From IMG/VR virus record IMGVR_UViG_3300045988_142508: DNA of 37,256 bases. One strand, written 5' to 3'. The notes under the pieces are model-generated. The model was not told where the DNA came from, ran no database searches, and saw only the letters and a list, made by a program, of their open reading frames with translations. The stretch comes from a virus. How positions within the stretch are numbered: position 1 is the first letter of the stretch; every line of letters begins with the position of its first letter. This document shows positions 1 to 37,256 of this stretch, piece after piece. Made by a program: the position numbers and the translations under genes.

Positions 1-77
1 TTCGCTCCGGTGGCCCCGGTCGCGCCAGTGGCGCCGGCAGGGCCCTGCGGTCCTTGCACTCCCTGCTTGCCTTGCGG
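1..77. repeat. Terminal 77-nt sequence identical to 37180..37256 (circular-closure overlap)
   Basis: Direct comparison shows ttcgctccggtggccccggtcgcgccagtggcgccggcagggccctgcggtccttgcactccctgcttgccttgcgg at both ends. Confidence 0.95.
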
Positions 78-128
78 TCCGGTGTCGCCCTTGGGGCCTT
101 TGACGTTGCCGAGCAGAATCTTCGTCAT
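1..128 (-). CDS. Collagen-repeat tail fibre protein, 5' part of a junction-spanning gene (continues at 37179 down to 36756; 552 nt, 183 aa when joined)
   Basis: The ATG is the reverse complement of 126-128. It is preceded by TAAGGAGCGCAT, which is the upstream stop plus an SD. Translation is [38 protein letters not shown]..., in frame with ORF 36756..37238 once the 77-nt overlap is collapsed. Confidence 0.8.
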   Translation of the reverse strand, partial: MTKILLGNVKGPKGDTGPQGKQGVQGPQGPAGATGATGATGA

Positions 129-137
129 ATGCGCTCC

Positions 138-1049
138 TTACTTTCCGTCATTGATCATGTAGTACAGGTCTCCCGTCGCCGGATCGTAGGAGACGGGAGC
201 CGCCGACGCGGTGGTCGTATCCGCGTACACGGCGTACAGGTCTCCGTTCGGATCGACCTGCAGTGTGAAGAATCCGGAAGTTGGCGCCGTCACGCCGCTG
301 GCACCCTGCGGTCCTGTCGGCCCCTGTGGGCCCTGCAGTCCCTGCGCACCTTGTATTCCCTGCTTGCCTTGCGGCCCGGTGGGGCCTGTCGCTCCGGTAG
401 GTCCGGCAGGACCAGTCGGACCTACCGAGCCAGTGGGACCGGTGGGGCCTGTTGCTCCGGAGGGGCCGACATCGCCTTTGTCACCCTTGTCGCCCTTCAG
501 CCCTTCAGGACCTTGCGGACCGGGAGGTCCGGCAGCTCCGGTGGCTCCTTTAGGCCCGATCTCGCCGGTATCGCCCTTCACACCTTGCGGGCCGACGTCA
601 CCCTTCGGACCCTGCGGGCCGACAGGGCCTTGCGCTCCGATGATGGACTGCCTGGAAACCGTCTTCCCTTGGAACTGGCCGCCGGATTGCGAAACGCACT
701 GCCAGATGATGCTGTATTTTCCGCCACCTGACAATGCGGTCGAATATTCATTGACGAGTGGTGTTCGGTTCAACCATTCGCTCACGTTTCCCGTGAATAT
801 GGCGCCTGCCGGATATTCGCCAACGAGTATCTTTTTCATCACGAGCGCCGGAAGGCCGACGTCGCCTTTAACGCCCTGGACGCCTTGCTTGCCTTGTGGG
901 CCAGTGTCACCAGTATCGCCCTTAGGTCCTTGGGGACCGACGGCTCCCGTATCGCCTTTCATTCCTTGCTTGCCTTGCGGCCCGGTGTCACCGGTATCGC
1001 CCTTGTCTCCTTTGGGGCCTTTGATATTACCGATTAGAAGCCTGGTCAT
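138..1049 (-). CDS. Collagen-repeat (G-X-Y) tail fibre protein, 303 aa
   Basis: N-terminus is [20 protein letters not shown]. There are two long G-X-Y tracts separated by a globular insert. The C-terminal module is [14 protein letters not shown]...TGDLY. It directly follows the upstream stop at 1053. Confidence 0.85.
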
Positions 1050-1052
1050 TAA

Positions 1053-2792
1053 TCACCTTTCTGGTATATCCACATACAGGTCGCCGCTCTTGGGATCCCA
1101 AGTGAACGATGGTGGGCTCGTATTATCCGGATAATTCACATATAGGTCACCGTCGCCTTCCATGCTGAGTGTGAAGAAGCCGTTCGAGGGAGCGGATATG
1201 CCGCTGTCGCCCTTTTCACCTCTTTCGCCCTGCGGACCTTGGATGCCTTGGACTCCTTGTATTCCCTGCTTGCCTTGCGGACCAACCGGTCCGACCGGTC
1301 CTTGCGGGCCGGTGGACCCCGTTAGACCGGTTGGACCTGCGGGGCCTTGCGGCCCTGTAGGACCGGCCGCTCCAGCGTCGCCCTTCTCCCCGCGCAGGCC
1401 CTGCAGACCTTGTGGCCCCTCCGGGCCTGCCAAGCCCTGTGGACCGCGTTCACCGGCCGCTCCAGTCGCTCCTCTGGACCCGGTATCACCCTTCTCGCCT
1501 TTTTCGCCTTGCGGCCCCTGATCGCCTTTCTCACCTTTTGGCCCCTGCGCGCCCTGACCGCCTGTCGGAAGCCCCAGGTTCAGGGTCTTGTCGCTGCCAT
1601 CTCCGGTAAGCGACGCGCTGGCCTGCGCGCCTGCTGCGAGCGTGTCCACCGAACCGATTCTCAGGCCGGTGATGTAGTCGCCTTTCGGCTGCTTGCCCGC
1701 CAACGCCGTATTAAGCGCACCGATGTCCTGTCTGGTCACGTCGGCGCTGAAGGTCCAATTATCAAGCTTGAGGCCGGCTCCCGCGTAGTAGGCGTGTCCG
1801 CCATCCCCGATGGAGGATTCTCCGCTGTTGCCGCCGGCGCTGGCGCCTCCGGATTCGTAGGTGACGGTGAGCACGCCTCCCGAAACCTTGACGATCTTCT
1901 TGGAGATCTCGGCAGTGACGACGAGGCCCGTGTTGTTGTCACGGCCCGTGACCAGGTCGCCAACGTCCGCGTCGATGCCGTCAGGAATGTCCACGTCGAT
2001 GGTGCTGGTGTTCCGAAGTTCCTGGAATTTCTGCCTGCCCTTGTCCTCGAGCTCGTCGGCTTCGGCGTTGGACAACTCGTATGTGGCGGTGCGTTCGTCA
2101 AGCCCTTTGAGTGTCTGCGTGTGGCTGAACGTGCCGTTCGCGTCGGCGTACCAGTGGATGACGGTACGGTCCTTGAGTTCGCCCTTGCCCAGGCAGATGA
2201 GATGGTTGATAGGGTGCGCCGCCTGTTTGGCGGTGAAGTCGATGAGGTCCGAGTCGATGCTGTCGCCGATTGTGCGGACGGGCATGGCGCTCATGGCCAC
2301 CTTGTCGCCGTCATTACGCAACCGGAGTTTGAGTCCGCTTGCCCTGAGCATCTTGACCAGACCGCTGTACAGGTCCACGTACCGGTCGAACCGGCAGGTG
2401 GTCTTGTGGTCGGCGCTTTCTTCGGTGACGGTGAACAGGCCTTGCAATCCCGCACGGCTGACGAGCGTGCGCATGATGACGGGAATCGTGCCGGACAGGG
2501 TGAGGTAATCGGTGTTCCTGTCCGGTTCGATGATCTTCGAGGCGAGCACTCCATGCCAGTCGCGGCCATGCCATGTGACGGCGGACAGGCCTCCGTCCAC
2601 GTCGACATCCGTGTCGTCGATGATGCCGCCGTACTCGGTGCCGTCGATCATGATGCGGCTCCCCGCCTTGAGCGCGGCGTCTTCGACCTGCAGGTCGAAG
2701 TCATTCTCCCCGCTACCGAACGCGAGGTCGAGCGTGTATGAGGCGTGGCTCGCCACGGGTTTGCCTGTGGCGTCGGTGACGATCAGGTCCAT
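1053..2792 (-). CDS. Minor tail protein (ReqiPepy6 Gp37-like N-terminal region) with C-terminal collagen-like repeats, 579 aa
   Basis: The internal ATG at 2792 ([16 protein letters not shown]...) has the SD GGAAAGGAG and overlaps the upstream stop by 10 nt. The longer ORF-track start at 3077 lies inside the preceding gene. About 120 aa are G-X-Y, followed by [14 protein letters not shown]...SGDLY. Confidence 0.8.
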
Positions 2793-3610
2793 GGCGGTTC
2801 GCTCCTTTCCTCGCAGACCGTCAAGTCGAATTGGAATCCTCCCGGCCAGCTGATCGGCTGTGTTCCGGGCGCGAGCGGTTGGAACACGTACCGGCCGGAA
2901 TCCTTGCCCGACCCTCGCACGGCCTGCGCGAAGCAGTTTGTGGCGAGACCTGTGCCGCTGACCATGGTGACGGTCCTGACATCGCCGGTGCCGTCGATTT
3001 CCAGACGCGAGCCGGATGGCACGGTCACGTCGACCTCGTACCGGTTGGTTCCGATGATGACGTACGGGTTTGTGCACGGTCCGAATATCGTGAGCTTGAC
3101 CGGCTGCGGGATGGATGTGTCGTTGACGATCTCGGCACCCAATGCCATGCCGGCGAAATCATGCGGATAATCATATGGATAGTCAAGGTCGGCGGTTCCG
3201 GAATCGTATCGCGGCGTGAAATGCGTCATGGTCGGACGGCGCCACACGCCATCGGCCAGCACGATGGTCAACTGCGTCTCGACCATCGTGGGCGTGATGG
3301 ATTGCGGTTCGCTTTTCGTGATCCACGCTTTGGCTTCCCATTCGCCGTCGGCCACGAGCGTGCCCGGGTTCCCGGATGCCATGTCGGCGTCCGAGAGGCG
3401 GCGCAATAGGTTGAGCGTCTCCGGAGAATCGTGGATCTTCACGGTGATGGTCGTCTCGCGTGTCTTGCGTGCGATGCCCGTGATGCCGCGCGAGACGAGG
3501 CTGTAATCCCAGATGCGGGCGCGCAGTCCGGTGAGTGTCTCGCCATAGAGCGGCCCTTCGAAACCGATCGACTCGCCTGTTGCGCCGCTCACGTAGCTCA
3601 GGGTTCTCAT
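2783..3610 (-). CDS. Distal tail protein (Dit-like phage tail family protein), 275 aa
   Basis: It sits immediately downstream of the tape measure gene (4-nt overlap) and upstream of the tail-tip and fibre genes. Translation MRTLSYVSGATGESIGFEGPLYGE... is typical of siphovirus Dit proteins. Confidence 0.7.
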   Translation of the reverse strand: MRTLSYVSGATGESIGFEGPLYGETLTGLRARIWDYSLVSRGITGIARKTRETTITVKIHDSPETLNLLRRLSDADMASGNPGTLVADGEWEAKAWITKSEPQSITPTMVETQLTIVLADGVWRRPTMTHFTPRYDSGTADLDYPYDYPHDFAGMALGAEIVNDTSIPQPVKLTIFGPCTNPYVIIGTNRYEVDVTVPSGSRLEIDGTGDVRTVTMVSGTGLATNCFAQAVRGSGKDSGRYVFQPLAPGTQPISWPGGFQFDLTVCEERSEPPWT

Positions 3611-6600
3611 GCCACGCTCCTTACGAGTCTTGCGAAGTCACGTTGGGTGAACGGCCGGTCGTCGGCCGTCGCCGCTTCGACGGCTTCGATCAGCGTGTCC
3701 ATCCTGCCGATGACGGTTTCCCATAGTCTGTCGGAATCCGATGGCGTGGCCGTGGTGACGTTCAATCGTCCGGTCTTCGCCCAGTCCGTACCGTCGAGGC
3801 TCATCGAGGAGACGAGCGAGTCCATGGACCGGTTGACCACGGCGGCTGAATCATCGATGCCCAATGCCATGCCTCGGCCGATCATCACGCCGACCTCGTC
3901 ACGCATGAGGCGTGACGGCGAGTGGATGCCGAGTTTGCTTTTGACAGCGGAGATGGCGTCGTTGACGCCGGAGAGCAGGCTCGACGCGATGCTGCCGATC
4001 TTGCTCTGGATGCCGCTGACGATGCCGCTGACGATGTTCGCTCCGATGCTGAGCATGCGGCCCGGCAGGGAGGAAAGGGTGCTGACGATGTTCTGCACGA
4101 ACTGCTTGCCGGCCTGCGACGCCTTGGTCCCCATCTGGGACGCCCAGTTGGCGACGCTGGAGATCGTCGCGGACAGCCAGGAGCCGATTCTTCCCGGCAA
4201 TTGGGCGAGGAACGTGCCCACGCTCGTGAGGAACCGGCTGCCCGCCTGGATGGCCTGCGATGCCATGTTGGAAACCCACGCCGAGGCTGAGGCTACGGCT
4301 CCCGCGAGCCAGCTGGCCACATTGCCGGGCAGCTGGGTGAGGAACGTGCCGACGTTCTGCAGGAACTGCGTACCCATCTGTAGAGCCTGCATGGCCGTGG
4401 ACGACACCCATGCGCCGATGCTCGCGGCGGTCGAGGCGAGCCATGCGGCCACGTTCCCTGGGAGTTGGGTAAGGAACGTTCCGACGTTCTGCACGAATTG
4501 CATGCCCATCTGGAGTGCCTGCGCGCCGAACGCGACCGCGTACAGCGCGATTGACGTGACGGTGTAGCCGAGCCAGTAGGCGATCGTCTCTGGCAGGTTC
4601 ATGATCGCGTTGGCGAGGTTCGTGAGGAACTGTTGGCCTGCCTGCAATGCGGACTGGCCGAGGTTCACGGCCCATGATGCGACGGCCGACGCGGCTCCGG
4701 CGAGCCAGCTGGCGATGTTGCCGGGCAGTTGGTGGAACCATTGTCCGATGCCTTGGATGGCCGACGGGAGCGTCGAGGTGAAGAACGTGACGATGGTCTG
4801 GCCGATAGAGGTGACCTTGCCGACGGTCGCCTGCCAAGCGGATGAAAGGAACGACGTGAACGACGCCCACCACTGCTGTCCGACCTTGGTCTGAGTGAAA
4901 AACCATGTCAACGCGGCCACGGCCGCCGCAGCTGCGGTGATGAACAATCCGAACGGGTTGGCGTTCATCACCGCGGTGAACGCGACCTGCACGGCTGTCG
5001 CCGCCTTTGTGACTGCAGACCATGCGGTCTGCGCGGCGGTGACGATCTTCAGTCCGCCTGCCATCTCCTTCAAGGCCGGGACGATACCGCCCAATTGCAT
5101 CATCAGATCGACCGTCTTGGAAACGCCGGTGGCGGCCGTCGTCAGTGTCTGCGCGCCGGTCGTGACGGCCGATATCGCGGTCGACACTCCCTTCAGTCCG
5201 GCCGAGACGATGTCCCAGCCCTTGACTGCGAGCAATGCGATGGTGATGGCCTTCAACGCGCCGGACACCAGTGCGCCGTTCTGCTGAGCCCACTGTCCGA
5301 CCGACTGCAGCCATCCTCCCACCTTCATGAGCACGCCGGTCAAAGTGTTCAACAGTCCGGCGAAGCTCTGCGCCGCGGAACCGGCGGTGCGCGCGCTGTC
5401 GTTGAAGCCGAAGGCCTGCGAGACCGCGGCCGCCAATCCGGAAACCAGCGAGCCCAATCCGGAGATGACGCCGGTCAGGCTTTCAAGGAACGGCTGCAAC
5501 GCGCCCGTCTCGATGAACGTGTTGACGAACGTCTTCGCCCATCCCGCCGCGTTCGACAACACCTGCGCGACCGAAGCGACCACTCCCGCGAGCGCGCCGG
5601 CGGTTGTGGAGAACATTGTGGCGGCTTCGCCGCCATTGTTGAGTCCACCTATGAGTGATGTGATTGCGTTCCAGAGGCCAGTGAGTTGGCTTTTGAGGCT
5701 GGCCGTCGCCGAGGCGAGCATCTGGAAACCGGGGATGTTGGCTAGTGTGTCGCTGAGGTTTTTGAGTTTCGCCTGTGTGGCGGGTATCGCGTTCTCGAGG
5801 CCTTGTTGGAGTGCCGCGCCGACCTTTTGCAGGGTTGGCGTGACGGCTGCGGTGAATGTGTCGATGAGTGGGATGGCTTGGTTGAACAGGCCGCGTAAGC
5901 CGTTGAGAACTGGTGTGGCGGCTGTTTCTCCGAGTCGGCTCAACGCGGCTTTCACGTTGGCCAGGGCGCCGGTGAATGTGGTGCCTGCGGATAGTGCGGC
6001 TCCGCCTAGGCCTTCCTGCATGGCGTCGGCGAAGGTTTGGAAGTCGATTTTGCCGTCCGAGACCATGTCGGACACTTCGGCGCTGGTCTTGTTCAGATGC
6101 TTGCCGAGCATTTGGAGGACGGGGATGCCGCTCGACATGAGCTGGAGCATGTCGTCGCCCTGGAGTTTGCCTCGAGCGGCGACGGAACCGAAGATCATGC
6201 CGATGTCGGTGAGGCTTCTGCCGCTGATCTGCGCGGTGTCAGCCACGGTCTTGAGGACCTTGGTGAGCTGGTCGCCTTCCTTGATGCCGGACGCTGACAG
6301 GCTGGCCGCGACGGTCGCGGCGTCACCCAATCCGAACGCGGTGCCTTTGACGGAGGCGAGCGCGTCGTTCATGATTTCGGTGACGCTCGCGCTGTCGTGG
6401 CCGAGGCCTTTGAGTTTGGCTTGCGCGTTCTCGATGTTGAGGGCGCGGGTGAAGCCGCCTTTGGCGGCCAATGCGGTGATGCCGCCGGCGAGGGTGGCGA
6501 TCGCGCCTGTGCCGACCTTGCCGATTTTGCCGAATGCCCCGCCGATTTTCGAAATGAGGGTGTTGGAGCTTTTCTTGGAGGCTTTGTTGACGGCGTCGCC

Positions 6601-6684
6601 GATGTCGCCTTCGATGCTTTTGCCGAATCCTTTGCCGGATGGTTCGACGTGGACGTATACGACGCCGATGTCCTGTGCTGCCAT
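3607..6684 (-). CDS. Tail tape measure protein, 1025 aa
   Basis: This is the longest gene and follows the G/GT chaperones. It is Ala/Gly/Ser-rich helical sequence with hydrophobic segments and tandem ~44-aa repeats carrying (Q/S)LPG(N/R). A GIHSPSRLMRDEVG motif lies near the C-terminus. Confidence 0.93.
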   Translation of the reverse strand: MAAQDIGVVYVHVEPSGKGFGKSIEGDIGDAVNKASKKSSNTLISKIGGAFGKIGKVGTGAIATLAGGITALAAKGGFTRALNIENAQAKLKGLGHDSASVTEIMNDALASVKGTAFGLGDAATVAASLSASGIKEGDQLTKVLKTVADTAQISGRSLTDIGMIFGSVAARGKLQGDDMLQLMSSGIPVLQMLGKHLNKTSAEVSDMVSDGKIDFQTFADAMQEGLGGAALSAGTTFTGALANVKAALSRLGETAATPVLNGLRGLFNQAIPLIDTFTAAVTPTLQKVGAALQQGLENAIPATQAKLKNLSDTLANIPGFQMLASATASLKSQLTGLWNAITSLIGGLNNGGEAATMFSTTAGALAGVVASVAQVLSNAAGWAKTFVNTFIETGALQPFLESLTGVISGLGSLVSGLAAAVSQAFGFNDSARTAGSAAQSFAGLLNTLTGVLMKVGGWLQSVGQWAQQNGALVSGALKAITIALLAVKGWDIVSAGLKGVSTAISAVTTGAQTLTTAATGVSKTVDLMMQLGGIVPALKEMAGGLKIVTAAQTAWSAVTKAATAVQVAFTAVMNANPFGLFITAAAAAVAALTWFFTQTKVGQQWWASFTSFLSSAWQATVGKVTSIGQTIVTFFTSTLPSAIQGIGQWFHQLPGNIASWLAGAASAVASWAVNLGQSALQAGQQFLTNLANAIMNLPETIAYWLGYTVTSIALYAVAFGAQALQMGMQFVQNVGTFLTQLPGNVAAWLASTAASIGAWVSSTAMQALQMGTQFLQNVGTFLTQLPGNVASWLAGAVASASAWVSNMASQAIQAGSRFLTSVGTFLAQLPGRIGSWLSATISSVANWASQMGTKASQAGKQFVQNIVSTLSSLPGRMLSIGANIVSGIVSGIQSKIGSIASSLLSGVNDAISAVKSKLGIHSPSRLMRDEVGVMIGRGMALGIDDSAAVVNRSMDSLVSSMSLDGTDWAKTGRLNVTTATPSDSDRLWETVIGRMDTLIEAVEAATADDRPFTQRDFARLVRSVA
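4045..4797 (-). repeat. Six tandem ~44-aa (~132-nt) degenerate coding repeats inside the tape measure gene
   Basis: The LPG(N/R/E) motif recurs at TMP residues 652, 697, 741, 784, 828 and 872. Flanks such as ...QFLQNVGTFLTQLPGNVASWLAG... are conserved. Confidence 0.8.
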
Positions 6685-6728
6685 CGTGTTTCCTTATTCG
6701 TAGGTTGGGATTCCGATGGTGGTCGGAG

Positions 6729-7456
6729 TCAGAGGTCGTCGTTGATGTGGAAGTAGGCTTTGAGCCGTTCCCTGTCCTCGCGTTGACGGCGGGTGAGGTT
6801 GCGCGTCGGGGTTGGCGGGCGGAGCGGGTCGTGCTCGTGGTCGAACCATGGGCGTTTGCGTTGTCCGGACAGCGTCCAGACCGCCTGTTCGGCTCCGTCG
6901 GGCGCGTAGACGGCGTTCTGCAACGCCATCCACGAGTGGCTCGTATGGTCTTTGAGGATTTCGCGGGTCAACGCCCAGGCGAGTCCCCAATCGACTCGTG
7001 GACGTTGGCCTTCAACCCATTCCCGGAAGCGTACGGGCCTGTAGATCTGCCCGTACGCTCGGATCCAGTCGTAGGCTAGTGCCGCGCGATTGTTGTTCCA
7101 GAGGTGGGCGAGGTAAACGCTTTTGGGTCCAGTCCGGATTCCTCGGCCCACGCCTTGATGGTCGCGGTGAGGTAGGCCATCGGACGTTTGGTCTTGCGCA
7201 GCACGTTCCAGAAGTTCGGCTGCATCGTCTGGAAGTAGGCGAGGAACGTGCTCACGCAGGCCGTGGTTTCCTCGTCGGACAATGCGGGCTTGCTTTTGAC
7301 CAGGAGGATGGCCTGGACGAGTTCGATGGGCAGTTCCGCGTTGTTGAGGTTCGGCAGGTCGAGTTTGACGCCGGCGACCTCGAGGTGCACGTCGGGTTTG
7401 AGCTCTTCCGCTTCGGTCAGGTCTACGTCCACGACATGGTATTCTTTGTCGCTCAT
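6729..7456 (-). CDS. Tail assembly chaperone GT fusion product, made by a -1 programmed frameshift at 7121-7127
   Basis: After CCCAAAA the -1 frame reads PKSVYLAHLWNNNRAALAYDWIRAYG..., which is exactly the ORF ending at 6729. That ORF has no credible start of its own. Confidence 0.8.
7076..7456 (-). CDS. Tail assembly chaperone (G-like), 126 aa
   Basis: Acidic small protein MSDKEYHVVDVDLTEAEELKPD... located between the major tail and tape measure genes, the canonical position. Confidence 0.8.
   Translation of the reverse strand: MSDKEYHVVDVDLTEAEELKPDVHLEVAGVKLDLPNLNNAELPIELVQAILLVKSKPALSDEETTACVSTFLAYFQTMQPNFWNVLRKTKRPMAYLTATIKAWAEESGLDPKAFTSPTSGTTIARH
7121..7127 (-). promoter_or_regulatory. 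-1 ribosomal frameshift slippery heptamer C_CCA_AAA
   Basis: The minus strand reads GAC CCA AAA GCG in the G frame. This fits X_XXY_YYZ and lies 15 codons before the G stop. Confidence 0.75.
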
Positions 7457-7539
7457 GTTGGCTCCGTTCTAATGGTTGGCGGTTGAATGGGTGTCCCGTG
7501 CGGCCGACCGCCATCGGCCGCACGGGAAGAATCAATGGG

Positions 7540-8193
7540 TCACTTGGCGTCTTCAGTGACGAGGCCCCACGCGTGGAACTGCTCGCCCTTGTCTCCCTTG
7601 AGCATCTTGAACGTCATGCTGAAGTTCATGATCTCGCTGGATTTCAGGCTCACGTCGTCGCGGTCGGACACCTTCGAGTTGGTGCCGTACAGGAGGAATG
7701 GGCGGTCCTGCTGGTCGAGCGCGACCAGGACGAGGATCCATTCCTTCTTCAGGCCGGCGCCCTTGATGCTGATGCCGCCGTCGGATTCCACATCCACGTC
7801 GAAGTAGGCGGACACCACGTCCTTGCGTCCCTCCATCGCGGCGAGCTGGAGCGTCCAGTAGCCCGGATCCGTGTCGGACAGGACGATGTCGCCGTTGTGC
7901 GCCTTGTAGTCGGTGCTGTCGCCCGGCTCCGGATGCAGGACGGCGCCGTCCTCGGTGGAATAGCCGATCGGCTTCTTGTTGGACGGCGGCGTCCAGTTCA
8001 CGCCGTCCGGCGCGACGAACGTGCTGTCGCCCTGGGGGAACAGGAACAGCGCGTAGTTCTTGATCAGGCGCACGTTGCCGGAGTCGTTGCCGCTGGACAC
8101 GTACCCGTAGTCGGTCGCCCCCTGCGCCACCTGCGCGCTGGTTTCGGATGCCGTCTGTTCGACGGCGGTGGTTTCTTCGTTGTTGTCGGACAT
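7540..8193 (-). CDS. Major tail protein, 217 aa
   Basis: The internal ATG at 8193 gives MSDNNEETTAVEQTASE.... The upstream part of the 407-aa ORF is Arg/His-rich junk that overlaps real genes. Position upstream of the chaperones supports the call. Confidence 0.8.
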   Translation of the reverse strand: MSDNNEETTAVEQTASETSAQVAQGATDYGYVSSGNDSGNVRLIKNYALFLFPQGDSTFVAPDGVNWTPPSNKKPIGYSTEDGAVLHPEPGDSTDYKAHNGDIVLSDTDPGYWTLQLAAMEGRKDVVSAYFDVDVESDGGISIKGAGLKKEWILVLVALDQQDRPFLLYGTNSKVSDRDDVSLKSSEIMNFSMTFKMLKGDKGEQFHAWGLVTEDAK

Positions 8194-8243
8194 TCGTCCA
8201 TACCTTTCGTTCTTGCCCGTGTGGCGGCACGTCTTGTTGTGTT

Positions 8244-8642
8244 TCAGTTGACGGAGACCTCGAGCAGGAGCACGCCGTACGCGCTCACCAGTCTCTTGTC
8301 CTCGTCGGTCATGCGTACCGGTCCGGATTCCAGTGACGCGCTGATGAGCGGCGCGACGGTTCCGAGCCTGATGATCTCCCTTGCGATGCTGGCCCACAGG
8401 CGGGCGGCCTTGTCCCAGTCGCCCGTATGGTCCTCTTTCATGCAGCGCACGCCCAGCCGCAGTCGCACGTATTGGGAGATGGGAGTGCTCATGCCCTGCA
8501 TGGAGTCGGCCAATGTGGCTTCGGTGAAGGGCGGTTCGAGGTCGTTGCGTTCGATGGTGTCGAACGTCACGTCCGGGAACAGTGTCCTCAGTTTGGGCAG
8601 GAGCAGGGGTTCCGTGCGCCGGGGAGTGACCGGGATGCTCAT
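8244..8642 (-). CDS. Tail terminator / tail completion protein, 132 aa
   Basis: Gene order places it immediately upstream of the major tail gene. It has a 4-nt overlap with the preceding gene. The function is assigned from synteny only. Confidence 0.55.
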   Translation of the reverse strand: MSIPVTPRRTEPLLLPKLRTLFPDVTFDTIERNDLEPPFTEATLADSMQGMSTPISQYVRLRLGVRCMKEDHTGDWDKAARLWASIAREIIRLGTVAPLISASLESGPVRMTDEDKRLVSAYGVLLLEVSVN

Positions 8643-8875
8643 ACGCGCATCCTTCCGAGCGTGTCCTCCAACGTGCCGTGCGCCTTCTCCACCGGTGCCG
8701 GGCAGATGATCGCCACGCCGCTGCGGTTCTTGCCGTCATGGTCGCGGACCATGCAACGGTCATCCTCTACGGCGGCTTCGGCCGCGTCCCTCATGCGCGA
8801 GCGCAATGTCTCGTTTTTGAGGACCTGTTGGCTGAACGCCTTGCGGTTGAATACGAATCTGCATCGTTTGGCCAT
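8639..8875 (-). CDS. Small neck / head-tail joining protein, 78 aa
   Basis: ATG at 8875 gives MAKRCRFVFNRKAFSQQVLKNE.... It lies between the head-closure and tail-terminator genes. The longer ORF-track start is Arg/Pro junk. Confidence 0.5.
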   Translation of the reverse strand: MAKRCRFVFNRKAFSQQVLKNETLRSRMRDAAEAAVEDDRCMVRDHDGKNRSGVAIICPAPVEKAHGTLEDTLGRMRV

Positions 8876-8877
8876 GC

Positions 8878-9201
8878 TTATCCTTCCCGTTCGCCCACGG
8901 TGATGACGTCGCCGATGTGGCGTCCGTGGAGGTTGTCCCACACCTGCGGCTTGCCCTTGACGGGCAGCAGCCGGCCCCTGACTTTGATCAGGTCGGTGGC
9001 CTGGATGCCGGTCGGTTGGTTTCCGCGGATGTGGATCGTGTATTCGGTGGTCTGCGGGCTGGCGTTCTCCTCGGTCTGGTCGGTGGTGGAGGTTGGCGCG
9101 ACCATCGCCTGGAACGTGCCGACGCGGGCGGGTTTGCCCTGGATGGGGTTGCCGTCCGTGTCGGTGGTGGACTGGCCGCGCCACACTTCGATGGTTTCCA
9201 C
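8878..9201 (-). CDS. Head closure / head-tail adaptor protein, 107 aa (GTG start)
   Basis: The GTG at 9199-9201 overlaps the upstream TAG (TAGTG). VETIEVWRGQSTTDTDGNPIQGKPARVGTFQAMV... resembles HK97/SPP1-type head-closure proteins. Confidence 0.6.
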   Translation of the reverse strand: METIEVWRGQSTTDTDGNPIQGKPARVGTFQAMVAPTSTTDQTEENASPQTTEYTIHIRGNQPTGIQATDLIKVRGRLLPVKGKPQVWDNLHGRHIGDVITVGEREG

Positions 9202-9599
9202 TAGGACGTCTCCCCCGTGGCCATGTCGACGCTGAACGCGCGTTGGGCGTTGATGCCGAGGATGCGTTTCTCGTCGTCGCGCAGCCACAGGTCGCCGGTC
9301 GGTGCTCCGAAACTGTACTGTTCGCTGAAGCTGCCGGTGGTCTGGTTCATCTGCGTGACGCCGCCGGGGATGCCGTACGGGTCTGCCTGCATGATCCTGC
9401 GGACGATGTCGCAGGTGACCTTCGTCAACAGTCGCGGCCGTTCGTCGAGGAGCCGCTGCCAGTTCGGGGAGCGTTCCTTGATGTAGTCGGTCACGTCCGC
9501 GAGATGCGTGTCGGCCTTCTCACGTTCCTCGTCGGTGAGCTTGTGCCACCTCCGTTCGAGATCGACGGAGGTGGCGAACACGTCTGGTTCGTCCGTCAT
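9201..9599 (-). CDS. Head-tail connector (gp6-like) protein, 132 aa
   Basis: ATG at 9599 gives MTDEPDVFATSVDLERRWHKLTDEEREKADTHLADVTDYI..., immediately downstream of the capsid gene. Confidence 0.65.
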   Translation of the reverse strand: MTDEPDVFATSVDLERRWHKLTDEEREKADTHLADVTDYIKERSPNWQRLLDERPRLLTKVTCDIVRRIMQADPYGIPGGVTQMNQTTGSFSEQYSFGAPTGDLWLRDDEKRILGINAQRAFSVDMATGETS

Positions 9600-9610
9600 G
9601 TCGGACTCCG

Positions 9611-10492
9611 TCAGGCAGTGAGCAGGACGAAGCGGTTGATGTCGCGGATCCGGAAGCCGACCTCGATTTCGATTCGCACGGCGAACATGTTGTGTTCCCA
9701 CAGGTTGACCTGCTTGCCGTCGATGGTGATGGACGCCTGGTCGGAGATACTGGTCTGCAGGCCCTCGACGGAGCCCCATGCGGCGGAGGAGAATTCGCCG
9801 CACACGCCGAGGATCTCCTTGGCGGCGGTGCCTTCGGTGACCGCGGGGACGTGCACGCCCTTGGAGATCTGCACAGGATTGCCGAGGATGGTGGACACGT
9901 CGGACGAGCCGGTGCCGTCGAGGAACAGTGGTCGTCCGTTGTTGTCGGTGGCCTGTCGCAGGAGGCTTCGGCCCTGGGTGGACATTGCCCATCCGTCGAG
10001 GGTGCCGTCCGCCGCGGATACGGAGTCGTCGGCCGCGTTCAGGTTCTTCCACACGTCCTGACCGAGGCTAATCTTCTTTGCGGCCTTCAATGTGTCGAAG
10101 TCCGAGCCCGGAGCGTCAACCAATCCCATGATGGTCTTGTCGAAGGTGCGCGCGATAGCGCCCGGCCCCTTGGCGACCACTTGGTCGTAGAGGGCGCCGA
10201 AGTCGCGCTTGAACTGGTTGGAGAACGGCATGATGACCGCGATGGTGTACGGCAGCATGTCCTTCTTACCAAAGCCGACGCCGCTCTTGGGTTTCTCCGC
10301 TCCTTCATCGACCCACGCGGCCTCGGGGTCGCCGGTGATGATCGGCACGCGCGCGCCGTTGCCTGGAAGCTTCATTTCGGGTACGAGCTGCATGAACGCG
10401 CTCTGGTATTTCGCGGTCTGCCAGATCTCCGCCTGGGTTTCTGGAGTGAGGTCGAGGCCATTGCTTTTTCGGGTCATTGACGGATCTGCCAT
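9611..10492 (-). CDS. Major capsid protein, HK97-like fold, 293 aa
   Basis: MADPSMTRKSNGLDLTPETQAEIWQTAKYQSAFMQLVPEMKLPGNGARVPIITGDPEAAWVDEGAEKP... with SD GAAAGGA. It follows the scaffold gene. Confidence 0.9.
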   Translation of the reverse strand: MADPSMTRKSNGLDLTPETQAEIWQTAKYQSAFMQLVPEMKLPGNGARVPIITGDPEAAWVDEGAEKPKSGVGFGKKDMLPYTIAVIMPFSNQFKRDFGALYDQVVAKGPGAIARTFDKTIMGLVDAPGSDFDTLKAAKKISLGQDVWKNLNAADDSVSAADGTLDGWAMSTQGRSLLRQATDNNGRPLFLDGTGSSDVSTILGNPVQISKGVHVPAVTEGTAAKEILGVCGEFSSAAWGSVEGLQTSISDQASITIDGKQVNLWEHNMFAVRIEIEVGFRIRDINRFVLLTA

Positions 10493-10526
10493 GACTCATC
10501 CTTTCATTAAGTGGCTGATGGTTGGG

Positions 10527-11045
10527 TTACAGGAGCGTGTTCTTCATGGCGTTGGCGAAATCCTCGCGGCTGGAATGTTTCGGCTTGGCCTGTCCGGTGT
10601 GGGCGCTCTGCTCCGCGACGATTCCGCGGGATCTCATGCCGGCGAACACCTTCATGAGTCTTTCGGCGTAGTCGCCGATCTGCTTCTCATCGTCGCCGAC
10701 GAGGACGCTTGGATCGTTGATGCCGTGTTTGGCCGCGACCTCGACACGGATTGCGGAGAGCTCTTTCTCATGTTCGGCCTGTTTGGCTTCGTTTTTAAGC
10801 TTCTCGTTCTCTTCGAGCGCTTTGGAGAGCTTCGATTCGAGGTCGGCGGTGTGGCCGGCCTTCTCCTTGAGTTCCTCATAGTCGCTTTTCCTGCCGCGTT
10901 CCCTGCCGAGGCGTTCGCTGATGATGCGGTCGACTTCCTCCTGCGTGAAGGTCTTCGGCTTCGCGTCGTTCACGTCCTTCGTGGTCGGAGCGTGCTGTCC
11001 CGGCTCCTGCTGGCCGTCAGCGTCGGTCTGATTGTCTTCTGCCAT
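10527..11045 (-). CDS. Capsid scaffolding protein, 172 aa
   Basis: ATG at 11045. The protein is highly charged with a coiled-coil-like stretch (EELKEKAGHTADLESKLSKALEENEKLKNEAKQAEHEKE) and lies directly upstream of the capsid gene. Confidence 0.8.
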   Translation of the reverse strand: MAEDNQTDADGQQEPGQHAPTTKDVNDAKPKTFTQEEVDRIISERLGRERGRKSDYEELKEKAGHTADLESKLSKALEENEKLKNEAKQAEHEKELSAIRVEVAAKHGINDPSVLVGDDEKQIGDYAERLMKVFAGMRSRGIVAEQSAHTGQAKPKHSSREDFANAMKNTLL

Positions 11046-11157
11046 GATTGGTAGCTCCTTTTGTTTGGTTTTCCACGCCTGACGCCGGCGAGTGGGCGGC
11101 CATTCTTGTTGGTTTCGCGCATGGCTGCGCCCCGCCCCATCGCTGGGGTGTGAAAGG

Positions 11158-11193
11158 TAAAAGAAAAGCCACCACGTTTTCGACGTGATGGCT
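11158..11193 (-). terminator. Rho-independent terminator-like hairpin inside the late gene cluster
   Basis: Minus strand AGCCAUCACGU-loop-ACGUGGUGGCU forms 11 bp with one G.U pair. It is followed by TTTCTTTT and lies just downstream of the stop at 11203. Confidence 0.6.
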
Positions 11194-11202
11194 TTCTGGG
11201 AT

Positions 11203-11442
11203 TCAGAGATTTCCCAGCGCTTTTCTTCGCGCGTATTCGGACCGCAGCTCGTCGGTCGACACATAGTCGCCGACGGACCAGCGCTTCTTTCCTTCGTTCC
11301 TGACCCATTCATATTCGTCCTGCGGCATGGAGATGTCGCCATACTTGCGTTTGATTTCCGCAAGATGGCGCTCATCGGTGACTTCCTTCAAATCACCGGG
11401 CATAAACGTGAAGCGGTCGGAACGATCCATAGGCTCAATCAT
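11203..11442 (-). CDS. Hypothetical 79-aa protein translationally coupled (ATGA) to the MuF-ART gene; candidate ART-associated or immunity factor
   Basis: ATGA overlap at 11439-11442. Translation is MIEPMDRSDRFTFMPGDLKEVTDERHLAEIKRKYGD.... A terminator follows. Confidence 0.65.
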   Translation of the reverse strand: MIEPMDRSDRFTFMPGDLKEVTDERHLAEIKRKYGDISMPQDEYEWVRNEGKKRWSVGDYVSTDELRSEYARRKALGNL

Positions 11443-12854
11443 AGCAGTCTCAGATAAACGATCGGCCTGCCGTCGGATGCTCCAAGCCCTTCGAAACGAA
11501 GAGTCCTTCCTCTCGGCAGGAGAATTTCGTATTCTCCCGGATGCTGAGTGATCGGCTCCACATACACGCCGGCGCTTCCCGGCGGTACCAGGATTCTTGT
11601 GGCGATGCGGTCTTCCCCATCAACGTCAATGCCTCCCTCCTTGATGCTGGTGGCCATGTAGCCGATGTGTTCGAAGGTGCGACCGGTATTCAAATCGAAA
11701 AGCGACTCCATGTCGTTGACGTGGAACGTCGACAACCGCATCTGCCTGTCGACCGTGAAACGTTCTCGGGTGATATGGTCGGATATCGCTTCGTCGATGC
11801 ATTCGACCTGATGGATGACGTCTTTCGACGGGTTTCGTCCGCCGAACAGGTAGCCGTTGATACTTTTATAGCTGTCTCCGGTCCAATCCATCAAAGCCGC
11901 GATCTTCTCGTCGTTGGAGAATCTATCTCCAGGCATCCTGACGCTGTAATCCGACAATCTCGATAGTTCGGAAGCACTGATCGGAATCGATTTGCCGCTC
12001 CATCGAATCGTCGGTTGGGCAGTCACGCCATCATTGACCTCATCGTGATAGATGCGTCTCAATTGGGCTAGCGTGTCACGCCAGTCGCCGTCATCGCCGG
12101 CCGCGGCCTTGGCTGCCTGGTACATTTCACGATACTTGTCCGGATCGTATCCTTTGAGTTTGCTGCTGCCCCAGCTTGGCACGATGTCGCAATCGCAGTC
12201 CGCATGGTATTGCATCTGCCGTCCGGCGGTGTCCCCGCTCAGGTAGGAGAATCCACGCGAGGCGAGCATAAGGCAGAACGCGCATGTCTTAGCCCCTCGT
12301 GGGACGCGAGCCCAGCGAGGCTTGGTGGGATCGTTGGCCACGGCCCTCTGCATGGTCAGCCGTCCGACCGTCTGAACCAGATTCTGCACGTATTCCAGCG
12401 CCTGCTCCTCGTCGGCGAACGTTGGCCACAGGTCGTCGATGGTTCTTCCGGCGTTGTTGTGCACGACGCCGTTCTCATCTGGAATGACGTCCTTGTAATG
12501 CAATCCCATGAAGTCGGTGTTGTTGAAACCGCCTTCCATCTGCCAGACCGCACGGTCGGCGGTGATGGTCGGCGGATCGTATTCCGGCATGTCGATTCCG
12601 CAGTATTGCGCCCATAGGTCGCGCACATGGCTGTAGTAGTCGGATGCGAGTTTGTTGGCCGCGTCGGCGTACCGGTTGATCTCCGCTTTGATGAGTTCCT
12701 GGCTTTCACCGTCCCAGACAAGTCCTGAAACGCTGTTGCCTGCCTCCTTCTGCAAGCGGCTCATGGTGTCCGTGTAATCCTCGTACAGGTCGTTGAGGTC
12801 GAGTTCAAGCCTTCTGTGTTGTTCCGGAGGCAGGTTCAGACTGTTCAGGCTCAT
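11439..12854 (-). CDS. MuF-like minor capsid (head morphogenesis) protein fused to a C-terminal ADP-ribosyltransferase (exoenzyme C3/VIP2-type) domain, 471 aa
   Basis: It is located directly after the portal gene. The N-terminal half contains VPRGAKTCAFCLMLASRGF...YHADCDCDIVP (MuF-like). The C-terminal ~180 aa carry the ART signature: YKSINGYLFGG, the Arg region FTVDRQ, the STS-like GYMATSI, and the ExE motif GEYEILLPRG. Confidence 0.85.
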   Translation of the reverse strand: MSLNSLNLPPEQHRRLELDLNDLYEDYTDTMSRLQKEAGNSVSGLVWDGESQELIKAEINRYADAANKLASDYYSHVRDLWAQYCGIDMPEYDPPTITADRAVWQMEGGFNNTDFMGLHYKDVIPDENGVVHNNAGRTIDDLWPTFADEEQALEYVQNLVQTVGRLTMQRAVANDPTKPRWARVPRGAKTCAFCLMLASRGFSYLSGDTAGRQMQYHADCDCDIVPSWGSSKLKGYDPDKYREMYQAAKAAAGDDGDWRDTLAQLRRIYHDEVNDGVTAQPTIRWSGKSIPISASELSRLSDYSVRMPGDRFSNDEKIAALMDWTGDSYKSINGYLFGGRNPSKDVIHQVECIDEAISDHITRERFTVDRQMRLSTFHVNDMESLFDLNTGRTFEHIGYMATSIKEGGIDVDGEDRIATRILVPPGSAGVYVEPITQHPGEYEILLPRGRTLRFEGLGASDGRPIVYLRLL

Positions 12855-12992
12855 TTCCGCCGCCTTCCGGTAGTTTGAGGCTGACCGGCGTCATGCCGGT
12901 GAATTCAATGCCTTTCAGTCCAAGCATCGATGCCGCGGATTCCGGTGTCACCCCGGCTCTGATCGCTACTCCCAGTGCGTCGAAGCTGTCCT

Positions 12993-14498
12993 TCAGCCCC
13001 CCCCCGCAACAGTTGATTGCGTGGAAGCGTCGGTCTGGCGTTCCCCGTCGTCCTGCGTCTGCTCAGTCTGTTGGCGCATGCCGCGAATCTGGTCGAGGAC
13101 CTGTCCGGCTTGAGCCTTGCGCTGGTCGGCCTTCAAGCGGACGATCTCGCTTCTGCTCAATCCGGCGCGGGTCATGCCGACCTCGCTGTTGGCGAACGAG
13201 TCGATGCTGCCGGCGAGTTTGCTGAACGCGTCGGCGCTCATGGAGCTTGACGGAGTGTTGGGGTTCTTCCAGTCGACCTGCAGTTTCATCAGATCATCGT
13301 CTGACACCGATGGATCCTGTATGCGCGCCACGAGGCGTGCCGCCTGCAGGATCGATTCGCCGAAATCACGGTCGCAGTGGCGAGCCTCGATAATCAGGTC
13401 CTCGCGTTGCGCCTCGGTCGCGTCCGCTGACGTCGGATTCGCGTCCGATACGATGCCGAGCGAACTGGCGGGAATGTTCATCGCGCTGGCGAACATGGCG
13501 GCCCAGCTTTTCAGCATCGTCAGGTGCGGATCCATGCTGGATGCGGCCAGTTGGGTCACTGTCGGCGAATCACCGTCCGCGTCCTTGCTGATCATGTTGT
13601 AGCGACCCATGTAGAGTTTGAGCGCGGCGTCCGCGCTCAAGGACGCGAGCTCGTCGCTGGTGCCCATGAGCAGGATTTTCGGGAATGCGTAGAATTCGGC
13701 GTTCGCCTCGGCGCGCACAATGGTGCGGTTCGCGCCGTCGATGATGTTCATCGCGTCATGGCTGATGCGGGAGCGTCCGAATGGTTTGACTTCGGTGGCT
13801 TTGTAGGCGAGACGGAACACGCTGCATTCGCCGTTCACGGTGGGTTGCGATCCTTGCACGTACCATGTGCCGAGACTGCGGGACACGCTGATGTTGCGCG
13901 TCGGCATGTAGAGCACGAGTCCGATGGCCTCGTTGTCGTTGTTCACGTCGGTTATGGCCATGCATGCCTTGACGCGTCGGTTCGGGTAGTCCCAGATCGC
14001 TGCCGAGCTTTCCGCGGTGTGGGTGCGGATGAGAGGCCTGTTCTCCGCGTCTTGGATGACGCTGAGGAACGAGCAGCCGTGAATGAGTGCCGTCTGTATG
14101 GCCTGCTGAAGGACGCTGGTGAAGCCGATTCTGCTCATGAAGTCCTGTAGTTGGAACGGATCATCGACACCAGGCGAGACGAATCCCTCGAATACGCAAA
14201 GCTCGGCGAGCATGTCCACCGCCTTGCGTGCCCATCCCAATGGCGTGTAGTGGTCCTTGATGGACTGTGGAACCGTGAGACCGAAGTCGACCAGCGGCTC
14301 TTTCGATTCGTAGTATGCGGTGAGTTTCCGATTGCGGCTCGCATGACGTGTCCACACTTCGGCGAGCTCTGCGAGCAGTTCGTTCTCTTGGTTTGTAAGC
14401 CCGTCGATGCTGGTGGGCACAACCAGTTTCGTCAGCGCCACCGATCCTCCGGACGGCCGCCAGCTATCCGGAACGTTTGTCATCTGGATGTCGCCCAT
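12993..14498 (-). CDS. Portal protein (SPP1 gp6-like), 501 aa as written; possibly extended via the G9 tract
   Basis: It is adjacent to the TerL stop with SD GGAGGA. The size and sequence (..YYESKEPLVDFGLTVPQSIKDHYTPLGWARKAVDMLAE..) are typical of portals. Confidence 0.9.
   Translation of the reverse strand: MGDIQMTNVPDSWRPSGGSVALTKLVVPTSIDGLTNQENELLAELAEVWTRHASRNRKLTAYYESKEPLVDFGLTVPQSIKDHYTPLGWARKAVDMLAELCVFEGFVSPGVDDPFQLQDFMSRIGFTSVLQQAIQTALIHGCSFLSVIQDAENRPLIRTHTAESSAAIWDYPNRRVKACMAITDVNNDNEAIGLVLYMPTRNISVSRSLGTWYVQGSQPTVNGECSVFRLAYKATEVKPFGRSRISHDAMNIIDGANRTIVRAEANAEFYAFPKILLMGTSDELASLSADAALKLYMGRYNMISKDADGDSPTVTQLAASSMDPHLTMLKSWAAMFASAMNIPASSLGIVSDANPTSADATEAQREDLIIEARHCDRDFGESILQAARLVARIQDPSVSDDDLMKLQVDWKNPNTPSSSMSADAFSKLAGSIDSFANSEVGMTRAGLSRSEIVRLKADQRKAQAGQVLDQIRGMRQQTEQTQDDGERQTDASTQSTVAGGG
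12997..13005 (-). repeat. G9 homopolymer (C9 on plus) two codons before the portal stop
   Basis: The minus strand reads GTT GCG GGG GGG GGC TGA. See the finding on the -1 frame extension. Confidence 0.95.
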
Positions 14499-15935
14499 TT
14501 AGATTCCTCCGATGGTCTGTCGTCTTCCGGGATGTCGTTTTGTCGTGCACGCCCCGTACAGGGCGATCGTGGTTGATACGAGCGGCGTTATGTCGATATC
14601 CGAGCCGAGCTTGTTCCATGCGATCGCGCCGGACTGTCCCAATGGACGCGTGGTCGCGCCCTTGACGGCTGCGGCCAGCTGCGGCTGGTATTCGTCCGGC
14701 GGGTGCTTGAGCGTTCCGGCTTTGAGCATGTCGAGGAATCGGCCGCATGCGCGGCCCATCTCCTGCATGTTCGTCACGGTGACCTTCACGTGCGCGGCCT
14801 TCAGTTCGGGCAGCAGGCTCATTGCCGGGGACTGCGCGTCGATGACCACGCTGGCGGTCTTCGGCCAACGTTCGGCGAGCCAGTCCACGGCCCACATGGT
14901 TCCCGCCTGCCGCGCGTCCTTGATGTTCGCCATCTGGACGATGGCCGAACCGTCCGCGTATCGTAGCGCCGCTCCGATGGTCAGCACGCTCCTGTCCGGA
15001 GGCATGTCGATGCCGAAGCTCACCGTGCCGCCCTCGGGCACGTCGTCGACGGCCGCGGCCTGCCACAGGTCGGGACTGATGGCGTACGCGGTGGCGGTCT
15101 CGTCCCATATGCCAAGCGCCTCACGACGGAATGAATCGTCCGACAGGTTGTTGCGCATGCGCATGATTGCCTGTTCGCTTGTACGTTTCGGATAGCTGGG
15201 ATTCGCTTTAGCCCACTGTTCGCGGTCGTCCGAATCCGCGTCCTTGTCGGCGGCAAGCTCCACGTAGAGGAGGTTCCCGTCATGGTTCAGCGCATGCATG
15301 CGTTTCTCCGTGAACGCCTCGCACTGGTCTCCCGGCTTGGGTGGATTGCCCATATACACGACCAGGGGGTTAGGACTCGTGTTCAAAACCGGAATCATAT
15401 TGTCCATCGCGCGCACTGTGAGGATCTGCGCTTCATCGAACACGGCCACGTCCACGCTGTGCAATCCTCGGCCGAAGCCGTTTTCGCGGGCGCCGAACAT
15501 GATGCGGCTGCCGGACGTGAACGTGATCTCCTGTTGGCCGTTTGCTCTGCGGATGCGTTCCACGTACCGGCCGAGCACTGGATTATGCTCCATCTCGCAC
15601 ATGTCCGCGAATGTCTCGTCGCTGGTGCGCGTATGGTGGGCGGTCCAGATGGCTTTCAGGTTCGGTGTGAGTATCGCCTTGAGGAACAACGCGGTGCCGA
15701 CGGTGAAGGTTTTGCCGATCTGCCTGCAGCTGGACAGCACGGCGCCGTCCGCGCCACACGCATACTTGCCTTCCGCGTTCTTGGCGAACAGAAGCCACAA
15801 GAAGCCCTGCTGCCACAAGTCGAAACGGATGCCGGCCTTGCGCGCGGCTTTGTTGATTCGCGTGAACTCGCTGCCAACGATGCCTTCCGGCTGGCGGAGG
15901 ACCTTGGCGATTTCAGACAATCGACGCTCCGACAT
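14499..15935 (-). CDS. terL: Terminase large subunit, 478 aa
   Basis: Walker A-like SCRQIGKT, Walker B VDVAVFDEAQ, and a C-terminal nuclease-type region. Position between TerS and portal supports the call. Confidence 0.92.
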   Translation of the reverse strand: MSERRLSEIAKVLRQPEGIVGSEFTRINKAARKAGIRFDLWQQGFLWLLFAKNAEGKYACGADGAVLSSCRQIGKTFTVGTALFLKAILTPNLKAIWTAHHTRTSDETFADMCEMEHNPVLGRYVERIRRANGQQEITFTSGSRIMFGARENGFGRGLHSVDVAVFDEAQILTVRAMDNMIPVLNTSPNPLVVYMGNPPKPGDQCEAFTEKRMHALNHDGNLLYVELAADKDADSDDREQWAKANPSYPKRTSEQAIMRMRNNLSDDSFRREALGIWDETATAYAISPDLWQAAAVDDVPEGGTVSFGIDMPPDRSVLTIGAALRYADGSAIVQMANIKDARQAGTMWAVDWLAERWPKTASVVIDAQSPAMSLLPELKAAHVKVTVTNMQEMGRACGRFLDMLKAGTLKHPPDEYQPQLAAAVKGATTRPLGQSGAIAWNKLGSDIDITPLVSTTIALYGACTTKRHPGRRQTIGGI

Positions 15936-16341
15936 CGTCCGTCACCTCGTCTTCCTCATCGTCCAACAGGTCGGTCAGACCTCCGCCCTGGAGTGATTCG
16001 ATGCGTTCGCATACGTCGATGAGCTGGCGGCTGATCGCAGGCAGTGCGTTTGCCGGTGTGGACGTGTCATCCATGGCCTTCTGCAGTCGGTCACGGTTGG
16101 CGCGCAGCATGTCCAGCATGCTGCCGTCCATCATCCGTTCGAAGCTCCGCTGGTCGAGATCCCTTTCCGGCTTCTGTTTCGTTTCCACGGCTTTGACGGG
16201 CGGCTTACTGTTCCGGTCCTGTGCGGGCCGGTTCTTTTTCCGACGCCGATAGTCTTTCTGCCTGCATTTCGCGGAGCAATATTTCTGTTGGCTGCCCTTG
16301 CCACTTGGCCTAAATTGCTTACCGCATACTTCGCAAATCAT
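15913..16341 (-). CDS. terS: Putative terminase small subunit with N-terminal zinc ribbon, 142 aa
   Basis: MICEVCGKQFRPSGKGSQQKYCSAKCRQKDYRRRKK... has a basic DNA-binding N-terminus and an acidic tail. It overlaps the TerL start by 23 nt. Confidence 0.65.
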   Translation of the reverse strand: MICEVCGKQFRPSGKGSQQKYCSAKCRQKDYRRRKKNRPAQDRNSKPPVKAVETKQKPERDLDQRSFERMMDGSMLDMLRANRDRLQKAMDDTSTPANALPAISRQLIDVCERIESLQGGGLTDLLDDEEDEVTDDVGASIV

Positions 16342-16832
16342 TGCGTTTCCTTCATTCCAAAACCAGTGAGGAACCCGAGTTCTTCGCGCAATCTTGTTGC
16401 AGCAGCTTCCGCCCGTGCAAGCGTCTTGAATGGACCTCTCTTGTATGCCTTCCTATTCTTGATAACCTCAACTTGCCATGCTTTTCGATCGTTACGCCAG
16501 TAGACACCACGGATTCCGGATTTGCTGTTCTTATTACAGGAAACACGATATTCGGAATTCTCCTGAACCGTTACTGCTCTCAAATGGTCTGGATTAACGC
16601 ATGAACGGTTGTGACAGATATGATCAATCACCATCCCATCTGGGATAAACATGTTATGAGTCAATGCATATGCGAAGCGATGTGCCGGAACGGACGTCTT
16701 TGCCAGACGGAATGTGCCATATCCCTTTGGGTGATGAGCACCGTTCCATTCCCAACATTTACTAGGGTCAGTGCTTCTGAAGTATTTATTAAATCGTTCT
16801 ATGTCAGATGCTGACGCTTTGAAAAAGGCCAT
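16338..16832 (-). CDS. HNH (HNH_3-type) endonuclease with C-terminal AP2-like DNA-binding domain; free-standing homing-endonuclease-like gene
   Basis: CWEWNGAHHPKGYGTF...AHRFAY...IDHICHNRSCVNPDHLR followed by SGIRGVYWRNDRKAWQVEV. The ATG at 16832 has SD AAAGG (an alternative TTG lies at 16850). The gene is clearly AT-richer by eye than its neighbours. Confidence 0.85.
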   Translation of the reverse strand: MAFFKASASDIERFNKYFRSTDPSKCWEWNGAHHPKGYGTFRLAKTSVPAHRFAYALTHNMFIPDGMVIDHICHNRSCVNPDHLRAVTVQENSEYRVSCNKNSKSGIRGVYWRNDRKAWQVEVIKNRKAYKRGPFKTLARAEAAATRLREELGFLTGFGMKETQ

Positions 16833-16958
16833 ATTCCGCCTTTCATTCAACGTATGCGTAACACAATTCGTTACGCTTAAATTTCAAGAGAAATATCGGC
16901 ACTGCACCCGAGGCGACCGGGAGGTGGTGTACCCGGGGTCCCCGCCCTGGTATCGGAG

Positions 16959-17288
16959 TCAGATGCCGAACGTTTTGAACGGCATCGAGCTTGCTTTCAC
17001 TTCCTGTCTGCCAGCCAGCAGCGCTCGTGCGTGTTCGTCTGTCTTGTCGCTCTTCATCCTGTTGCATCTGCGGTGCGTGAGCCTGCAGTTCGTGAAGCTG
17101 TATGGATCACCGCCACGTGAGACTGGTATGAGCTCGTCGACTTCGGCGCTCATCGGATGTGGTGTCTTCAATGTCTTGTCGACCGGCTTGCCGCAGATGG
17201 CGCACACGTCGTATGCGGCAAGCACTCTTGCCCTGAGCTGTCTGCGCCGCCAGCCGTTGCTGACGCGCTCGTTGCGCCGCTTGCTCAT
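16959..17288 (-). CDS. HNH endonuclease (packaging-associated type), 109 aa
   Basis: ATG at 17288 with SD GGGAGG. Translation MSKRRNERVSNGWRRRQLRARVLAAYDVCAICGKPVD...DELIPVSRGGDPYSFTNCRLTHRRCNRMK. It lies upstream of the terminase genes, as in cos/HNH phages. Confidence 0.85.
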   Translation of the reverse strand: MSKRRNERVSNGWRRRQLRARVLAAYDVCAICGKPVDKTLKTPHPMSAEVDELIPVSRGGDPYSFTNCRLTHRRCNRMKSDKTDEHARALLAGRQEVKASSMPFKTFGI

Positions 17289-17477
17289 GTGGCCTCCCAC
17301 GTGTATGGGACCCGGGGTGCCGTGGATTTGCCGACGATTATCTCCGCTGTTGGCCTGCTGGAATGCCGGTATAGGGGCTCCCGTATATGGACACTCCCGT
17401 GTCTTGTAGGGGCTCCCCATCATCTGCGAATGCCCCTCCCGGATTGTCAATACCCCTACCCCGGGTTTGTTTCATGG

Positions 17478-17580
17478 GTGCCTTCGGCGGGATTCGAACC
17501 CGCGTCCACACGCGGCCACAAGGAAGAGAATCCAATAAAGACTCGCGGCCGGTACGATCTACCACTGATTCCTACGAAGG
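17478..17580 (-). tRNA. tRNA-like element: perfect T-arm plus 7-bp acceptor pairing, but 103 nt long and not foldable by eye into a canonical cloverleaf (atypical or degenerate tRNA, or att relic)
   Basis: The minus strand reads GCCTTCG-TAGGAATCAGTGGTAGATCG...GAGTC-TTTATTG-GATTC...GCGGG-TTCGAAT-CCCGC-CGAAGGC-A. The D-loop-like AGTGGTAGA, the T-loop and the complementary acceptor strands are all present. Confidence 0.35.
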
Positions 17581-17751
17581 CATGGACAGGCGGATTTGAG
17601 CATCACCGCATCACGGAAGCACGGGATTGGCTTGCCTGCCACATTGGGGTATGTCCACTCTGACGGGAGTGGGCGGAGCGTGTCCGATATGCCGTTCGGA
17701 CAGGACGGGCAACAAACCAGGGAGTTAGGAGAATCCATGGCGGATATGAGT

Positions 17752-17787
17752 GAGGGTTCAAACCAAGTCACCTCGGTTTGAACCCTC
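17752..17787 (-). terminator. 13-bp perfect inverted repeat (I-shaped terminator candidate) at the end of the early/middle operon
   Basis: GAGGGTTCAAACC-N10-GGTTTGAACCCTC lies 39 nt downstream of the stop at 17826. There is no U-tract, as is common in Actinobacteria. Confidence 0.45.
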
Positions 17788-17825
17788 TAATCCACTGACA
17801 ATTCTGCGTTGCACTTTCGATTTTG

Positions 17826-18665
17826 TCAAATCGAATCGCGGCGCAGCACCTGCCGATGCACGTCCGAAAGCCTGTACAATGGCCGTCCCTTCTCGTTCTC
17901 GCCGGCCGGCTGAAGCCTGCCACGCTTACGCCACGAGCGAATCGTGTTCGCATTGCACTGGAACCCGCATTCGCGCAGCAGCTCAGCACACTCCCCCGCC
18001 GTGAACGCCCTGCCCGATTCGATGCACTCCCGCAGGAAACCCAATCGCACATCGACCACGCGATAAGTGTTGCCGCACACCGGACAGTCAACACTTACCG
18101 CGCCGACCTCCGCACTCAGCTCCACGCCGCACAGAGGATTCAGGCACCTGCCGATGCCGTGCCTGGATGGTGGCACGTCGATGATGGCCAGCGTCTTGCG
18201 CGCCAACCGCTGCCAGTCATGCCAGATCAAACCGATGTCCGGCAGTCGGTTCAACCGCTGGCATGACCAGCATGCCTTGAGCATGTCAACGATGGGCGGG
18301 ACGGCGATGCTTGTGGCCCATGGCATGGCCGGCGGCGCATACAATCGACACCACAACGCCGTCACCGCATCCTCGATCTCCTGCAGATGGTCAACGACCG
18401 AGAGTCTGATCGGCGTGGGCGCGGACGGCAGGTTGACACGTCCAGGCTGGTGGCCTCCGTAATGCGCCGTCGAATCCAGGAACTCGCGCAAGGCATGGAT
18501 CCAGATGGGATAGTCGTGGATCCATCCCCTCAAAGTGTTCTCGCACTTGTCGCACATCGTGGCTTGAATACGGCACTCCCCGCCGCACACTTGGCACATG
18601 CCGGCGAGCGCTGGATTGTTTTGGTTGGTTTGTGTTGGTTGGGATTCGTTGGCTGGTTCGTTCAT
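17826..18665 (-). CDS. Zinc-ribbon plus C-terminal helix-turn-helix DNA-binding protein (candidate late-gene regulator), 279 aa
   Basis: SD GGAGGGAA. CxxC pairs are present (CQVCGGEC...CDKC; CPVCGN). The C-terminal region FTAGECAELLRECGFQCNANTIRSWRKRGRL is MerR/excisionase-like HTH. It is the last gene before the packaging region. Confidence 0.6.
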   Translation of the reverse strand: MNEPANESQPTQTNQNNPALAGMCQVCGGECRIQATMCDKCENTLRGWIHDYPIWIHALREFLDSTAHYGGHQPGRVNLPSAPTPIRLSVVDHLQEIEDAVTALWCRLYAPPAMPWATSIAVPPIVDMLKACWSCQRLNRLPDIGLIWHDWQRLARKTLAIIDVPPSRHGIGRCLNPLCGVELSAEVGAVSVDCPVCGNTYRVVDVRLGFLRECIESGRAFTAGECAELLRECGFQCNANTIRSWRKRGRLQPAGENEKGRPLYRLSDVHRQVLRRDSI

Positions 18666-18740
18666 TTGTTCGATTCCCTCCGGCGGTGTAGTCTGGTTTG
18701 TGGTGATGCCAGGAGCCCGGCCGGAAGGTCGGGTTTCTTG

Positions 18741-18878
18741 TTACTCGTGGTGTTGTTGGATGATCGCTTTGATTTCCTCTTTGGAGACTTGCGGCACCAG
18801 TGGTGCGATTTCGTCGAGGCTGTATCCGGCCTGATGCCATTTGATGATCATGTCTATGAGGGTTTTCTTGACTTTCAT
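18741..18878 (-). CDS. Small 45-aa protein (HTH-like)
   Basis: ATGA coupling to the upstream gene at 18875-18878. Translation MKVKKTLIDMIIKWHQAGYSLDEIAPLVPQVSKEEIKAIIQQHHE. Confidence 0.55.
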   Translation of the reverse strand: MKVKKTLIDMIIKWHQAGYSLDEIAPLVPQVSKEEIKAIIQQHHE

Positions 18879-19294
18879 TTCGTTTCCTTCTTGTTTTTTA
18901 CGCATTCCGGGCAGAGGCTCTTCTTGAAATCGTCTGCATTTACCTGCCATCCCTCGTATTCGAGCCGGTGCAGCGGTCCGACATCCCACTTGCGGCATTC
19001 GCGGCATGCGAGATGGCGGTGGTTCGGACAGAGGCTGTCGCATGGATAATCTCGGTCGATGTGCCACCCATCGGCTTCCAGTTCGTCCGGCGCTCCACTG
19101 TCGGTGATGTCGCAGTCATGGCATTCGACGTGCCAGTGGAGCGGGCAGTAGTGCCTGCCTTGGAGCTCGTCGCATTGCCAGCCGTGGTCGGCGGCCTCGT
19201 TGTCGGCGGCCTCGTAGGTCGCGTCATAGACGGAAAGGCTTGTGTGGCACTCGTCGCAGACGACGAACAGCTCATGGATTTCCCGGTAGCTCAT
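18875..19294 (-). CDS. Cys/His-rich protein with three tandem zinc-ribbon-like modules, 139 aa
   Basis: The unit CxxC...(D/E)GW(Q/H)...CPx(H/C) occurs three times: CDECH..DHGWQ..CPLH; CHDCD..ADGWH..CPNH; CRECR..YEGWQ..CPEC. The ATG at 19294 overlaps the upstream stop. Confidence 0.65.
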   Translation of the reverse strand: MSYREIHELFVVCDECHTSLSVYDATYEAADNEAADHGWQCDELQGRHYCPLHWHVECHDCDITDSGAPDELEADGWHIDRDYPCDSLCPNHRHLACRECRKWDVGPLHRLEYEGWQVNADDFKKSLCPECVKNKKETK

Positions 19295-19569
19295 CTTGCC
19301 GGCTCCTTGTCCACGCCGCTCACATGGTCCCAGTCGCAGGACAGGCCGCCTTGCTTTTCCCATGCGTAGACGACGCAGTCCACCTTTCGTGTATCGGACA
19401 ACGTGATGGCGCACTCGTAGAAACCATGGGCGGTGCCTCCATCGGTGCATTGCGAGTCGATGGGTTTGGCCGCATGCGCCTGCGTGGATGCTTTGGCCGA
19501 GCTGCCGCATCCGGCGAGCGCCATGCATATGACGGTGATGGCGAGTGTGATGCGTGTTGTTTTTCTCAT
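19291..19569 (-). CDS. Phage-encoded lipoprotein, 92 aa
   Basis: The signal peptide has a lipobox: MRKTTRITLAITVICMALAG|CGSS. Confidence 0.7.
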   Translation of the reverse strand: MRKTTRITLAITVICMALAGCGSSAKASTQAHAAKPIDSQCTDGGTAHGFYECAITLSDTRKVDCVVYAWEKQGGLSCDWDHVSGVDKEPAR

Positions 19570-19580
19570 TTTGTTTCCTC

Positions 19581-19856
19581 CTAGTGTTTGCGCCATCCGC
19601 CGTTGGCGTATCGGTTCCATCCGCGGATCGCGGTTTTGATGCTGTCGTCCTGGGTGGTGATCAAGACGGCGTTCGGACATCCACGGCATTTGGCGATCCA
19701 GATGCAGTGCATCGTGGCTCCGATGATCCAGGCGTATGGTTCGATGCTTGGTTTCCTCGTGCCGCAGTATGGGCATGGGCTGGTCCTGTGCCATTTCCTG
19801 ACATGCGGCCGGATGATGTTTCTTGTGTGTTTCATGGCGGACACGGTCATCACCAT
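19581..19856 (-). CDS. Lar-like restriction alleviation family protein, ~91 aa
   Basis: The pattern CPYCG...CRGC...AIRGWNR matches the Lar family signature (CPxCG ... CxxC ... aIxaWNrR). The start is ambiguous (ATG at 19856 or 19850). Confidence 0.5.
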   Translation of the reverse strand: MVMTVSAMKHTRNIIRPHVRKWHRTSPCPYCGTRKPSIEPYAWIIGATMHCIWIAKCRGCPNAVLITTQDDSIKTAIRGWNRYANGGWRKH

Positions 19857-20428
19857 GCTCCCTTCAGAAGCTTGCGGTACCACTTGTAGTCGTTGATGTC
19901 GCGTCGTATGCAGTCGCGCACCCTGTGCGAACCGGCATGCCCCTTGTACGGATCCTCGGGGCAATCCAGGAACCTGATGTAGCGCCTCAACGTGGTCAGG
20001 TCGAACTTCCTGTAGCTCAGCCACGCGTCCGGGTCAAGATCCAGACGCTTCAGGAAATCAAGATCGAAATCCACGTTCGTGCCCGCCGGAACCAGCATGA
20101 ACCGTGGCGAGAGCGAGTCGAGATACTCCTCCACGGCGTTCGCCACAGCATCCACGCAGTCGTCGTGCGCGGAGCCGTTCAACAGCTCGAACAGCAATCC
20201 ATTGTCCGTGTGCATCGAGAACGCGACCGGGCCCATGTCCAACAGGTCGAGATAGTCCGGTCTGATGATGCGATGCAGGGATCCGAACGAATGTTCGCCC
20301 AGCACGTCGGTGCATTCCATGCCGACCTCCAACGGCAGACTGTCATCCCTGTCCGTGCCGGTCGTTTCGAAGTCGAGCCAGAGCAGCGCCTCCGGCTTCC
20401 CATTCCGGTCTTTGTCCTGTTTCCTCAT
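19850..20428 (-). CDS. DEDDh 3'-5' exonuclease, oligoribonuclease (Orn)-like, 192 aa
   Basis: LWLDFETTG (Exo I), GTNVDFDLDFLKR (Exo II-like), GSHRVRDCIRRDINDYKWYRK (Exo III H..D). ATGA coupling at 20425-20428. Confidence 0.7.
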   Translation of the reverse strand: MRKQDKDRNGKPEALLWLDFETTGTDRDDSLPLEVGMECTDVLGEHSFGSLHRIIRPDYLDLLDMGPVAFSMHTDNGLLFELLNGSAHDDCVDAVANAVEEYLDSLSPRFMLVPAGTNVDFDLDFLKRLDLDPDAWLSYRKFDLTTLRRYIRFLDCPEDPYKGHAGSHRVRDCIRRDINDYKWYRKLLKGAW

Positions 20429-20829
20429 GATTCTTCCTTCCAATTGCTTTGCCATTCGATGATCTCGATTTGCGTGAGCCGTTGCGCCGTGCCGTCATCC
20501 AGCAGCCACCACCAGTCGCCGTTCCAGTCGCGTATCGGCACGCTGAGCGGAGCACGCCAGCTCGGGATGATGTAGCCGAACCGTTCCGCCTCGGCCGGAT
20601 GCGCGTGCGCCCAACCATGACAGCCGGTCGTGCCGGAACCGCACAGTTCGACGATGTTGCACGGCAGATCACGCACGGCGGGATCGGCACGACGGCGCAA
20701 CTGCCGGTGATGGCCGCTCCTGCCCGGCCAGACACTCGGGTCGTGCAGGTTGCGTCCGCAGCAAAGGCAATGCCAGCCCTGACGTGCGAGCGCGATACGT
20801 TTTGATTCCTGGAATTGCCGGTCGCTCAT
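20425..20829 (-). CDS. HNH endonuclease, 134 aa (third HNH gene in the genome)
   Basis: WHCLCCGRNL...GHHRQLRR...CNIVELCGSGTTGCHGWAH. Confidence 0.75.
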   Translation of the reverse strand: MSDRQFQESKRIALARQGWHCLCCGRNLHDPSVWPGRSGHHRQLRRRADPAVRDLPCNIVELCGSGTTGCHGWAHAHPAEAERFGYIIPSWRAPLSVPIRDWNGDWWWLLDDGTAQRLTQIEIIEWQSNWKEES

Positions 20830-21017
20830 CGTCGCTCCCTTCCGAGCTGGTCGAGCAGGCTGATGCAGGTCGAGCAGTCGCGTTTGATATCGCGGATGCG
20901 GTCAAGGTCCATATCGGCGAGCGCTGGGCCTTTGAGCGCGTCGAGTTCCAATCGGTCGGCGGCTTGGATGGCCGAGGTGAGGACGCCGGCCATGTGTGCG
21001 ATGGTCATGGCGTTCAT
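20826..21017 (-). CDS. Hypothetical 63-aa protein
   Basis: ATGA coupling at both ends. Translation MNAMTIAHMAGVLTSAIQAADRLELDALKG.... Confidence 0.5.
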   Translation of the reverse strand: MNAMTIAHMAGVLTSAIQAADRLELDALKGPALADMDLDRIRDIKRDCSTCISLLDQLGRERR

Positions 21018-21931
21018 GCCGCCGCCTCCTGTTCGAACAATTGTTCGGCCAATACGTCGCCGGGCACGTTCGCGAGCTGACGGCGCAGCATGTCCGGGTC
21101 CACGCCCTGGTTGAGCAGGTCCGCGACCTTGCATGCGAGCTCCATGTACGTGTCCGTGCCCTCGCAGGCTATCGGGCCGAGTACGCGTTTGACCTCTTCG
21201 CTGCCCCACGTATACCGTCGGCGAGCGTTGGAATCTTTTAGCGTGGCGAATCCGCGTTCCTTGCCTTTGACAAGCCAGTTGCGGAATTTCGCGTTCCAGT
21301 CGGCCGAGCGAGCTCCCGAATCGAGGGCCCTGTCACGGAATTTCCCGGCTTCGATGTCGCAGTCGATGCCTAGCCGGTCGGCGAGCGCCCGGTGTTCCTC
21401 AGAGGGTTTCCAGTCGGATGGTATTGGAATTTGTTTTCTCGCGCGCGCGTTACTCTCTCTAGGTTCTATATACGGTTCTTCCTTAGATATGGTTCTTGTG
21501 CAATCATGTTGCACCCCTGTTTGCACACCTATCCGTGTTTTTTGCACCCCTGCTTGCACTGCTGGTGTGCAGTCTGTTTGCACTGCTGGCGTGCAGTCGT
21601 GTTGCACTGGTGTTTCGGCGTTTTTGAGAGGTGCAGTTTTTGCACCTCTGCTCATGTTGAGGTTCCAGACGGTCGGCTTGTATCCGCCGAGGCCGGACAC
21701 GATGCGCTGGTCTCCCCTGCTGATCAGTCCGGAGGATTCGAGACTCTTCAACGCGTAGGAGACCGTACGCACGCTGTATCCGGTCAACCGACTGATCGTG
21801 CTCCTGCTCGGATACGCTCCCATGCCTTGAGGGTCGGCATGGTCGGCCAACACAAGAAGCGTGCGGAAATCCGCGTGCTTGATGTCCGGCGCTACACCGT
21901 AGATAACCCATGTCAACGCTTGGATGCTCAT
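21014..21931 (-). CDS. Replication initiator / replisome organiser with N-terminal winged-helix domain, 305 aa
   Basis: MSIQALTWVIYGVAPDIKHADFRTLLVLADHADPQGMGAYPSRSTISRLTGYSVRTVSYALKSLESSGLI (wHTH). The central coding region contains the iteron array, a lambda O-like arrangement. It lies next to ssb. Confidence 0.7.
   Translation of the reverse strand: MSIQALTWVIYGVAPDIKHADFRTLLVLADHADPQGMGAYPSRSTISRLTGYSVRTVSYALKSLESSGLISRGDQRIVSGLGGYKPTVWNLNMSRGAKTAPLKNAETPVQHDCTPAVQTDCTPAVQAGVQKTRIGVQTGVQHDCTRTISKEEPYIEPRESNARARKQIPIPSDWKPSEEHRALADRLGIDCDIEAGKFRDRALDSGARSADWNAKFRNWLVKGKERGFATLKDSNARRRYTWGSEEVKRVLGPIACEGTDTYMELACKVADLLNQGVDPDMLRRQLANVPGDVLAEQLFEQEAAA
21498..21645. repeat. Iteron-like array (putative origin of replication) inside the initiator gene
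   Basis: TTGCAC occurs 7 times (21509, 21521, 21542, 21554, 21578, 21602, 21640), with inverted GTGCA(A/G) at 21498, 21567, 21591 and 21631. This includes a tandem 24-bp unit TTGCACTGCTGG(T/C)GTGCAGTC. An AT-rich stretch at 21420-21497 is adjacent. Confidence 0.7.
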
Positions 21932-21940
21932 GATTTCTCC

Positions 21941-22474
21941 TTAGAAATCCGGTTCGGATTCCGGCTTGCCGAAATCACCGAACGACGACGATTCACCCTG
22001 TGGCGAGCCCCACGGGTCAGACGGCGGCAACGAGGCACCGGCAGCGGTGGCTCCGCCCGTATAGCCCGCCGGAGTGGAGGACGGATTGCCATACGCTCCA
22101 GCGGTGCCCTTCTCCACCTTGGTCACCTGCGCGATCGCATACTTGAGCGATGGGCCGATCTCGTCAACCTGCAATTCCACGGAAGAACGCTTCTGATGCT
22201 GCTCGTCCTCCCACGAATGCTGCGTCAGCCTGCCCTGCGCGATCACACGCATGCCCTTGGCGAGGGAACGGGCGCAATGCTCGGCCAGATCACCCCACAC
22301 CGTGCAGCGGAGGAACAACGCATCCCCATCGACCCACTGATTCGACTGCCTGTCGAACGTGCGAGGAGTGGACGCGATCGTGAACCCAGCCACGCTCCGA
22401 CCGTTCTTCGTCGACCTCAACTCAGGATCCGCGGTCAGATTGCCCACCACCGCGATGATCGTCTCACCAGCCAT
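21941..22474 (-). CDS. ssb: Single-stranded DNA-binding protein, 177 aa
   Basis: OB-fold N-terminus [35 protein letters not shown], a Gly/Pro-rich linker, and the acidic tail ...ESEPDF. Confidence 0.92.
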
Positions 22475-22818
22475 TAGAACCTACCTTTCACGGCGAGAGT
22501 CTTGATGATGCGGATGGTCTCGCCACCATCCCTGGTCTTCACCATGTGCGTCAACTGCGCGGCAGCGCCCTGATGGAAACTGTCACCAGGCATCACCTCC
22601 AACACGGGAGACGCCACCTCGGACACGAACCGGCCCACCAGTCCGGTGAACCGCACGCCCACCGATTCCAAGATCTCCAGCTCCTTCCACGCCTCGGTCT
22701 CCATCGCCCGACGGCACGCCTCAGCCACCGCCCTGTCGCCACGCGTCATCCCCTTCATGCCGACGTCCTTGACCGGAGCGTTCGGACTGAAATGCCAATG
22801 CGGCAGAATCTCCCTCAT
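22474..22818 (-). CDS. Hypothetical protein, 114 aa
   Basis: It has coding-like composition and a 1-nt stop/start overlap with ssb (TAATG). No motif recognised. Confidence 0.55.
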
Positions 22819-22830
22819 CGGTCACTCCCC

Positions 22831-23073
22831 TCAGTCGTCGTCCCTGGACGCGAACCGCACCACCAGCCACAACGCGGTGGCGAGATACACGCCCTCGACC
22901 AGCAGCGCGCCGGCCATGTTCCACGAGTCATGCCAGGTGAGCATGAGCGTCACGCTCACGACCAGGCCGATGACCGCAATCGCGAATTTCATGCGGCGCA
23001 AGGCGTAGTTCGGACGCCCCGCCTTCCGTGCGGTTTCGAGTCGGTCTTCGATGTGGTAGTCGTTGTCGGTCAT
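22831..23073 (-). CDS. Small membrane protein (two predicted TM helices), 80 aa
   Basis: FAIAVIGLVVSVTLMLTW and ALLVEGVYLATALWLVV. ATGA coupling to the upstream gene. Confidence 0.6.
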   Translation of the reverse strand: MTDNDYHIEDRLETARKAGRPNYALRRMKFAIAVIGLVVSVTLMLTWHDSWNMAGALLVEGVYLATALWLVVRFASRDDD

Positions 23074-23297
23074 CGTGTTCCTCCGATCATGCCGAGCGTG
23101 TGAATGATGTCTTTGCTTTCCTCGGCGGTGAATTCCGCCAGCGTTATCTCATGGATGCCGTCGATAAGTCTGGCGGATCCGTCCACGTCCACCCGGACGT
23201 AGAAGCCACTCGACGCGAGCAGCACGTTATGCGGGTCATGGCGTCCCGACTTCGGCGGCGCCGGCGGATTCAGCCTCACGGCCTGTCTGATGCCCAT
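23070..23297 (-). CDS. Hypothetical protein, 75 aa
   Basis: The internal ATG at 23297 (MGIRQAVRLNPP...) lies just after the upstream stop at 23299. Confidence 0.5.
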   Translation of the reverse strand: MGIRQAVRLNPPAPPKSGRHDPHNVLLASSGFYVRVDVDGSARLIDGIHEITLAEFTAEESKDIIHTLGMIGGTR

Positions 23298-23298
23298 G

Positions 23299-23490
23299 TC
23301 ACAGCTCCTTGTTGATCGTGTCGACGATGAGGTCCACGATTCCGGTGACGTCAAGGTCGATGTAGCCGACGATGTGGCCGAGCGACCTCATGGCCTCCGC
23401 ATCCACGTCCTTGAATGGGTGGACCAGTTCGCCCTGGGTCTCGAACTCGTCGAACACTGCCTGCACGCAGGTCTTGCGAATCGTTTTCAT
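23299..23490 (-). CDS. Hypothetical acidic protein, 63 aa
   Basis: ATGA coupling at 23487-23490. Translation MKTIRKTCVQAVFDEFETQGELVHPFKD.... Confidence 0.5.
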   Translation of the reverse strand: MKTIRKTCVQAVFDEFETQGELVHPFKDVDAEAMRSLGHIVGYIDLDVTGIVDLIVDTINKEL

Positions 23491-23732
23491 GCCGACTCCT
23501 TTCCCTCGTATTCACATGTGCTCTGGTAGAGGTGTTCCTTGAAGTAGGCGATCATCGGCTCCTTCGGATACATGACGGTCCGTCCGACCTTCACGAACTT
23601 CGGACCGATTCCCGCACCACGCCAGTACGCCAAGGTGCCCTCCTTGATGCCGCAACGGTCCGCGATGTCCTTCGTCGTGTTCATCGGTTTCAGGACCTCA
23701 GCGAGCGCAGCGAACGTCGTATCGTCTTCCAT
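23487..23732 (-). CDS. Excisionase-family / MerR-like HTH DNA-binding protein, ~81 aa
   Basis: NTTKDIADRCGIKEGTLAYWRGAGIGPKFVKVGRTVMYPKEPMIAYF matches the HTH_17/Xis pattern. The SD AAGGAGG is 6 nt before the ATG at 23732. Confidence 0.65.
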   Translation of the reverse strand: MEDDTTFAALAEVLKPMNTTKDIADRCGIKEGTLAYWRGAGIGPKFVKVGRTVMYPKEPMIAYFKEHLYQSTCEYEGKESA

Positions 23733-23852
23733 CACGCGCCTCCTTTGCGTGTGTAATGCCGGGCGGCGTTAGGAGAACCGCCCGGCCCCCTCCTAAAATC
23801 GGTGTCATCCCGCATTTCCGACGTGCGGGCCGAACAGTTAGGAGAAGAATCA

Positions 23853-24551
23853 ATGGATGGATCCGTATTGGCCGCATGGGCCGGTGCCGCGGCCTCGCTG
23901 TTTGGCGCCGGATTGACCGTTTGGTGGCCATGGCATAACAGGCCGCAGGCGGACTGGACCCTGCTGGAACACTCGACGAATCCTGAATTACCGATTTCCT
24001 CAACGGTGCCCGGATTTTCTGACTGGTTGGAGTCTCGAGACGAGGCCGAGCCGGATTCCGTCTGCTCCGTGTACAATTCCGGTGACGGCGACGCGTACGA
24101 CGTCTCAATCGAGGGGATTGGATGCAAGGCGTATTTCCTGCTCCTGAGACCCATCGGCGACAACACCGAGTTCATGACTCCGAGCAGCATCGCGCAATTC
24201 AAAGCGGCCGACCGCGCGTATATCATCATGCACGCCGATGAGAAAGCCGATGTCATAGCGATACGCCTCCATTGGACGAAGCAGCCGACGCATTTGATGC
24301 GCCGCGTGTTCCGTTCCTATTCGATTCATGGGTCGCTCCCGGAACAGCCGCGTCATCCGATACCGGAAACGAGACGGCATTTGCCAACTCTGACGAGATA
24401 CCGGTTCGAACATTCGAGACTGGGATTATGGTTATTTGCACATCCCCGACTGCATCCGCTTTCCCGGACTCTTGACATTCCCCCAACGACAGGATCCAAC
24501 CGATCGGATCAAGATCGACGAGGATCCGAAGCAAAGCCAGGGAAAGACTGA
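23853..24551 (+). CDS. Membrane-anchored hypothetical protein in lysogeny orientation, 232 aa; the last ~70 codons are of doubtful quality
   Basis: SD AGGAGAA-N5-ATG. N-terminal TM helix VLAAWAGAAASLFGAGLTVWW. Codon usage is good to about 24335, then rare codons (AGA, ATA, TTA, CGA) appear while it overlaps a convergent gene. Confidence 0.55.
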   Translation: MDGSVLAAWAGAAASLFGAGLTVWWPWHNRPQADWTLLEHSTNPELPISSTVPGFSDWLESRDEAEPDSVCSVYNSGDGDAYDVSIEGIGCKAYFLLLRPIGDNTEFMTPSSIAQFKAADRAYIIMHADEKADVIAIRLHWTKQPTHLMRRVFRSYSIHGSLPEQPRHPIPETRRHLPTLTRYRFEHSRLGLWLFAHPRLHPLSRTLDIPPTTGSNRSDQDRRGSEAKPGKD

Positions 24552-24600
24552 ACAAGCCAGCAGTAAGCGATATGCATGCCGGCAGCCATGTCTCACTCAT
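24253..24600 (-). CDS. Small membrane protein translationally coupled to the antirepressor gene, 115 aa
   Basis: TGATG stop/start overlap at 24600. TM helix LPACISLTAGLFSLSLALL. The C-terminal ~28 aa overlap the convergent plus-strand gene and look low-complexity. Confidence 0.5.
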   Translation of the reverse strand: MSETWLPACISLTAGLFSLSLALLRILVDLDPIGWILSLGECQESGKADAVGDVQITIIPVSNVRTGISSELANAVSFPVSDDAAVPGATHESNRNGTRGASNASAASSNGGVSL

Positions 24601-25394
24601 CACGCACCCGCTTCCAACGACGGCTGAGCGCGACCCCAATACCGGTCGATGAAATAGCGCTGCCCCTTGCCCGTGACCTTCGGAGTGCGGCTGACCGTGG
24701 TGTGCCCATCCGCATGGGTGACGGTGGTCTCCTTGATGCGGAACAGGCCGAGGTCCATCGCACGCTGTGTCGGCACGTTGCGATTCGAACCGGACTTGCC
24801 GAGATACCCGTCAGCCTGAAGAAGACGGAACAGTCTGTTCTGGCCGATGTCCATCCCGTTCTGCCGGAGCATCTTCGCGAGCTCGCCGACCAGGCACGTG
24901 CCGTCTGACGCGGCCACGGCGTCCGCGAACCGGGCCTTCGGCTCCAACATCTTGATCTGTGTGTCCTTGGCTTGAAGCTGCTGGTTCTTGCGCTCGATGG
25001 TCTTCTGCGCGACGAGCACGGCCCTGGCCATGATGTCCTCATCTGAATCCGACTCGGACGTCGGGATGTAGCCGCCGGTTTTGCGGATCTGGGGCAGCAC
25101 CTCATGCGTCACCCACCGCTTGAACTCGTGAGCCTCGGGCTTACGGGATGCGAGCACGAGAGCGTAGAGGCCGGATTCGGAGACGATTGACTTGTTTGGA
25201 CTGCCGGGAGTTCCATCATTTAAAGTGATGGAACTCTTCTCGTCGCCATCAAGCCGTGTCAACGCTTGGCTAACATTGTTAAGCTCAAGCACGGCGCATA
25301 CGTCCTTGGCGACGAACCAGGGCTCCCCCGCCTCGTCGGTCAAGGTGCGCAATGATGTGCCCTTGAAATCGAACTTCTGGATTTCATTGTTCAT
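24600..25394 (-). CDS. Phage antirepressor (Bro-N domain plus KilA-C/ANT domain), 264 aa
   Basis: ATG at 25394 with SD GGGAGAA. Bro-N region: FDFKGTSLRTLTDEAGEPWFVAKDVCAVLEL...ALTRLD. C-terminal region: FADAVAASDGTCLVGELAKMLRQNGMDIGQNRLFRLLQADGYL. Confidence 0.85.
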   Translation of the reverse strand: MNNEIQKFDFKGTSLRTLTDEAGEPWFVAKDVCAVLELNNVSQALTRLDGDEKSSITLNDGTPGSPNKSIVSESGLYALVLASRKPEAHEFKRWVTHEVLPQIRKTGGYIPTSESDSDEDIMARAVLVAQKTIERKNQQLQAKDTQIKMLEPKARFADAVAASDGTCLVGELAKMLRQNGMDIGQNRLFRLLQADGYLGKSGSNRNVPTQRAMDLGLFRIKETTVTHADGHTTVSRTPKVTGKGQRYFIDRYWGRAQPSLEAGA

Positions 25395-25418
25395 TGGATT
25401 CTCCCTAGAATCGAGTTT

Positions 25419-25895
25419 GTGAATAGTTTTCTTGAGGATCCGGCAGGCTGGGCTTCGACCATCATCGCCGGGGCGTCTTTGGCGTGGAACGTTCTGCAGC
25501 AGTTTCAAATCCACTCCATTCGCCGTAGGGACGATTTGTCCCAAACCGATTTGGAGCCTTTTCTTGATTCCACGTCGAACAGCATCGTGTATTTCCGGCT
25601 TGTTGGACCTCTGACGATGTATGACGTCCGAATCCCACCTCAGGCAACGTTCGGAACAAGCCCCTATACGCCGCTGTTGGCCAAGCGGTTGAGACCGAAT
25701 CAGATCTGCCATACCGGCTTCACCGGCGAGAATGCGGTGCTGCTACTTCCCGATGATTTCGAGATTGAGTGGCGGTCGTCCCACATGTCGCGCAGTCATA
25801 AGATTCGTGTATCTCTGACCGAGATAAAGAAGGAGGCGTGGAACCGCAGCTCGAAGAGTGTTCGGCAGATTCGCGAGAGGGCTTCGAGGCCGTAG
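25419..25895 (+). CDS. Membrane-anchored hypothetical protein in lysogeny orientation, 158 aa (GTG start; start uncertain)
   Basis: N-terminal TM helix GWASTIIAGASLAWNVL. Codon usage is coding-like throughout. It is antisense to the tail of ORF 25720..26325. Confidence 0.45.
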   Translation: MNSFLEDPAGWASTIIAGASLAWNVLQQFQIHSIRRRDDLSQTDLEPFLDSTSNSIVYFRLVGPLTMYDVRIPPQATFGTSPYTPLLAKRLRPNQICHTGFTGENAVLLLPDDFEIEWRSSHMSRSHKIRVSLTEIKKEAWNRSSKSVRQIRERASRP

Positions 25896-26325
25896 CCAAC
25901 GGTTCTGCATCAGTCGCGTTCTCGTGGCGATGAGTCAACGAATCGAATATGCCACGCAAGGTCGCACACAAACCGGAATGACGCTTCCTGCGGGCGAGAT
26001 GCCATCCCGCATCAACGCCAGCGAGATAAAACCACGCATCACCGAAGCTGCATGGGCCGTAACTTGATTCGTCGGTGACCACATCGAAATAGTCGCCCTG
26101 CTTCACGTCGTCAATCCAGTATTCGGATGGAAGCACATCAAGGCATGGCCCTCCGTCCGCTTCGATGGCGCGGCATTTCCAGATGAGACGCTTGAAATCG
26201 CCAGCGTTCCCCGGCTCTTTCGGAAGGCTCTTGTTCATCCCCGTGCAACCATTGCCGAAGTCGACCCGTTCAAGCGGTTCACCTGGAATCCACTCGCGGA
26301 CATCGGATCTCTTCATCTTCCTCAT
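25720..26325 (-). CDS. Hypothetical early protein, 201 aa (C-terminal ~57 aa overlap a convergent ORF and look low-quality)
   Basis: SD AAGGAGAA-N5-ATG. The N-terminal 140 aa are protein-like (..WIDDVKQGDYFDVVTDESSYGPCSFGDAWFYLAG..). Confidence 0.55.
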   Translation of the reverse strand: MRKMKRSDVREWIPGEPLERVDFGNGCTGMNKSLPKEPGNAGDFKRLIWKCRAIEADGGPCLDVLPSEYWIDDVKQGDYFDVVTDESSYGPCSFGDAWFYLAGVDAGWHLARRKRHSGLCATLRGIFDSLTHRHENATDAEPLATASKPSRESAEHSSSCGSTPPSLSRSEIHESYDCATCGTTATQSRNHREVAAPHSRR

Positions 26326-26430
26326 TTCGGATTCTCCTTAGAATCGTTTTCATTGGTGGTCACGCATTCCCATGACGCGATTCCTGTTGCGCCGTCAGCC
26401 GTTTCCATGTGAGAACACCTTCCTTTCGAT

Positions 26431-27039
26431 TCATGCGTCGGCGAGTGCCGGTTGCTTTTCCGACGCGTTTCGTTTGAGGGCCTTCCTACCGAGTGGGAGA
26501 ATGAGCAGACCCACGCAAAGAAGGGAGGTGAGAATATGAGCAATGGATCCGATTTCGCGAAGGCGAGCGCCGTGTTTGGGAAGGCCGCCGAAACGTCCGA
26601 TCCCGACGAGAGGATGAGAACCCTGTGCCAAGGGCTTTCCCTCCTCGCCAAGGGATTCGATTCGATGGATGCTTCCATGGCATCCGCCGCCTACTGTCTC
26701 GACGTGCTCTCGGATAAGTTCTGAACGGAGTTCCTGCATCTCCGTGCTTAGTCGGTCCGCGGCCTGATTGATGTGCTCGAGAATCGAGCCCATGACTTCG
26801 GTCGTCATGTCGCGGGCCGACAACTGCCGTCTGACCTCGATGCCGATGCCTCGCAGGTCAAGGCTGGACAGGTGGCTCCTCCTGTCGTCGCCCACTGTTC
26901 CGATAACCGTTCGAGCTGGTTCCTCGCGGACGGCTTTCCTTATCGCGCCCAGCATCGCCGGGTGCAGGCGTTCGAACTCCTCAACGGAAATCGGGTTCGT
27001 GGATTCATCCGGTGTCTCGGCCGGAATGTTGATGCTCAT
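26431..27039 (-). CDS. Hypothetical early protein, 202 aa
   Basis: ATG at 27039 with SD AAAGGAGAA. Translation MSINIPAETPDESTNPISVEEFERLHPAMLGAIRK.... It is the first gene after the cro-like gene. The C-terminal half is codon-aligned antisense to ORF 26536..26724. Confidence 0.55.
   Translation of the reverse strand: MSINIPAETPDESTNPISVEEFERLHPAMLGAIRKAVREEPARTVIGTVGDDRRSHLSSLDLRGIGIEVRRQLSARDMTTEVMGSILEHINQAADRLSTEMQELRSELIREHVETVGGGCHGSIHRIESLGEEGKPLAQGSHPLVGIGRFGGLPKHGARLREIGSIAHILTSLLCVGLLILPLGRKALKRNASEKQPALADA
26536..26724 (+). CDS. Small 62-aa helical protein in lysogeny orientation, antisense within the early operon
   Basis: Strong SD AAGGGAGGTGA-N4-ATG. Codons have high GC3 and look host-like (GCC, TCC, AAG, TTC, GAC, CTC). 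Translation MSNGSDFAKASAVFGKAAETSDPDERMRTLCQGLSLLAKGF.... Confidence 0.45.
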   Translation: MSNGSDFAKASAVFGKAAETSDPDERMRTLCQGLSLLAKGFDSMDASMASAAYCLDVLSDKF

Positions 27040-27079
27040 TTCGGATTCTCCTTTCGATTCATGCTTCGGCGAGCGCCGA

Positions 27080-27313
27080 TTACGGTTCTTTTTCTTCTGA
27101 ATTTGCTGCAATGAAGATGTCAAGACCGTCTTGCCATTTCAATGCCGGAGCAATCTTGTCGAGAACGCGGATCGGCCATTCCCGTTGATTGCGCATGTAT
27201 CGATTCATGACGACCCGATTGATTCCAACTGCGTCGGCGACGTCGGATTGAGTGATTCCAAGTCGAGCCATCCTGACTTTTATTGCCTGTGTCACGTATT
27301 CATTGCTTGTCAC
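27080..27313 (-). CDS. Cro-like XRE-family HTH regulator, 77 aa (GTG start)
   Basis: SD GGAGG-N4-GTG at 27313. HTH region: AIKVRMARLGITQSDVADAVGINRVVMNRYMRNQREWP. It is divergent from the repressor gene. Confidence 0.7.
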   Translation of the reverse strand: MTSNEYVTQAIKVRMARLGITQSDVADAVGINRVVMNRYMRNQREWPIRVLDKIAPALKWQDGLDIFIAANSEEKEP

Positions 27314-27472
27314 ATCACCTCCATTCCCCGAATATTCGGGACTTTGTTCGACGTTTACCGGATATTCGGTGAACTTGCTTTCAATGTACTCCCGAATATT
27401 CGGTATGGCAAATTCGACACGCCGAACGGTGTAAAGATGTAACTTCCCGAAAATTCGAATACAGTCATCGCT
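27314..27472. promoter_or_regulatory. Genetic-switch intergenic region with four operator-like palindromes (consensus CCGAATATTCGG)
   Basis: CCGAATATTCGG at 27328-27339 and at 27392-27403 (both perfect). CCGGATATTCGG at 27358-27369. CCGAAAATTCGA at 27447-27458. All lie between the divergent cro-like and cI-like genes. Confidence 0.75.
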
Positions 27473-27868
27473 ATGGATAGCAGCACAACACGCACCGATC
27501 TGGTGATTTGCAAATATATCAGCCAAGCAATGGAAGCCAATGGCATTACCCAGGCCGACCTCTCCAAGGCTCTTGAAGGACGATCAAAAGGTTATGTCAG
27601 CGACCGAGTACTCGGTAAAAGAAGTTGGGCAATCAGCGAGTTAGACAGACTCGCTCCACTCTTTGGGCTTCCGGACGCTCTTTCACTGGTCGCGGCAGCC
27701 TGTGGGTCAATCTCCATCGAGGCCGCCCGCGCCTACGAAGCCCGCGAGCGCGAGTCTCAGATCACCGATGATCTCATCGACCGTATCGCCGCGCACCCCG
27801 AAGACTATGACGTGGCCGCAAACACGGATCCGAACGCACGCCTCGAAGCCGAGACGCCTGACGAGTGA
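27473..27868 (+). CDS. CI-like XRE-family HTH repressor, 131 aa
   Basis: HTH region: ISQAMEANGITQADLSKALEGRSKGYVSDRVLGKRSW. No SD lies upstream of the ATG, so a leaderless or weakly translated mRNA is possible. It is the first gene of the plus-strand lysogeny operon. Confidence 0.75.
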   Translation: MDSSTTRTDLVICKYISQAMEANGITQADLSKALEGRSKGYVSDRVLGKRSWAISELDRLAPLFGLPDALSLVAAACGSISIEAARAYEARERESQITDDLIDRIAAHPEDYDVAANTDPNARLEAETPDE

Positions 27869-27887
27869 TGGATTGAAAGGAACACGA

Positions 27888-28592
27888 ATGACCGAATACA
27901 ACCTGTATTGCGATGAAAGCTGTCATCTGGAACATGACGACAGCGACGTGATGGTCCTTGGAGCCCTCATTATCCCCAAGGATAAAAGGCAGGAAATCAC
28001 AGAGAATATTCTCCAGATCAAGGCACGTTACGGTGTCAAGGCACGCACGGAAGTGAAGTGGACGAAGGCCAGCATGCCGAAAATCGACCTGTACAAGGAT
28101 TTGCTGAACTGCTTCTTCCTGGATGACGACATGAGGTTCCGTGTTCTGGTGGCCAAGAAGACACGTCTGAATCATGAGGCATGGTCCCAGTCACACAACG
28201 ATTGGTACTACAAGATGTATTTCACCATGCTGAACAGGCTGTTCGATTCCACGAACACCTACAACGTGTACGTGGACATCAAGGACACGCACTCCGCGCA
28301 ACGTACCGAGAAACTGGAGGAAGTGCTAGCAAACAGCCACTACGACTTCAACCACGAATGCATCAAGAAAGTGCAACCAATCCGTTCAGACGAAGTGCAA
28401 ATGATGCAAATCACCGACGTGATCAACGGAGCCGTATGCAGGGCGAACCGGACGACCATCCCCCAACCATCAGGCGCGAAAGCTGAAATCATCGACTACA
28501 TACGCATGAGATCAAAGCTCCGACTCACCCAGTCAACGACCTTGGGCACGCGCAAGTTCAACATCTTCGTCTGGGAAGGACGGAACGCATGA
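27888..28592 (+). CDS. DUF3800-family protein, 234 aa
   Basis: SD GAAAGGAA. N-terminus YNLYCDESCHLEHDD, the central ...TEVKWTKAS..., and the C-terminal QMMQITDVINGAV fit my recollection of the DUF3800 pattern (xYxDESG ... KW ... QxxDxxxG). G+C is lower by eye than the structural genes. Confidence 0.7.
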   Translation: MTEYNLYCDESCHLEHDDSDVMVLGALIIPKDKRQEITENILQIKARYGVKARTEVKWTKASMPKIDLYKDLLNCFFLDDDMRFRVLVAKKTRLNHEAWSQSHNDWYYKMYFTMLNRLFDSTNTYNVYVDIKDTHSAQRTEKLEEVLANSHYDFNHECIKKVQPIRSDEVQMMQITDVINGAVCRANRTTIPQPSGAKAEIIDYIRMRSKLRLTQSTTLGTRKFNIFVWEGRNA

Positions 28593-29119
28593 CACCGCAT
28601 TGGACACCGGAGCTCGTAACCAAATCCCCGATAGAAGACTTTGCCGTATATGAGGATAGGATTTATGCAATCTTCAGACATGACTTCATAGATTCACATC
28701 CATCATTCGACGGCCTCAGAGTTTCCGTACGCCGCCAGAAAGAGGAGACCGACGGAAAATGGGCTGGGTTTTTCCACATCACCAGCGTCGAAGACTACAC
28801 AACCGGCGAGAGGAATGTCGATCTGCGTAGATGTGAGCGGATCAGGTTTCCACGGAAGACGATTGACAACGCAAAGGATTGTCCGCAATGCCATTATGAG
28901 GTATGTGATGCGCCATTAATCTGGAGGAAGCATAAGCATGGCCGCGATAGGTTATATATCCTCATTGAATCAGAACGGTATCTAGTCGTGCTGGAACCAC
29001 ATAAGGACAGAGGCTACTGCATGTTGGTCACCGCCTACTACGTCGACCATGATCACAGCTTCAACAAACTTCTGAAAGAATATGATCAGTCAAGTTTGAA
29101 CGGGAATTGCGTTCAATAA
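28589..29119 (+). CDS. Uncharacterised 176-aa protein translationally coupled (ATGA) to the DUF3800 gene
   Basis: ATGA overlap at 28589-28592. CPQCHYEVCD motif. C-terminal region RYLVVLEPHKDRGYCMLVTAYYVDHDHSFNKLLKEY. No family recognised. AT-richer by eye. Confidence 0.7.
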   Translation: MTPHWTPELVTKSPIEDFAVYEDRIYAIFRHDFIDSHPSFDGLRVSVRRQKEETDGKWAGFFHITSVEDYTTGERNVDLRRCERIRFPRKTIDNAKDCPQCHYEVCDAPLIWRKHKHGRDRLYILIESERYLVVLEPHKDRGYCMLVTAYYVDHDHSFNKLLKEYDQSSLNGNCVQ

Positions 29120-29275
29120 AAAGCAAGGGCCGCCGCAGCGACCCTGGAGACTCCTTCTACAACTCGGTAGATGAGCTGATTCAAGCATCACATACGACAC
29201 TCCAACTGTCAAGCAGAACTTGACAAACAGCAAAAAAGTACTTCTCGAAAAACAATACTTTCGGAAGAGAGGAAT

Positions 29276-29683
29276 GTGGATAACAAGACCATCGCGGAGC
29301 TTCACCGGAACGCGGAATCCATGGGTCTGTCAGTCATGTCACGCGACCTTCCCCGTGACATATGCGGCCTATACGACGATCGACACAAACTCATTCTGCT
29401 GGCCGACTGGCTCAACCAGCGCCAGCGCCGTTGCACGCTGTGCCATGAGCTCATCCACGCGAAACACCACGATCCAGGCTGTGGTAGCCAATACGGGTTG
29501 AAGTGCGAGCGCCGGTGTCGCAGGGAGACCGCGCTGGCGTTGATCAGTCCCGTGGACTATGGCATGGTGGAGCAGATATACGAAGGCAATACGTGGATGA
29601 TGGCCGTGGAATTGGGCGTCACCATCCAAGTACTGTCGGACTATCGGCAGCTGTTGTACGATTCCGGCGTGTGCGTGCAATAA
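29276..29683 (+). CDS. ImmA/IrrE-family (DUF955) zinc metallopeptidase, 135 aa (GTG start)
   Basis: HExxH motif in CTLCHELIHAKHHD. The small size and its position in the repressor/integrase operon are typical of ImmA anti-repressor proteases. Confidence 0.75.
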   Translation: MDNKTIAELHRNAESMGLSVMSRDLPRDICGLYDDRHKLILLADWLNQRQRRCTLCHELIHAKHHDPGCGSQYGLKCERRCRRETALALISPVDYGMVEQIYEGNTWMMAVELGVTIQVLSDYRQLLYDSGVCVQ

Positions 29684-29840
29684 AAGAAGCTCAGCGTCCA
29701 CATACCGCGACGGGAAACAAAAAAGGGTCCCGCCCGAACACAGTCGGACGGAACCCAAGGAACCAACAATCAGCATTTCCGTTTTCACCAAAATGAGGTT
29801 CCACGCACAGTGTAGCGCGGATCCTCGGAAAGAGACAACC

Positions 29841-31121
29841 ATGGCCAGAGCGTTCGTAGACGACAGATGGCTCAAAAACGACGAGGACGGTAACCCACCC
29901 AGCAGGGCCGCGAAACAGTCGCTGGCCAATGCGAAGGATCCGATGAAAGCCAATGTGCCCGGCAAATGGCGGTCCGCGCTGTACGGCCAAGGCTCACGGT
30001 GGAGATGCCGCTGGTACACGCTTCGAGACGGCAAACGCGTCCAGAAATCACGGAACTTCGCCAAGCTCCGTGACGCTGAGGAATACGCAGCGGCCATCGA
30101 GGACGACATCAGACGCGGCAAATACCGCGACCCGCAGCAGGAACTACGCATCTTCCGGGACGTTGCCTCCGAATGGACGGACGGCAAGATGGATATCAAA
30201 CAGGGCACTTTGGGCAGATACCGCCGCGAATTGCGCGTTTATATCAACCCCAAGTGGGGCGATCGCACACTGAGGGAAATCCAACGCGACGAACTGCAAC
30301 AGTGGGTCACGCAGCTCACCGAAGGCGGGTATCCCGCCGAACTGCAGGACGATCGCGAATCGAAGCCATTGAGTCCACGCAGCATCCGCAACATCGTCAA
30401 GGTCGTCATGGGCGGTGTCATGGAATTCGCTTTGGAGCACGGCTGGATCGGAGAGAACCCCATTGAAAAGGTCACCGTGCCGCGCATCACGCAATCCGAT
30501 GACGACATGGTGTTCCTTACCGTCGAGGAGGTGGAGTTGCTGGCCGGCATGGCCGAACGGGCAGGACGGCCGGTAGACGGGCTGATCGTCCGCTGGCAGG
30601 CATACACCGGTGCCCGCATTGGCGAGACGCTGGCACTCAAATGCGGCGACGTGGATGTGGAATCACGCAGGGCGCGCATCCGCCGCACTTGGACCGACGA
30701 CGGCAAAGGCAGTCTTGTGCTGGGCACGCCGAAGAACGGCAAACCGCGCAGCATCGCCATACCCAGATTCCTCATACCGTCCATCGAACGGCAGATGGAG
30801 GGCATGGGCGACGACGACTGGCTGTTCCGCGCGGCAAGAGGCGGGAACCTGTGGACGAACACGTGGCGGACGCGTGTCTGGCGAAAGGCCGTCCGACTGG
30901 CCGGCATGGAGGACGAGGGCGTGACCATCCATAGTTTGAGGCATAGCTATGCGAGCTTTGCGATTGCTCAAGGCGCAGACGTGAAGACCCTACAGATGCA
31001 GCTCGGCCACTCCTCACCCAGCATCACGCTGAACACATACACGGCTCTCTGGCCGGAACGATTGGACGATGTGGCGGACGCGATTGGCGAGCTGCGCGCT
31101 GAACAGTTGAAGACCGTCTAG
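29841..31121 (+). CDS. int: Tyrosine integrase, 426 aa
   Basis: ATG at 29841. Catalytic boxes YTGARIGETLAL (R) and HSLRHSYASFAIAQGADVKTLQMQLGHSSPSITLNTY (H-x-x-R ... H ... Y). The attP follows immediately. Confidence 0.92.
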   Translation: MARAFVDDRWLKNDEDGNPPSRAAKQSLANAKDPMKANVPGKWRSALYGQGSRWRCRWYTLRDGKRVQKSRNFAKLRDAEEYAAAIEDDIRRGKYRDPQQELRIFRDVASEWTDGKMDIKQGTLGRYRRELRVYINPKWGDRTLREIQRDELQQWVTQLTEGGYPAELQDDRESKPLSPRSIRNIVKVVMGGVMEFALEHGWIGENPIEKVTVPRITQSDDDMVFLTVEEVELLAGMAERAGRPVDGLIVRWQAYTGARIGETLALKCGDVDVESRRARIRRTWTDDGKGSLVLGTPKNGKPRSIAIPRFLIPSIERQMEGMGDDDWLFRAARGGNLWTNTWRTRVWRKAVRLAGMEDEGVTIHSLRHSYASFAIAQGADVKTLQMQLGHSSPSITLNTYTALWPERLDDVADAIGELRAEQLKTV

Positions 31122-31140
31122 ACGCGGAGGTTGCGCGGTC

Positions 31141-31160
31141 ATCGTGTCGAATCGTGTCGA
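31141..31160 (+). repeat. Two tandem copies of ATCGTGTCGA (arm-type integrase binding site candidates, P arm)
   Basis: Exact 10-mers at 31141-31150 and 31151-31160. The same 10-mer occurs twice more at 31382-31402 on the other side of the core. Confidence 0.6.
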
Positions 31161-31169
31161 TAGCCTACG

Positions 31170-31213
31170 GCCAAGAAAAAATAAAGCCTTGGAAACATAA
31201 TGTTTCCAAGGCT
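31170..31213 (-). terminator. Rho-independent terminator (minus strand) abutting the tRNA 3' fragment
   Basis: 13-bp perfect stem AGCCTTGGAAACA-TAA-TGTTTCCAAGGCT (31185-31213). On the minus strand it is followed by TTATTTTTTCTT. Confidence 0.75.
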
Positions 31214-31216
31214 TCC

Positions 31217-31255
31217 GGTCGGGCTGACAGGATTTGAACCTGCGACATTCTGCTA
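31217..31255 (-). other. attP core: 3' portion of a tRNA gene (T-arm plus acceptor 3' strand)
   Basis: The minus strand reads ...GTCGCAGGTTCAAATCCTGTCAGCCCGACC, which is T-stem/GTTCAAATC loop/acceptor. It lies between int and the lysis genes and is flanked by the arm repeats. Confidence 0.7.
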
Positions 31256-31381
31256 TATTCGGGCATGGCATGACTGAGCGTAGCCGGGTGTGAGCATTGT
31301 CAAGAACGTTGAAATTCCAACGTTCTTAACAATACGATACGCAGTGGTTCGCTTTGTCGAAATTAACTGTTCGCAACTGTC

Positions 31382-31402
31382 ATCGTGTCGATATCGTGTC
31401 GA
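31382..31402 (+). repeat. Two further copies of ATCGTGTCGA (P' arm), plus a degenerate third (TGTGGTCGA)
   Basis: Exact 10-mers at 31382-31391 and 31393-31402, in the same orientation as the 31141 pair. Confidence 0.6.
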
Positions 31403-31429
31403 TGTGGTCGAACCGCGCAGCCTTCCATC

Positions 31430-31476
31430 GGAAAATGAAAAAGTCCCCTCCCCCAGCATAGAAGCTGAGAGAGGGG
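31430..31476 (-). terminator. Rho-independent terminator after the holin gene
   Basis: Minus strand CCCCTCTCTC-AGCTTCTATGCT-GGGGGAGGGG followed by ACTTTTTCATTTTCC. Confidence 0.7.
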
Positions 31477-31505
31477 CGAGTGCGAGTCTCACGTCAGAAA
31501 ATTAA

Positions 31506-31751
31506 TCACTGGCCGTCCTCGTCGGCCTTGACAGACGTGAGCTGGCTCACGCCGATGAGCGCGCCGACGAACAAACCGATCGCGTTGATGGTCGTAACGA
31601 GTTCGCCGCAATGCGGCAGTCCCCATTGCGGGCCGACCGCACCAACCAACCATGCGATGGCCGGCAAAGCGATCAACGCGAGCCACTTGAGTATGTCGTA
31701 TACCCTGCCCGGCAGCAGGTAATCGGATTTCGGACTATTGGATTCATCCAT
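31506..31751 (-). CDS. Holin (LL-H/Phage_holin_1-like), 81 aa
   Basis: Strong SD AAGGAGGTGA. YDILKWLALIALPAIAWLVGAVGPQWGLP...AIGLFVGALIGVS gives two TM helices. It is adjacent to the endolysin gene. Confidence 0.75.
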   Translation of the reverse strand: MDESNSPKSDYLLPGRVYDILKWLALIALPAIAWLVGAVGPQWGLPHCGELVTTINAIGLFVGALIGVSQLTSVKADEDGQ

Positions 31752-31816
31752 TTTTCACCTCCTTAAACATTGCGGCAACCGTCTCCACAACGCTTAAAGT
31801 CGTGGAAACGGGAGTT

Positions 31817-33085
31817 TCAGCGCAGGTACTGTCCGGGATAGATAACGTATGGGCTGCGGATGCCATTGCGTGCGGCAGCCGACTGCCAGCCGGAGCCGTA
31901 GATGCTCCAAAGGCTTTCGCCGGAACGGACCACATGGCCTCCGACCCCGCTCGAAGCGATGGACACGGACGCGCCGCCATAGGTGACGATCTGCCCCGGA
32001 TAAATCCTGTTGACGTCACCGCTCGGCACACGCCAGGCGGACACCGGCTTCAGGCCGGTGCGTTCGGCTATGGCGCACATGGTGTCGCCGGAACGGACCA
32101 CGACGCTACGCGAACCCGTGGCGGCCGTTCCGCCGGAACCTCCGCCGAGGCGACTGTTGACGATCTGCATGACCGCCGCGTAATTGCCACCCAACACCTG
32201 CCTGCGGGCCGGATCATTGCCGAAATCGCCGCGGATGGTGCGCGTGGCCAAAGCGTTCAGGTCGACCGCCGGAGCGGTCGTTGGCTGGGGCTTCGGCTTG
32301 ACACTCGGCAGATCCGCCGCGCCCTTGTCGTCAGGGTTCGCGTACTTGCGCCATGCCGCGCGGTCGCCACGGAACTTGTTCAGGTCGAGGCGTCCTGACC
32401 AGCCGCTGAGACTGCCGTTGGACGTGTACTGCCTCATCACCTCGCCGCGCGCTCCGATGTTCCACGGGGCGGTCTGATAGCCGGTGACCATGTTCGTGGC
32501 GTACTGGGCGATCCAGATGCCGCAGTTTAGTTCGGTCTCCATGCCGGCGACCTGCCAGTAGCCGGAGTCCATCGTGTAGATGATGGGGTTCACGCCCGTC
32601 AGTCGCTTGACCTCGCGCGCCCACCTGCGTGGCCACTGCTTGTCGCCCCAGGCGGCGTTGTCCTGCGCCTCCCAGTCGAGGATCAGGACGCTCTTGTGCA
32701 CGTATCCGCGCACATTGTCGACGAAGAACCGGGCTTCGGTCTCCGGGTTGCCTCCGCGCGCGTAATGGTAGATGCCGGTCTCCTTACCACTGTTGATGGC
32801 TCCGGCGAGTTGTCGGTTCGCGTCGGTGTTGACGCCGTTGGACAGGCAACCACCGTACACGCCGCCGGATCCCCATGTGGTGCCGACGATGACGAAATCT
32901 GCCGGCACGGTCGCGGTGTCGATGCCGCACTGCCAGTTCGAGATGTCGTATCCGTTCATATCGGCCATCGCGGCCGGCGCGACCGCCATGGATATGGCGA
33001 CCGCGAGCGCGGTCAGTAGCTTGCGCCATTGTCGGCGTGGATTCATGCGCTTGTGTTTCGGCTTGCCTTTGTTGAGGATGTTCAA
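31817..33085 (-). CDS. Endolysin: N-terminal signal/SAR sequence, GH25 muramidase domain, two C-terminal LysM repeats; 422 aa (TTG start)
   Basis: Signal-like RRQWRKLLTALAVAISMAVAPAAMA. GH25-like GYDISNWQ...ADFVIVG...DWE. LysM-like VVVRSGDTMCAIAERTG...RIYPGQIV and HVVRSGESLWSIYG...VIYPGQYL. Confidence 0.88.
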   Translation of the reverse strand: MNILNKGKPKHKRMNPRRQWRKLLTALAVAISMAVAPAAMADMNGYDISNWQCGIDTATVPADFVIVGTTWGSGGVYGGCLSNGVNTDANRQLAGAINSGKETGIYHYARGGNPETEARFFVDNVRGYVHKSVLILDWEAQDNAAWGDKQWPRRWAREVKRLTGVNPIIYTMDSGYWQVAGMETELNCGIWIAQYATNMVTGYQTAPWNIGARGEVMRQYTSNGSLSGWSGRLDLNKFRGDRAAWRKYANPDDKGAADLPSVKPKPQPTTAPAVDLNALATRTIRGDFGNDPARRQVLGGNYAAVMQIVNSRLGGGSGGTAATGSRSVVVRSGDTMCAIAERTGLKPVSAWRVPSGDVNRIYPGQIVTYGGASVSIASSGVGGHVVRSGESLWSIYGSGWQSAAARNGIRSPYVIYPGQYLR

Positions 33086-33151
33086 TTCCTCTCCTTTCCT
33101 TTGTCCGTACCGTCCGCCTTGTACGGACGGTGTGGAAATCTTTTGAATCTT

Positions 33152-33463
33152 TCAATCTGTGTTCGCGATATGCGCGTCACGTATGTCTTGGATCATCGAG
33201 GTTCCGGTTCCATTGCCGCCCAGACCGTGGTAAGCGGCATATATTCGTTCCGCGCTTTGCTTCAACGGAATGCTCGCAACACCACCTGCATCGACCATCT
33301 GACGGTACAGAGCCTCGAGTTTGCAGAACAACAGTTCCCTGACGCCCTCATGCAGTGGATCGTGACGTTGGTCGACCTTGCTCAGAATCCAGGTGACGAA
33401 CACGCCGCTGCCTCCGCTGCCGATGATGGCGATAACGATTGCGACGATGGTTTCCTGGCTCAT
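33152..33463 (-). CDS. Holin-like / lysis-associated membrane protein, 103 aa
   Basis: SD GGAAGGA. One N-terminal TM helix (IVAIVIAIIGSGGSGVFVTWIL). It lies directly upstream of the endolysin gene. Confidence 0.5.
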   Translation of the reverse strand: MSQETIVAIVIAIIGSGGSGVFVTWILSKVDQRHDPLHEGVRELLFCKLEALYRQMVDAGGVASIPLKQSAERIYAAYHGLGGNGTGTSMIQDIRDAHIANTD

Positions 33464-33482
33464 TGGGAATCCTTCCGAAAGG

Positions 33483-33536
33483 AAAATCCCACACGTGGCT
33501 ACCGTTGGAAGCTGCGATAACCACGTGTGGGATTTT
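33483..33536. promoter_or_regulatory. 16-bp perfect inverted repeat (bidirectional terminator/attenuator-like) between the lysis cassette and the shufflon recombinase gene
   Basis: AAAATCCCACACGTGG-N22-CCACGTGTGGGATTTT. T-runs follow the stem on both strands. It ends 10 nt before the rin ATG and 19 nt before the 33463 start. Confidence 0.6.
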
Positions 33537-33546
33537 GGAGGTTGAA

Positions 33547-34419
33547 ATGTTGTTGGGAACGTTTGTGGATGAGGTCTGGTGGCCCTCCTGCGGGAAGCTT
33601 CGCGAGTGCACGAGGGTGGGCTACGAGTCGGCCTACCGCTGCCACATCCAGCCGAAATGGGCTGGCGTCGACATGGAGTCGATCACCGCGAACGACATCG
33701 AGGAGTGGCTCGGCTCGTTCAATCAGGCCGGCGCCGCACGCAAGGCGTGGGCCGTGCTGCGGGCGATACTCCGACTCGCCTATCGCAAGGGAGTCACCGA
33801 CAATGACGTGACACGTCGTGAAATCAGACTGCCGCACCTGCGGCGGTATGAGCCGCGCGTGCTCGACGCCAGACAGGTAAGACGGCTGCTCAAAGGCTTC
33901 TACGGTCACGCGTTGGAAGCCTGGTTATTGGTCTCCGTCTGCGCGGGACTGCGCCGATGCGAGTCCGTCGGCATTGAATGGGCCGACTTGGATTTACGCC
34001 GGGGAACCGTGACCGTCAAAAGGTCAGTGCAATGGGTCGCTGGACATGAAACGGTCACCGACCCGAAGACCGACCAGAGCCGACGGACGGTCGCACTACC
34101 ACGGTTCGCAGTCAAACGGCTCGCGCAATTGCGCCACGGCAGAACCGGCAGGCTGGTCGGCGATCTGAACGCCAACCAGGTGGCAGCTCATTACACGTCA
34201 TGGTGCCAACGCATGAAACTCCCCTGCGTGCCGCCAAGGAACCTCAGGCACACCTTCGGCACTCTGGCAATCGCTGCGGGAGCCGATATCTCAGTGGTCG
34301 CACGACAACTCGGTCACAGCGACATCAAGACAACCGCCCGCTACTATCTCCGCCCCGATTTGTCCGTGCTGAGAAGTCTGCAGCGGGCATGGGAAAGACT
34401 CATCATCGGAGCCGCGTAG
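33547..34419 (+). CDS. rin: Shufflon-associated tyrosine recombinase (Rci/Rin-like), 290 aa
   Basis: SD GGAGG-N6-ATG. Catalytic boxes CAGLRRCES (R) and RNLRHTFGTLAIAAGADISVVARQLGHSDIKTTARYY (H-x-x-R..H..Y). Its stop codon TAG is the first triplet of recombination site A. Confidence 0.85.
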   Translation: MLLGTFVDEVWWPSCGKLRECTRVGYESAYRCHIQPKWAGVDMESITANDIEEWLGSFNQAGAARKAWAVLRAILRLAYRKGVTDNDVTRREIRLPHLRRYEPRVLDARQVRRLLKGFYGHALEAWLLVSVCAGLRRCESVGIEWADLDLRRGTVTVKRSVQWVAGHETVTDPKTDQSRRTVALPRFAVKRLAQLRHGRTGRLVGDLNANQVAAHYTSWCQRMKLPCVPPRNLRHTFGTLAIAAGADISVVARQLGHSDIKTTARYYLRPDLSVLRSLQRAWERLIIGAA

Positions 34420-34433
34420 CTTTCCGTAACCCT
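34417..34433 (+). repeat. Shufflon recombination site A (TAGCTTTCCGTAACCCT)
   Basis: One of five 17-mers sharing the core TTCCGTA(A/G)CC. It heads silent cassette V4. Confidence 0.85.
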
Positions 34434-34680
34434 GCCGTTCGGGAAAAGCAATGGCAACGGAGGAGTCTATCCAATCGGGAAAATACCCAATCCGAACGCG
34501 ATTAAGGCTTTGAATGGCAGAGCCATACTATCGTCTGGGACGACAGTGGCGATTCCATTCATCCACCCGTCATACCTGCAACGTTCGGTCCAAGTATCGA
34601 TCGCGCCGGACGGGACCGTTAACCTGCTCGTTGGTCCTGAAGTTGCTGTCACAGGTGGAATCGTGGAAATCCATTTTTAA
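34423..34680 (+). other. Silent start-less C-terminal cassette V4 (SVT-LPFGKSNGNGGVYPIGK...GGIVEIHF*)
   Basis: Open for 85 codons in the frame set by TCC GTA ACC of site A. It has no start codon or SD and is absent from the ORF track. Confidence 0.75.
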
Positions 34681-34696
34681 TAGCATTCCGTAACCA
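34681..34696 (+). repeat. Shufflon recombination site B (TAGCATTCCGTAACCA)
   Basis: It immediately follows the V4 stop (TAA 34678-34680) and heads cassette V2. Confidence 0.8.
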
Positions 34697-34992
34697 AGAC
34701 TTTGATTGAATCGCAGTATGGCACCGTGACCGGCGTGAAGTCTGGCAAGATCGCGCAGATTAGCATCAACTGGAAAAGCGCGAGCACTGACTCGTGGGGC
34801 AGTGGACAGTTCGGTACAATTCCGGAGGGTTGGAGGCCTGCGGTCGTCACGCATGGCACGTGGTCGGGGCGTGATGGTGGCAGCCAGCGTGATTTCATTC
34901 TGGAAACGAATGGCAATTTCCGTTATGTCAATTGTGGCGCGGTGCAGAACAGCGGCACGTTCTCCGGGACGATGACCTACATTCTCGCCTGA
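34687..34992 (+). other. Silent C-terminal cassette V2 (SVT-KTLIESQYGTVTGVKSGK...TMTYILA*)
   Basis: It is in frame with TCC GTA ACC of site B and corresponds to ORF 34702..34992. Confidence 0.75.
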
Positions 34993-34993
34993 A

Positions 34994-35010
34994 TAGCTTT
35001 CCGTAACCCT
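34994..35010 (+). repeat. Shufflon recombination site C (TAGCTTTCCGTAACCCT)
   Basis: It is identical to site A, follows the V2 stop, and heads cassette V3. Confidence 0.85.
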
Positions 35011-35335
35011 TTCCGCGCCGAACACGAACTGGAAAGTGGATTACCGCACCGCCTTGGTCGGCAGGATGCTTCTAGTCGCATTCCACGCCAATCGCCTCAA
35101 CACCGATTGGAACGCGGCGAAAGAGTGGGAGGTGTCACAGATTCTCAAACTCCCAGCCGGTTTGGAGGCGGCGTTCGAGGTACATTGCGCCGCAATATCC
35201 AATTCGAGCATCGGATTGCATGGCGTCGAAGTGCAGGTGGCGCAGCACACCATCGGCTTGCGTTCCTCGGGAAAGATGACAGTAAGCGCAAACGGGGGAT
35301 GGGTCGAAGGCTGTATCACGGTGCCACTTGTCTAG
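35000..35335 (+). other. Silent C-terminal cassette V3 (SVT-LSAPNTNWKVDYRTALVG...CITVPLV*)
   Basis: It is in frame with TCC GTA ACC of site C and corresponds to ORF 35036..35335. Confidence 0.75.
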
Positions 35336-35688
35336 GAGAACGTCACTCCACTAGGAATCGGCATGGAAAAACGCTGCATCAGAATGTTCTCCCTGCCAAT
35401 TCCGCCAAGTAACGTAATACTGCCATCCGGATTCCAATTCGCTTGCTTGTTGTAGTGCGGATCCGCAAGACTTGATCCAACACATCCCAGTCCAATTGTG
35501 GCCGATGGACGTATCCCTGACTGATATAACCAGACACGATAGTTCGAGATTTCGACGGTTGATTTGAAAGAGCTCAAATCGACATACAGCATGTTGCCCT
35601 TGACGGTAATCGTGTTGGATCCACCATATAGGGCGCCAACAAACGATCCTGTGTCCTGAAACTTAAAGGTAGCAGTGAGGGCTACGGA
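35332..35688 (-). other. Silent C-terminal cassette V5 (SVA-LTATFKFQDTGSFVGALYGG...SGVTFS*)
   Basis: It is in frame with TCC GTA GCC of site D, includes ORF 35332..35592, and runs in the same orientation as the expressed gene. Confidence 0.7.
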
Positions 35689-35694
35689 AAGCTA
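35678..35694 (-). repeat. Shufflon recombination site D (minus strand TAGCTTTCCGTAGCCCT)
   Basis: It lies 4 nt downstream of the stop of the expressed gene (35699) and heads cassette V5. Confidence 0.8.
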
Positions 35695-35698
35695 GAAA

Positions 35699-36499
35699 TC
35701 ATGGGATTGGGAAACAAAGCGTGCCGACGCAATCCTGATTGCTGCCAGCGGCTCCCATGTTCGCCACTCGGATAGTTCCATCAGCTCTGGCCGTGAGGCT
35801 TCGCGCCGTTTGCCCATTTGATACAAGGCAGACAGTCGACAAGTCAACGATGGGACGATACCAGGACGCGAGCTTTACCGGACATTCAACAGCATCCCAA
35901 CTGCCCGAACCGATTTTCCCACTGAACTTGATCAAAATCATCCTGCCGTTACGCATGATGATCCAATTGGAATCCTGGTACAGGGTTACGGAATCCCACA
36001 GCTGGCTCATCGGAGGCAACTGCTTGACAAGCATGACAGGAGTTCCAGCGGTGATGCCACTGATCGGGATACGGGCGATCGGAATCCATACGGTGCCGGA
36101 ATTGTTCAGGATACTACCCGACGGTACCGTGGGGTCAGCCGCCGTGCCACTGGTGGCGGTGCCCTTCAGCACCGCGAGCGCGATCGTTTCGATGTTGTTC
36201 GAGTCTCGCGTGTATTTCACGCAGATTAGGTCGTTGCGGTTCCGTCCTGTGACTCCGCTTTCGATGGTGACGGTTTCCGCCGCGGTGACGCGTGCGTATC
36301 GTCCTTCGATCACAAGGTTGAGGACCGGGATGAGCGCTTTGTTTGCTGACTGCATGGTCACGGCGGGGAATTTGCCGTCGCTGCCTTGCAGCAGGTAGTT
36401 GCCGTTTCCGACCAGTCCGGCCTGCATGGCTCCTTGGTCGCTGGATGTGATGTGCGGAGCGCCGGCCTTGCCGGTGATGAGATTCATGGTCATGGTCAT
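35699..36499 (-). CDS. Receptor-binding / tail fibre protein with shufflon-exchangeable C-terminus (currently fused to cassette V1), 266 aa
   Basis: MTMTMNLITGKAGAPHITSSDQGAMQAG... The constant part runs to ...LWDSVT (site E), followed by 94 aa of V1. It is the last gene of the tail module, with ATGA coupling upstream. Confidence 0.8.
   Translation of the reverse strand: MTMTMNLITGKAGAPHITSSDQGAMQAGLVGNGNYLLQGSDGKFPAVTMQSANKALIPVLNLVIEGRYARVTAAETVTIESGVTGRNRNDLICVKYTRDSNNIETIALAVLKGTATSGTAADPTVPSGSILNNSGTVWIPIARIPISGITAGTPVMLVKQLPPMSQLWDSVTLYQDSNWIIMRNGRMILIKFSGKIGSGSWDAVECPVKLASWYRPIVDLSTVCLVSNGQTARSLTARADGTIRVANMGAAGSNQDCVGTLCFPIP
35982..35998 (-). repeat. Shufflon recombination site E inside the expressed receptor-binding gene (minus strand TGGGATTCCGTAACCCT, codons W-D-S-V-T-L)
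   Basis: It marks the junction between the constant N-terminal part and the currently fused variable C-terminus V1. Confidence 0.85.
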
Positions 36500-36738
36500 T
36501 CCTTCCTATCTGTTGTGTTGTTGAGGTATGCGGCGTAGGCGGCGTCCTGCGTGGCTGCCAGCGCTTTGAACGTCTGCCAGCATGCGGTGCAGACGAGCGC
36601 GCCCTGTGCGACTCCGTCGACGGTGGTGTGGGTGATGTCGTGCCAGTCGCTGGAGGTGCGTGGGTCACCGTCGGCGAGGTATGCGGAGGCGTGGCATCGG
36701 TCGCAGGTGTATCTGGTGATGTTCGTGGTTCGTGCCAT
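36496..36738 (-). CDS. Small zinc-ribbon protein, 80 aa
   Basis: ATG at 36738. Translation MARTTNITRYTCDRCHASAYL...LVCTACWQTF (2x CxxC). It is coupled to the receptor-binding gene. Confidence 0.6.
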   Translation of the reverse strand: MARTTNITRYTCDRCHASAYLADGDPRTSSDWHDITHTTVDGVAQGALVCTACWQTFKALAATQDAAYAAYLNNTTDRKE

Positions 36739-36755
36739 TGATGTTCCTTTCTCTT

Positions 36756-37256
36756 TCAGGCTGTGCGCTGGTAGATGTGTCCCGGAAGGATGGTGTTGCA
36801 TTCCTTCCAAGTGCCGCCGTAGGTGGTTCCCGGATTTGTTGTGGCGGTGGTCCAGTAGAGGGAGCCGACCGGGTGGGCGGCGATGAACGCCTGGCTTGCG
36901 CTCATGCCCGTCTCGCCCTTGTCGCCCTTCGGGCCGACGAGGCTTGTGTTCGAGACTGGCTTGAACGTCACGTTTTTCCCGGTGGCTGTGATCTGTGCGT
37001 ACATCAGGTTCTTGCCGCCGTTGGTCATGGCGAAGAAGTATTCGCCTACGACCGGGGCACGGTTGAAACTGAGTGTCTGCCAGTCAAAATCCGAGCATGC
37101 GGACGTCCAGTATCCGGATAGTATGCGTGTGATGATCAAGGCAGGCAACCCGGTCTCGCCGCGTTGGCCGGCCTCTCCTTTCGCTCCGGTGGCCCCGGTC
37201 GCGCCAGTGGCGCCGGCAGGGCCCTGCGGTCCTTGCACTCCCTGCTTGCCTTGCGG
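36756..37256 (-). CDS. Collagen-repeat tail fibre protein, 3' part of the junction-spanning gene (5' end at 128..1)
   Basis: ...GPQGPAGATGATGATGAKGEAGQRGETGLPALIITRILSGYW...HIYQRTA*. The GLPAL motif and N-terminus are paralogous to gene 138..1049. Confidence 0.8.
   Translation of the reverse strand, partial: PQGKQGVQGPQGPAGATGATGATGAKGEAGQRGETGLPALIITRILSGYWTSACSDFDWQTLSFNRAPVVGEYFFAMTNGGKNLMYAQITATGKNVTFKPVSNTSLVGPKGDKGETGMSASQAFIAAHPVGSLYWTTATTNPGTTYGGTWKECNTILPGHIYQRTA
37180..37256. repeat. Terminal 77-nt sequence identical to 1..77
   Basis: Exact identity to the first 77 bases of the window. Confidence 0.95.

Follow-up and report, generated by a model that had tools for sequence, protein, structure and literature searches.

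The window, that is, the whole 37,256-nucleotide stretch analyzed here (IMG/VR virus record IMGVR_UViG_3300045988_142508), carries on its minus strand a gene for a 471-amino-acid (aa) protein (11439..12854) followed by an open reading frame (ORF) for a 79-aa protein (11203..11442), both located where the preliminary description had placed them. According to the ORF call and to matches with the Pfam families PF25310 and PF03496, the first gene encodes a MuF4(VG15)-ADP-ribosyltransferase (ART) fusion of the polymorphic toxin type, while the second encodes a candidate cognate ART immunity protein. The toxin gene lies 138 bp downstream of a gene for an SPP1-type portal protein (12993..14498, minus strand; PF05133, E 7e-29; phrog_104, E 6e-103), and the same order of portal and muf-ART genes on one strand is found at the related loci L003-6, L022, and L103-105. 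A single small ORF separates the toxin gene from the scaffold gene (10527-11045), and the major capsid gene is found at 9611-10492. The presence of a tyrosine integrase gene (29793-31121) and an antirepressor gene (24600-25712) indicates that the phage is temperate. Its relatives are Bifidobacterium prophage-type phages, and members of the lineage turn up very often in human gut viromes, with 111 relatives in IMG/VR and 2920 member sequences in one of its protein clusters. The reading frame of the 471-aa protein is uninterrupted in related IMG/VR contigs.

The ATG of the small ORF overlaps the TGA of the toxin gene (ATGA), and this junction is kept in 80 of 80 related viral contigs. The overlap from which translational coupling had been proposed is thus present, but translation may actually begin elsewhere: many homologues of the 79-aa protein begin at the equivalent of Met5 (MDRSD...), and the true start of the small ORF may be at 11430, 9 nt past the upstream stop, giving a 75-aa product, rather than at the overlapping ATG. 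The terminator reported after the small ORF was also recovered. This intrinsic-terminator-like hairpin (11164..11196, minus strand) starts 7 nt past the small-ORF stop, consists of a 14-bp stem running from 11196 and then a U-rich tract, has a predicted free energy of -20.5 kcal/mol (z = -5.2 relative to shuffles), and marks the end of the toxin/immunity pair. A scan limited to sigma-70 consensus sites detected no independent promoter from which lysogens could express the small ORF, which speaks weakly against a role of its product as an antidote in lysogens.

The N-terminal half of the 471-aa protein had been described as a MuF/minor-capsid module, and this assignment holds in a modified form. 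Residues 14 to 248 (12111..12815, minus strand), presumed to be the capsid/portal-targeting module, match the VG15 model PF25310 (E 9e-41), whereas the classical Phage_Mu_F model PF04233 gave no match at E <= 0.1 in the protein. Mycobacteriophage Angel gp4, the seed of Jamet's MuF4 family, matches PF25310 too (E 2e-33). The only segment that aligns pairwise with Angel gp4 (E 6e-5) is a Cys/His core conserved in the MuF domain (TCAFC...YHADCDC, aa 190-226; 12177..12287, minus strand), where C191, C194, and neighboring residues are invariant among the aligned sequences. Confidence of the AF2 model is low over this core and falls below pLDDT 50 in the linker between the MuF and ART domains (aa 273-282; 12009..12038, minus strand). 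Comparison of SPP1 gp7 (MuF1), as a single sequence, with a 23-sequence profile of the N-terminal domain using hhalign gave a probability below 1%, which is not significant. For portal binding and packaging, we accordingly extrapolate from this distant relative via published HMM-HMM links (PMC5576092). On sequence grounds, we place the 471-aa protein among the polymorphic toxins of the MuF family, in the MuF4/VG15 subtype, with its toxicity predicted. The protein is also 98.5% identical to a coding sequence of Siphoviridae sp. ctl617 annotated as a "head maturation protease," a label given in both PHROGs and GenBank. Since no protease family was matched and homologues found by tblastn in curated actinophage records are named "MuF-like minor capsid protein," we rejected this label as a carry-over annotation.

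The C-terminal ART module (aa 284-471; 11442..12005, minus strand) was delimited using PF03496, PDB sequence matches, Foldseek, and pLDDT. PF03496 matched aa 313-455 with 74.7 bits (gathering cut-off, 23.4 bits; E 8e-21), in line with the ART domain claimed earlier, and the PHROG ART toxin family phrog_3895 was matched with an E of 5e-13. PDB sequence matches obtained with phmmer were VIP2, Certhrax, CDTa, C3, and iota. All four motifs of the R-S-E signature listed in the preliminary description are present, i.e., YKSINGYL (aa 329-336), FTVDRQ (aa 366-371), GYMATSI (aa 398-404), and GEYEILLPRG (aa 440-449), and the last three align with VIP2 as FTVDR/ITVYR, GYMATSI/GYMSTSL, and GEYEILL/SEKEILL. 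The alignment places the catalytic Arg at R370 (codon 11745..11747, minus strand), the conserved Ser at S403 (11646..11648, minus strand), and the ExE/ARTT motif at E441-Y-E443 (11526..11534, minus strand), opposite E-K-E of VIP2. R370, S403, and E443 are invariant across 16 homologues that are 41-97% identical, and position 441 is E or Q, the Q occurring in two lineages. One detail of the signature had to be corrected: the first Ser of the "STS-like" motif is Ala in all 16 homologues, so the motif reads A-T-S and only S403 is conserved. The missing Ser counts to some extent against a functional toxin, although Ala at this position is tolerated in some ARTs. The AF2 model has a pLDDT of 80-91 over the ART region, and a Foldseek search of the PDB returned 138 matches at E <= 1e-3, the top ones being Certhrax, Plx2A, CDTa, VIP2, and C3 (E about 1e-10; TM 0.64-0.70, relative to single-domain ART targets), with Lmo0066 also matched at E about 1e-10. 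The structural resemblance to C3/VIP2 anticipated earlier is therefore borne out by the model, and we conclude that the C-terminal half is a C3/VIP2-type R-S-E ART, its enzyme activity being predicted. A word-indexed search with the ART domain alone yielded only 3 relatives and was far less informative than a search with the N-terminal domain.

A substrate cannot be fixed by sequence alone, and the ART-fold domain might be an NAD+ glycohydrolase or a nucleic-acid ADP-ribosyltransferase rather than a protein arginine ART. Precedents for such activities are Tne5 (PMC13285283), a tRNA-modifying Rhs ART (PMC13617354), and CmdT (PMC11618068). All of the nearest sequence and structure relatives of the window's domain are, however, protein ARTs (C3, VIP2, CDTa, iota, and Certhrax). 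The ARTT-type ExE motif, moreover, is classically linked to arginine specificity. Given that Bxa, the closest characterized MuF-ART, also modifies arginines (PMC11699363), we regard an NADase or nucleic-acid-modifying enzyme as quite improbable here.

The weak and partial match of aa 315-356 to the Alt-like RNA polymerase ADP-ribosyltransferases of phrog_802 (E 1.6e-5) brings up a different role for the fusion. A capsid-delivered ART could act on one particular host target, for instance RNA polymerase or a protein involved in defence, and by modifying it favor the incoming phage or bias the choice between lysis and lysogeny; the small protein would then be a timing device that silences the enzyme in the producing cell until packaging. 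In favor of this role, the gene lies in the head operon and its ART is fused to a head protein, and across 80 viral contigs conservation is higher in the ART half than in the MuF half. MuF-fused ARTs of the Alt/VIP2 family have also been argued to be packaged and injected (Iyer et al. 2022, PMC9503650). T4 Alt itself, an R-S-E ART of that family, is thought to be capsid-borne and to act on the newly infected cell (PMC9503650). In T4, a virulent myovirus, Alt is nevertheless an internal head protein that stands alone, whereas the ART of the window is fused to a MuF4 domain and its C-terminal domain is one of many interchangeable payloads.

This interchangeability became apparent when relatives of the N-terminal domain were compared. 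The same domain is joined to ART, EndoU (PF14436), PF18451, PF15644, or unknown domains, or has no extension at all; the ART extension past the MuF domain is about 190 aa. In the non-ART phage PMBT6, aa 1-277 are shared at 55% identity and are followed by another C-terminus and another small ORF. The L020 protein is 74% identical up to about aa 325, yet it continues with an EndoU C-terminus and is accompanied by an unrelated 82-aa ORF. Nucleases and deamidases (EndoU, PF15644) freely take the place of the C-terminal domain, as would be expected of a generic toxic payload more than of a finely adjusted takeover factor. T4 Alt is not known to have, or to need, an immunity protein. Together with the chromosomal orphan copies of the small gene described below, which suggest that cells gain by neutralizing the enzyme, these observations make a host-takeover function a possible but rather doubtful reading.

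The exchange of the C-terminal domain extends to the downstream gene. A profile of the small-protein family found a member downstream of all seven of the seven MuF-ART lineages examined (E 3e-12 to 4e-41), while none of the three small ORFs located beside non-ART C-terminal domains matched it. Conservation of the small ORF next to ART-type MuF genes, on which the proposed partnership depended, was thus found, together with its absence after non-ART variants. The C-terminal domain and the small ORF swap as a module, and the small ORF strictly co-occurs with the ART. At L103 and L104, the identity with the window is 81-88% for the MuF domain, 51-53% for the ART, and 62-69% for the small protein. 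In a mirror-tree analysis, divergence of the small protein correlated with that of the ART (r 0.73) no better than with that of the MuF domain (r 0.71), and the analysis is therefore uninformative about the partner.

The small protein belongs to a very narrow family. Its homologues form 25 clusters, and an exhaustive profile search of 1.84 billion proteins returned 33 matches, about 28 of which are true representatives, with no link to any wider immunity family. Long multi-stretch profile matches (TPR, SH3-like repeats, low complexity) were set aside as spurious. No match was found in Pfam, PHROG, or NCBIfam. The AF2 model comprises three helices (pLDDT 80), and a Foldseek comparison with the PDB found no neighbor below E = 2. 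Because the protein has no recognizable fold or family, the way in which it would act is proposed from context. The dN/dS values of the small ORF, which range from 0.07 to 0.36, indicate purifying selection; the lowest value, 0.07, was obtained for the pair L007 and L013, where both copies are non-phage. These results define a Bifidobacterium-restricted, previously undescribed family of candidate immunity proteins.

The position of the small ORF between the muf and scaffold genes in a morphogenesis operon, with translational coupling, would also suit a small regulator or a head-assembly accessory, e.g., a chaperone or adaptor needed for folding the ART-bearing MuF protein or for loading it into procapsids. 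The lack of a recognizable immunity family or fold and a divergence that tracks the MuF domain as well as the ART also favor such a role. The small ORF is, however, missing from close relatives with the same MuF backbone and a non-ART C-terminus. It remains complete, and purifying selection still acts on it, at loci that have lost the head genes and whose toxin gene is destroyed or absent. A chromosomal island of small paralogous ORFs, of the kind typical of polyimmunity loci, contains it as well. An accessory or regulatory function therefore seems very unlikely to us. The layout of an immunity partner, as originally suggested for this ORF, has instead gained good comparative support from co-occurrence, purifying selection, and orphan copies.

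Those copies outside complete toxin loci take several forms. The ART of L012 and L015 breaks off after RERFTV, with other sequence in place of its STS/ExE half, while the small ORF is intact and 87-92% identical. Small genes beside decayed toxin genes are found at these two loci and at L007, and orphan small genes without a toxin gene are found at L009-11 and L013. The small genes of L007, L009, and L013 adjoin CRISPR arrays of two different types, and L016 is a Bifidobacterium pseudolongum island of small paralogous, immunity-like ORFs. For L007, L014, and L015, DNA homology of the orphan or remnant copy runs through the terminator. It is conceivable that the orphan copies are antidotes retained by the host as a defence against phages or lysates, neutralizing the enzyme of a MuF-ART phage as it enters with the DNA or is freed at lysis and so protecting non-lysogens, but we consider this unlikely. 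If it were true, injected phage effectors and chromosomal "immunity" genes would make up a separate level of the conflict between phages and their Bifidobacterium hosts. The CRISPR arrays adjoining the orphans contained no convincing spacer against the window phage, the sole match being one exact 20-nt match of L010 to window positions 23242-23261.

Considering these data as a whole, we think the locus is probably a two-gene toxin/immunity cassette inside the operon for head morphogenesis in a temperate siphophage of Bifidobacterium. The N-terminal ~280 aa would act as a minor-head-protein module that binds the portal and places a few copies in the capsid, by analogy with SPP1 gp7, and we infer from this packaging that the protein would be injected. 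The C-terminal ~190 aa, an R-S-E mono-ADP-ribosyltransferase with an ExE motif, would most likely use NAD+ to modify arginines on bacterial proteins. The 75-79-aa protein, with its three predicted helices and presumably no enzymatic activity, would most likely bind and physically block the ART domain. An N-terminal segment that is conserved yet unstructured, DRFTFMPGDLKxVTD, might contribute to an interface covering the NAD+ pocket. The small protein could in this way shield the cell in which phage is being produced while the late genes are expressed, and shield lysogens or cells bearing orphan copies from incoming toxin.

The locus shares its architecture with published systems. MuF polymorphic toxins, including those with ART domains, have been described (Jamet et al. 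2017, PMC5576092), and ART domains make up 14% of the 191 MuF toxins of that study, which also names a MuF4-EndoU toxin of Bifidobacterium bifidum. The preliminary description placed MuF-toxin fusions mainly in phages of Firmicutes and in some actinophages, which agrees with the same study. As in the window, the genes reported there belong to temperate phages and lie directly downstream of the portal gene, the proteins combine a MuF N-terminal domain with an exchangeable toxin C-terminus of at least 100 aa, and different toxin domains are followed by different small ORFs of under 150 aa (PMC5576092). Presence in the virion is only hypothesized for the MuF toxin family as a whole (PMC5576092). 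The available text does not specifically describe the MuF4-ART of Bifidobacterium phages found here, does not define a downstream immunity family, and does not report orphans by CRISPR arrays or in polyimmunity islands for MuF systems (PMC5576092). It does cite the EFV toxin of an Enterococcus faecalis V583 prophage, which, as here, joins MuF to a C3-like ART in a lysogenic phage and is, per that citing paper, an active ART toxic in yeast. EFV differs from the window protein (MuF4/VG15) by its MuF1 (PF04233) N-terminal domain and Firmicutes host, and no immunity partner is described for it in the accessible part (PMC5576092).

MuF-Apk2, with its partners IapK and Aph1, provides a second parallel, since it also consists of a MuF N-terminal domain, a toxic enzyme, and a downstream small protein (PMC12226406, PMC10083569). 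IapK occludes the Apk2 active site and is specific to its cognate partner. The payload is, in contrast, a (p)ppApp synthetase and not an ART, and Aph1 is a second, enzymatic immunity protein that has no counterpart at the window (PMC12226406, PMC10083569).

The closest parallel is Bxa, a MuF-ART of prophage PhiBxa in Bacteroides stercoris (Alexei et al. 2024, PMC11699363). Its gene likewise belongs to the head module of a prophage from a gut commensal, and its MuF N-terminal domain, as here, occurs in relatives joined to other toxins. A small non-enzymatic protein encoded next to it, Bsi, binds to the ART and blocks it. For the 79-aa protein, a candidate counterpart of Bsi, no relatives were detected beyond its own small family. 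The host of PhiBxa belongs to another phylum, and Bxa to another MuF subfamily, than those of the window (PMC11699363). Bxa is also accompanied by the hydrolase BAH, whereas the window has no ARH1-like gene: the 79-aa ORF is too small for an ARH and the next gene is the scaffold gene. The absence at the locus of a second immunity gene of the ADP-ribosyl hydrolase type, unlike Bxa, counts to some extent against the two-gene cassette.

Since Bxa acts on epithelial cells as well as being antibacterial (PMC11699363), and the phage lineage of the window is very common in human gut viromes, the MuF-ART might similarly be freed at prophage induction and lysis and act on mammalian gut epithelial proteins to the benefit of the lysogen population, leaving the small protein to prevent only self-intoxication before release. 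No feature of the sequence points to a eukaryotic target, however, and both a secretion signal and an ARH partner are absent. Orphan immunity genes in non-lysogenic chromosomes are also better explained by a toxin that enters bacteria. We therefore view a host-directed factor as improbable and favor the toxin/immunity cassette directed at bacteria.

MuF toxins are widespread but barely characterized phage-borne effectors in gut bacteria, and only the Apk2 and Bxa types have been studied experimentally. The type of system reported here is already known, as MuF-ART toxins with adjacent immunity genes have been published and partly characterized (Bxa, PMC11699363), and the current picture of how MuF toxin systems are built is unchanged by the locus. 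What is new is the small, Bifidobacterium-restricted family of candidate immunity proteins together with its orphan copies. The locus is a compact and very common MuF4-ART/candidate-immunity pair of human-gut Bifidobacterium phages, and its truncated toxins with an intact antidote, its orphans, and the polyimmunity island amount to natural experiments through which questions of immunity and delivery become testable in an important commensal genus. The ART module and the small ORF also stand apart in base composition, both having a GC3 of 0.66, compared to 0.74-0.84 for the flanking genes.

The window comprises the complete genome of a temperate, Bifidobacterium-type siphophage. It encodes a tyrosine integrase (29793-31121), a GH25/LysM endolysin, an antirepressor, and a second tyrosine recombinase, is about 92% identical at the DNA level to the metagenomic phage Siphoviridae sp. 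ctl617 across 66% of its first 25 kb, and has blocks in common with the Bifidobacterium phages PMBT6 and Bbif-1 according to DNA comparison. On the minus strand, the genes for the large terminase (14499-15935), an SPP1-type portal (12993-14498; PF05133, E 7e-29), a 471-aa protein (11439-12854; PF25310 and PF03496), a 79-aa protein (11203-11442), a scaffold (10527-11045), and the major capsid protein (9611-10492) follow one another in the classical head-module order.

The N-terminal half of the 471-aa protein contains a VG15 domain (PF25310) spanning aa 14-248 (E 9e-41), with no match to the classical Phage_Mu_F model in Pfam, and a profile of 23 N-domain homologues aligned with SPP1 gp7 without significance. 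According to Jamet et al. (2017, PMC5576092), the MuF superfamily has been extended by a "MuF4" family, the seed of which is mycobacteriophage Angel gp4. Since Angel gp4 matches PF25310 (E 2e-33), its Cys/His core can be aligned with the 471-aa protein, and curated actinophage homologues carry the label "MuF-like minor capsid protein," we classify the 471-aa protein by sequence as MuF4 type. For its relationship to Mu GpF and SPP1 gp7, we rely on the HMM-HMM comparison published in the same study (PMC5576092) and on the invariant post-portal position. The annotation "head maturation protease," used in PHROGs and in GenBank (e.g., OY725605.1 20832-22247), was rejected since no protease family matches, and seems to have been transferred in error onto MuF-like proteins.

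The ADP-ribosyltransferase (ART) domain that the preliminary description had recognized at the C terminus from four motifs is borne out. ADPrib_exo_Tox (PF03496) covers aa 313-455 (E 8e-21; 74.7 bits versus a Pfam cut-off of 23.4 bits), and the motifs YKSINGYL (329-336), FTVDRQ (366-371), GYMATSI (398-404), and GEYEILLPRG (440-449) align with the catalytic Arg, STS, and ExE segments of VIP2 in a sequence search of PDB chains, which also returned Certhrax, CDTa, iota, C2-I, and C3. Among 16 aligned homologues (41 to 97% identical), the catalytic residues R370, S403, and E443 do not vary; the segment described as STS-like keeps its last Ser (S403), whereas the first is Ala in 16/16 sequences. 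At position 441, two lineages have Gln in place of the Glu that most share. An AlphaFold2 model built from this alignment has a pLDDT of 80 to 91 across the ART region, and Foldseek gave 138 PDB matches at E ≤ 1e-3 (E ~1e-10 at the top), led by Certhrax, Plx2A, CDTa, VIP2, C3bot, and the Listeria Lmo0066 ART, with TM scores of up to 0.70 when normalized to single-domain ARTs. Because sequence, catalytic residues, and fold all agree, the ART assignment is secure, and the identification of the two domains, MuF and ART, is virtually certain. ExE-type R-S-E ARTs usually modify arginine. This is also the residue modified by Bxa, the MuF-ART of a Bacteroides stercoris prophage (PMC11699363). As the sequence does not reveal the substrate, NADase or nucleic-acid-directed activity of the ART is possible.

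The next gene had been described as a translationally coupled 79-aa ORF followed by a terminator. The ATGA overlap is real and is kept in 80/80 related IMG/VR contigs (L023-L102; region equivalent to window 11203-12854), all encoding a 100% identical small protein. Many homologues start at the equivalent of Met5, and the true product may therefore be a predicted 75-aa protein starting at 11430; either start would allow termination-reinitiation coupling. The terminator was also recovered, with a 14-bp hairpin and U tract (-20.5 kcal/mol, z -5.2) after a gap of 7 nt. The protein family is real and very small: a word-indexed search gave 25 clusters, and an exhaustive profile search of 1.84 billion proteins gave 33 representatives, about 28 of them genuine. 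The small protein has no match in Pfam, PHROGs, or NCBIfam, and its AlphaFold2 model (pLDDT 80), a three-helix bundle after a conserved, low-confidence N-terminal segment (DRFTFMPGDLKxVTD), has no structural neighbor in the PDB.

This layout, previously read as that of an immunity or regulatory partner, recurs beside ART-type MuF genes. A family member follows the MuF-ART gene in 7/7 lineages (the window, the database loci L003-6, L022 from B. cuniculi, and L103-L106), with ART domains 41 to 53% identical to that of the window and profile matches of E 3e-12 to 4e-41 for the small ORFs. The ORFs following the EndoU-type MuF genes of PMBT6 and L020, relatives with a window-like MuF N-domain, are unrelated, and neither these nor an 81-aa ORF in locus L007 match the family profile. 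Compared with the window, L103 and L104 are 81 to 88% identical in the MuF domain but only 51 to 53% in the ART and 62 to 69% in the small protein, which is evidence that the latter two behave as a unit. Selection on the small gene is apparent from pairwise dN/dS values of 0.07 to 0.36 wherever dS is unsaturated, with 0.07 between L007 and L013, both non-phage copies. Small-protein divergence correlates no better with that of the ART (r 0.73) than with that of the MuF domain (r 0.71). We consider it likely that the 79-aa protein is the immunity partner of the ART. In the L022 (2501-3913, B. cuniculi type) and L105 (1501-2715) lineages, Q-E-E replaces E-x-E at the ARTT motif (RQEEVLLPR), and the small partners are the most divergent of the family (34 to 45% identity). 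In C3-like ARTs, this type of change is associated with an acceptor switch from Arg to Asn.

A search confined to the N-domain retrieved 274 relatives from Bifidobacteriaceae and neighboring actinobacteria, in which the C terminus is an ART (PF03496), EndoU (assigned by PF14436 or by NCBI name), PF18451, PF15644 (a papain-fold glutamine deamidase toxin), or an unknown domain, or is absent. The PMBT6 protein is 55% identical over aa 1-277 and diverges completely thereafter, and the L020 MuF-EndoU protein is 74% identical up to about aa 325 and then switches. GC3 is 0.66 for the ART module and small ORF, versus 0.74 for the MuF module and 0.78 to 0.84 for neighboring head genes; the low value common to ART and small ORF fits a cassette moving as a unit. 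In L023-L102, which represent a very common gut phage lineage, the toxin differs from that of the window by 0 to 5 substitutions in the ART half and 2 to 16 in the MuF half; with the small protein identical, the payload/antidote cassette is thus more uniform than its carrier domain. On a MAG contig (L014 1332-6275), an integrase-like gene 73% identical to that of the window precedes a second MuF fragment (40% identical), after which come MuF-ART and the small ORF (89% DNA identity), without a portal gene in between. This could be a remnant left by rearrangement, or an element resembling a satellite; the contig ends straight after the terminator.

The small gene also occurs without the toxin. 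In loci L012 and L015, the ART gene is cut right after the Arg motif (…RERFTV/AGS…) and its STS/ExE half is replaced, and homology to the window resumes exactly at an intact small ORF (87 to 92% identity). In L007, a MuF remnant with a different C-terminal domain precedes the 81-aa ORF and then the small ORF, the order that would result if a newly arriving toxin/immunity cassette had displaced an older one but left the immunity gene of the latter in place. Wherever the ART is displaced, the 79-aa-family gene is directly preceded by the acidic 81-aa ORF (MSEMYTTFELEAMTD...; L007 3741-3986, L012 4743-4988, L015 1043-1286). This ORF, which belongs to no known family and shows 92% identity between two loci from the same genome, probably encodes the immunity protein of the displacing cassette. 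In L009-L011 and L013, the small gene is chromosomal and solitary except for a 77/84-aa ORF with which it forms a pair; no toxin or phage gene lies nearby. In two B. pseudolongum loci (L016 and L017), four paralogous ORFs of some 95 aa each are interspersed with two family members. In L016 (5600-8104, Bifidobacterium pseudolongum subsp. globosum LMG 11569; L017 is similar), these paralogues occupy one strand and the family members the other, one of the latter being a 135-aa fusion of the family N-terminal half with a 95-aa-type module. The island, which has a Vsr endonuclease gene upstream of it and gives no Pfam match for any of its members, probably represents a polyimmunity locus. Polymorphic toxin systems are typified by orphan immunity genes such as these. 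They have been discussed as a possibility for MuF systems (PMC11699363). A purely morphogenetic role of the small ORF is contradicted both by this persistence outside phages and by its absence from close non-ART relatives. The head context would be compatible with an Alt-like, target-specific takeover role for the ART, but that role fits less well with a payload freely exchanged for nucleases and deamidases and with antidotes retained by hosts.

Orphan or remnant copies lie 380 to 470 bp beyond CRISPR arrays in three loci (L009 4001-6018; L013 61-3553; L007 4001-5915). The arrays are of two repeat types, with a 61-bp period by cas1 and cas6e-like genes or a 67-bp period by cas4-cas1-cas2, and several "ORFs" called there by gene finders are translated repeats (GIIPACAGNT, DHPRMCGEH, or SSPHVRGT). 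The three loci probably reflect two independent events, and the adjacency may be due to chance. A single exact 20-nt match between the array region beside the L010 orphan copy and the early region of the window (23242-23261) is too short for a spacer hit.

We propose that the 471-aa protein would be loaded into procapsids through its MuF domain, while stoichiometric binding by the co-translated small protein would hold the ART inactive in the producing cell. The toxin would then enter a new cell with the DNA, or be freed at lysis, and ADP-ribosylate bacterial proteins; lysogens, or cells with orphan copies, would be protected. We give capsid delivery an even chance. Both Bxa and MuF-Apk2, a MuF toxin with another payload, are neutralized by adjacent small proteins occluding the active site (PMC12226406, PMC11699363). 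Action on mammalian cells, as with Bxa, is possible and would not exclude the proposed action on bacteria. The system is of a known kind, since MuF-ART fusions were catalogued from 2012 to 2022 (PMC3482391, PMC5576092, and PMC9503650), the EFV toxin (cited in PMC5576092) and Bxa (PMC11699363) have been characterized, a MuF4-EndoU toxin was already noted in B. bifidum (PMC5576092), and the B. cuniculi homologue is already labeled an ART domain protein in UniRef. The literature searched contained neither the 75- to 80-aa immunity-candidate family, nor its orphan/polyimmunity copies in Bifidobacterium, nor the recurrence of the small gene a few hundred bp past two types of CRISPR array. The initial observation is confirmed and its interpretation supported, in a system ordinary in kind yet a clean, abundant example with a new small partner family.

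Elsewhere in the window, a DUF3800 protein (27663-28592; PF12686, E 8e-15) adjoins the integrase on the strand opposite the structural genes and is a possible moron or accessory gene. After the second tyrosine recombinase (33439-34419), the 17-nt sequence TAGCTTTCCGTAACCCT occurs twice, at 34417-34433 and 34994-35010, and once in inverted orientation, at 35678-35694, and collagen-repeat tail-fiber-like ORFs occur near these repeats and at both window ends (138-1049 and 36756-37238). The region (33439-35694) looks like a shufflon or invertible receptor-binding-protein switch, as described for Bifidobacterium prophages.

Follow-up and report, generated by a model that had tools for sequence, protein, structure and literature searches.

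The closest described relatives of the locus studied here are the rlfA and rlfB genes of phage P1 (P1_gp051/gp052; the P7 homologue of rlfB is rapB), which are homologous to our gene pair, lie in the same order and overlap. In P1, the pair directly follows the lytic replicon kilA-repL/oriL, and the P1 record annotates a site between repL and rlfA as an operator of the C1 repressor. CRISPRi knock-downs of rlfA and rlfB had no plaque phenotype, indicating that both genes are dispensable for plaque formation; both are also among the P1 replication/processing genes with altered post-infection induction in an hfq mutant. A two-protein system of this kind is modelled in PADLOC as the candidate PDC-M04. 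The PDC systems comprise 145 candidates derived from genes embedded in BREX, DISARM or type I restriction-modification loci (Payne et al., bioRxiv 10.1101/2024.01.29.577857). Our literature search found no paper naming PDC-M04 or assaying its phage protection.

DUF3800 proteins are also found in other candidate or established immune contexts. Type VII retrons are candidate defence systems in which a DUF3800 protein of RNase H2-like fold is linked to a structured non-coding nucleic acid, and the same domain occurs as an accessory in CRISPR loci (TPR-DUF3800 with Cas12a2/Cas12a3; Csx32 with Cas13), several of which act on tRNA. Weinberg et al. 2017 (PMC5737381) describe DUF3800-associated RNA motifs I-XI, structured RNAs found beside DUF3800 genes in either orientation, several of them with intrinsic terminators. 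In Legionella, a strain-specific DUF3800 gene was scored essential, as antitoxin genes are; its RlfA-subfamily membership is putative and we treat it as a lead only. A working analogy is provided by type III toxin-antitoxin systems (ToxIN), in which a small RNA restrains a nuclease, the outcome is abortive infection and a phage-borne RNA gives escape.

We analysed a viral sequence of 37,256 nucleotides (IMG/VR record IMGVR_UViG_3300045988_142508), referred to as the window. A preliminary description, made from the sequence alone, had reported two ATGA-coupled genes inserted in the lysogeny module, co-oriented with cI, immA and int, and had proposed that they form a prophage-borne defence module ending at position 29119. 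The coupling was borne out, the stop and start codons of the two genes overlapping by 4 bp at 28589-28592, and all of these genes are on the plus strand. The proposed end of the module was wrong: it also includes a small RNA gene on the minus strand, missed in the preliminary description, with a putative promoter extending to about 29212. The features of the locus are as follows.

27473-27868, plus strand: cI-like HTH repressor gene (weak HTH_3 match, E 5.5e-4; PHROG repressor families)
27888-28592, plus strand: gene 1, RlfA-like DUF3800 protein of 234 aa (ORF call)
28589-29119, plus strand: gene 2, RlfB-like protein of 176 aa (ORF call; without Pfam family)
29119-29180, minus strand: two-hairpin small RNA gene of about 62 nt (covariance model R1, 55.1 bits, E 2.8e-15; sole hit in the window)
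29126-29145, strand not assigned: hairpin 2, a GC-rich stem-loop lying between gene 2 and the small RNA, which converge (terminator-like score on the minus strand)
29150-29177, minus strand: hairpin 1 of the small RNA, AGCUCAUCUACC...GUAGAAGGAGU (nhmmer E 1.8e-6; covariation)
29184-29212, minus strand: putative promoter of the small RNA, TTGACA (29212-29207), 17-nt spacer, GATGCT (29189-29184) (sequence reading)
29276-29683, plus strand: immA, ImmA/IrrE-type M78 metallopeptidase gene (Peptidase_M78, E 6.3e-7; PHROG 87, E 3.6e-17)
29793-31121, plus strand: tyrosine integrase gene, 3' of immA and on the same strand as the pair

The stop codon of the cI-like gene and the start of gene 1 are separated by a terminator-free gap of 19 nt, and the transcript carrying the pair probably begins with the cI-like gene. 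Four copies of the operator-like palindrome CCCGAATATTCGGG were found ahead of the cI-like gene (27327-27458). The linkage seen in P1, a lytic replicon with an operator before rlfA, is absent in the window: unlike the P1 genes, the window pair follows a cI-like repressor in the lysogeny module, and the palindromes sit upstream of cI. The pair is also AT-richer than the rest of the phage, as the preliminary description had stated. GC content is 0.495 in the pair and 0.594 in the window (sd 0.035, equal-size windows), which puts the pair at the 0.3 percentile. No stretch of the window is richer in AT, and the eight windows of that size with the lowest GC overlap the pair without exception. Low GC was also found in the adjacent cro-like gene and in intergenic regions.

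Gene 1 had been recognised tentatively as a DUF3800 protein from its YCDES... and QxxD motifs, and sequence searches confirmed this assignment. The protein matched Pfam DUF3800 (PF12686) with an E-value of 3.4e-15 and 57.5 bits, above the gathering cutoff of 21, and PADLOC model PDC-M04A (PDLC04353) with an E-value of 1.6e-86, residues 1-232 aligning with profile positions 1-229 of 232; there was no match in NCBIfam. It is 43% identical to P1 RlfA (BLASTP, E 5e-70). The residues conserved in 43 homologues are D9, E10, D130, D133, Q174 and D177, the DE motif (D9, E10) and the QxxD motif (Q174, D177) being invariant. The best Foldseek matches of the AlphaFold2 model (pLDDT 87) were archaeal RNase HII and human RNase H2A (E 2.8e-6, probability 1.00; top structures 1eke, 3p83, 1io2 and 3puf, TM 0.45-0.53). 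Gene 1 is therefore predicted to adopt an RNase HII-like nuclease fold of the type 2 RNase H kind, in agreement with published DUF3800 modelling. The conserved acidic residues (D9, E10, D130/D133 and D177) are candidates for the DEDD positions of an RNase H-type active site; published DUF3800 models show a rearranged site. Single-sequence and profile searches of solved structures gave no match of gene 1 to any solved RNase H. The earlier remark that DUF3800 has no established function was overstated, since an RNase H2-like fold has been recognised in the family and its members are used in type VII retrons and as CRISPR accessories.

Gene 2, previously considered not assignable to any family, is a homologue of P1 RlfB (35% identity, E 6e-18, BLASTP) and of PHROG 16230, and matches PADLOC model PDC-M04B (PDLC04356) over residues 1-176 of 176 (E 3.9e-90). 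Judged by these sequence matches, the pair belongs to the RlfA/RlfB family. A profile search retrieved about 1,995 representative clusters of RlfB relatives. Among the best 150 matches listed, all were stand-alone proteins of about 160-180 aa, so domain fusions are uninformative on gene 2. H63, R81, W112 and T148 are invariant in the family and an RCERI motif is nearly so. The CPQC...C cluster singled out in the preliminary description is real (C98, C101, C106), but it lies within an insertion confined to one subclade and is missing from most family members. Gene 2 matched nothing in Pfam or NCBIfam, and Pfam searches at E <= 10 with 59 homologues returned only scattered weak hits, including a PBECR2 match (E 0.014) in one of the 59.

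The AlphaFold2 model of gene 2 (pLDDT 93.9) had no significant Foldseek match in the PDB and only one in BFVD, an uncharacterised phage homologue; profile and single-sequence searches of solved structures returned nothing, or chance hits. Weak, partial RelE/HigB-like hits were obtained (RelE 4fxh_B, probability 0.84, E 0.2, 52 columns), and residues 79-170 of the model are ordered as two helices, four strands and one helix. The C-terminal half may thus have a RelE/ParE-like topology; this likeness is weak, and the rest of the fold is unmatched.

To describe the pair outside the window, we used species loci collected with the DUF3800 alignment rather than the gene 2 alignment (n = 80 species from many phyla). 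Gene 2 was located directly 3' of an RlfA-type DUF3800 gene, with order and strand kept, in 79 of the 80 loci, and the sole exception was a locus cut by a contig end. The 4-bp overlap was found in 44 of these 79 loci. The pair is thus conserved as a unit elsewhere. It has spread very widely by horizontal transfer, protein identity across phyla being 45-55%, and DUF3800 relatives of the RlfA subfamily number in the thousands. Type I or other restriction-modification genes adjoined about one fifth to one quarter of the loci (Methylase_S 8, N6_Mtase 5, HsdR-type proteins 6-7), which agrees with the co-occurrence with defence loci expected of such a module; repressors and recombinases were found as other neighbours across the 80 species. 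Many loci were chromosomal with no phage replicon nearby, and some were in integrase-bearing islands.

The third part of the module is the small RNA, which in the window is transcribed towards gene 2. P1 contains the same small RNA, unannotated and convergent to rlfB. Searched with the RNA, 1.40 Mb of sequence yielded 84 nhmmer matches (E <= 10), and the best hit of each locus was no more than about 200 nt from the gene 2 stop codon or overlapped the 3' end of the ORF. With covariance model R1, 81 of the 84 sequences had exactly one hit next to gene 2 (all E <= 9e-7, one per source), and there was none away from gene 2 in 1.27 Mb. Nucleotide conservation of the RNA across phyla was about 90%. 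We consider it very probable that RlfA, RlfB and the RNA make up a three-part architecture. The databases searched neither annotate nor model the RNA, which is a new part of the module: an Rfam 15 gathering scan of the window and 20 loci found no family matching it, an Rfam E-value scan of 29090-29290 gave no relevant match at E <= 10, and a tRNA covariance model did not match it. Compared with the DUF3800 RNA motifs through Rfam 15, which contains at least DUF3800-I and DUF3800-IX, the window RNA had no match at E <= 10; there is a small residual chance that it is one of the other motifs of PMC5737381.

Covariation supports the structure of the RNA. The stem and flanks of hairpin 1 are nearly invariant across phyla and its loop is variable. 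In 70 distinct sequences, 96.2% of cells were paired and changes on both sides occurred in 5 of 9 pairs, a level reached by none of 500 shuffles. The outer part of hairpin 1 reads like a canonical tRNA D-arm, which serves as a lead only. For the window RNA, an alternative fold of hairpin 1 was slightly more stable. On the RNA strand, hairpin 2 has an invariant C-G, G-C step followed mostly by a U.G pair (RNAalifold consensus, pair counts), and the U-run after it overlaps the gene 2 stop codon. Hairpin 2 is a predicted terminator common to the small RNA and gene 2. In most loci, whichever the orientation, TTGACA-N17-TATAAT-like boxes precede the RNA at a constant distance, from which we infer that the RNA has its own promoter. 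The RNA is co-directional with the pair in 13 loci and convergent in the rest, and the promoter and terminator move with it. Two other roles were rejected: a leader of a small ORF, because the inspected sequences have no start codon after their Shine-Dalgarno-like GAAGGAG, and a conserved antisense regulator of gene 2, because the RNA is co-directional without overlap in those 13 loci.

The RNA also occurs without the two genes. At least 67 viral contigs carried it without either gene (67 among the 120 viral contigs listed), and in GenBank phage records the RNA core was present in 32 and RlfB in 9 only. Same-strand tRNA genes in arrays were found within about 500 nt of an RNA-only copy in 10 of 39 loci tested, and some copies lie between co-directional phage genes. 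Clustering of the neighbours at 54 distinct RNA-only loci revealed no shared protein neighbour. Carriers of an RNA-only copy include phi3T/SPbeta and a Vibrio phage.

The A and B models of PDC-M04 match the two window proteins from end to end, and the genes are neighbours on the same strand. The PADLOC definition consists of these two proteins only; the RNA and its RNA-only copies lie outside it. Type VII retrons carry a reverse transcriptase and msr/msd, whereas the neighbours of the window pair are the cI-like gene and immA; no reverse transcriptase domain was found among the genes called on a 13-kb stretch of a sister contig, and scans for retron RNA families were negative. In the DUF3800 proteins of retrons the Q of QxxD, invariant in the window subfamily, is not conserved, and retrons have no RlfB partner. 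The CRISPR-associated proteins differ by a TPR fusion or their place in a CRISPR operon, and none is reported with RlfB or with the small RNA described here. In type III toxin-antitoxin systems, a tandem-repeat RNA lies upstream of ToxN; the window RNA is a single unit, located downstream and with its own putative promoter, and its usually convergent orientation and the presence of two proteins further distinguish the module from ToxIN. No type III antitoxin-like repeat family was detected in 26900-31900, and Foldseek found no ToxN-like structural match for either protein.

Comparison of related Bifidobacterium phages showed that the cassette occupies a cargo site, bordered by the cI-like gene on the left and immA on the right. 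A sister phage contig, L186, encodes near-identical immA and integrase proteins and has the same cI, with PDC-M24 in the cI-immA slot, and another phage has RhuM/PDC-S05 upstream of immA. The slot is thus a hotspot that swaps candidate defence cassettes. A further related contig, L083, is 99.5% identical to the window across 27871-31247. In L186 the small RNA is kept beside the unrelated cassette, the join lying right at the 3' end of the RNA, and the RNA could therefore be part of the backbone in this phage group; PDC-M24 proteins were found beside the RNA at no locus other than L186. Between the window and the Bifidobacterium phage Bbif-1, the segment 29114-29710, from the gene 2 stop region through immA and including the RNA, is about 82-85% identical, and the cassette alleles differ.

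These data are best explained by a mobile module of three parts, of which the cassette would be the version carried by a prophage of Bifidobacterium adolescentis. As to its function, we hypothesize an RNA-controlled nuclease module for phage exclusion, to which we assign a probability of roughly 40%. RlfA, RlfB and the RNA would form a ribonucleoprotein in which the RNA restrains the nuclease activity or confers its specificity, in the style of an RNA antitoxin. Infection by a second phage would upset this balance and free the nuclease, so that the invader is blocked or the cell killed. In the window prophage the pair would ride on the repressor transcript and so be made in the lysogen, and phages with the RNA alone, often in tRNA arrays, may use it as a counter-measure. 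The restriction-modification neighbours and the exchange with candidate defence cassettes in the slot suggest a defence role. The P1 knock-downs that plaque normally, the weak RelE-likeness of gene 2, the absence of the tandem repeats of known RNA antitoxins, the retention of the RNA beside another cassette in L186 and the slightly more stable alternative fold of the window RNA count against this functional proposal. Expression in the lysogen, presumed in the preliminary description, is plausible in the window; it is not a family property, because in P1 a C1 operator lies just upstream of the pair. That operator, beside the lytic replicon, fits a lytic-cycle role in P1 better than lysogen-expressed defence. 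The idea of a prophage-borne defence module thus stands in part: the unit, its PADLOC candidate status, its neighbours, the hotspot and the base composition speak for it, and the lack of family-wide lysogen expression and the P1 plaques do not. A more far-reaching proposal is a novel type of nuclease immunity in which two proteins are under RNA control. The RNA regulator would have a tRNA D-arm-like helix, and its stand-alone copies in phages (including SPbeta-like and large tRNA-rich phages), often within tRNA arrays, would act as an anti-defence decoy; we regard this as unlikely.

The tight coupling and strict co-inheritance of the three parts would also be expected of a selfish, toxin-antitoxin-like cassette that stabilises itself and its host element and has no anti-phage role. 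Carriage by the P1 plasmid-prophage and by integrase-bearing islands, the very wide horizontal spread at 45-55% protein identity across phyla and, if it belongs to the subfamily, the essential Legionella gene are in line with such addiction. The embedding among restriction-modification genes and the slot exchange point instead to conflict with phages, and addiction would not easily explain the RNA-only copies in phages that have neither gene, some of them large phages with tRNA arrays; we hold this reading to be rather improbable. Many addiction-type modules serve stabilisation and defence alike. Still less probable is the replication-linked phage function implied by the original P1 name rlf, in which the RNase H-like RlfA would act together with RlfB and the RNA on a primer or RNA-DNA hybrid in lytic replication, processing it as RNase H does at ColE1-type origins. 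The position of the P1 pair right after kilA-repL/oriL with the intervening C1 operator, the altered induction in the hfq mutant, the predicted RNase HII-like fold of gene 1 and the label "replication protein" of PHROG 16230 argue for it. This label derives from position alone, however, and no link to replication genes is conserved: the window pair is in a lysogeny module, across 80 species the pair adjoins restriction-modification genes, repressors and recombinases, many chromosomal loci have no phage replicon nearby, and P1 forms plaques normally after knock-down.

The other two readings concern the RNA above all. It might be no partner of the proteins, and instead a bidirectional terminator and boundary for cassette recombination, or a cis element of its neighbours. 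It marks the exact 3' border of the cassette, the L186 join is right at its 3' end, the similarity to Bbif-1 persists across it despite differing cassettes, and RNA-only copies lie between co-directional phage genes. A mere boundary would not account for a consensus promoter at a fixed distance with a U-run terminator in both orientations, for the compensatory changes in hairpin 1 and the specific U.G pair kept in hairpin 2, for the single copy that accompanies the module in 81 of the 84 sequences, or for about 90% nucleotide conservation across phyla, far beyond what a terminator needs; we give this reading a small chance. The least probable is counter-defence or RNA repair, in which the module would protect a phage from host systems cutting tRNA or other RNAs, the RNA acting as a decoy and the nucleases processing damaged RNAs. 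RNA copies in phage tRNA arrays, DUF3800 proteins accompanying tRNA-cleaving CRISPR effectors (Cas12a3, the Cas13 kinase system) and the presumed D-arm likeness of hairpin 1, again a lead only, would fit. Module copies are mostly chromosomal or in restriction-modification loci rather than in phages, the RNA gave no hit to the tRNA model, and no repair-type domains (ligase, kinase) are linked to it, all of which argues against this.

The pair is very widespread and present in the model phage P1, and its RNA companion alters what must be cloned to assess it. Two-gene constructs ending at the gene 2 stop codon, of the kind that the PDC-M04 definition implies, would truncate the predicted terminator and drop the RNA. 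The role of DUF3800 in type VII retrons, and in the accessory operons of Cas12a3 and Cas13, may become clearer from the module, and the RNA-only phage copies suggest an arms-race layer. If the decoy reading were true, it would provide a function for the RNA-only copies in phage tRNA arrays and a first testable role for the DUF3800 proteins of retrons and tRNA-cleaving CRISPR systems. In terms of gut ecology, Bifidobacterium prophages have in the cI-immA slot a hotspot at which candidate defence cassettes are exchanged. Identical copies of both window proteins were found in at least 1,000 contigs, and the organism was Bifidobacterium wherever the source names it.

The preliminary description had read this stretch as two ATGA-coupled genes, co-oriented with cI, immA and int and visibly AT-richer than the rest of the phage. 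The open reading frames and flanking genes bore out this layout:

27327-27458, four copies of the palindrome CCCGAATATTCGGG (13-14 nt), in the gap that separates the divergent cro-like gene (minus strand) from the cI-like gene (plus strand)
27473-27868, plus strand, cI-like helix-turn-helix gene, ending 19 nt before the gene 1 start
27888-28592, plus strand, gene 1 (234 aa)
28589-29119, plus strand, gene 2 (176 aa), ATGA overlap with gene 1
29276-29683, plus strand, ImmA/M78 peptidase gene, downstream of the pair
29793-31121, plus strand, tyrosine integrase gene, downstream of immA

The divergent cro-like/cI-like region looks like a genetic switch, of which the four palindromes are probably the operators. 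The G+C content of the pair was 49.5%, against 59.4% for the window, and the eight lowest-GC windows of the pair's size all overlapped it. Bifidobacterium adolescentis and its relatives carry identical copies of both proteins (at least 1,000 contigs), indicating that the window is a common gut Bifidobacterium prophage. Right after immA (29725-29756) there is a GC-rich stem-loop of 13 bp; it has its T-run on the minus strand, as does the stem-loop after gene 2, and may stop antisense transcription entering the lysogeny genes.

The protein pair is already known, as an uncharacterised candidate. A search of PADLOC-DB returned full-length matches of gene 1 to PDC-M04A (E 1.6e-86) and of gene 2 to PDC-M04B (E 3.9e-90). 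PDC-M04 corresponds to cassette CAS_00034 in the study of 145 'phage defence candidate' (PDC) systems, chosen for their embedding in BREX, DISARM or type I restriction-modification loci (10.1101/2024.01.29.577857). Gene 1 was 43% identical to gp051 (rlfA) of phage P1 and gene 2 was 35% identical to gp052 (rlfB), annotated in the P1 record as 'DUF3800' and 'replication protein, possibly associated with lytic replication', respectively; the copy in phage Bbif-1 is annotated 'RlfA phagic protein'. The locus belongs to the P1 RlfA/RlfB, or PDC-M04, family.

The assignment of gene 1 to DUF3800, originally made from N- and C-terminal motifs, was confirmed by Pfam (E 3.4e-15). Foldseek placed its AlphaFold2 model (pLDDT 87) closest to RNase HII of archaea and human RNase H2A (E 2.8e-6, probability 1.00), in agreement with prior published modelling of the DUF3800 domain. 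Residues D9, E10, D130, D133, Q174 and D177 were invariant or nearly so across 43 homologues. Gene 2, which the preliminary description could not assign to any family, indeed found no match among Pfam and NCBIfam models or, by sequence, among solved structures, but it does belong with PDC-M04B and P1 gp052. Its model was confident (pLDDT 93.9), with residues 79-170 predicted as two helices, four strands and one helix; the sole significant structural match was one uncharacterised phage homologue. Against the PDB, only weak partial matches to RelE/HigB-type toxins were found (best probability 0.84, E 0.2), and one gene 2 homologue reached a PBECR2 nuclease model (E 0.014). We consider the likeness to RelE/HigB/PBECR2-type nucleases only a lead, and gene 2 at most a possible RelE-type toxin. 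The CPQC...C cluster noted earlier is present but is a clade-specific insertion, outside the residues conserved family-wide (H63, R81, W112, T148 and an RCERI motif).

Scanning one genome per species with a DUF3800 alignment yielded at least 579 loci, the best 80 of which (45-55% identity to gene 1) were analysed. These came from Fibrobacterota, Firmicutes, Actinobacteria, Spirochaetes, Proteobacteria, Bacteroidota, Chloroflexi, Nitrospirota and others. A gene 2 homologue directly followed the DUF3800 gene on the same strand in 79 of these 80 loci, the lone exception being a contig end, so the pair is conserved as a unit elsewhere. The two genes overlapped by 4 bp in 44 of the 79 loci and mostly by other short overlaps, or with gaps of a few bases, in the remainder. 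In three loci (L022, L057 and L072) gene 2 was broken into two reading frames beside an intact DUF3800 gene, which could reflect pseudogenisation or sequencing error; in L072 the core of the small RNA described below was likewise interrupted, by an insertion.

Cross-phylum comparison gave 457 significantly similar pairs in the 300 nt downstream of gene 2 versus 80 in the 300 nt upstream. The shared element consists of a TTGACA-N17-TATAAT-like promoter, about 6 nt, hairpin 1, a linker of 4-6 nt, a GC-rich hairpin and a U-run. The hairpin 1 consensus is (U)AGCUCAUCU(A/G)C - variable loop - GUAGAAGGAGU. At the majority of loci the unit converges on gene 2, and the GC-rich hairpin serves both transcripts; at 13 Firmicutes/Synergistota loci the entire unit is inverted and follows gene 2 co-directionally, bringing its own promoter and terminator. 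The element thus takes its promoter and terminator along, which favours an RNA gene over a DNA site. An nhmmer search of 1.40 Mb of compared sequences gave 84 matches at E<=10, the best per locus being no farther than about 200 nt from the gene 2 stop or overlapping the 3' end of the reading frame. Across 70 distinct hairpin 1 sequences, 96.2% of cells were paired, with changes on both sides in 5 of 9 pairs; none of 500 shuffles reached these values, and slid controls lowered the paired fraction to 35-61%. RNAalifold predicted both hairpins from 30 full-length copies, hairpin 2 showing an invariant C-G, G-C step; the next pair was U.G in 19 of the 30. A covariance model (R1), searched on 84 sequences (1.27 Mb in total), gave 81 matches at E <= 9e-7, one per source, and missed L047 and L055 (contig ends) and L014. 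The window copy comprises:

29119-29180, minus strand, small RNA (R1 55.1 bits, E 2.8e-15)
29212-29207 (TTGACA) and 29189-29184 (GATGCT), minus strand, putative promoter
29177-29150, minus strand, hairpin 1
29145-29126, minus strand, hairpin 2

Here the U-run overlaps the gene 2 stop codon, and an alternative pairing of the hairpin 1 sequence is slightly more stable. P1 also carries a copy, at a site without annotation in its record. No Rfam 15 family matched the small RNA; Rfam does hold DUF3800-associated motifs, e.g. RF02969 and RF02968. As far as the databases searched can tell, what is new is that the small RNA is obligatory and extremely conserved, and that it also leads an independent life in phage genomes.

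The small RNA does not lie past the gene 2 stop codon but overlaps the 3' end of the gene 2 reading frame in antisense in L003-L007 and L010 and in the Collinsella loci L036, L038-L040, L044, L046, L053, L056, L059, L061 and L063. The 3' arm of hairpin 1 contains a Shine-Dalgarno-like GAAGGAG in all copies; in the sequences inspected, it is not followed by a start codon. In its outer stem and flanks, UAGCUCA...A(G)GAG(U/C), hairpin 1 shares the sequence of the commonest, canonical tRNA D-arm (U8-A14, A21-C25), as in UAGCUCAGUCGGUAGAGC of E. coli tRNA-Phe. A tRNA model did not match the whole small RNA, and the D-arm likeness is only a lead.

Searching IMG/VR with the hairpin 1 core as a pattern found at least 120 viral contigs. 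Among those listed, RlfB was encoded in 53, both proteins in 46 and neither in 67, and no shared family was found among the neighbours of the small RNA in these 67. Ten of 39 RNA-only loci (IMG/VR contigs L095, L101, L112, L114, L118, L157, L160, L166, L170 and L202) lay in phage tRNA gene arrays, no more than about 500 nt from tRNA genes on the same strand; the DNA fetched around them encoded no RlfA or RlfB. After some RNA-only copies a second, diverged unit stands in tandem (GCUCAUGUACC...GUACAAGGAG; L104 ~3296-3400, L162 ~1050-1125), its inner stem showing compensatory changes relative to the first. The core occurred in 32 GenBank phage records, namely P1, P7, Bbif-1, SPbeta-like phages such as phi3T, and Vibrio, Geobacillus and Streptococcus phages, versus 9 with RlfB (P1-like phages, P7 and Bbif-1). 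In Bacillus phage phi3T, the core and a terminator hairpin (L214 3001-3028, KY030782 49058-49085) occupy an unannotated gap between phi3T_55 and a yonK homologue. Other SPbeta-like phages likewise carry the core, and no RlfB homologue was found in these genomes.

Immediate neighbours in the best 80 loci included type I specificity (8), methylase (5) and restriction (6-7) subunits, further restriction-modification enzymes, HTH/S24 repressors, recombinases and integrases. Between cI and immA, the cargo varies among Bifidobacterium phages. Bbif-1 holds a diverged allele of the pair between flanks 71-90% identical to the window, and the contig L083, which shares 99.5% identity with the window across gene 1 through int, has an extra DUF4236 gene. 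In the sister phage L186 (IMGVR_UViG_3300045988_057778), translated reading frames for the cI C-terminal region, immA and int are near-identical to those of the window. Its slot (2816-4690) holds DUF4236 and PDC-M24 (DUF6978 + DUF1828/1829, ATGA-coupled) in place of the pair, with the small RNA kept intact at the junction. Siphoviridae sp. ctl617 (OY725605; L092 2363-3367) carries a third kind of cargo, a RhuM-family gene (PADLOC PDC-S05) overlapping the start of an immA with 81.6% nucleotide identity to that of the window. This hotspot pattern is the best support, through guilt by association, for the earlier proposal of a moron-like defence or exclusion cassette.

Collectively, three parts are co-inherited across phyla in defence-type neighbourhoods: a protein that has an RNase H fold and conserved acidic residues, its co-translated partner, and a dedicated small RNA. 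We tentatively favour RNA-controlled exclusion or abortive infection (probability about 0.4). The two proteins and the small RNA would form a ribonucleoprotein whose nuclease activity the RNA may restrain or direct, and the module would shut out other phages or abort infection; RNA-only copies in phages could act as counter-measures, analogous to the type III toxin-antitoxin pseudo-antitoxins that phages carry. A strain-specific DUF3800 gene, possibly of RlfA type, that scored as essential in a Legionella transposon screen hints at toxin-antitoxin-like behaviour. Type III systems themselves were ruled out by the single-unit RNA, which forms no repeat array, and by the absence of a ToxN fold from the pair; retrons were ruled out because reverse transcriptase and msr/msd RNA are absent from the locus.

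Two observations count against exclusion or abortive infection: the C1 operator upstream of rlfA in P1, with the adjacent lytic origin, and the small RNA left behind in L186 when the cassette was replaced. The remaining probability is shared by other readings. A replication-linked role would suit the P1 arrangement, in which rlfA/rlfB lie downstream of kilA-repL and the C1 operator is annotated between repL and rlfA; the 'replication' label derives from this position only, and both genes scored non-essential in a genome-wide CRISPRi screen of P1. Pure addiction takes a share. The small RNA element might instead be a boundary or terminator without a partner role, a reading to be set against the mobility of the whole transcription unit, and counter-defence by the phage is the other contender. 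The finding exceeds a routine 'hypothetical moron' in interest and is directly testable with P1 in E. coli.

SocA/Panacea antitoxin-domain genes or fragments occurred near the module in L002 (9380-9607, Bombiscardovia) and in a Bifidobacterium-type island (L084-L091, ~4186-4710 or 8109-8633) that also holds a DUF1828 gene, immA and integrase. No tRNA genes are present in the window. GTCATCGTGTCGA/ATCGTGTCGAT occurs three times between the integrase gene and the convergent lysin gene (31138-31404), alongside two near-perfect palindromes (31184-31214 and 31296-31333), likely representing integrase arm-type sites, a terminator and the attachment region.

Follow-up and report, generated by a model that had tools for sequence, protein, structure and literature searches.

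The window analyzed here, the whole stretch of viral DNA of 37,256 bases, carries a tyrosine recombinase gene (rin), an array of start-less cassettes punctuated by short rix sites, and a gene for a receptor-binding tail protein (RBP) with a constant N-terminal part (Rc). The features of the locus and the phage integrase are listed below.

29793..31121: phage integrase, 442 aa, matching phrog_1 (E 1.8e-71); adjoins the prophage end
33483..33536, no strand assigned: hairpin with an A-tract, a 16-22 bp stem and a T-tract, between rin and the divergent lysis-side gene
33547..34419, plus: rin, 290-aa armless XerD-like tyrosine recombinase, putative invertase
34417..34433, plus: rix site A, TAGCTTTCCGTAACCCT
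34423..34680, plus: silent cassette VA, open for 85 codons (S-V-T frame) up to a TAA stop; 2 relatives have it joined to Rc
34681..34697, plus: rix site B, TAGCATTCCGTAACCAA
34687..34992, plus: silent cassette VB, open for 101 codons; 17 relatives have it joined to Rc
34994..35010, plus: rix site C, TAGCTTTCCGTAACCCT
35000..35335, plus: silent cassette VC, open for 111 codons; 7 relatives have it joined to Rc
35332..35688, minus: silent cassette VD, 118 codons (S-V-A...); fused to Rc in 3 relatives
35678..35694, minus: rix site D, reading TAGCTTTCCGTAGCCCT on that strand; it immediately follows the stop codon of the expressed gene
35699..35992, minus: expressed variable part VE, 97 codons; predicted RBP head domain
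35699..36499, minus: RBP gene, 266 aa; holds site E
35981..35998, minus: rix site E, TGGGATTCCGTAACCCTG; inside the RBP gene at codons W168-D169-S170-V171-T172
35993..36499, minus: Rc, about 168 aa (166 if the third codon is the start)

Sites and cassettes

As the initial annotation had reported, the core TTCCGTA(A/G)CC is present in five exact copies within 1.6 kb, three on the plus strand (34422-34431, 34686-34695, and 34999-35008) and two on the minus strand (35680-35689 and 35984-35993). No further exact copy was found across the window, shuffled sequence held a mean of 0.02 copies, and five copies were reached in 0 of 100 shuffles. The repeat at sites A to D is longer, 17 nt, with the sequence TAGC(T/A)TTCCGTA(A/G)CC(C/A)(T/A), in keeping with the 16 to 17 nt first proposed. 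In the repeat-family search, the rix repeat is covered by direct family D1 and inverted pairs I2, I3, I7, and I9. The site is asymmetric and lies 5′ of every cassette, with one copy inside the RBP gene, and it occurs in both orientations. Translation of the open reading frame agrees with the earlier placement of site E in gene 35699..36499 at W-D-S-V-T.

Ahead of sites A to D stands a TAG in frame with TCC-GTA-RCC, followed by an open cassette, as had been described; the cassettes measure 85 to 118 codons, however, and not the 82 to 117 given before. They were also said to have no start codon or ribosome-binding site of their own, which agrees with the earliest in-frame start codons of the silent cassettes, at codons 6 to 33, and with a search that found no GGAGG-type sequence within 18 nt of those starts. 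VC and VD lie tail to tail, their stop codons overlapping in CTAG at 35332-35335. Pairwise identity among the cassettes is 19-29%, compared with about 6-30% in the prophages of Mavrich et al. 2018 (PMC6109161).

The rix core of the window is TTCCGTAACCC, one base apart from the TTCCCTAACCC printed in the 2018 paper. In relatives, base 5 is G at 353 of 355 sites and C at none, so the printed version is probably a misprint. Polymorphisms left of position +1 go with the left flank in relatives and those from +8 on go with the cassette, which locates the exchange to the 7-bp TTCCGTA; every recombination junction among the relatives falls inside the same 7 bp. The present analysis adds a sharper site definition, in which the rix site reaches about 16 nt.

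Inversion among relatives

IMG/VR contains 219 relatives. At 335 of 345 sites in relatives, at least 70 open codons follow in the S-V-T frame, and the median open lengths in the other two frames are 17 and 1 codons. The 58 complete related loci fall into 57 arrangements, each of the form >...> <...<, as inversion predicts. The same cassettes recur in both orientations and in many orders, the site invariably lying 5′ of them. Ten loci with one common six-cassette set display nine arrangements, all inside the 240 inversion-reachable states of 3,600 conceivable ones, and VC and VD are always paired in the relatives that have the same cassette set. Between the lysogen chromosomes L149 and L150, 4,873 nt spanning host flank, lysis genes, and rin match at 100% identity, yet two inversions set them apart. 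Contigs of 21 relatives terminate inside the shufflon, 13 of them within 50 nt of a site. Inversion exactly at rix sites is thus observed between near-identical phages and lysogens.

The cassettes fall into 18 families, 11 of which are found fused to Rc, all five window cassettes among these; the pool comprises at least 12 recurrent families. Between lineages, the number of cassettes per locus varies from 2 to 8. Relatives with only 2-4 cassettes point to cassette loss over time, and the differing sets between lineages require gain, loss, or exchange besides inversion. Such lineage-dependent sets (2 to 8 cassettes, 18 families), which go beyond inversion alone, would fit an array without programmed switching, a cassette graveyard or exchange hotspot whose arrangements arise from occasional inter-phage recombination over evolutionary time. 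We regard this as extremely improbable: lysogens with identical flanks differ by inversions only, junctions are confined to the same 7 bp, the silent cassettes remain open and in frame, assemblies break at rix sites, and mixed orientations inside one culture were reported for Bb423phi1 (PMC6109161).

Recombinase and integration module

Rin matches PF00589 (Pfam, E 3.3e-15) and has in addition a weak SAM-like core-binding domain; a domain search for an arm-type DNA-binding domain at its N terminus found none. Its closest PDB match is XerD (1a0p), and Xer models score highest for it, yet all below their curated cutoffs. The 290-aa tyrosine recombinase described beside the array is there, with R136, R234, H257, and Y266 conserved, but the HxxR box attributed to it is not, R231 replacing the His (R231-N-L-R234). 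The cassette array directly adjoins rin, beginning at its stop codon. Site A opens with that TAG (34417-34419), as annotated initially, and the terminal rix site includes the rin stop codon in every relative.

A protein identical to Rin carries the name B. adolescentis recombinase, and the public assembly index contains identical Rin in 2,479 blocks; B. adolescentis appears to be the phage host. A B. longum "site-specific integrase" shares 89% identity with Rin across 84% of the Rin sequence, consistent with orthology to the published Rin proteins, and a homologue in Collinsella shares 53% identity. Rin-like recombinases from Clostridia, Lactobacillaceae, and Pseudoalteromonas, distant at 22-30% identity, were scanned for site arrays. 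L095 and L098, two loci with such recombinases, were rejected as shufflons; in each, copies of a 12-mer surround a 414-aa integrase, a pattern that resembles integrase arm sites. The repeats of L111 might be an integron attC array, a guess from weak integron-integrase similarity.

The initial annotation had named a second integrase as the alternative identity of Rin. Because the canonical 442-aa integrase is encoded separately at 29793..31121, Rin is not the integrase, and assignment as a second or principal integrase was rejected. The attP of the window is tRNA-like, and L149 integrates at a tmRNA site. Mavrich phages integrate at dnaJ2 (PMC6109161); a search tolerating 3 mismatches did not find the dnaJ2 primer sites from that paper in the window, and with a different integration module, a dnaJ2-type attP was rejected for the window.

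We infer that Rin is the catalyst of the inversions. The inversions could instead be real and catalyzed by the integrase at 29793..31121 or by host XerC/D, with Rin serving elsewhere, in dimer resolution or as a second integrase. The Xer models that match Rin best, though below every curated cutoff, leave room for this, as does a second inversion locus without a recombinase beside it in the 2018 paper, which indicates that action in trans exists in these hosts (PMC6109161). Yet rin is welded to the array through the stop codon within the terminal site in every relative, and this linkage is constant while the integration module changes (tmRNA in L149, tRNA-like attP in the window, and dnaJ2 in the paper). 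The window integrase and Rin are, moreover, only 21% identical. Catalysis by another enzyme is therefore very unlikely.

The hairpin at 33483..33536, inverted pair I1 of the repeat-family search, keeps its structure in two sequence-divergent lineages, and it may not be part of the shufflon. A promoter and terminator scan of the locus returned nothing exceeding shuffle expectation.

Receptor-binding protein

The RBP gene is the end of the tail module, downstream of Dit, Tal, and fibers. In an alignment of 738 homologues, invariant columns reach only residue 172 (T172), which bears out the constant part of about 168 aa first proposed; Rc extends to D169. Searching Pfam, NCBIfam, and PDB directly with the RBP sequence gave nothing useful. 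The AF2 model of the RBP has a pLDDT of 86-93 over residues 170-266 and below 50 over the N-terminal 170 residues; a model of VD from 17 sequences reached a pLDDT of 42 and was unusable. Foldseek with VE returned the RBPs of lactococcal phages p2 and TP901-1 as top matches (E 7e-5 to 1e-3, probability 1.00, and TM 0.62-0.63 on head-only chains), at a sequence identity to the lactococcal heads of just 12-17%. The modeled VE fold, together with the RBP-type HHpred results that Mavrich et al. 2018 obtained for four out of five cassettes (PMC6109161), supports the reading of the swapped part as an RBP head domain, as the initial annotation had proposed in naming it the C terminus of a receptor-binding tail protein. 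The heads would then differ in their specificity for receptor or host.

Carbohydrate-binding domains associated with tails can bind other targets, and the switch might serve immune or antibody evasion or mucus glycan binding in place of host recognition. This is unlikely given that the RBP gene closes the tail module after Dit, Tal, and fibers and that the variable domain has, at a probability of 1.00, the fold of the receptor-binding head in lactococcal RBPs.

Proposed mechanism and implications

We conclude with high confidence that the locus is a Rin shufflon, a multiple-inversion switch of a temperate Bifidobacterium siphovirus. Rin would pair one plus site (A, B, or C) with one minus site (D or E), and strand exchange within the common 7-bp TTCCGTA would invert the DNA between the paired sites. 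Use of site E would fuse Rc, the 168-aa shoulder/neck part, in frame at W-D|S-V-T to another head cassette of about 85-118 aa, and use of site D would reorder the silent cassettes for later switches. The left half-sites, including the rin stop codon and the Rc Trp codon, would stay put while the right half-sites move along with their cassettes. Since every invertible segment spans the tail-to-tail junction of VC and VD, this pair would stay central. Enumeration gave 48 reachable states for the window, in which any of the five heads can be expressed; the cassette at site E needs no inversion, those at A, B, and C need one, and that at D needs two, matching the earlier proposal of single inversions for A, B, and C and sequential ones for the fifth cassette.

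A broader reading is tentative, and we hold it to be rather doubtful: rix sites may form an open, community-wide library in which at least 12 recurrent, interchangeable head families are gained, lost, and traded at the same 16-nt sites across gut Bifidobacterium phages, and Rin may also work in trans, at rix-like sites of other co-resident prophages. The 8-bp inversion site reported for recombinase-less tRNA-Met prophages, CAGGGTTA, matches rix positions +6 to +13 in reverse complement.

Bifidobacteria count among the key commensals of the gut, and to our knowledge there is no established phage-host pair in which a Bifidobacterium phage forms plaques; a built-in switch among receptor-binding heads would help explain this lack. 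Host-range prediction from metagenomes is also affected, in that one phage genome may represent more than one specificity and assemblies of short reads are interrupted at the shufflon. The system has been known since 2018 and the window is chiefly one more instance of it; what is added here is a population-scale view of cassette arrangements and the RxxR in place of HxxR in Rin.

Comparison with known systems

The Rin shufflon was first described by Mavrich et al. 2018, Sci Rep 8:12772 (PMC6109161), in the B. breve/longum prophages Bb423phi1, Bl157phi1, and Bl30698phi1, where Illumina reads from virions and PacBio reads from lysogens revealed inversion junctions at the rix sites; its authors term the shufflon putative and did not find a plaque-forming host. 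It is the Bifidobacterium prophage "Rin" shufflon that the initial annotation had pointed to, and the system is the same as in the window. Both have rin, then start-less Rv cassettes with short asymmetric rix sites between them, then Rc; both have five cassettes, a 168-residue constant part, and a tyrosine recombinase without an arm-binding domain, and their RBPs share the structural relatives TP901-1 RBP 4IOS, 4HEM, and 2F0C. The Rv C termini of Mavrich et al. are about 95-100 aa long and mutually dissimilar, and the window cassettes are 85-118 aa long. The window differs in its apparent host, B. adolescentis, in its integration module, and in its rix core (TTCCGTAACCC versus the printed TTCCCTAACCC). 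A Rin shufflon has also been described in Eggerthella lenta clade-1 prophages (Microorganisms 2022, PMC8778435). Set beside the window by description, it is the same named system with a likely RBP target in prophages of gut Actinobacteria, but its hosts are Coriobacteriia, another class than the host of the window.

The R64/IncI1 Rci shufflon (R64 reference NC_005014) resembles the window in having a tyrosine recombinase, multiple inversion, asymmetric sites, and tail-to-tail cassette pairs. The likeness to R64 Rci claimed at the outset thus holds for the logic but not for the protein: Rin is 22% identical to Rci over 177 residues (pairwise E 2e-4), the likeness is at the superfamily level only, and membership of Rin in the Rci family was rejected. 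In a tblastn search of a plasmid collection with Rin, the best among the matches listed were generic site-specific integrases and XerD genes. Rci has 384 aa and Rin 290 aa, without the C-terminal extension of Rci; rci and pilV lie on the same strand in R64, whereas rin converges on the RBP gene. R64 sites, like those of the window, have a 7-bp exchange region. The R64 shufflon swaps the C terminus of PilV, an adhesin of the conjugative pilus, and the window that of a phage tail RBP.

Min (p15B), Cin (P1), and Gin (Mu) are, like the window, phage inversion switches that exchange a tail-fiber or RBP C terminus, Min being multi-cassette, and their inversion alters host range. They are serine invertases with an enhancer and Fis, unlike Rin, a tyrosine recombinase. 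The lactococcal RBPs (p2 ORF18 and TP901-1 ORF49) share with the window RBP the head fold and the shoulder/neck/head modularity, and chimeras of them are tolerated (PDB 3d8m and 3da0). Lactococcal phages swap their heads by evolution, whereas the window phage would do so by a built-in switch.

The observation of five repeated sites with in-frame cassettes in the window is confirmed, and the interpretation of the locus as a shufflon is supported. The features concerned are as follows.

33547..34419, plus strand: rin, a 290-aa ORF whose terminal TAG is the start of site A
34422, plus strand: 10-mer of recombination (rix) site A
34686, plus strand: 10-mer of site B
34999, plus strand: 10-mer of site C
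35680-35689, minus strand: 10-mer of site D
35984-35993, minus strand: 10-mer of site E (site sequence TGGGATTCCGTAACCCTG)
35699..36499, minus strand: 266-aa ORF of the receptor-binding protein (RBP), with site E at codons W168-D-S-V-T172
29793..31121: integrase, 442 aa, separate from Rin

The 10-mer TTCCGTA(A/G)CC occurs exactly five times, with no further exact copy across the whole window; the initial annotation had likewise counted three plus and two minus sites and had placed site E inside the expressed gene at W-D-S-V-T. On average, dinucleotide-preserving shuffles contain 0.02 copies, and not a single one of 100 contained five or more. Sites A to D share the 17-nt repeat TAGC(T/A)TTCCGTA(A/G)CC(C/A)(T/A). 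Because the sites, frames, and ORFs were all found again, the earlier description of the locus is right except for length errors of a few codons and an "HxxR" motif.

The silent cassettes VA to VD, which follow sites A to D, are open in the frame TCC-GTA-RCC for 85 (A), 101 (B), 111 (C), and 118 (D) codons, each preceded by an in-frame TAG. The TAG and the openness had been described correctly, but the lengths had been put at 82 to 117 codons. The expressed tail 3′ of site E (VE) has 97 codons. As claimed, the silent cassettes lack starts of their own: their earliest in-frame start codons fall at codons 6 to 33, with no GGAGG-type ribosome-binding sequence within 18 nt ahead of them. Pairwise identity among the five cassette proteins is only 19 to 29%. 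Between VC and VD, which are arranged tail to tail, there is no site; the palindrome CTAG (35332-35335) contains both of their overlapping stop codons.

The 266-aa protein has no sequence matches in Pfam, NCBIfam, or PDB and has 738 homologues. In an alignment of 33 of these, invariant columns are dense through T172 and nearly gone beyond, the signature of a constant N-terminus (Rc) joined to a variable C-terminus. AlphaFold2 modeled residues 170 to 266 confidently (pLDDT 86 to 93) and residues 1 to 169 poorly. The top 13 Foldseek hits in PDB were all lactococcal phage RBPs, from p2 (2wzp, 1zru, and 2bsd; E values, 7e-5 to 3e-4) and TP901-1 (3hg0, 4ios, 4hep, 2f0c, 4hem, and chains of the 4v96 baseplate), with probability 1.00 and TM scores of 0.62 to 0.63 against head-only chains. 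We infer that alternative heads alter host range.

Relatives of Rin were collected from IMG/VR (219 found, 80 kept) and GTDB genomes. The window cassettes map onto them in many orders and both orientations, always with a site at the cassette 5′ side. The initial annotation had named out-of-frame silent cassettes in relatives as contrary evidence; the S-V-T frame is open for at least 70 codons after 335 of 345 full-context sites (median, 101), with medians of 17 and 1 open codons in the other two frames. At 60% identity there are 18 cassette families, about 12 of them recurrent, and every recurrent family was found in both orientations. Eleven families were seen fused to Rc, including all five window cassettes (VB, 17; VC, 7; VE, 4; VD, 3; VA, 2).

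The 58 complete-shufflon loci display 57 different arrangements, and all 58 have plus sites followed by minus sites with a single tail-to-tail junction. In a simple model where every plus site can invert with every minus site, the central pair should never come apart; in most complete loci, wherever relatives carry VC and VD, these are always the central tail-to-tail unit, as inversion topology predicts. Ten loci have the same six cassettes, A to E plus f0 (an extra cassette in relatives), in nine arrangements that all fall within the 240 reachable of 3,600 conceivable states. Applied to the window, the model yields 48 states, with A, B, and C one inversion from expression and D two, in agreement with the sequential inversions proposed earlier for the fifth cassette. 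The complete lysogen chromosomes CP156177.1 (L149; >D C< E< f0< B< A<*) and AP028457.1 (L150; >A >D C< E< f0< B<*) show 100% identity across a 4,873-nt stretch that takes in host flank, lysis genes, and rin, and their arrangements are two inversions apart. Contig ends fall inside the shufflon in 21 relatives, 13 of them within 50 nt of a site, as expected if the population is mixed. Many metagenomic and MAG contigs that stop at or a few bases from a rix site (L003, L019, L025, L030, L031, L042, L061, L069, L073, and L082 to L084), often directly after the rin stop codon, indicate that short-read assemblies break systematically at the shufflon.

In the set of 335 sites, bases −10 to −1 vary with the left flank (conditional entropy about 0) and bases from +8 onward vary with the cassette, which confines exchange to TTCCGTA; the G at +8 of site D always travels with VD. 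Tyrosine recombinases typically have a 6- to 8-bp overlap, which this region fits. Nearly invariant outside it are T(−5), G(−3), and CCC(+9 to +11). Position −4 is A in 274 of 274 silent sites (TAG) and G in 61 of 61 Rc sites (TGG, Trp). In a relaxed search, genuine variant sites differed at +8 to +10 only, except in L020, where two sites, 3483(+) and 4792(−), the Rc site included, have the core TCCCGTA; this may be a core mutation copied to the partner site by recombination or an assembly error. At core base 5, 353 of 355 sites have G and none has C, so the rix sequence as printed by Mavrich et al. 2018 (TTCCCTAACCC) is probably a misprint.

Rin matches PF00589 (E value, 3.3e-15) and, weakly, a SAM-like core-binding domain, and its stop codon belongs to site A, as the initial annotation of a 290-aa tyrosine recombinase had stated. 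The closest solved structure is XerD (1a0p; E value, 5e-11); all NCBIfam scores were under curated cutoffs, with Xer models on top. The arm-binding domain is absent from Rin. Aligning Rin with 87 homologues shows conservation of R136, R234, H257, and Y266. The "HxxR" box does not hold: at its His position, 82 of the 87 homologues have Arg (R231 in Rin) and 2 have Lys, whereas XerD, Rci, and the window's own integrase have His. Residues 231 to 234 are encoded at 34237-34248. The possibility that the recombinase is a second integrase, raised earlier, is countered by the separate integrase gene, whose product is 21% identical to Rin. We infer that Rin catalyzes the inversions. Between the rin start codon and a divergent gene (33152-33463) sits a hairpin (33483-33536) with a 16- to 22-bp stem, preceded by an A-tract and followed by a T-tract. 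Two lineages of relatives that have diverged in sequence retain the structure, which could act as a bidirectional terminator or an operator. It leaves a rin promoter almost no room.

Taken whole, the window represents the full genome of a temperate siphovirus. The same 77 nt stand at both ends (1-77 and 37180-37256), indicating assembly as a circle of about 37,179 bp, broken in a collagen-like fiber gene (starting beyond 37256, down to 36756). The minus strand encodes, in order, the large terminase, portal, protease, major capsid protein, major tail protein, tape measure, Dit, a Tal-like minor tail protein, two collagen-like fibers, a small gene, and the RBP. Beyond lie the shufflon and convergent rin, then a small membrane protein, endolysin, holin, and, farther on, the integrase. 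The C-terminal domain (residues 341 to 453) encoded by the head maturation protease gene, 11439-12854(−), matches the ADP-ribosyltransferase exoenzyme toxin family (phrog_3895; E value, 5e-13). The int-holin interval (31201-31260) contains, on the plus strand, a tRNA 3′-end-like fragment, GGATTTGAACCTGCGAC. This fragment, probably the core of attP, has a match at the prophage junction of L146 and L153. In L149 (1377-1771), a sister prophage with identical Rin adjoins the tmRNA gene instead.

The Rin shufflon named in the initial annotation is real and exactly the same system. Mavrich et al. 2018 described it in the dnaJ2-integrated prophages Bb423phi1, Bl157phi1, and Bl30698phi1, where it consists of rin, rix sites of 11 bp, Rv cassettes, and an Rc of 168 residues (PMC6109161). 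There, Rc had an HHpred link to the RBP of phage 1358, four of five Rc-Rv fusions had one to the RBP of TP901-1 (4IOS, 4HEM, and 2F0C), and rix-site inversions were present in virion Illumina and lysogen PacBio reads (PMC6109161). Later work reported a Rin shufflon from prophages of Eggerthella lenta as well (PMC8778435). The dnaJ2 attP primer sites of the published prophages are absent from the window, and neither the tRNA-like nor the tmRNA site matches their dnaJ2 site; the shufflon module is thus common to phages with different integration modules. An 8-bp inversion site, CAGGGTTA, was reported for tRNA-Met prophages without a nearby recombinase (PMC6109161). It is the reverse complement of rix +6 to +13 (TAACCCTG) at sites A and E (34427-34434 and 35981-35988), which suggests from sequence that Rin from a co-resident prophage could act on it in trans. 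A distant integrase of 414 aa is encoded in two loci from Clostridia and Acutalibacteraceae (L095, 312-4378; L098, 578-4383), with three to four copies of CCCAACCACAGG surrounding the int gene in both orientations; these probably represent integrase arm sites and not a shufflon.

The window system is a member of the published Rin family and thus a further instance of a known system, in a Bifidobacterium adolescentis phage; a literature search found no published link between the Rin shufflon and B. adolescentis. The exact Rin sequence is present in 2,479 blocks of a public assembly index, under the source name B. adolescentis recombinase. What this analysis adds is modest: the 7-bp exchange region and a recognition site of about 16 nt, the strict split between TAG and TGG at position −4, the invariance of the central pair, the RxxR motif of Rin, and the size of the natural cassette pool. 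In the comparison with Rci suggested in the initial annotation, Rin shares only 22% identity with R64 Rci over 177 residues; a B. longum homologue of Rin is 89% identical. The layout does follow R64 Rci logic, as had been proposed: the system works like the R64 and Min shufflons but belongs to neither family.
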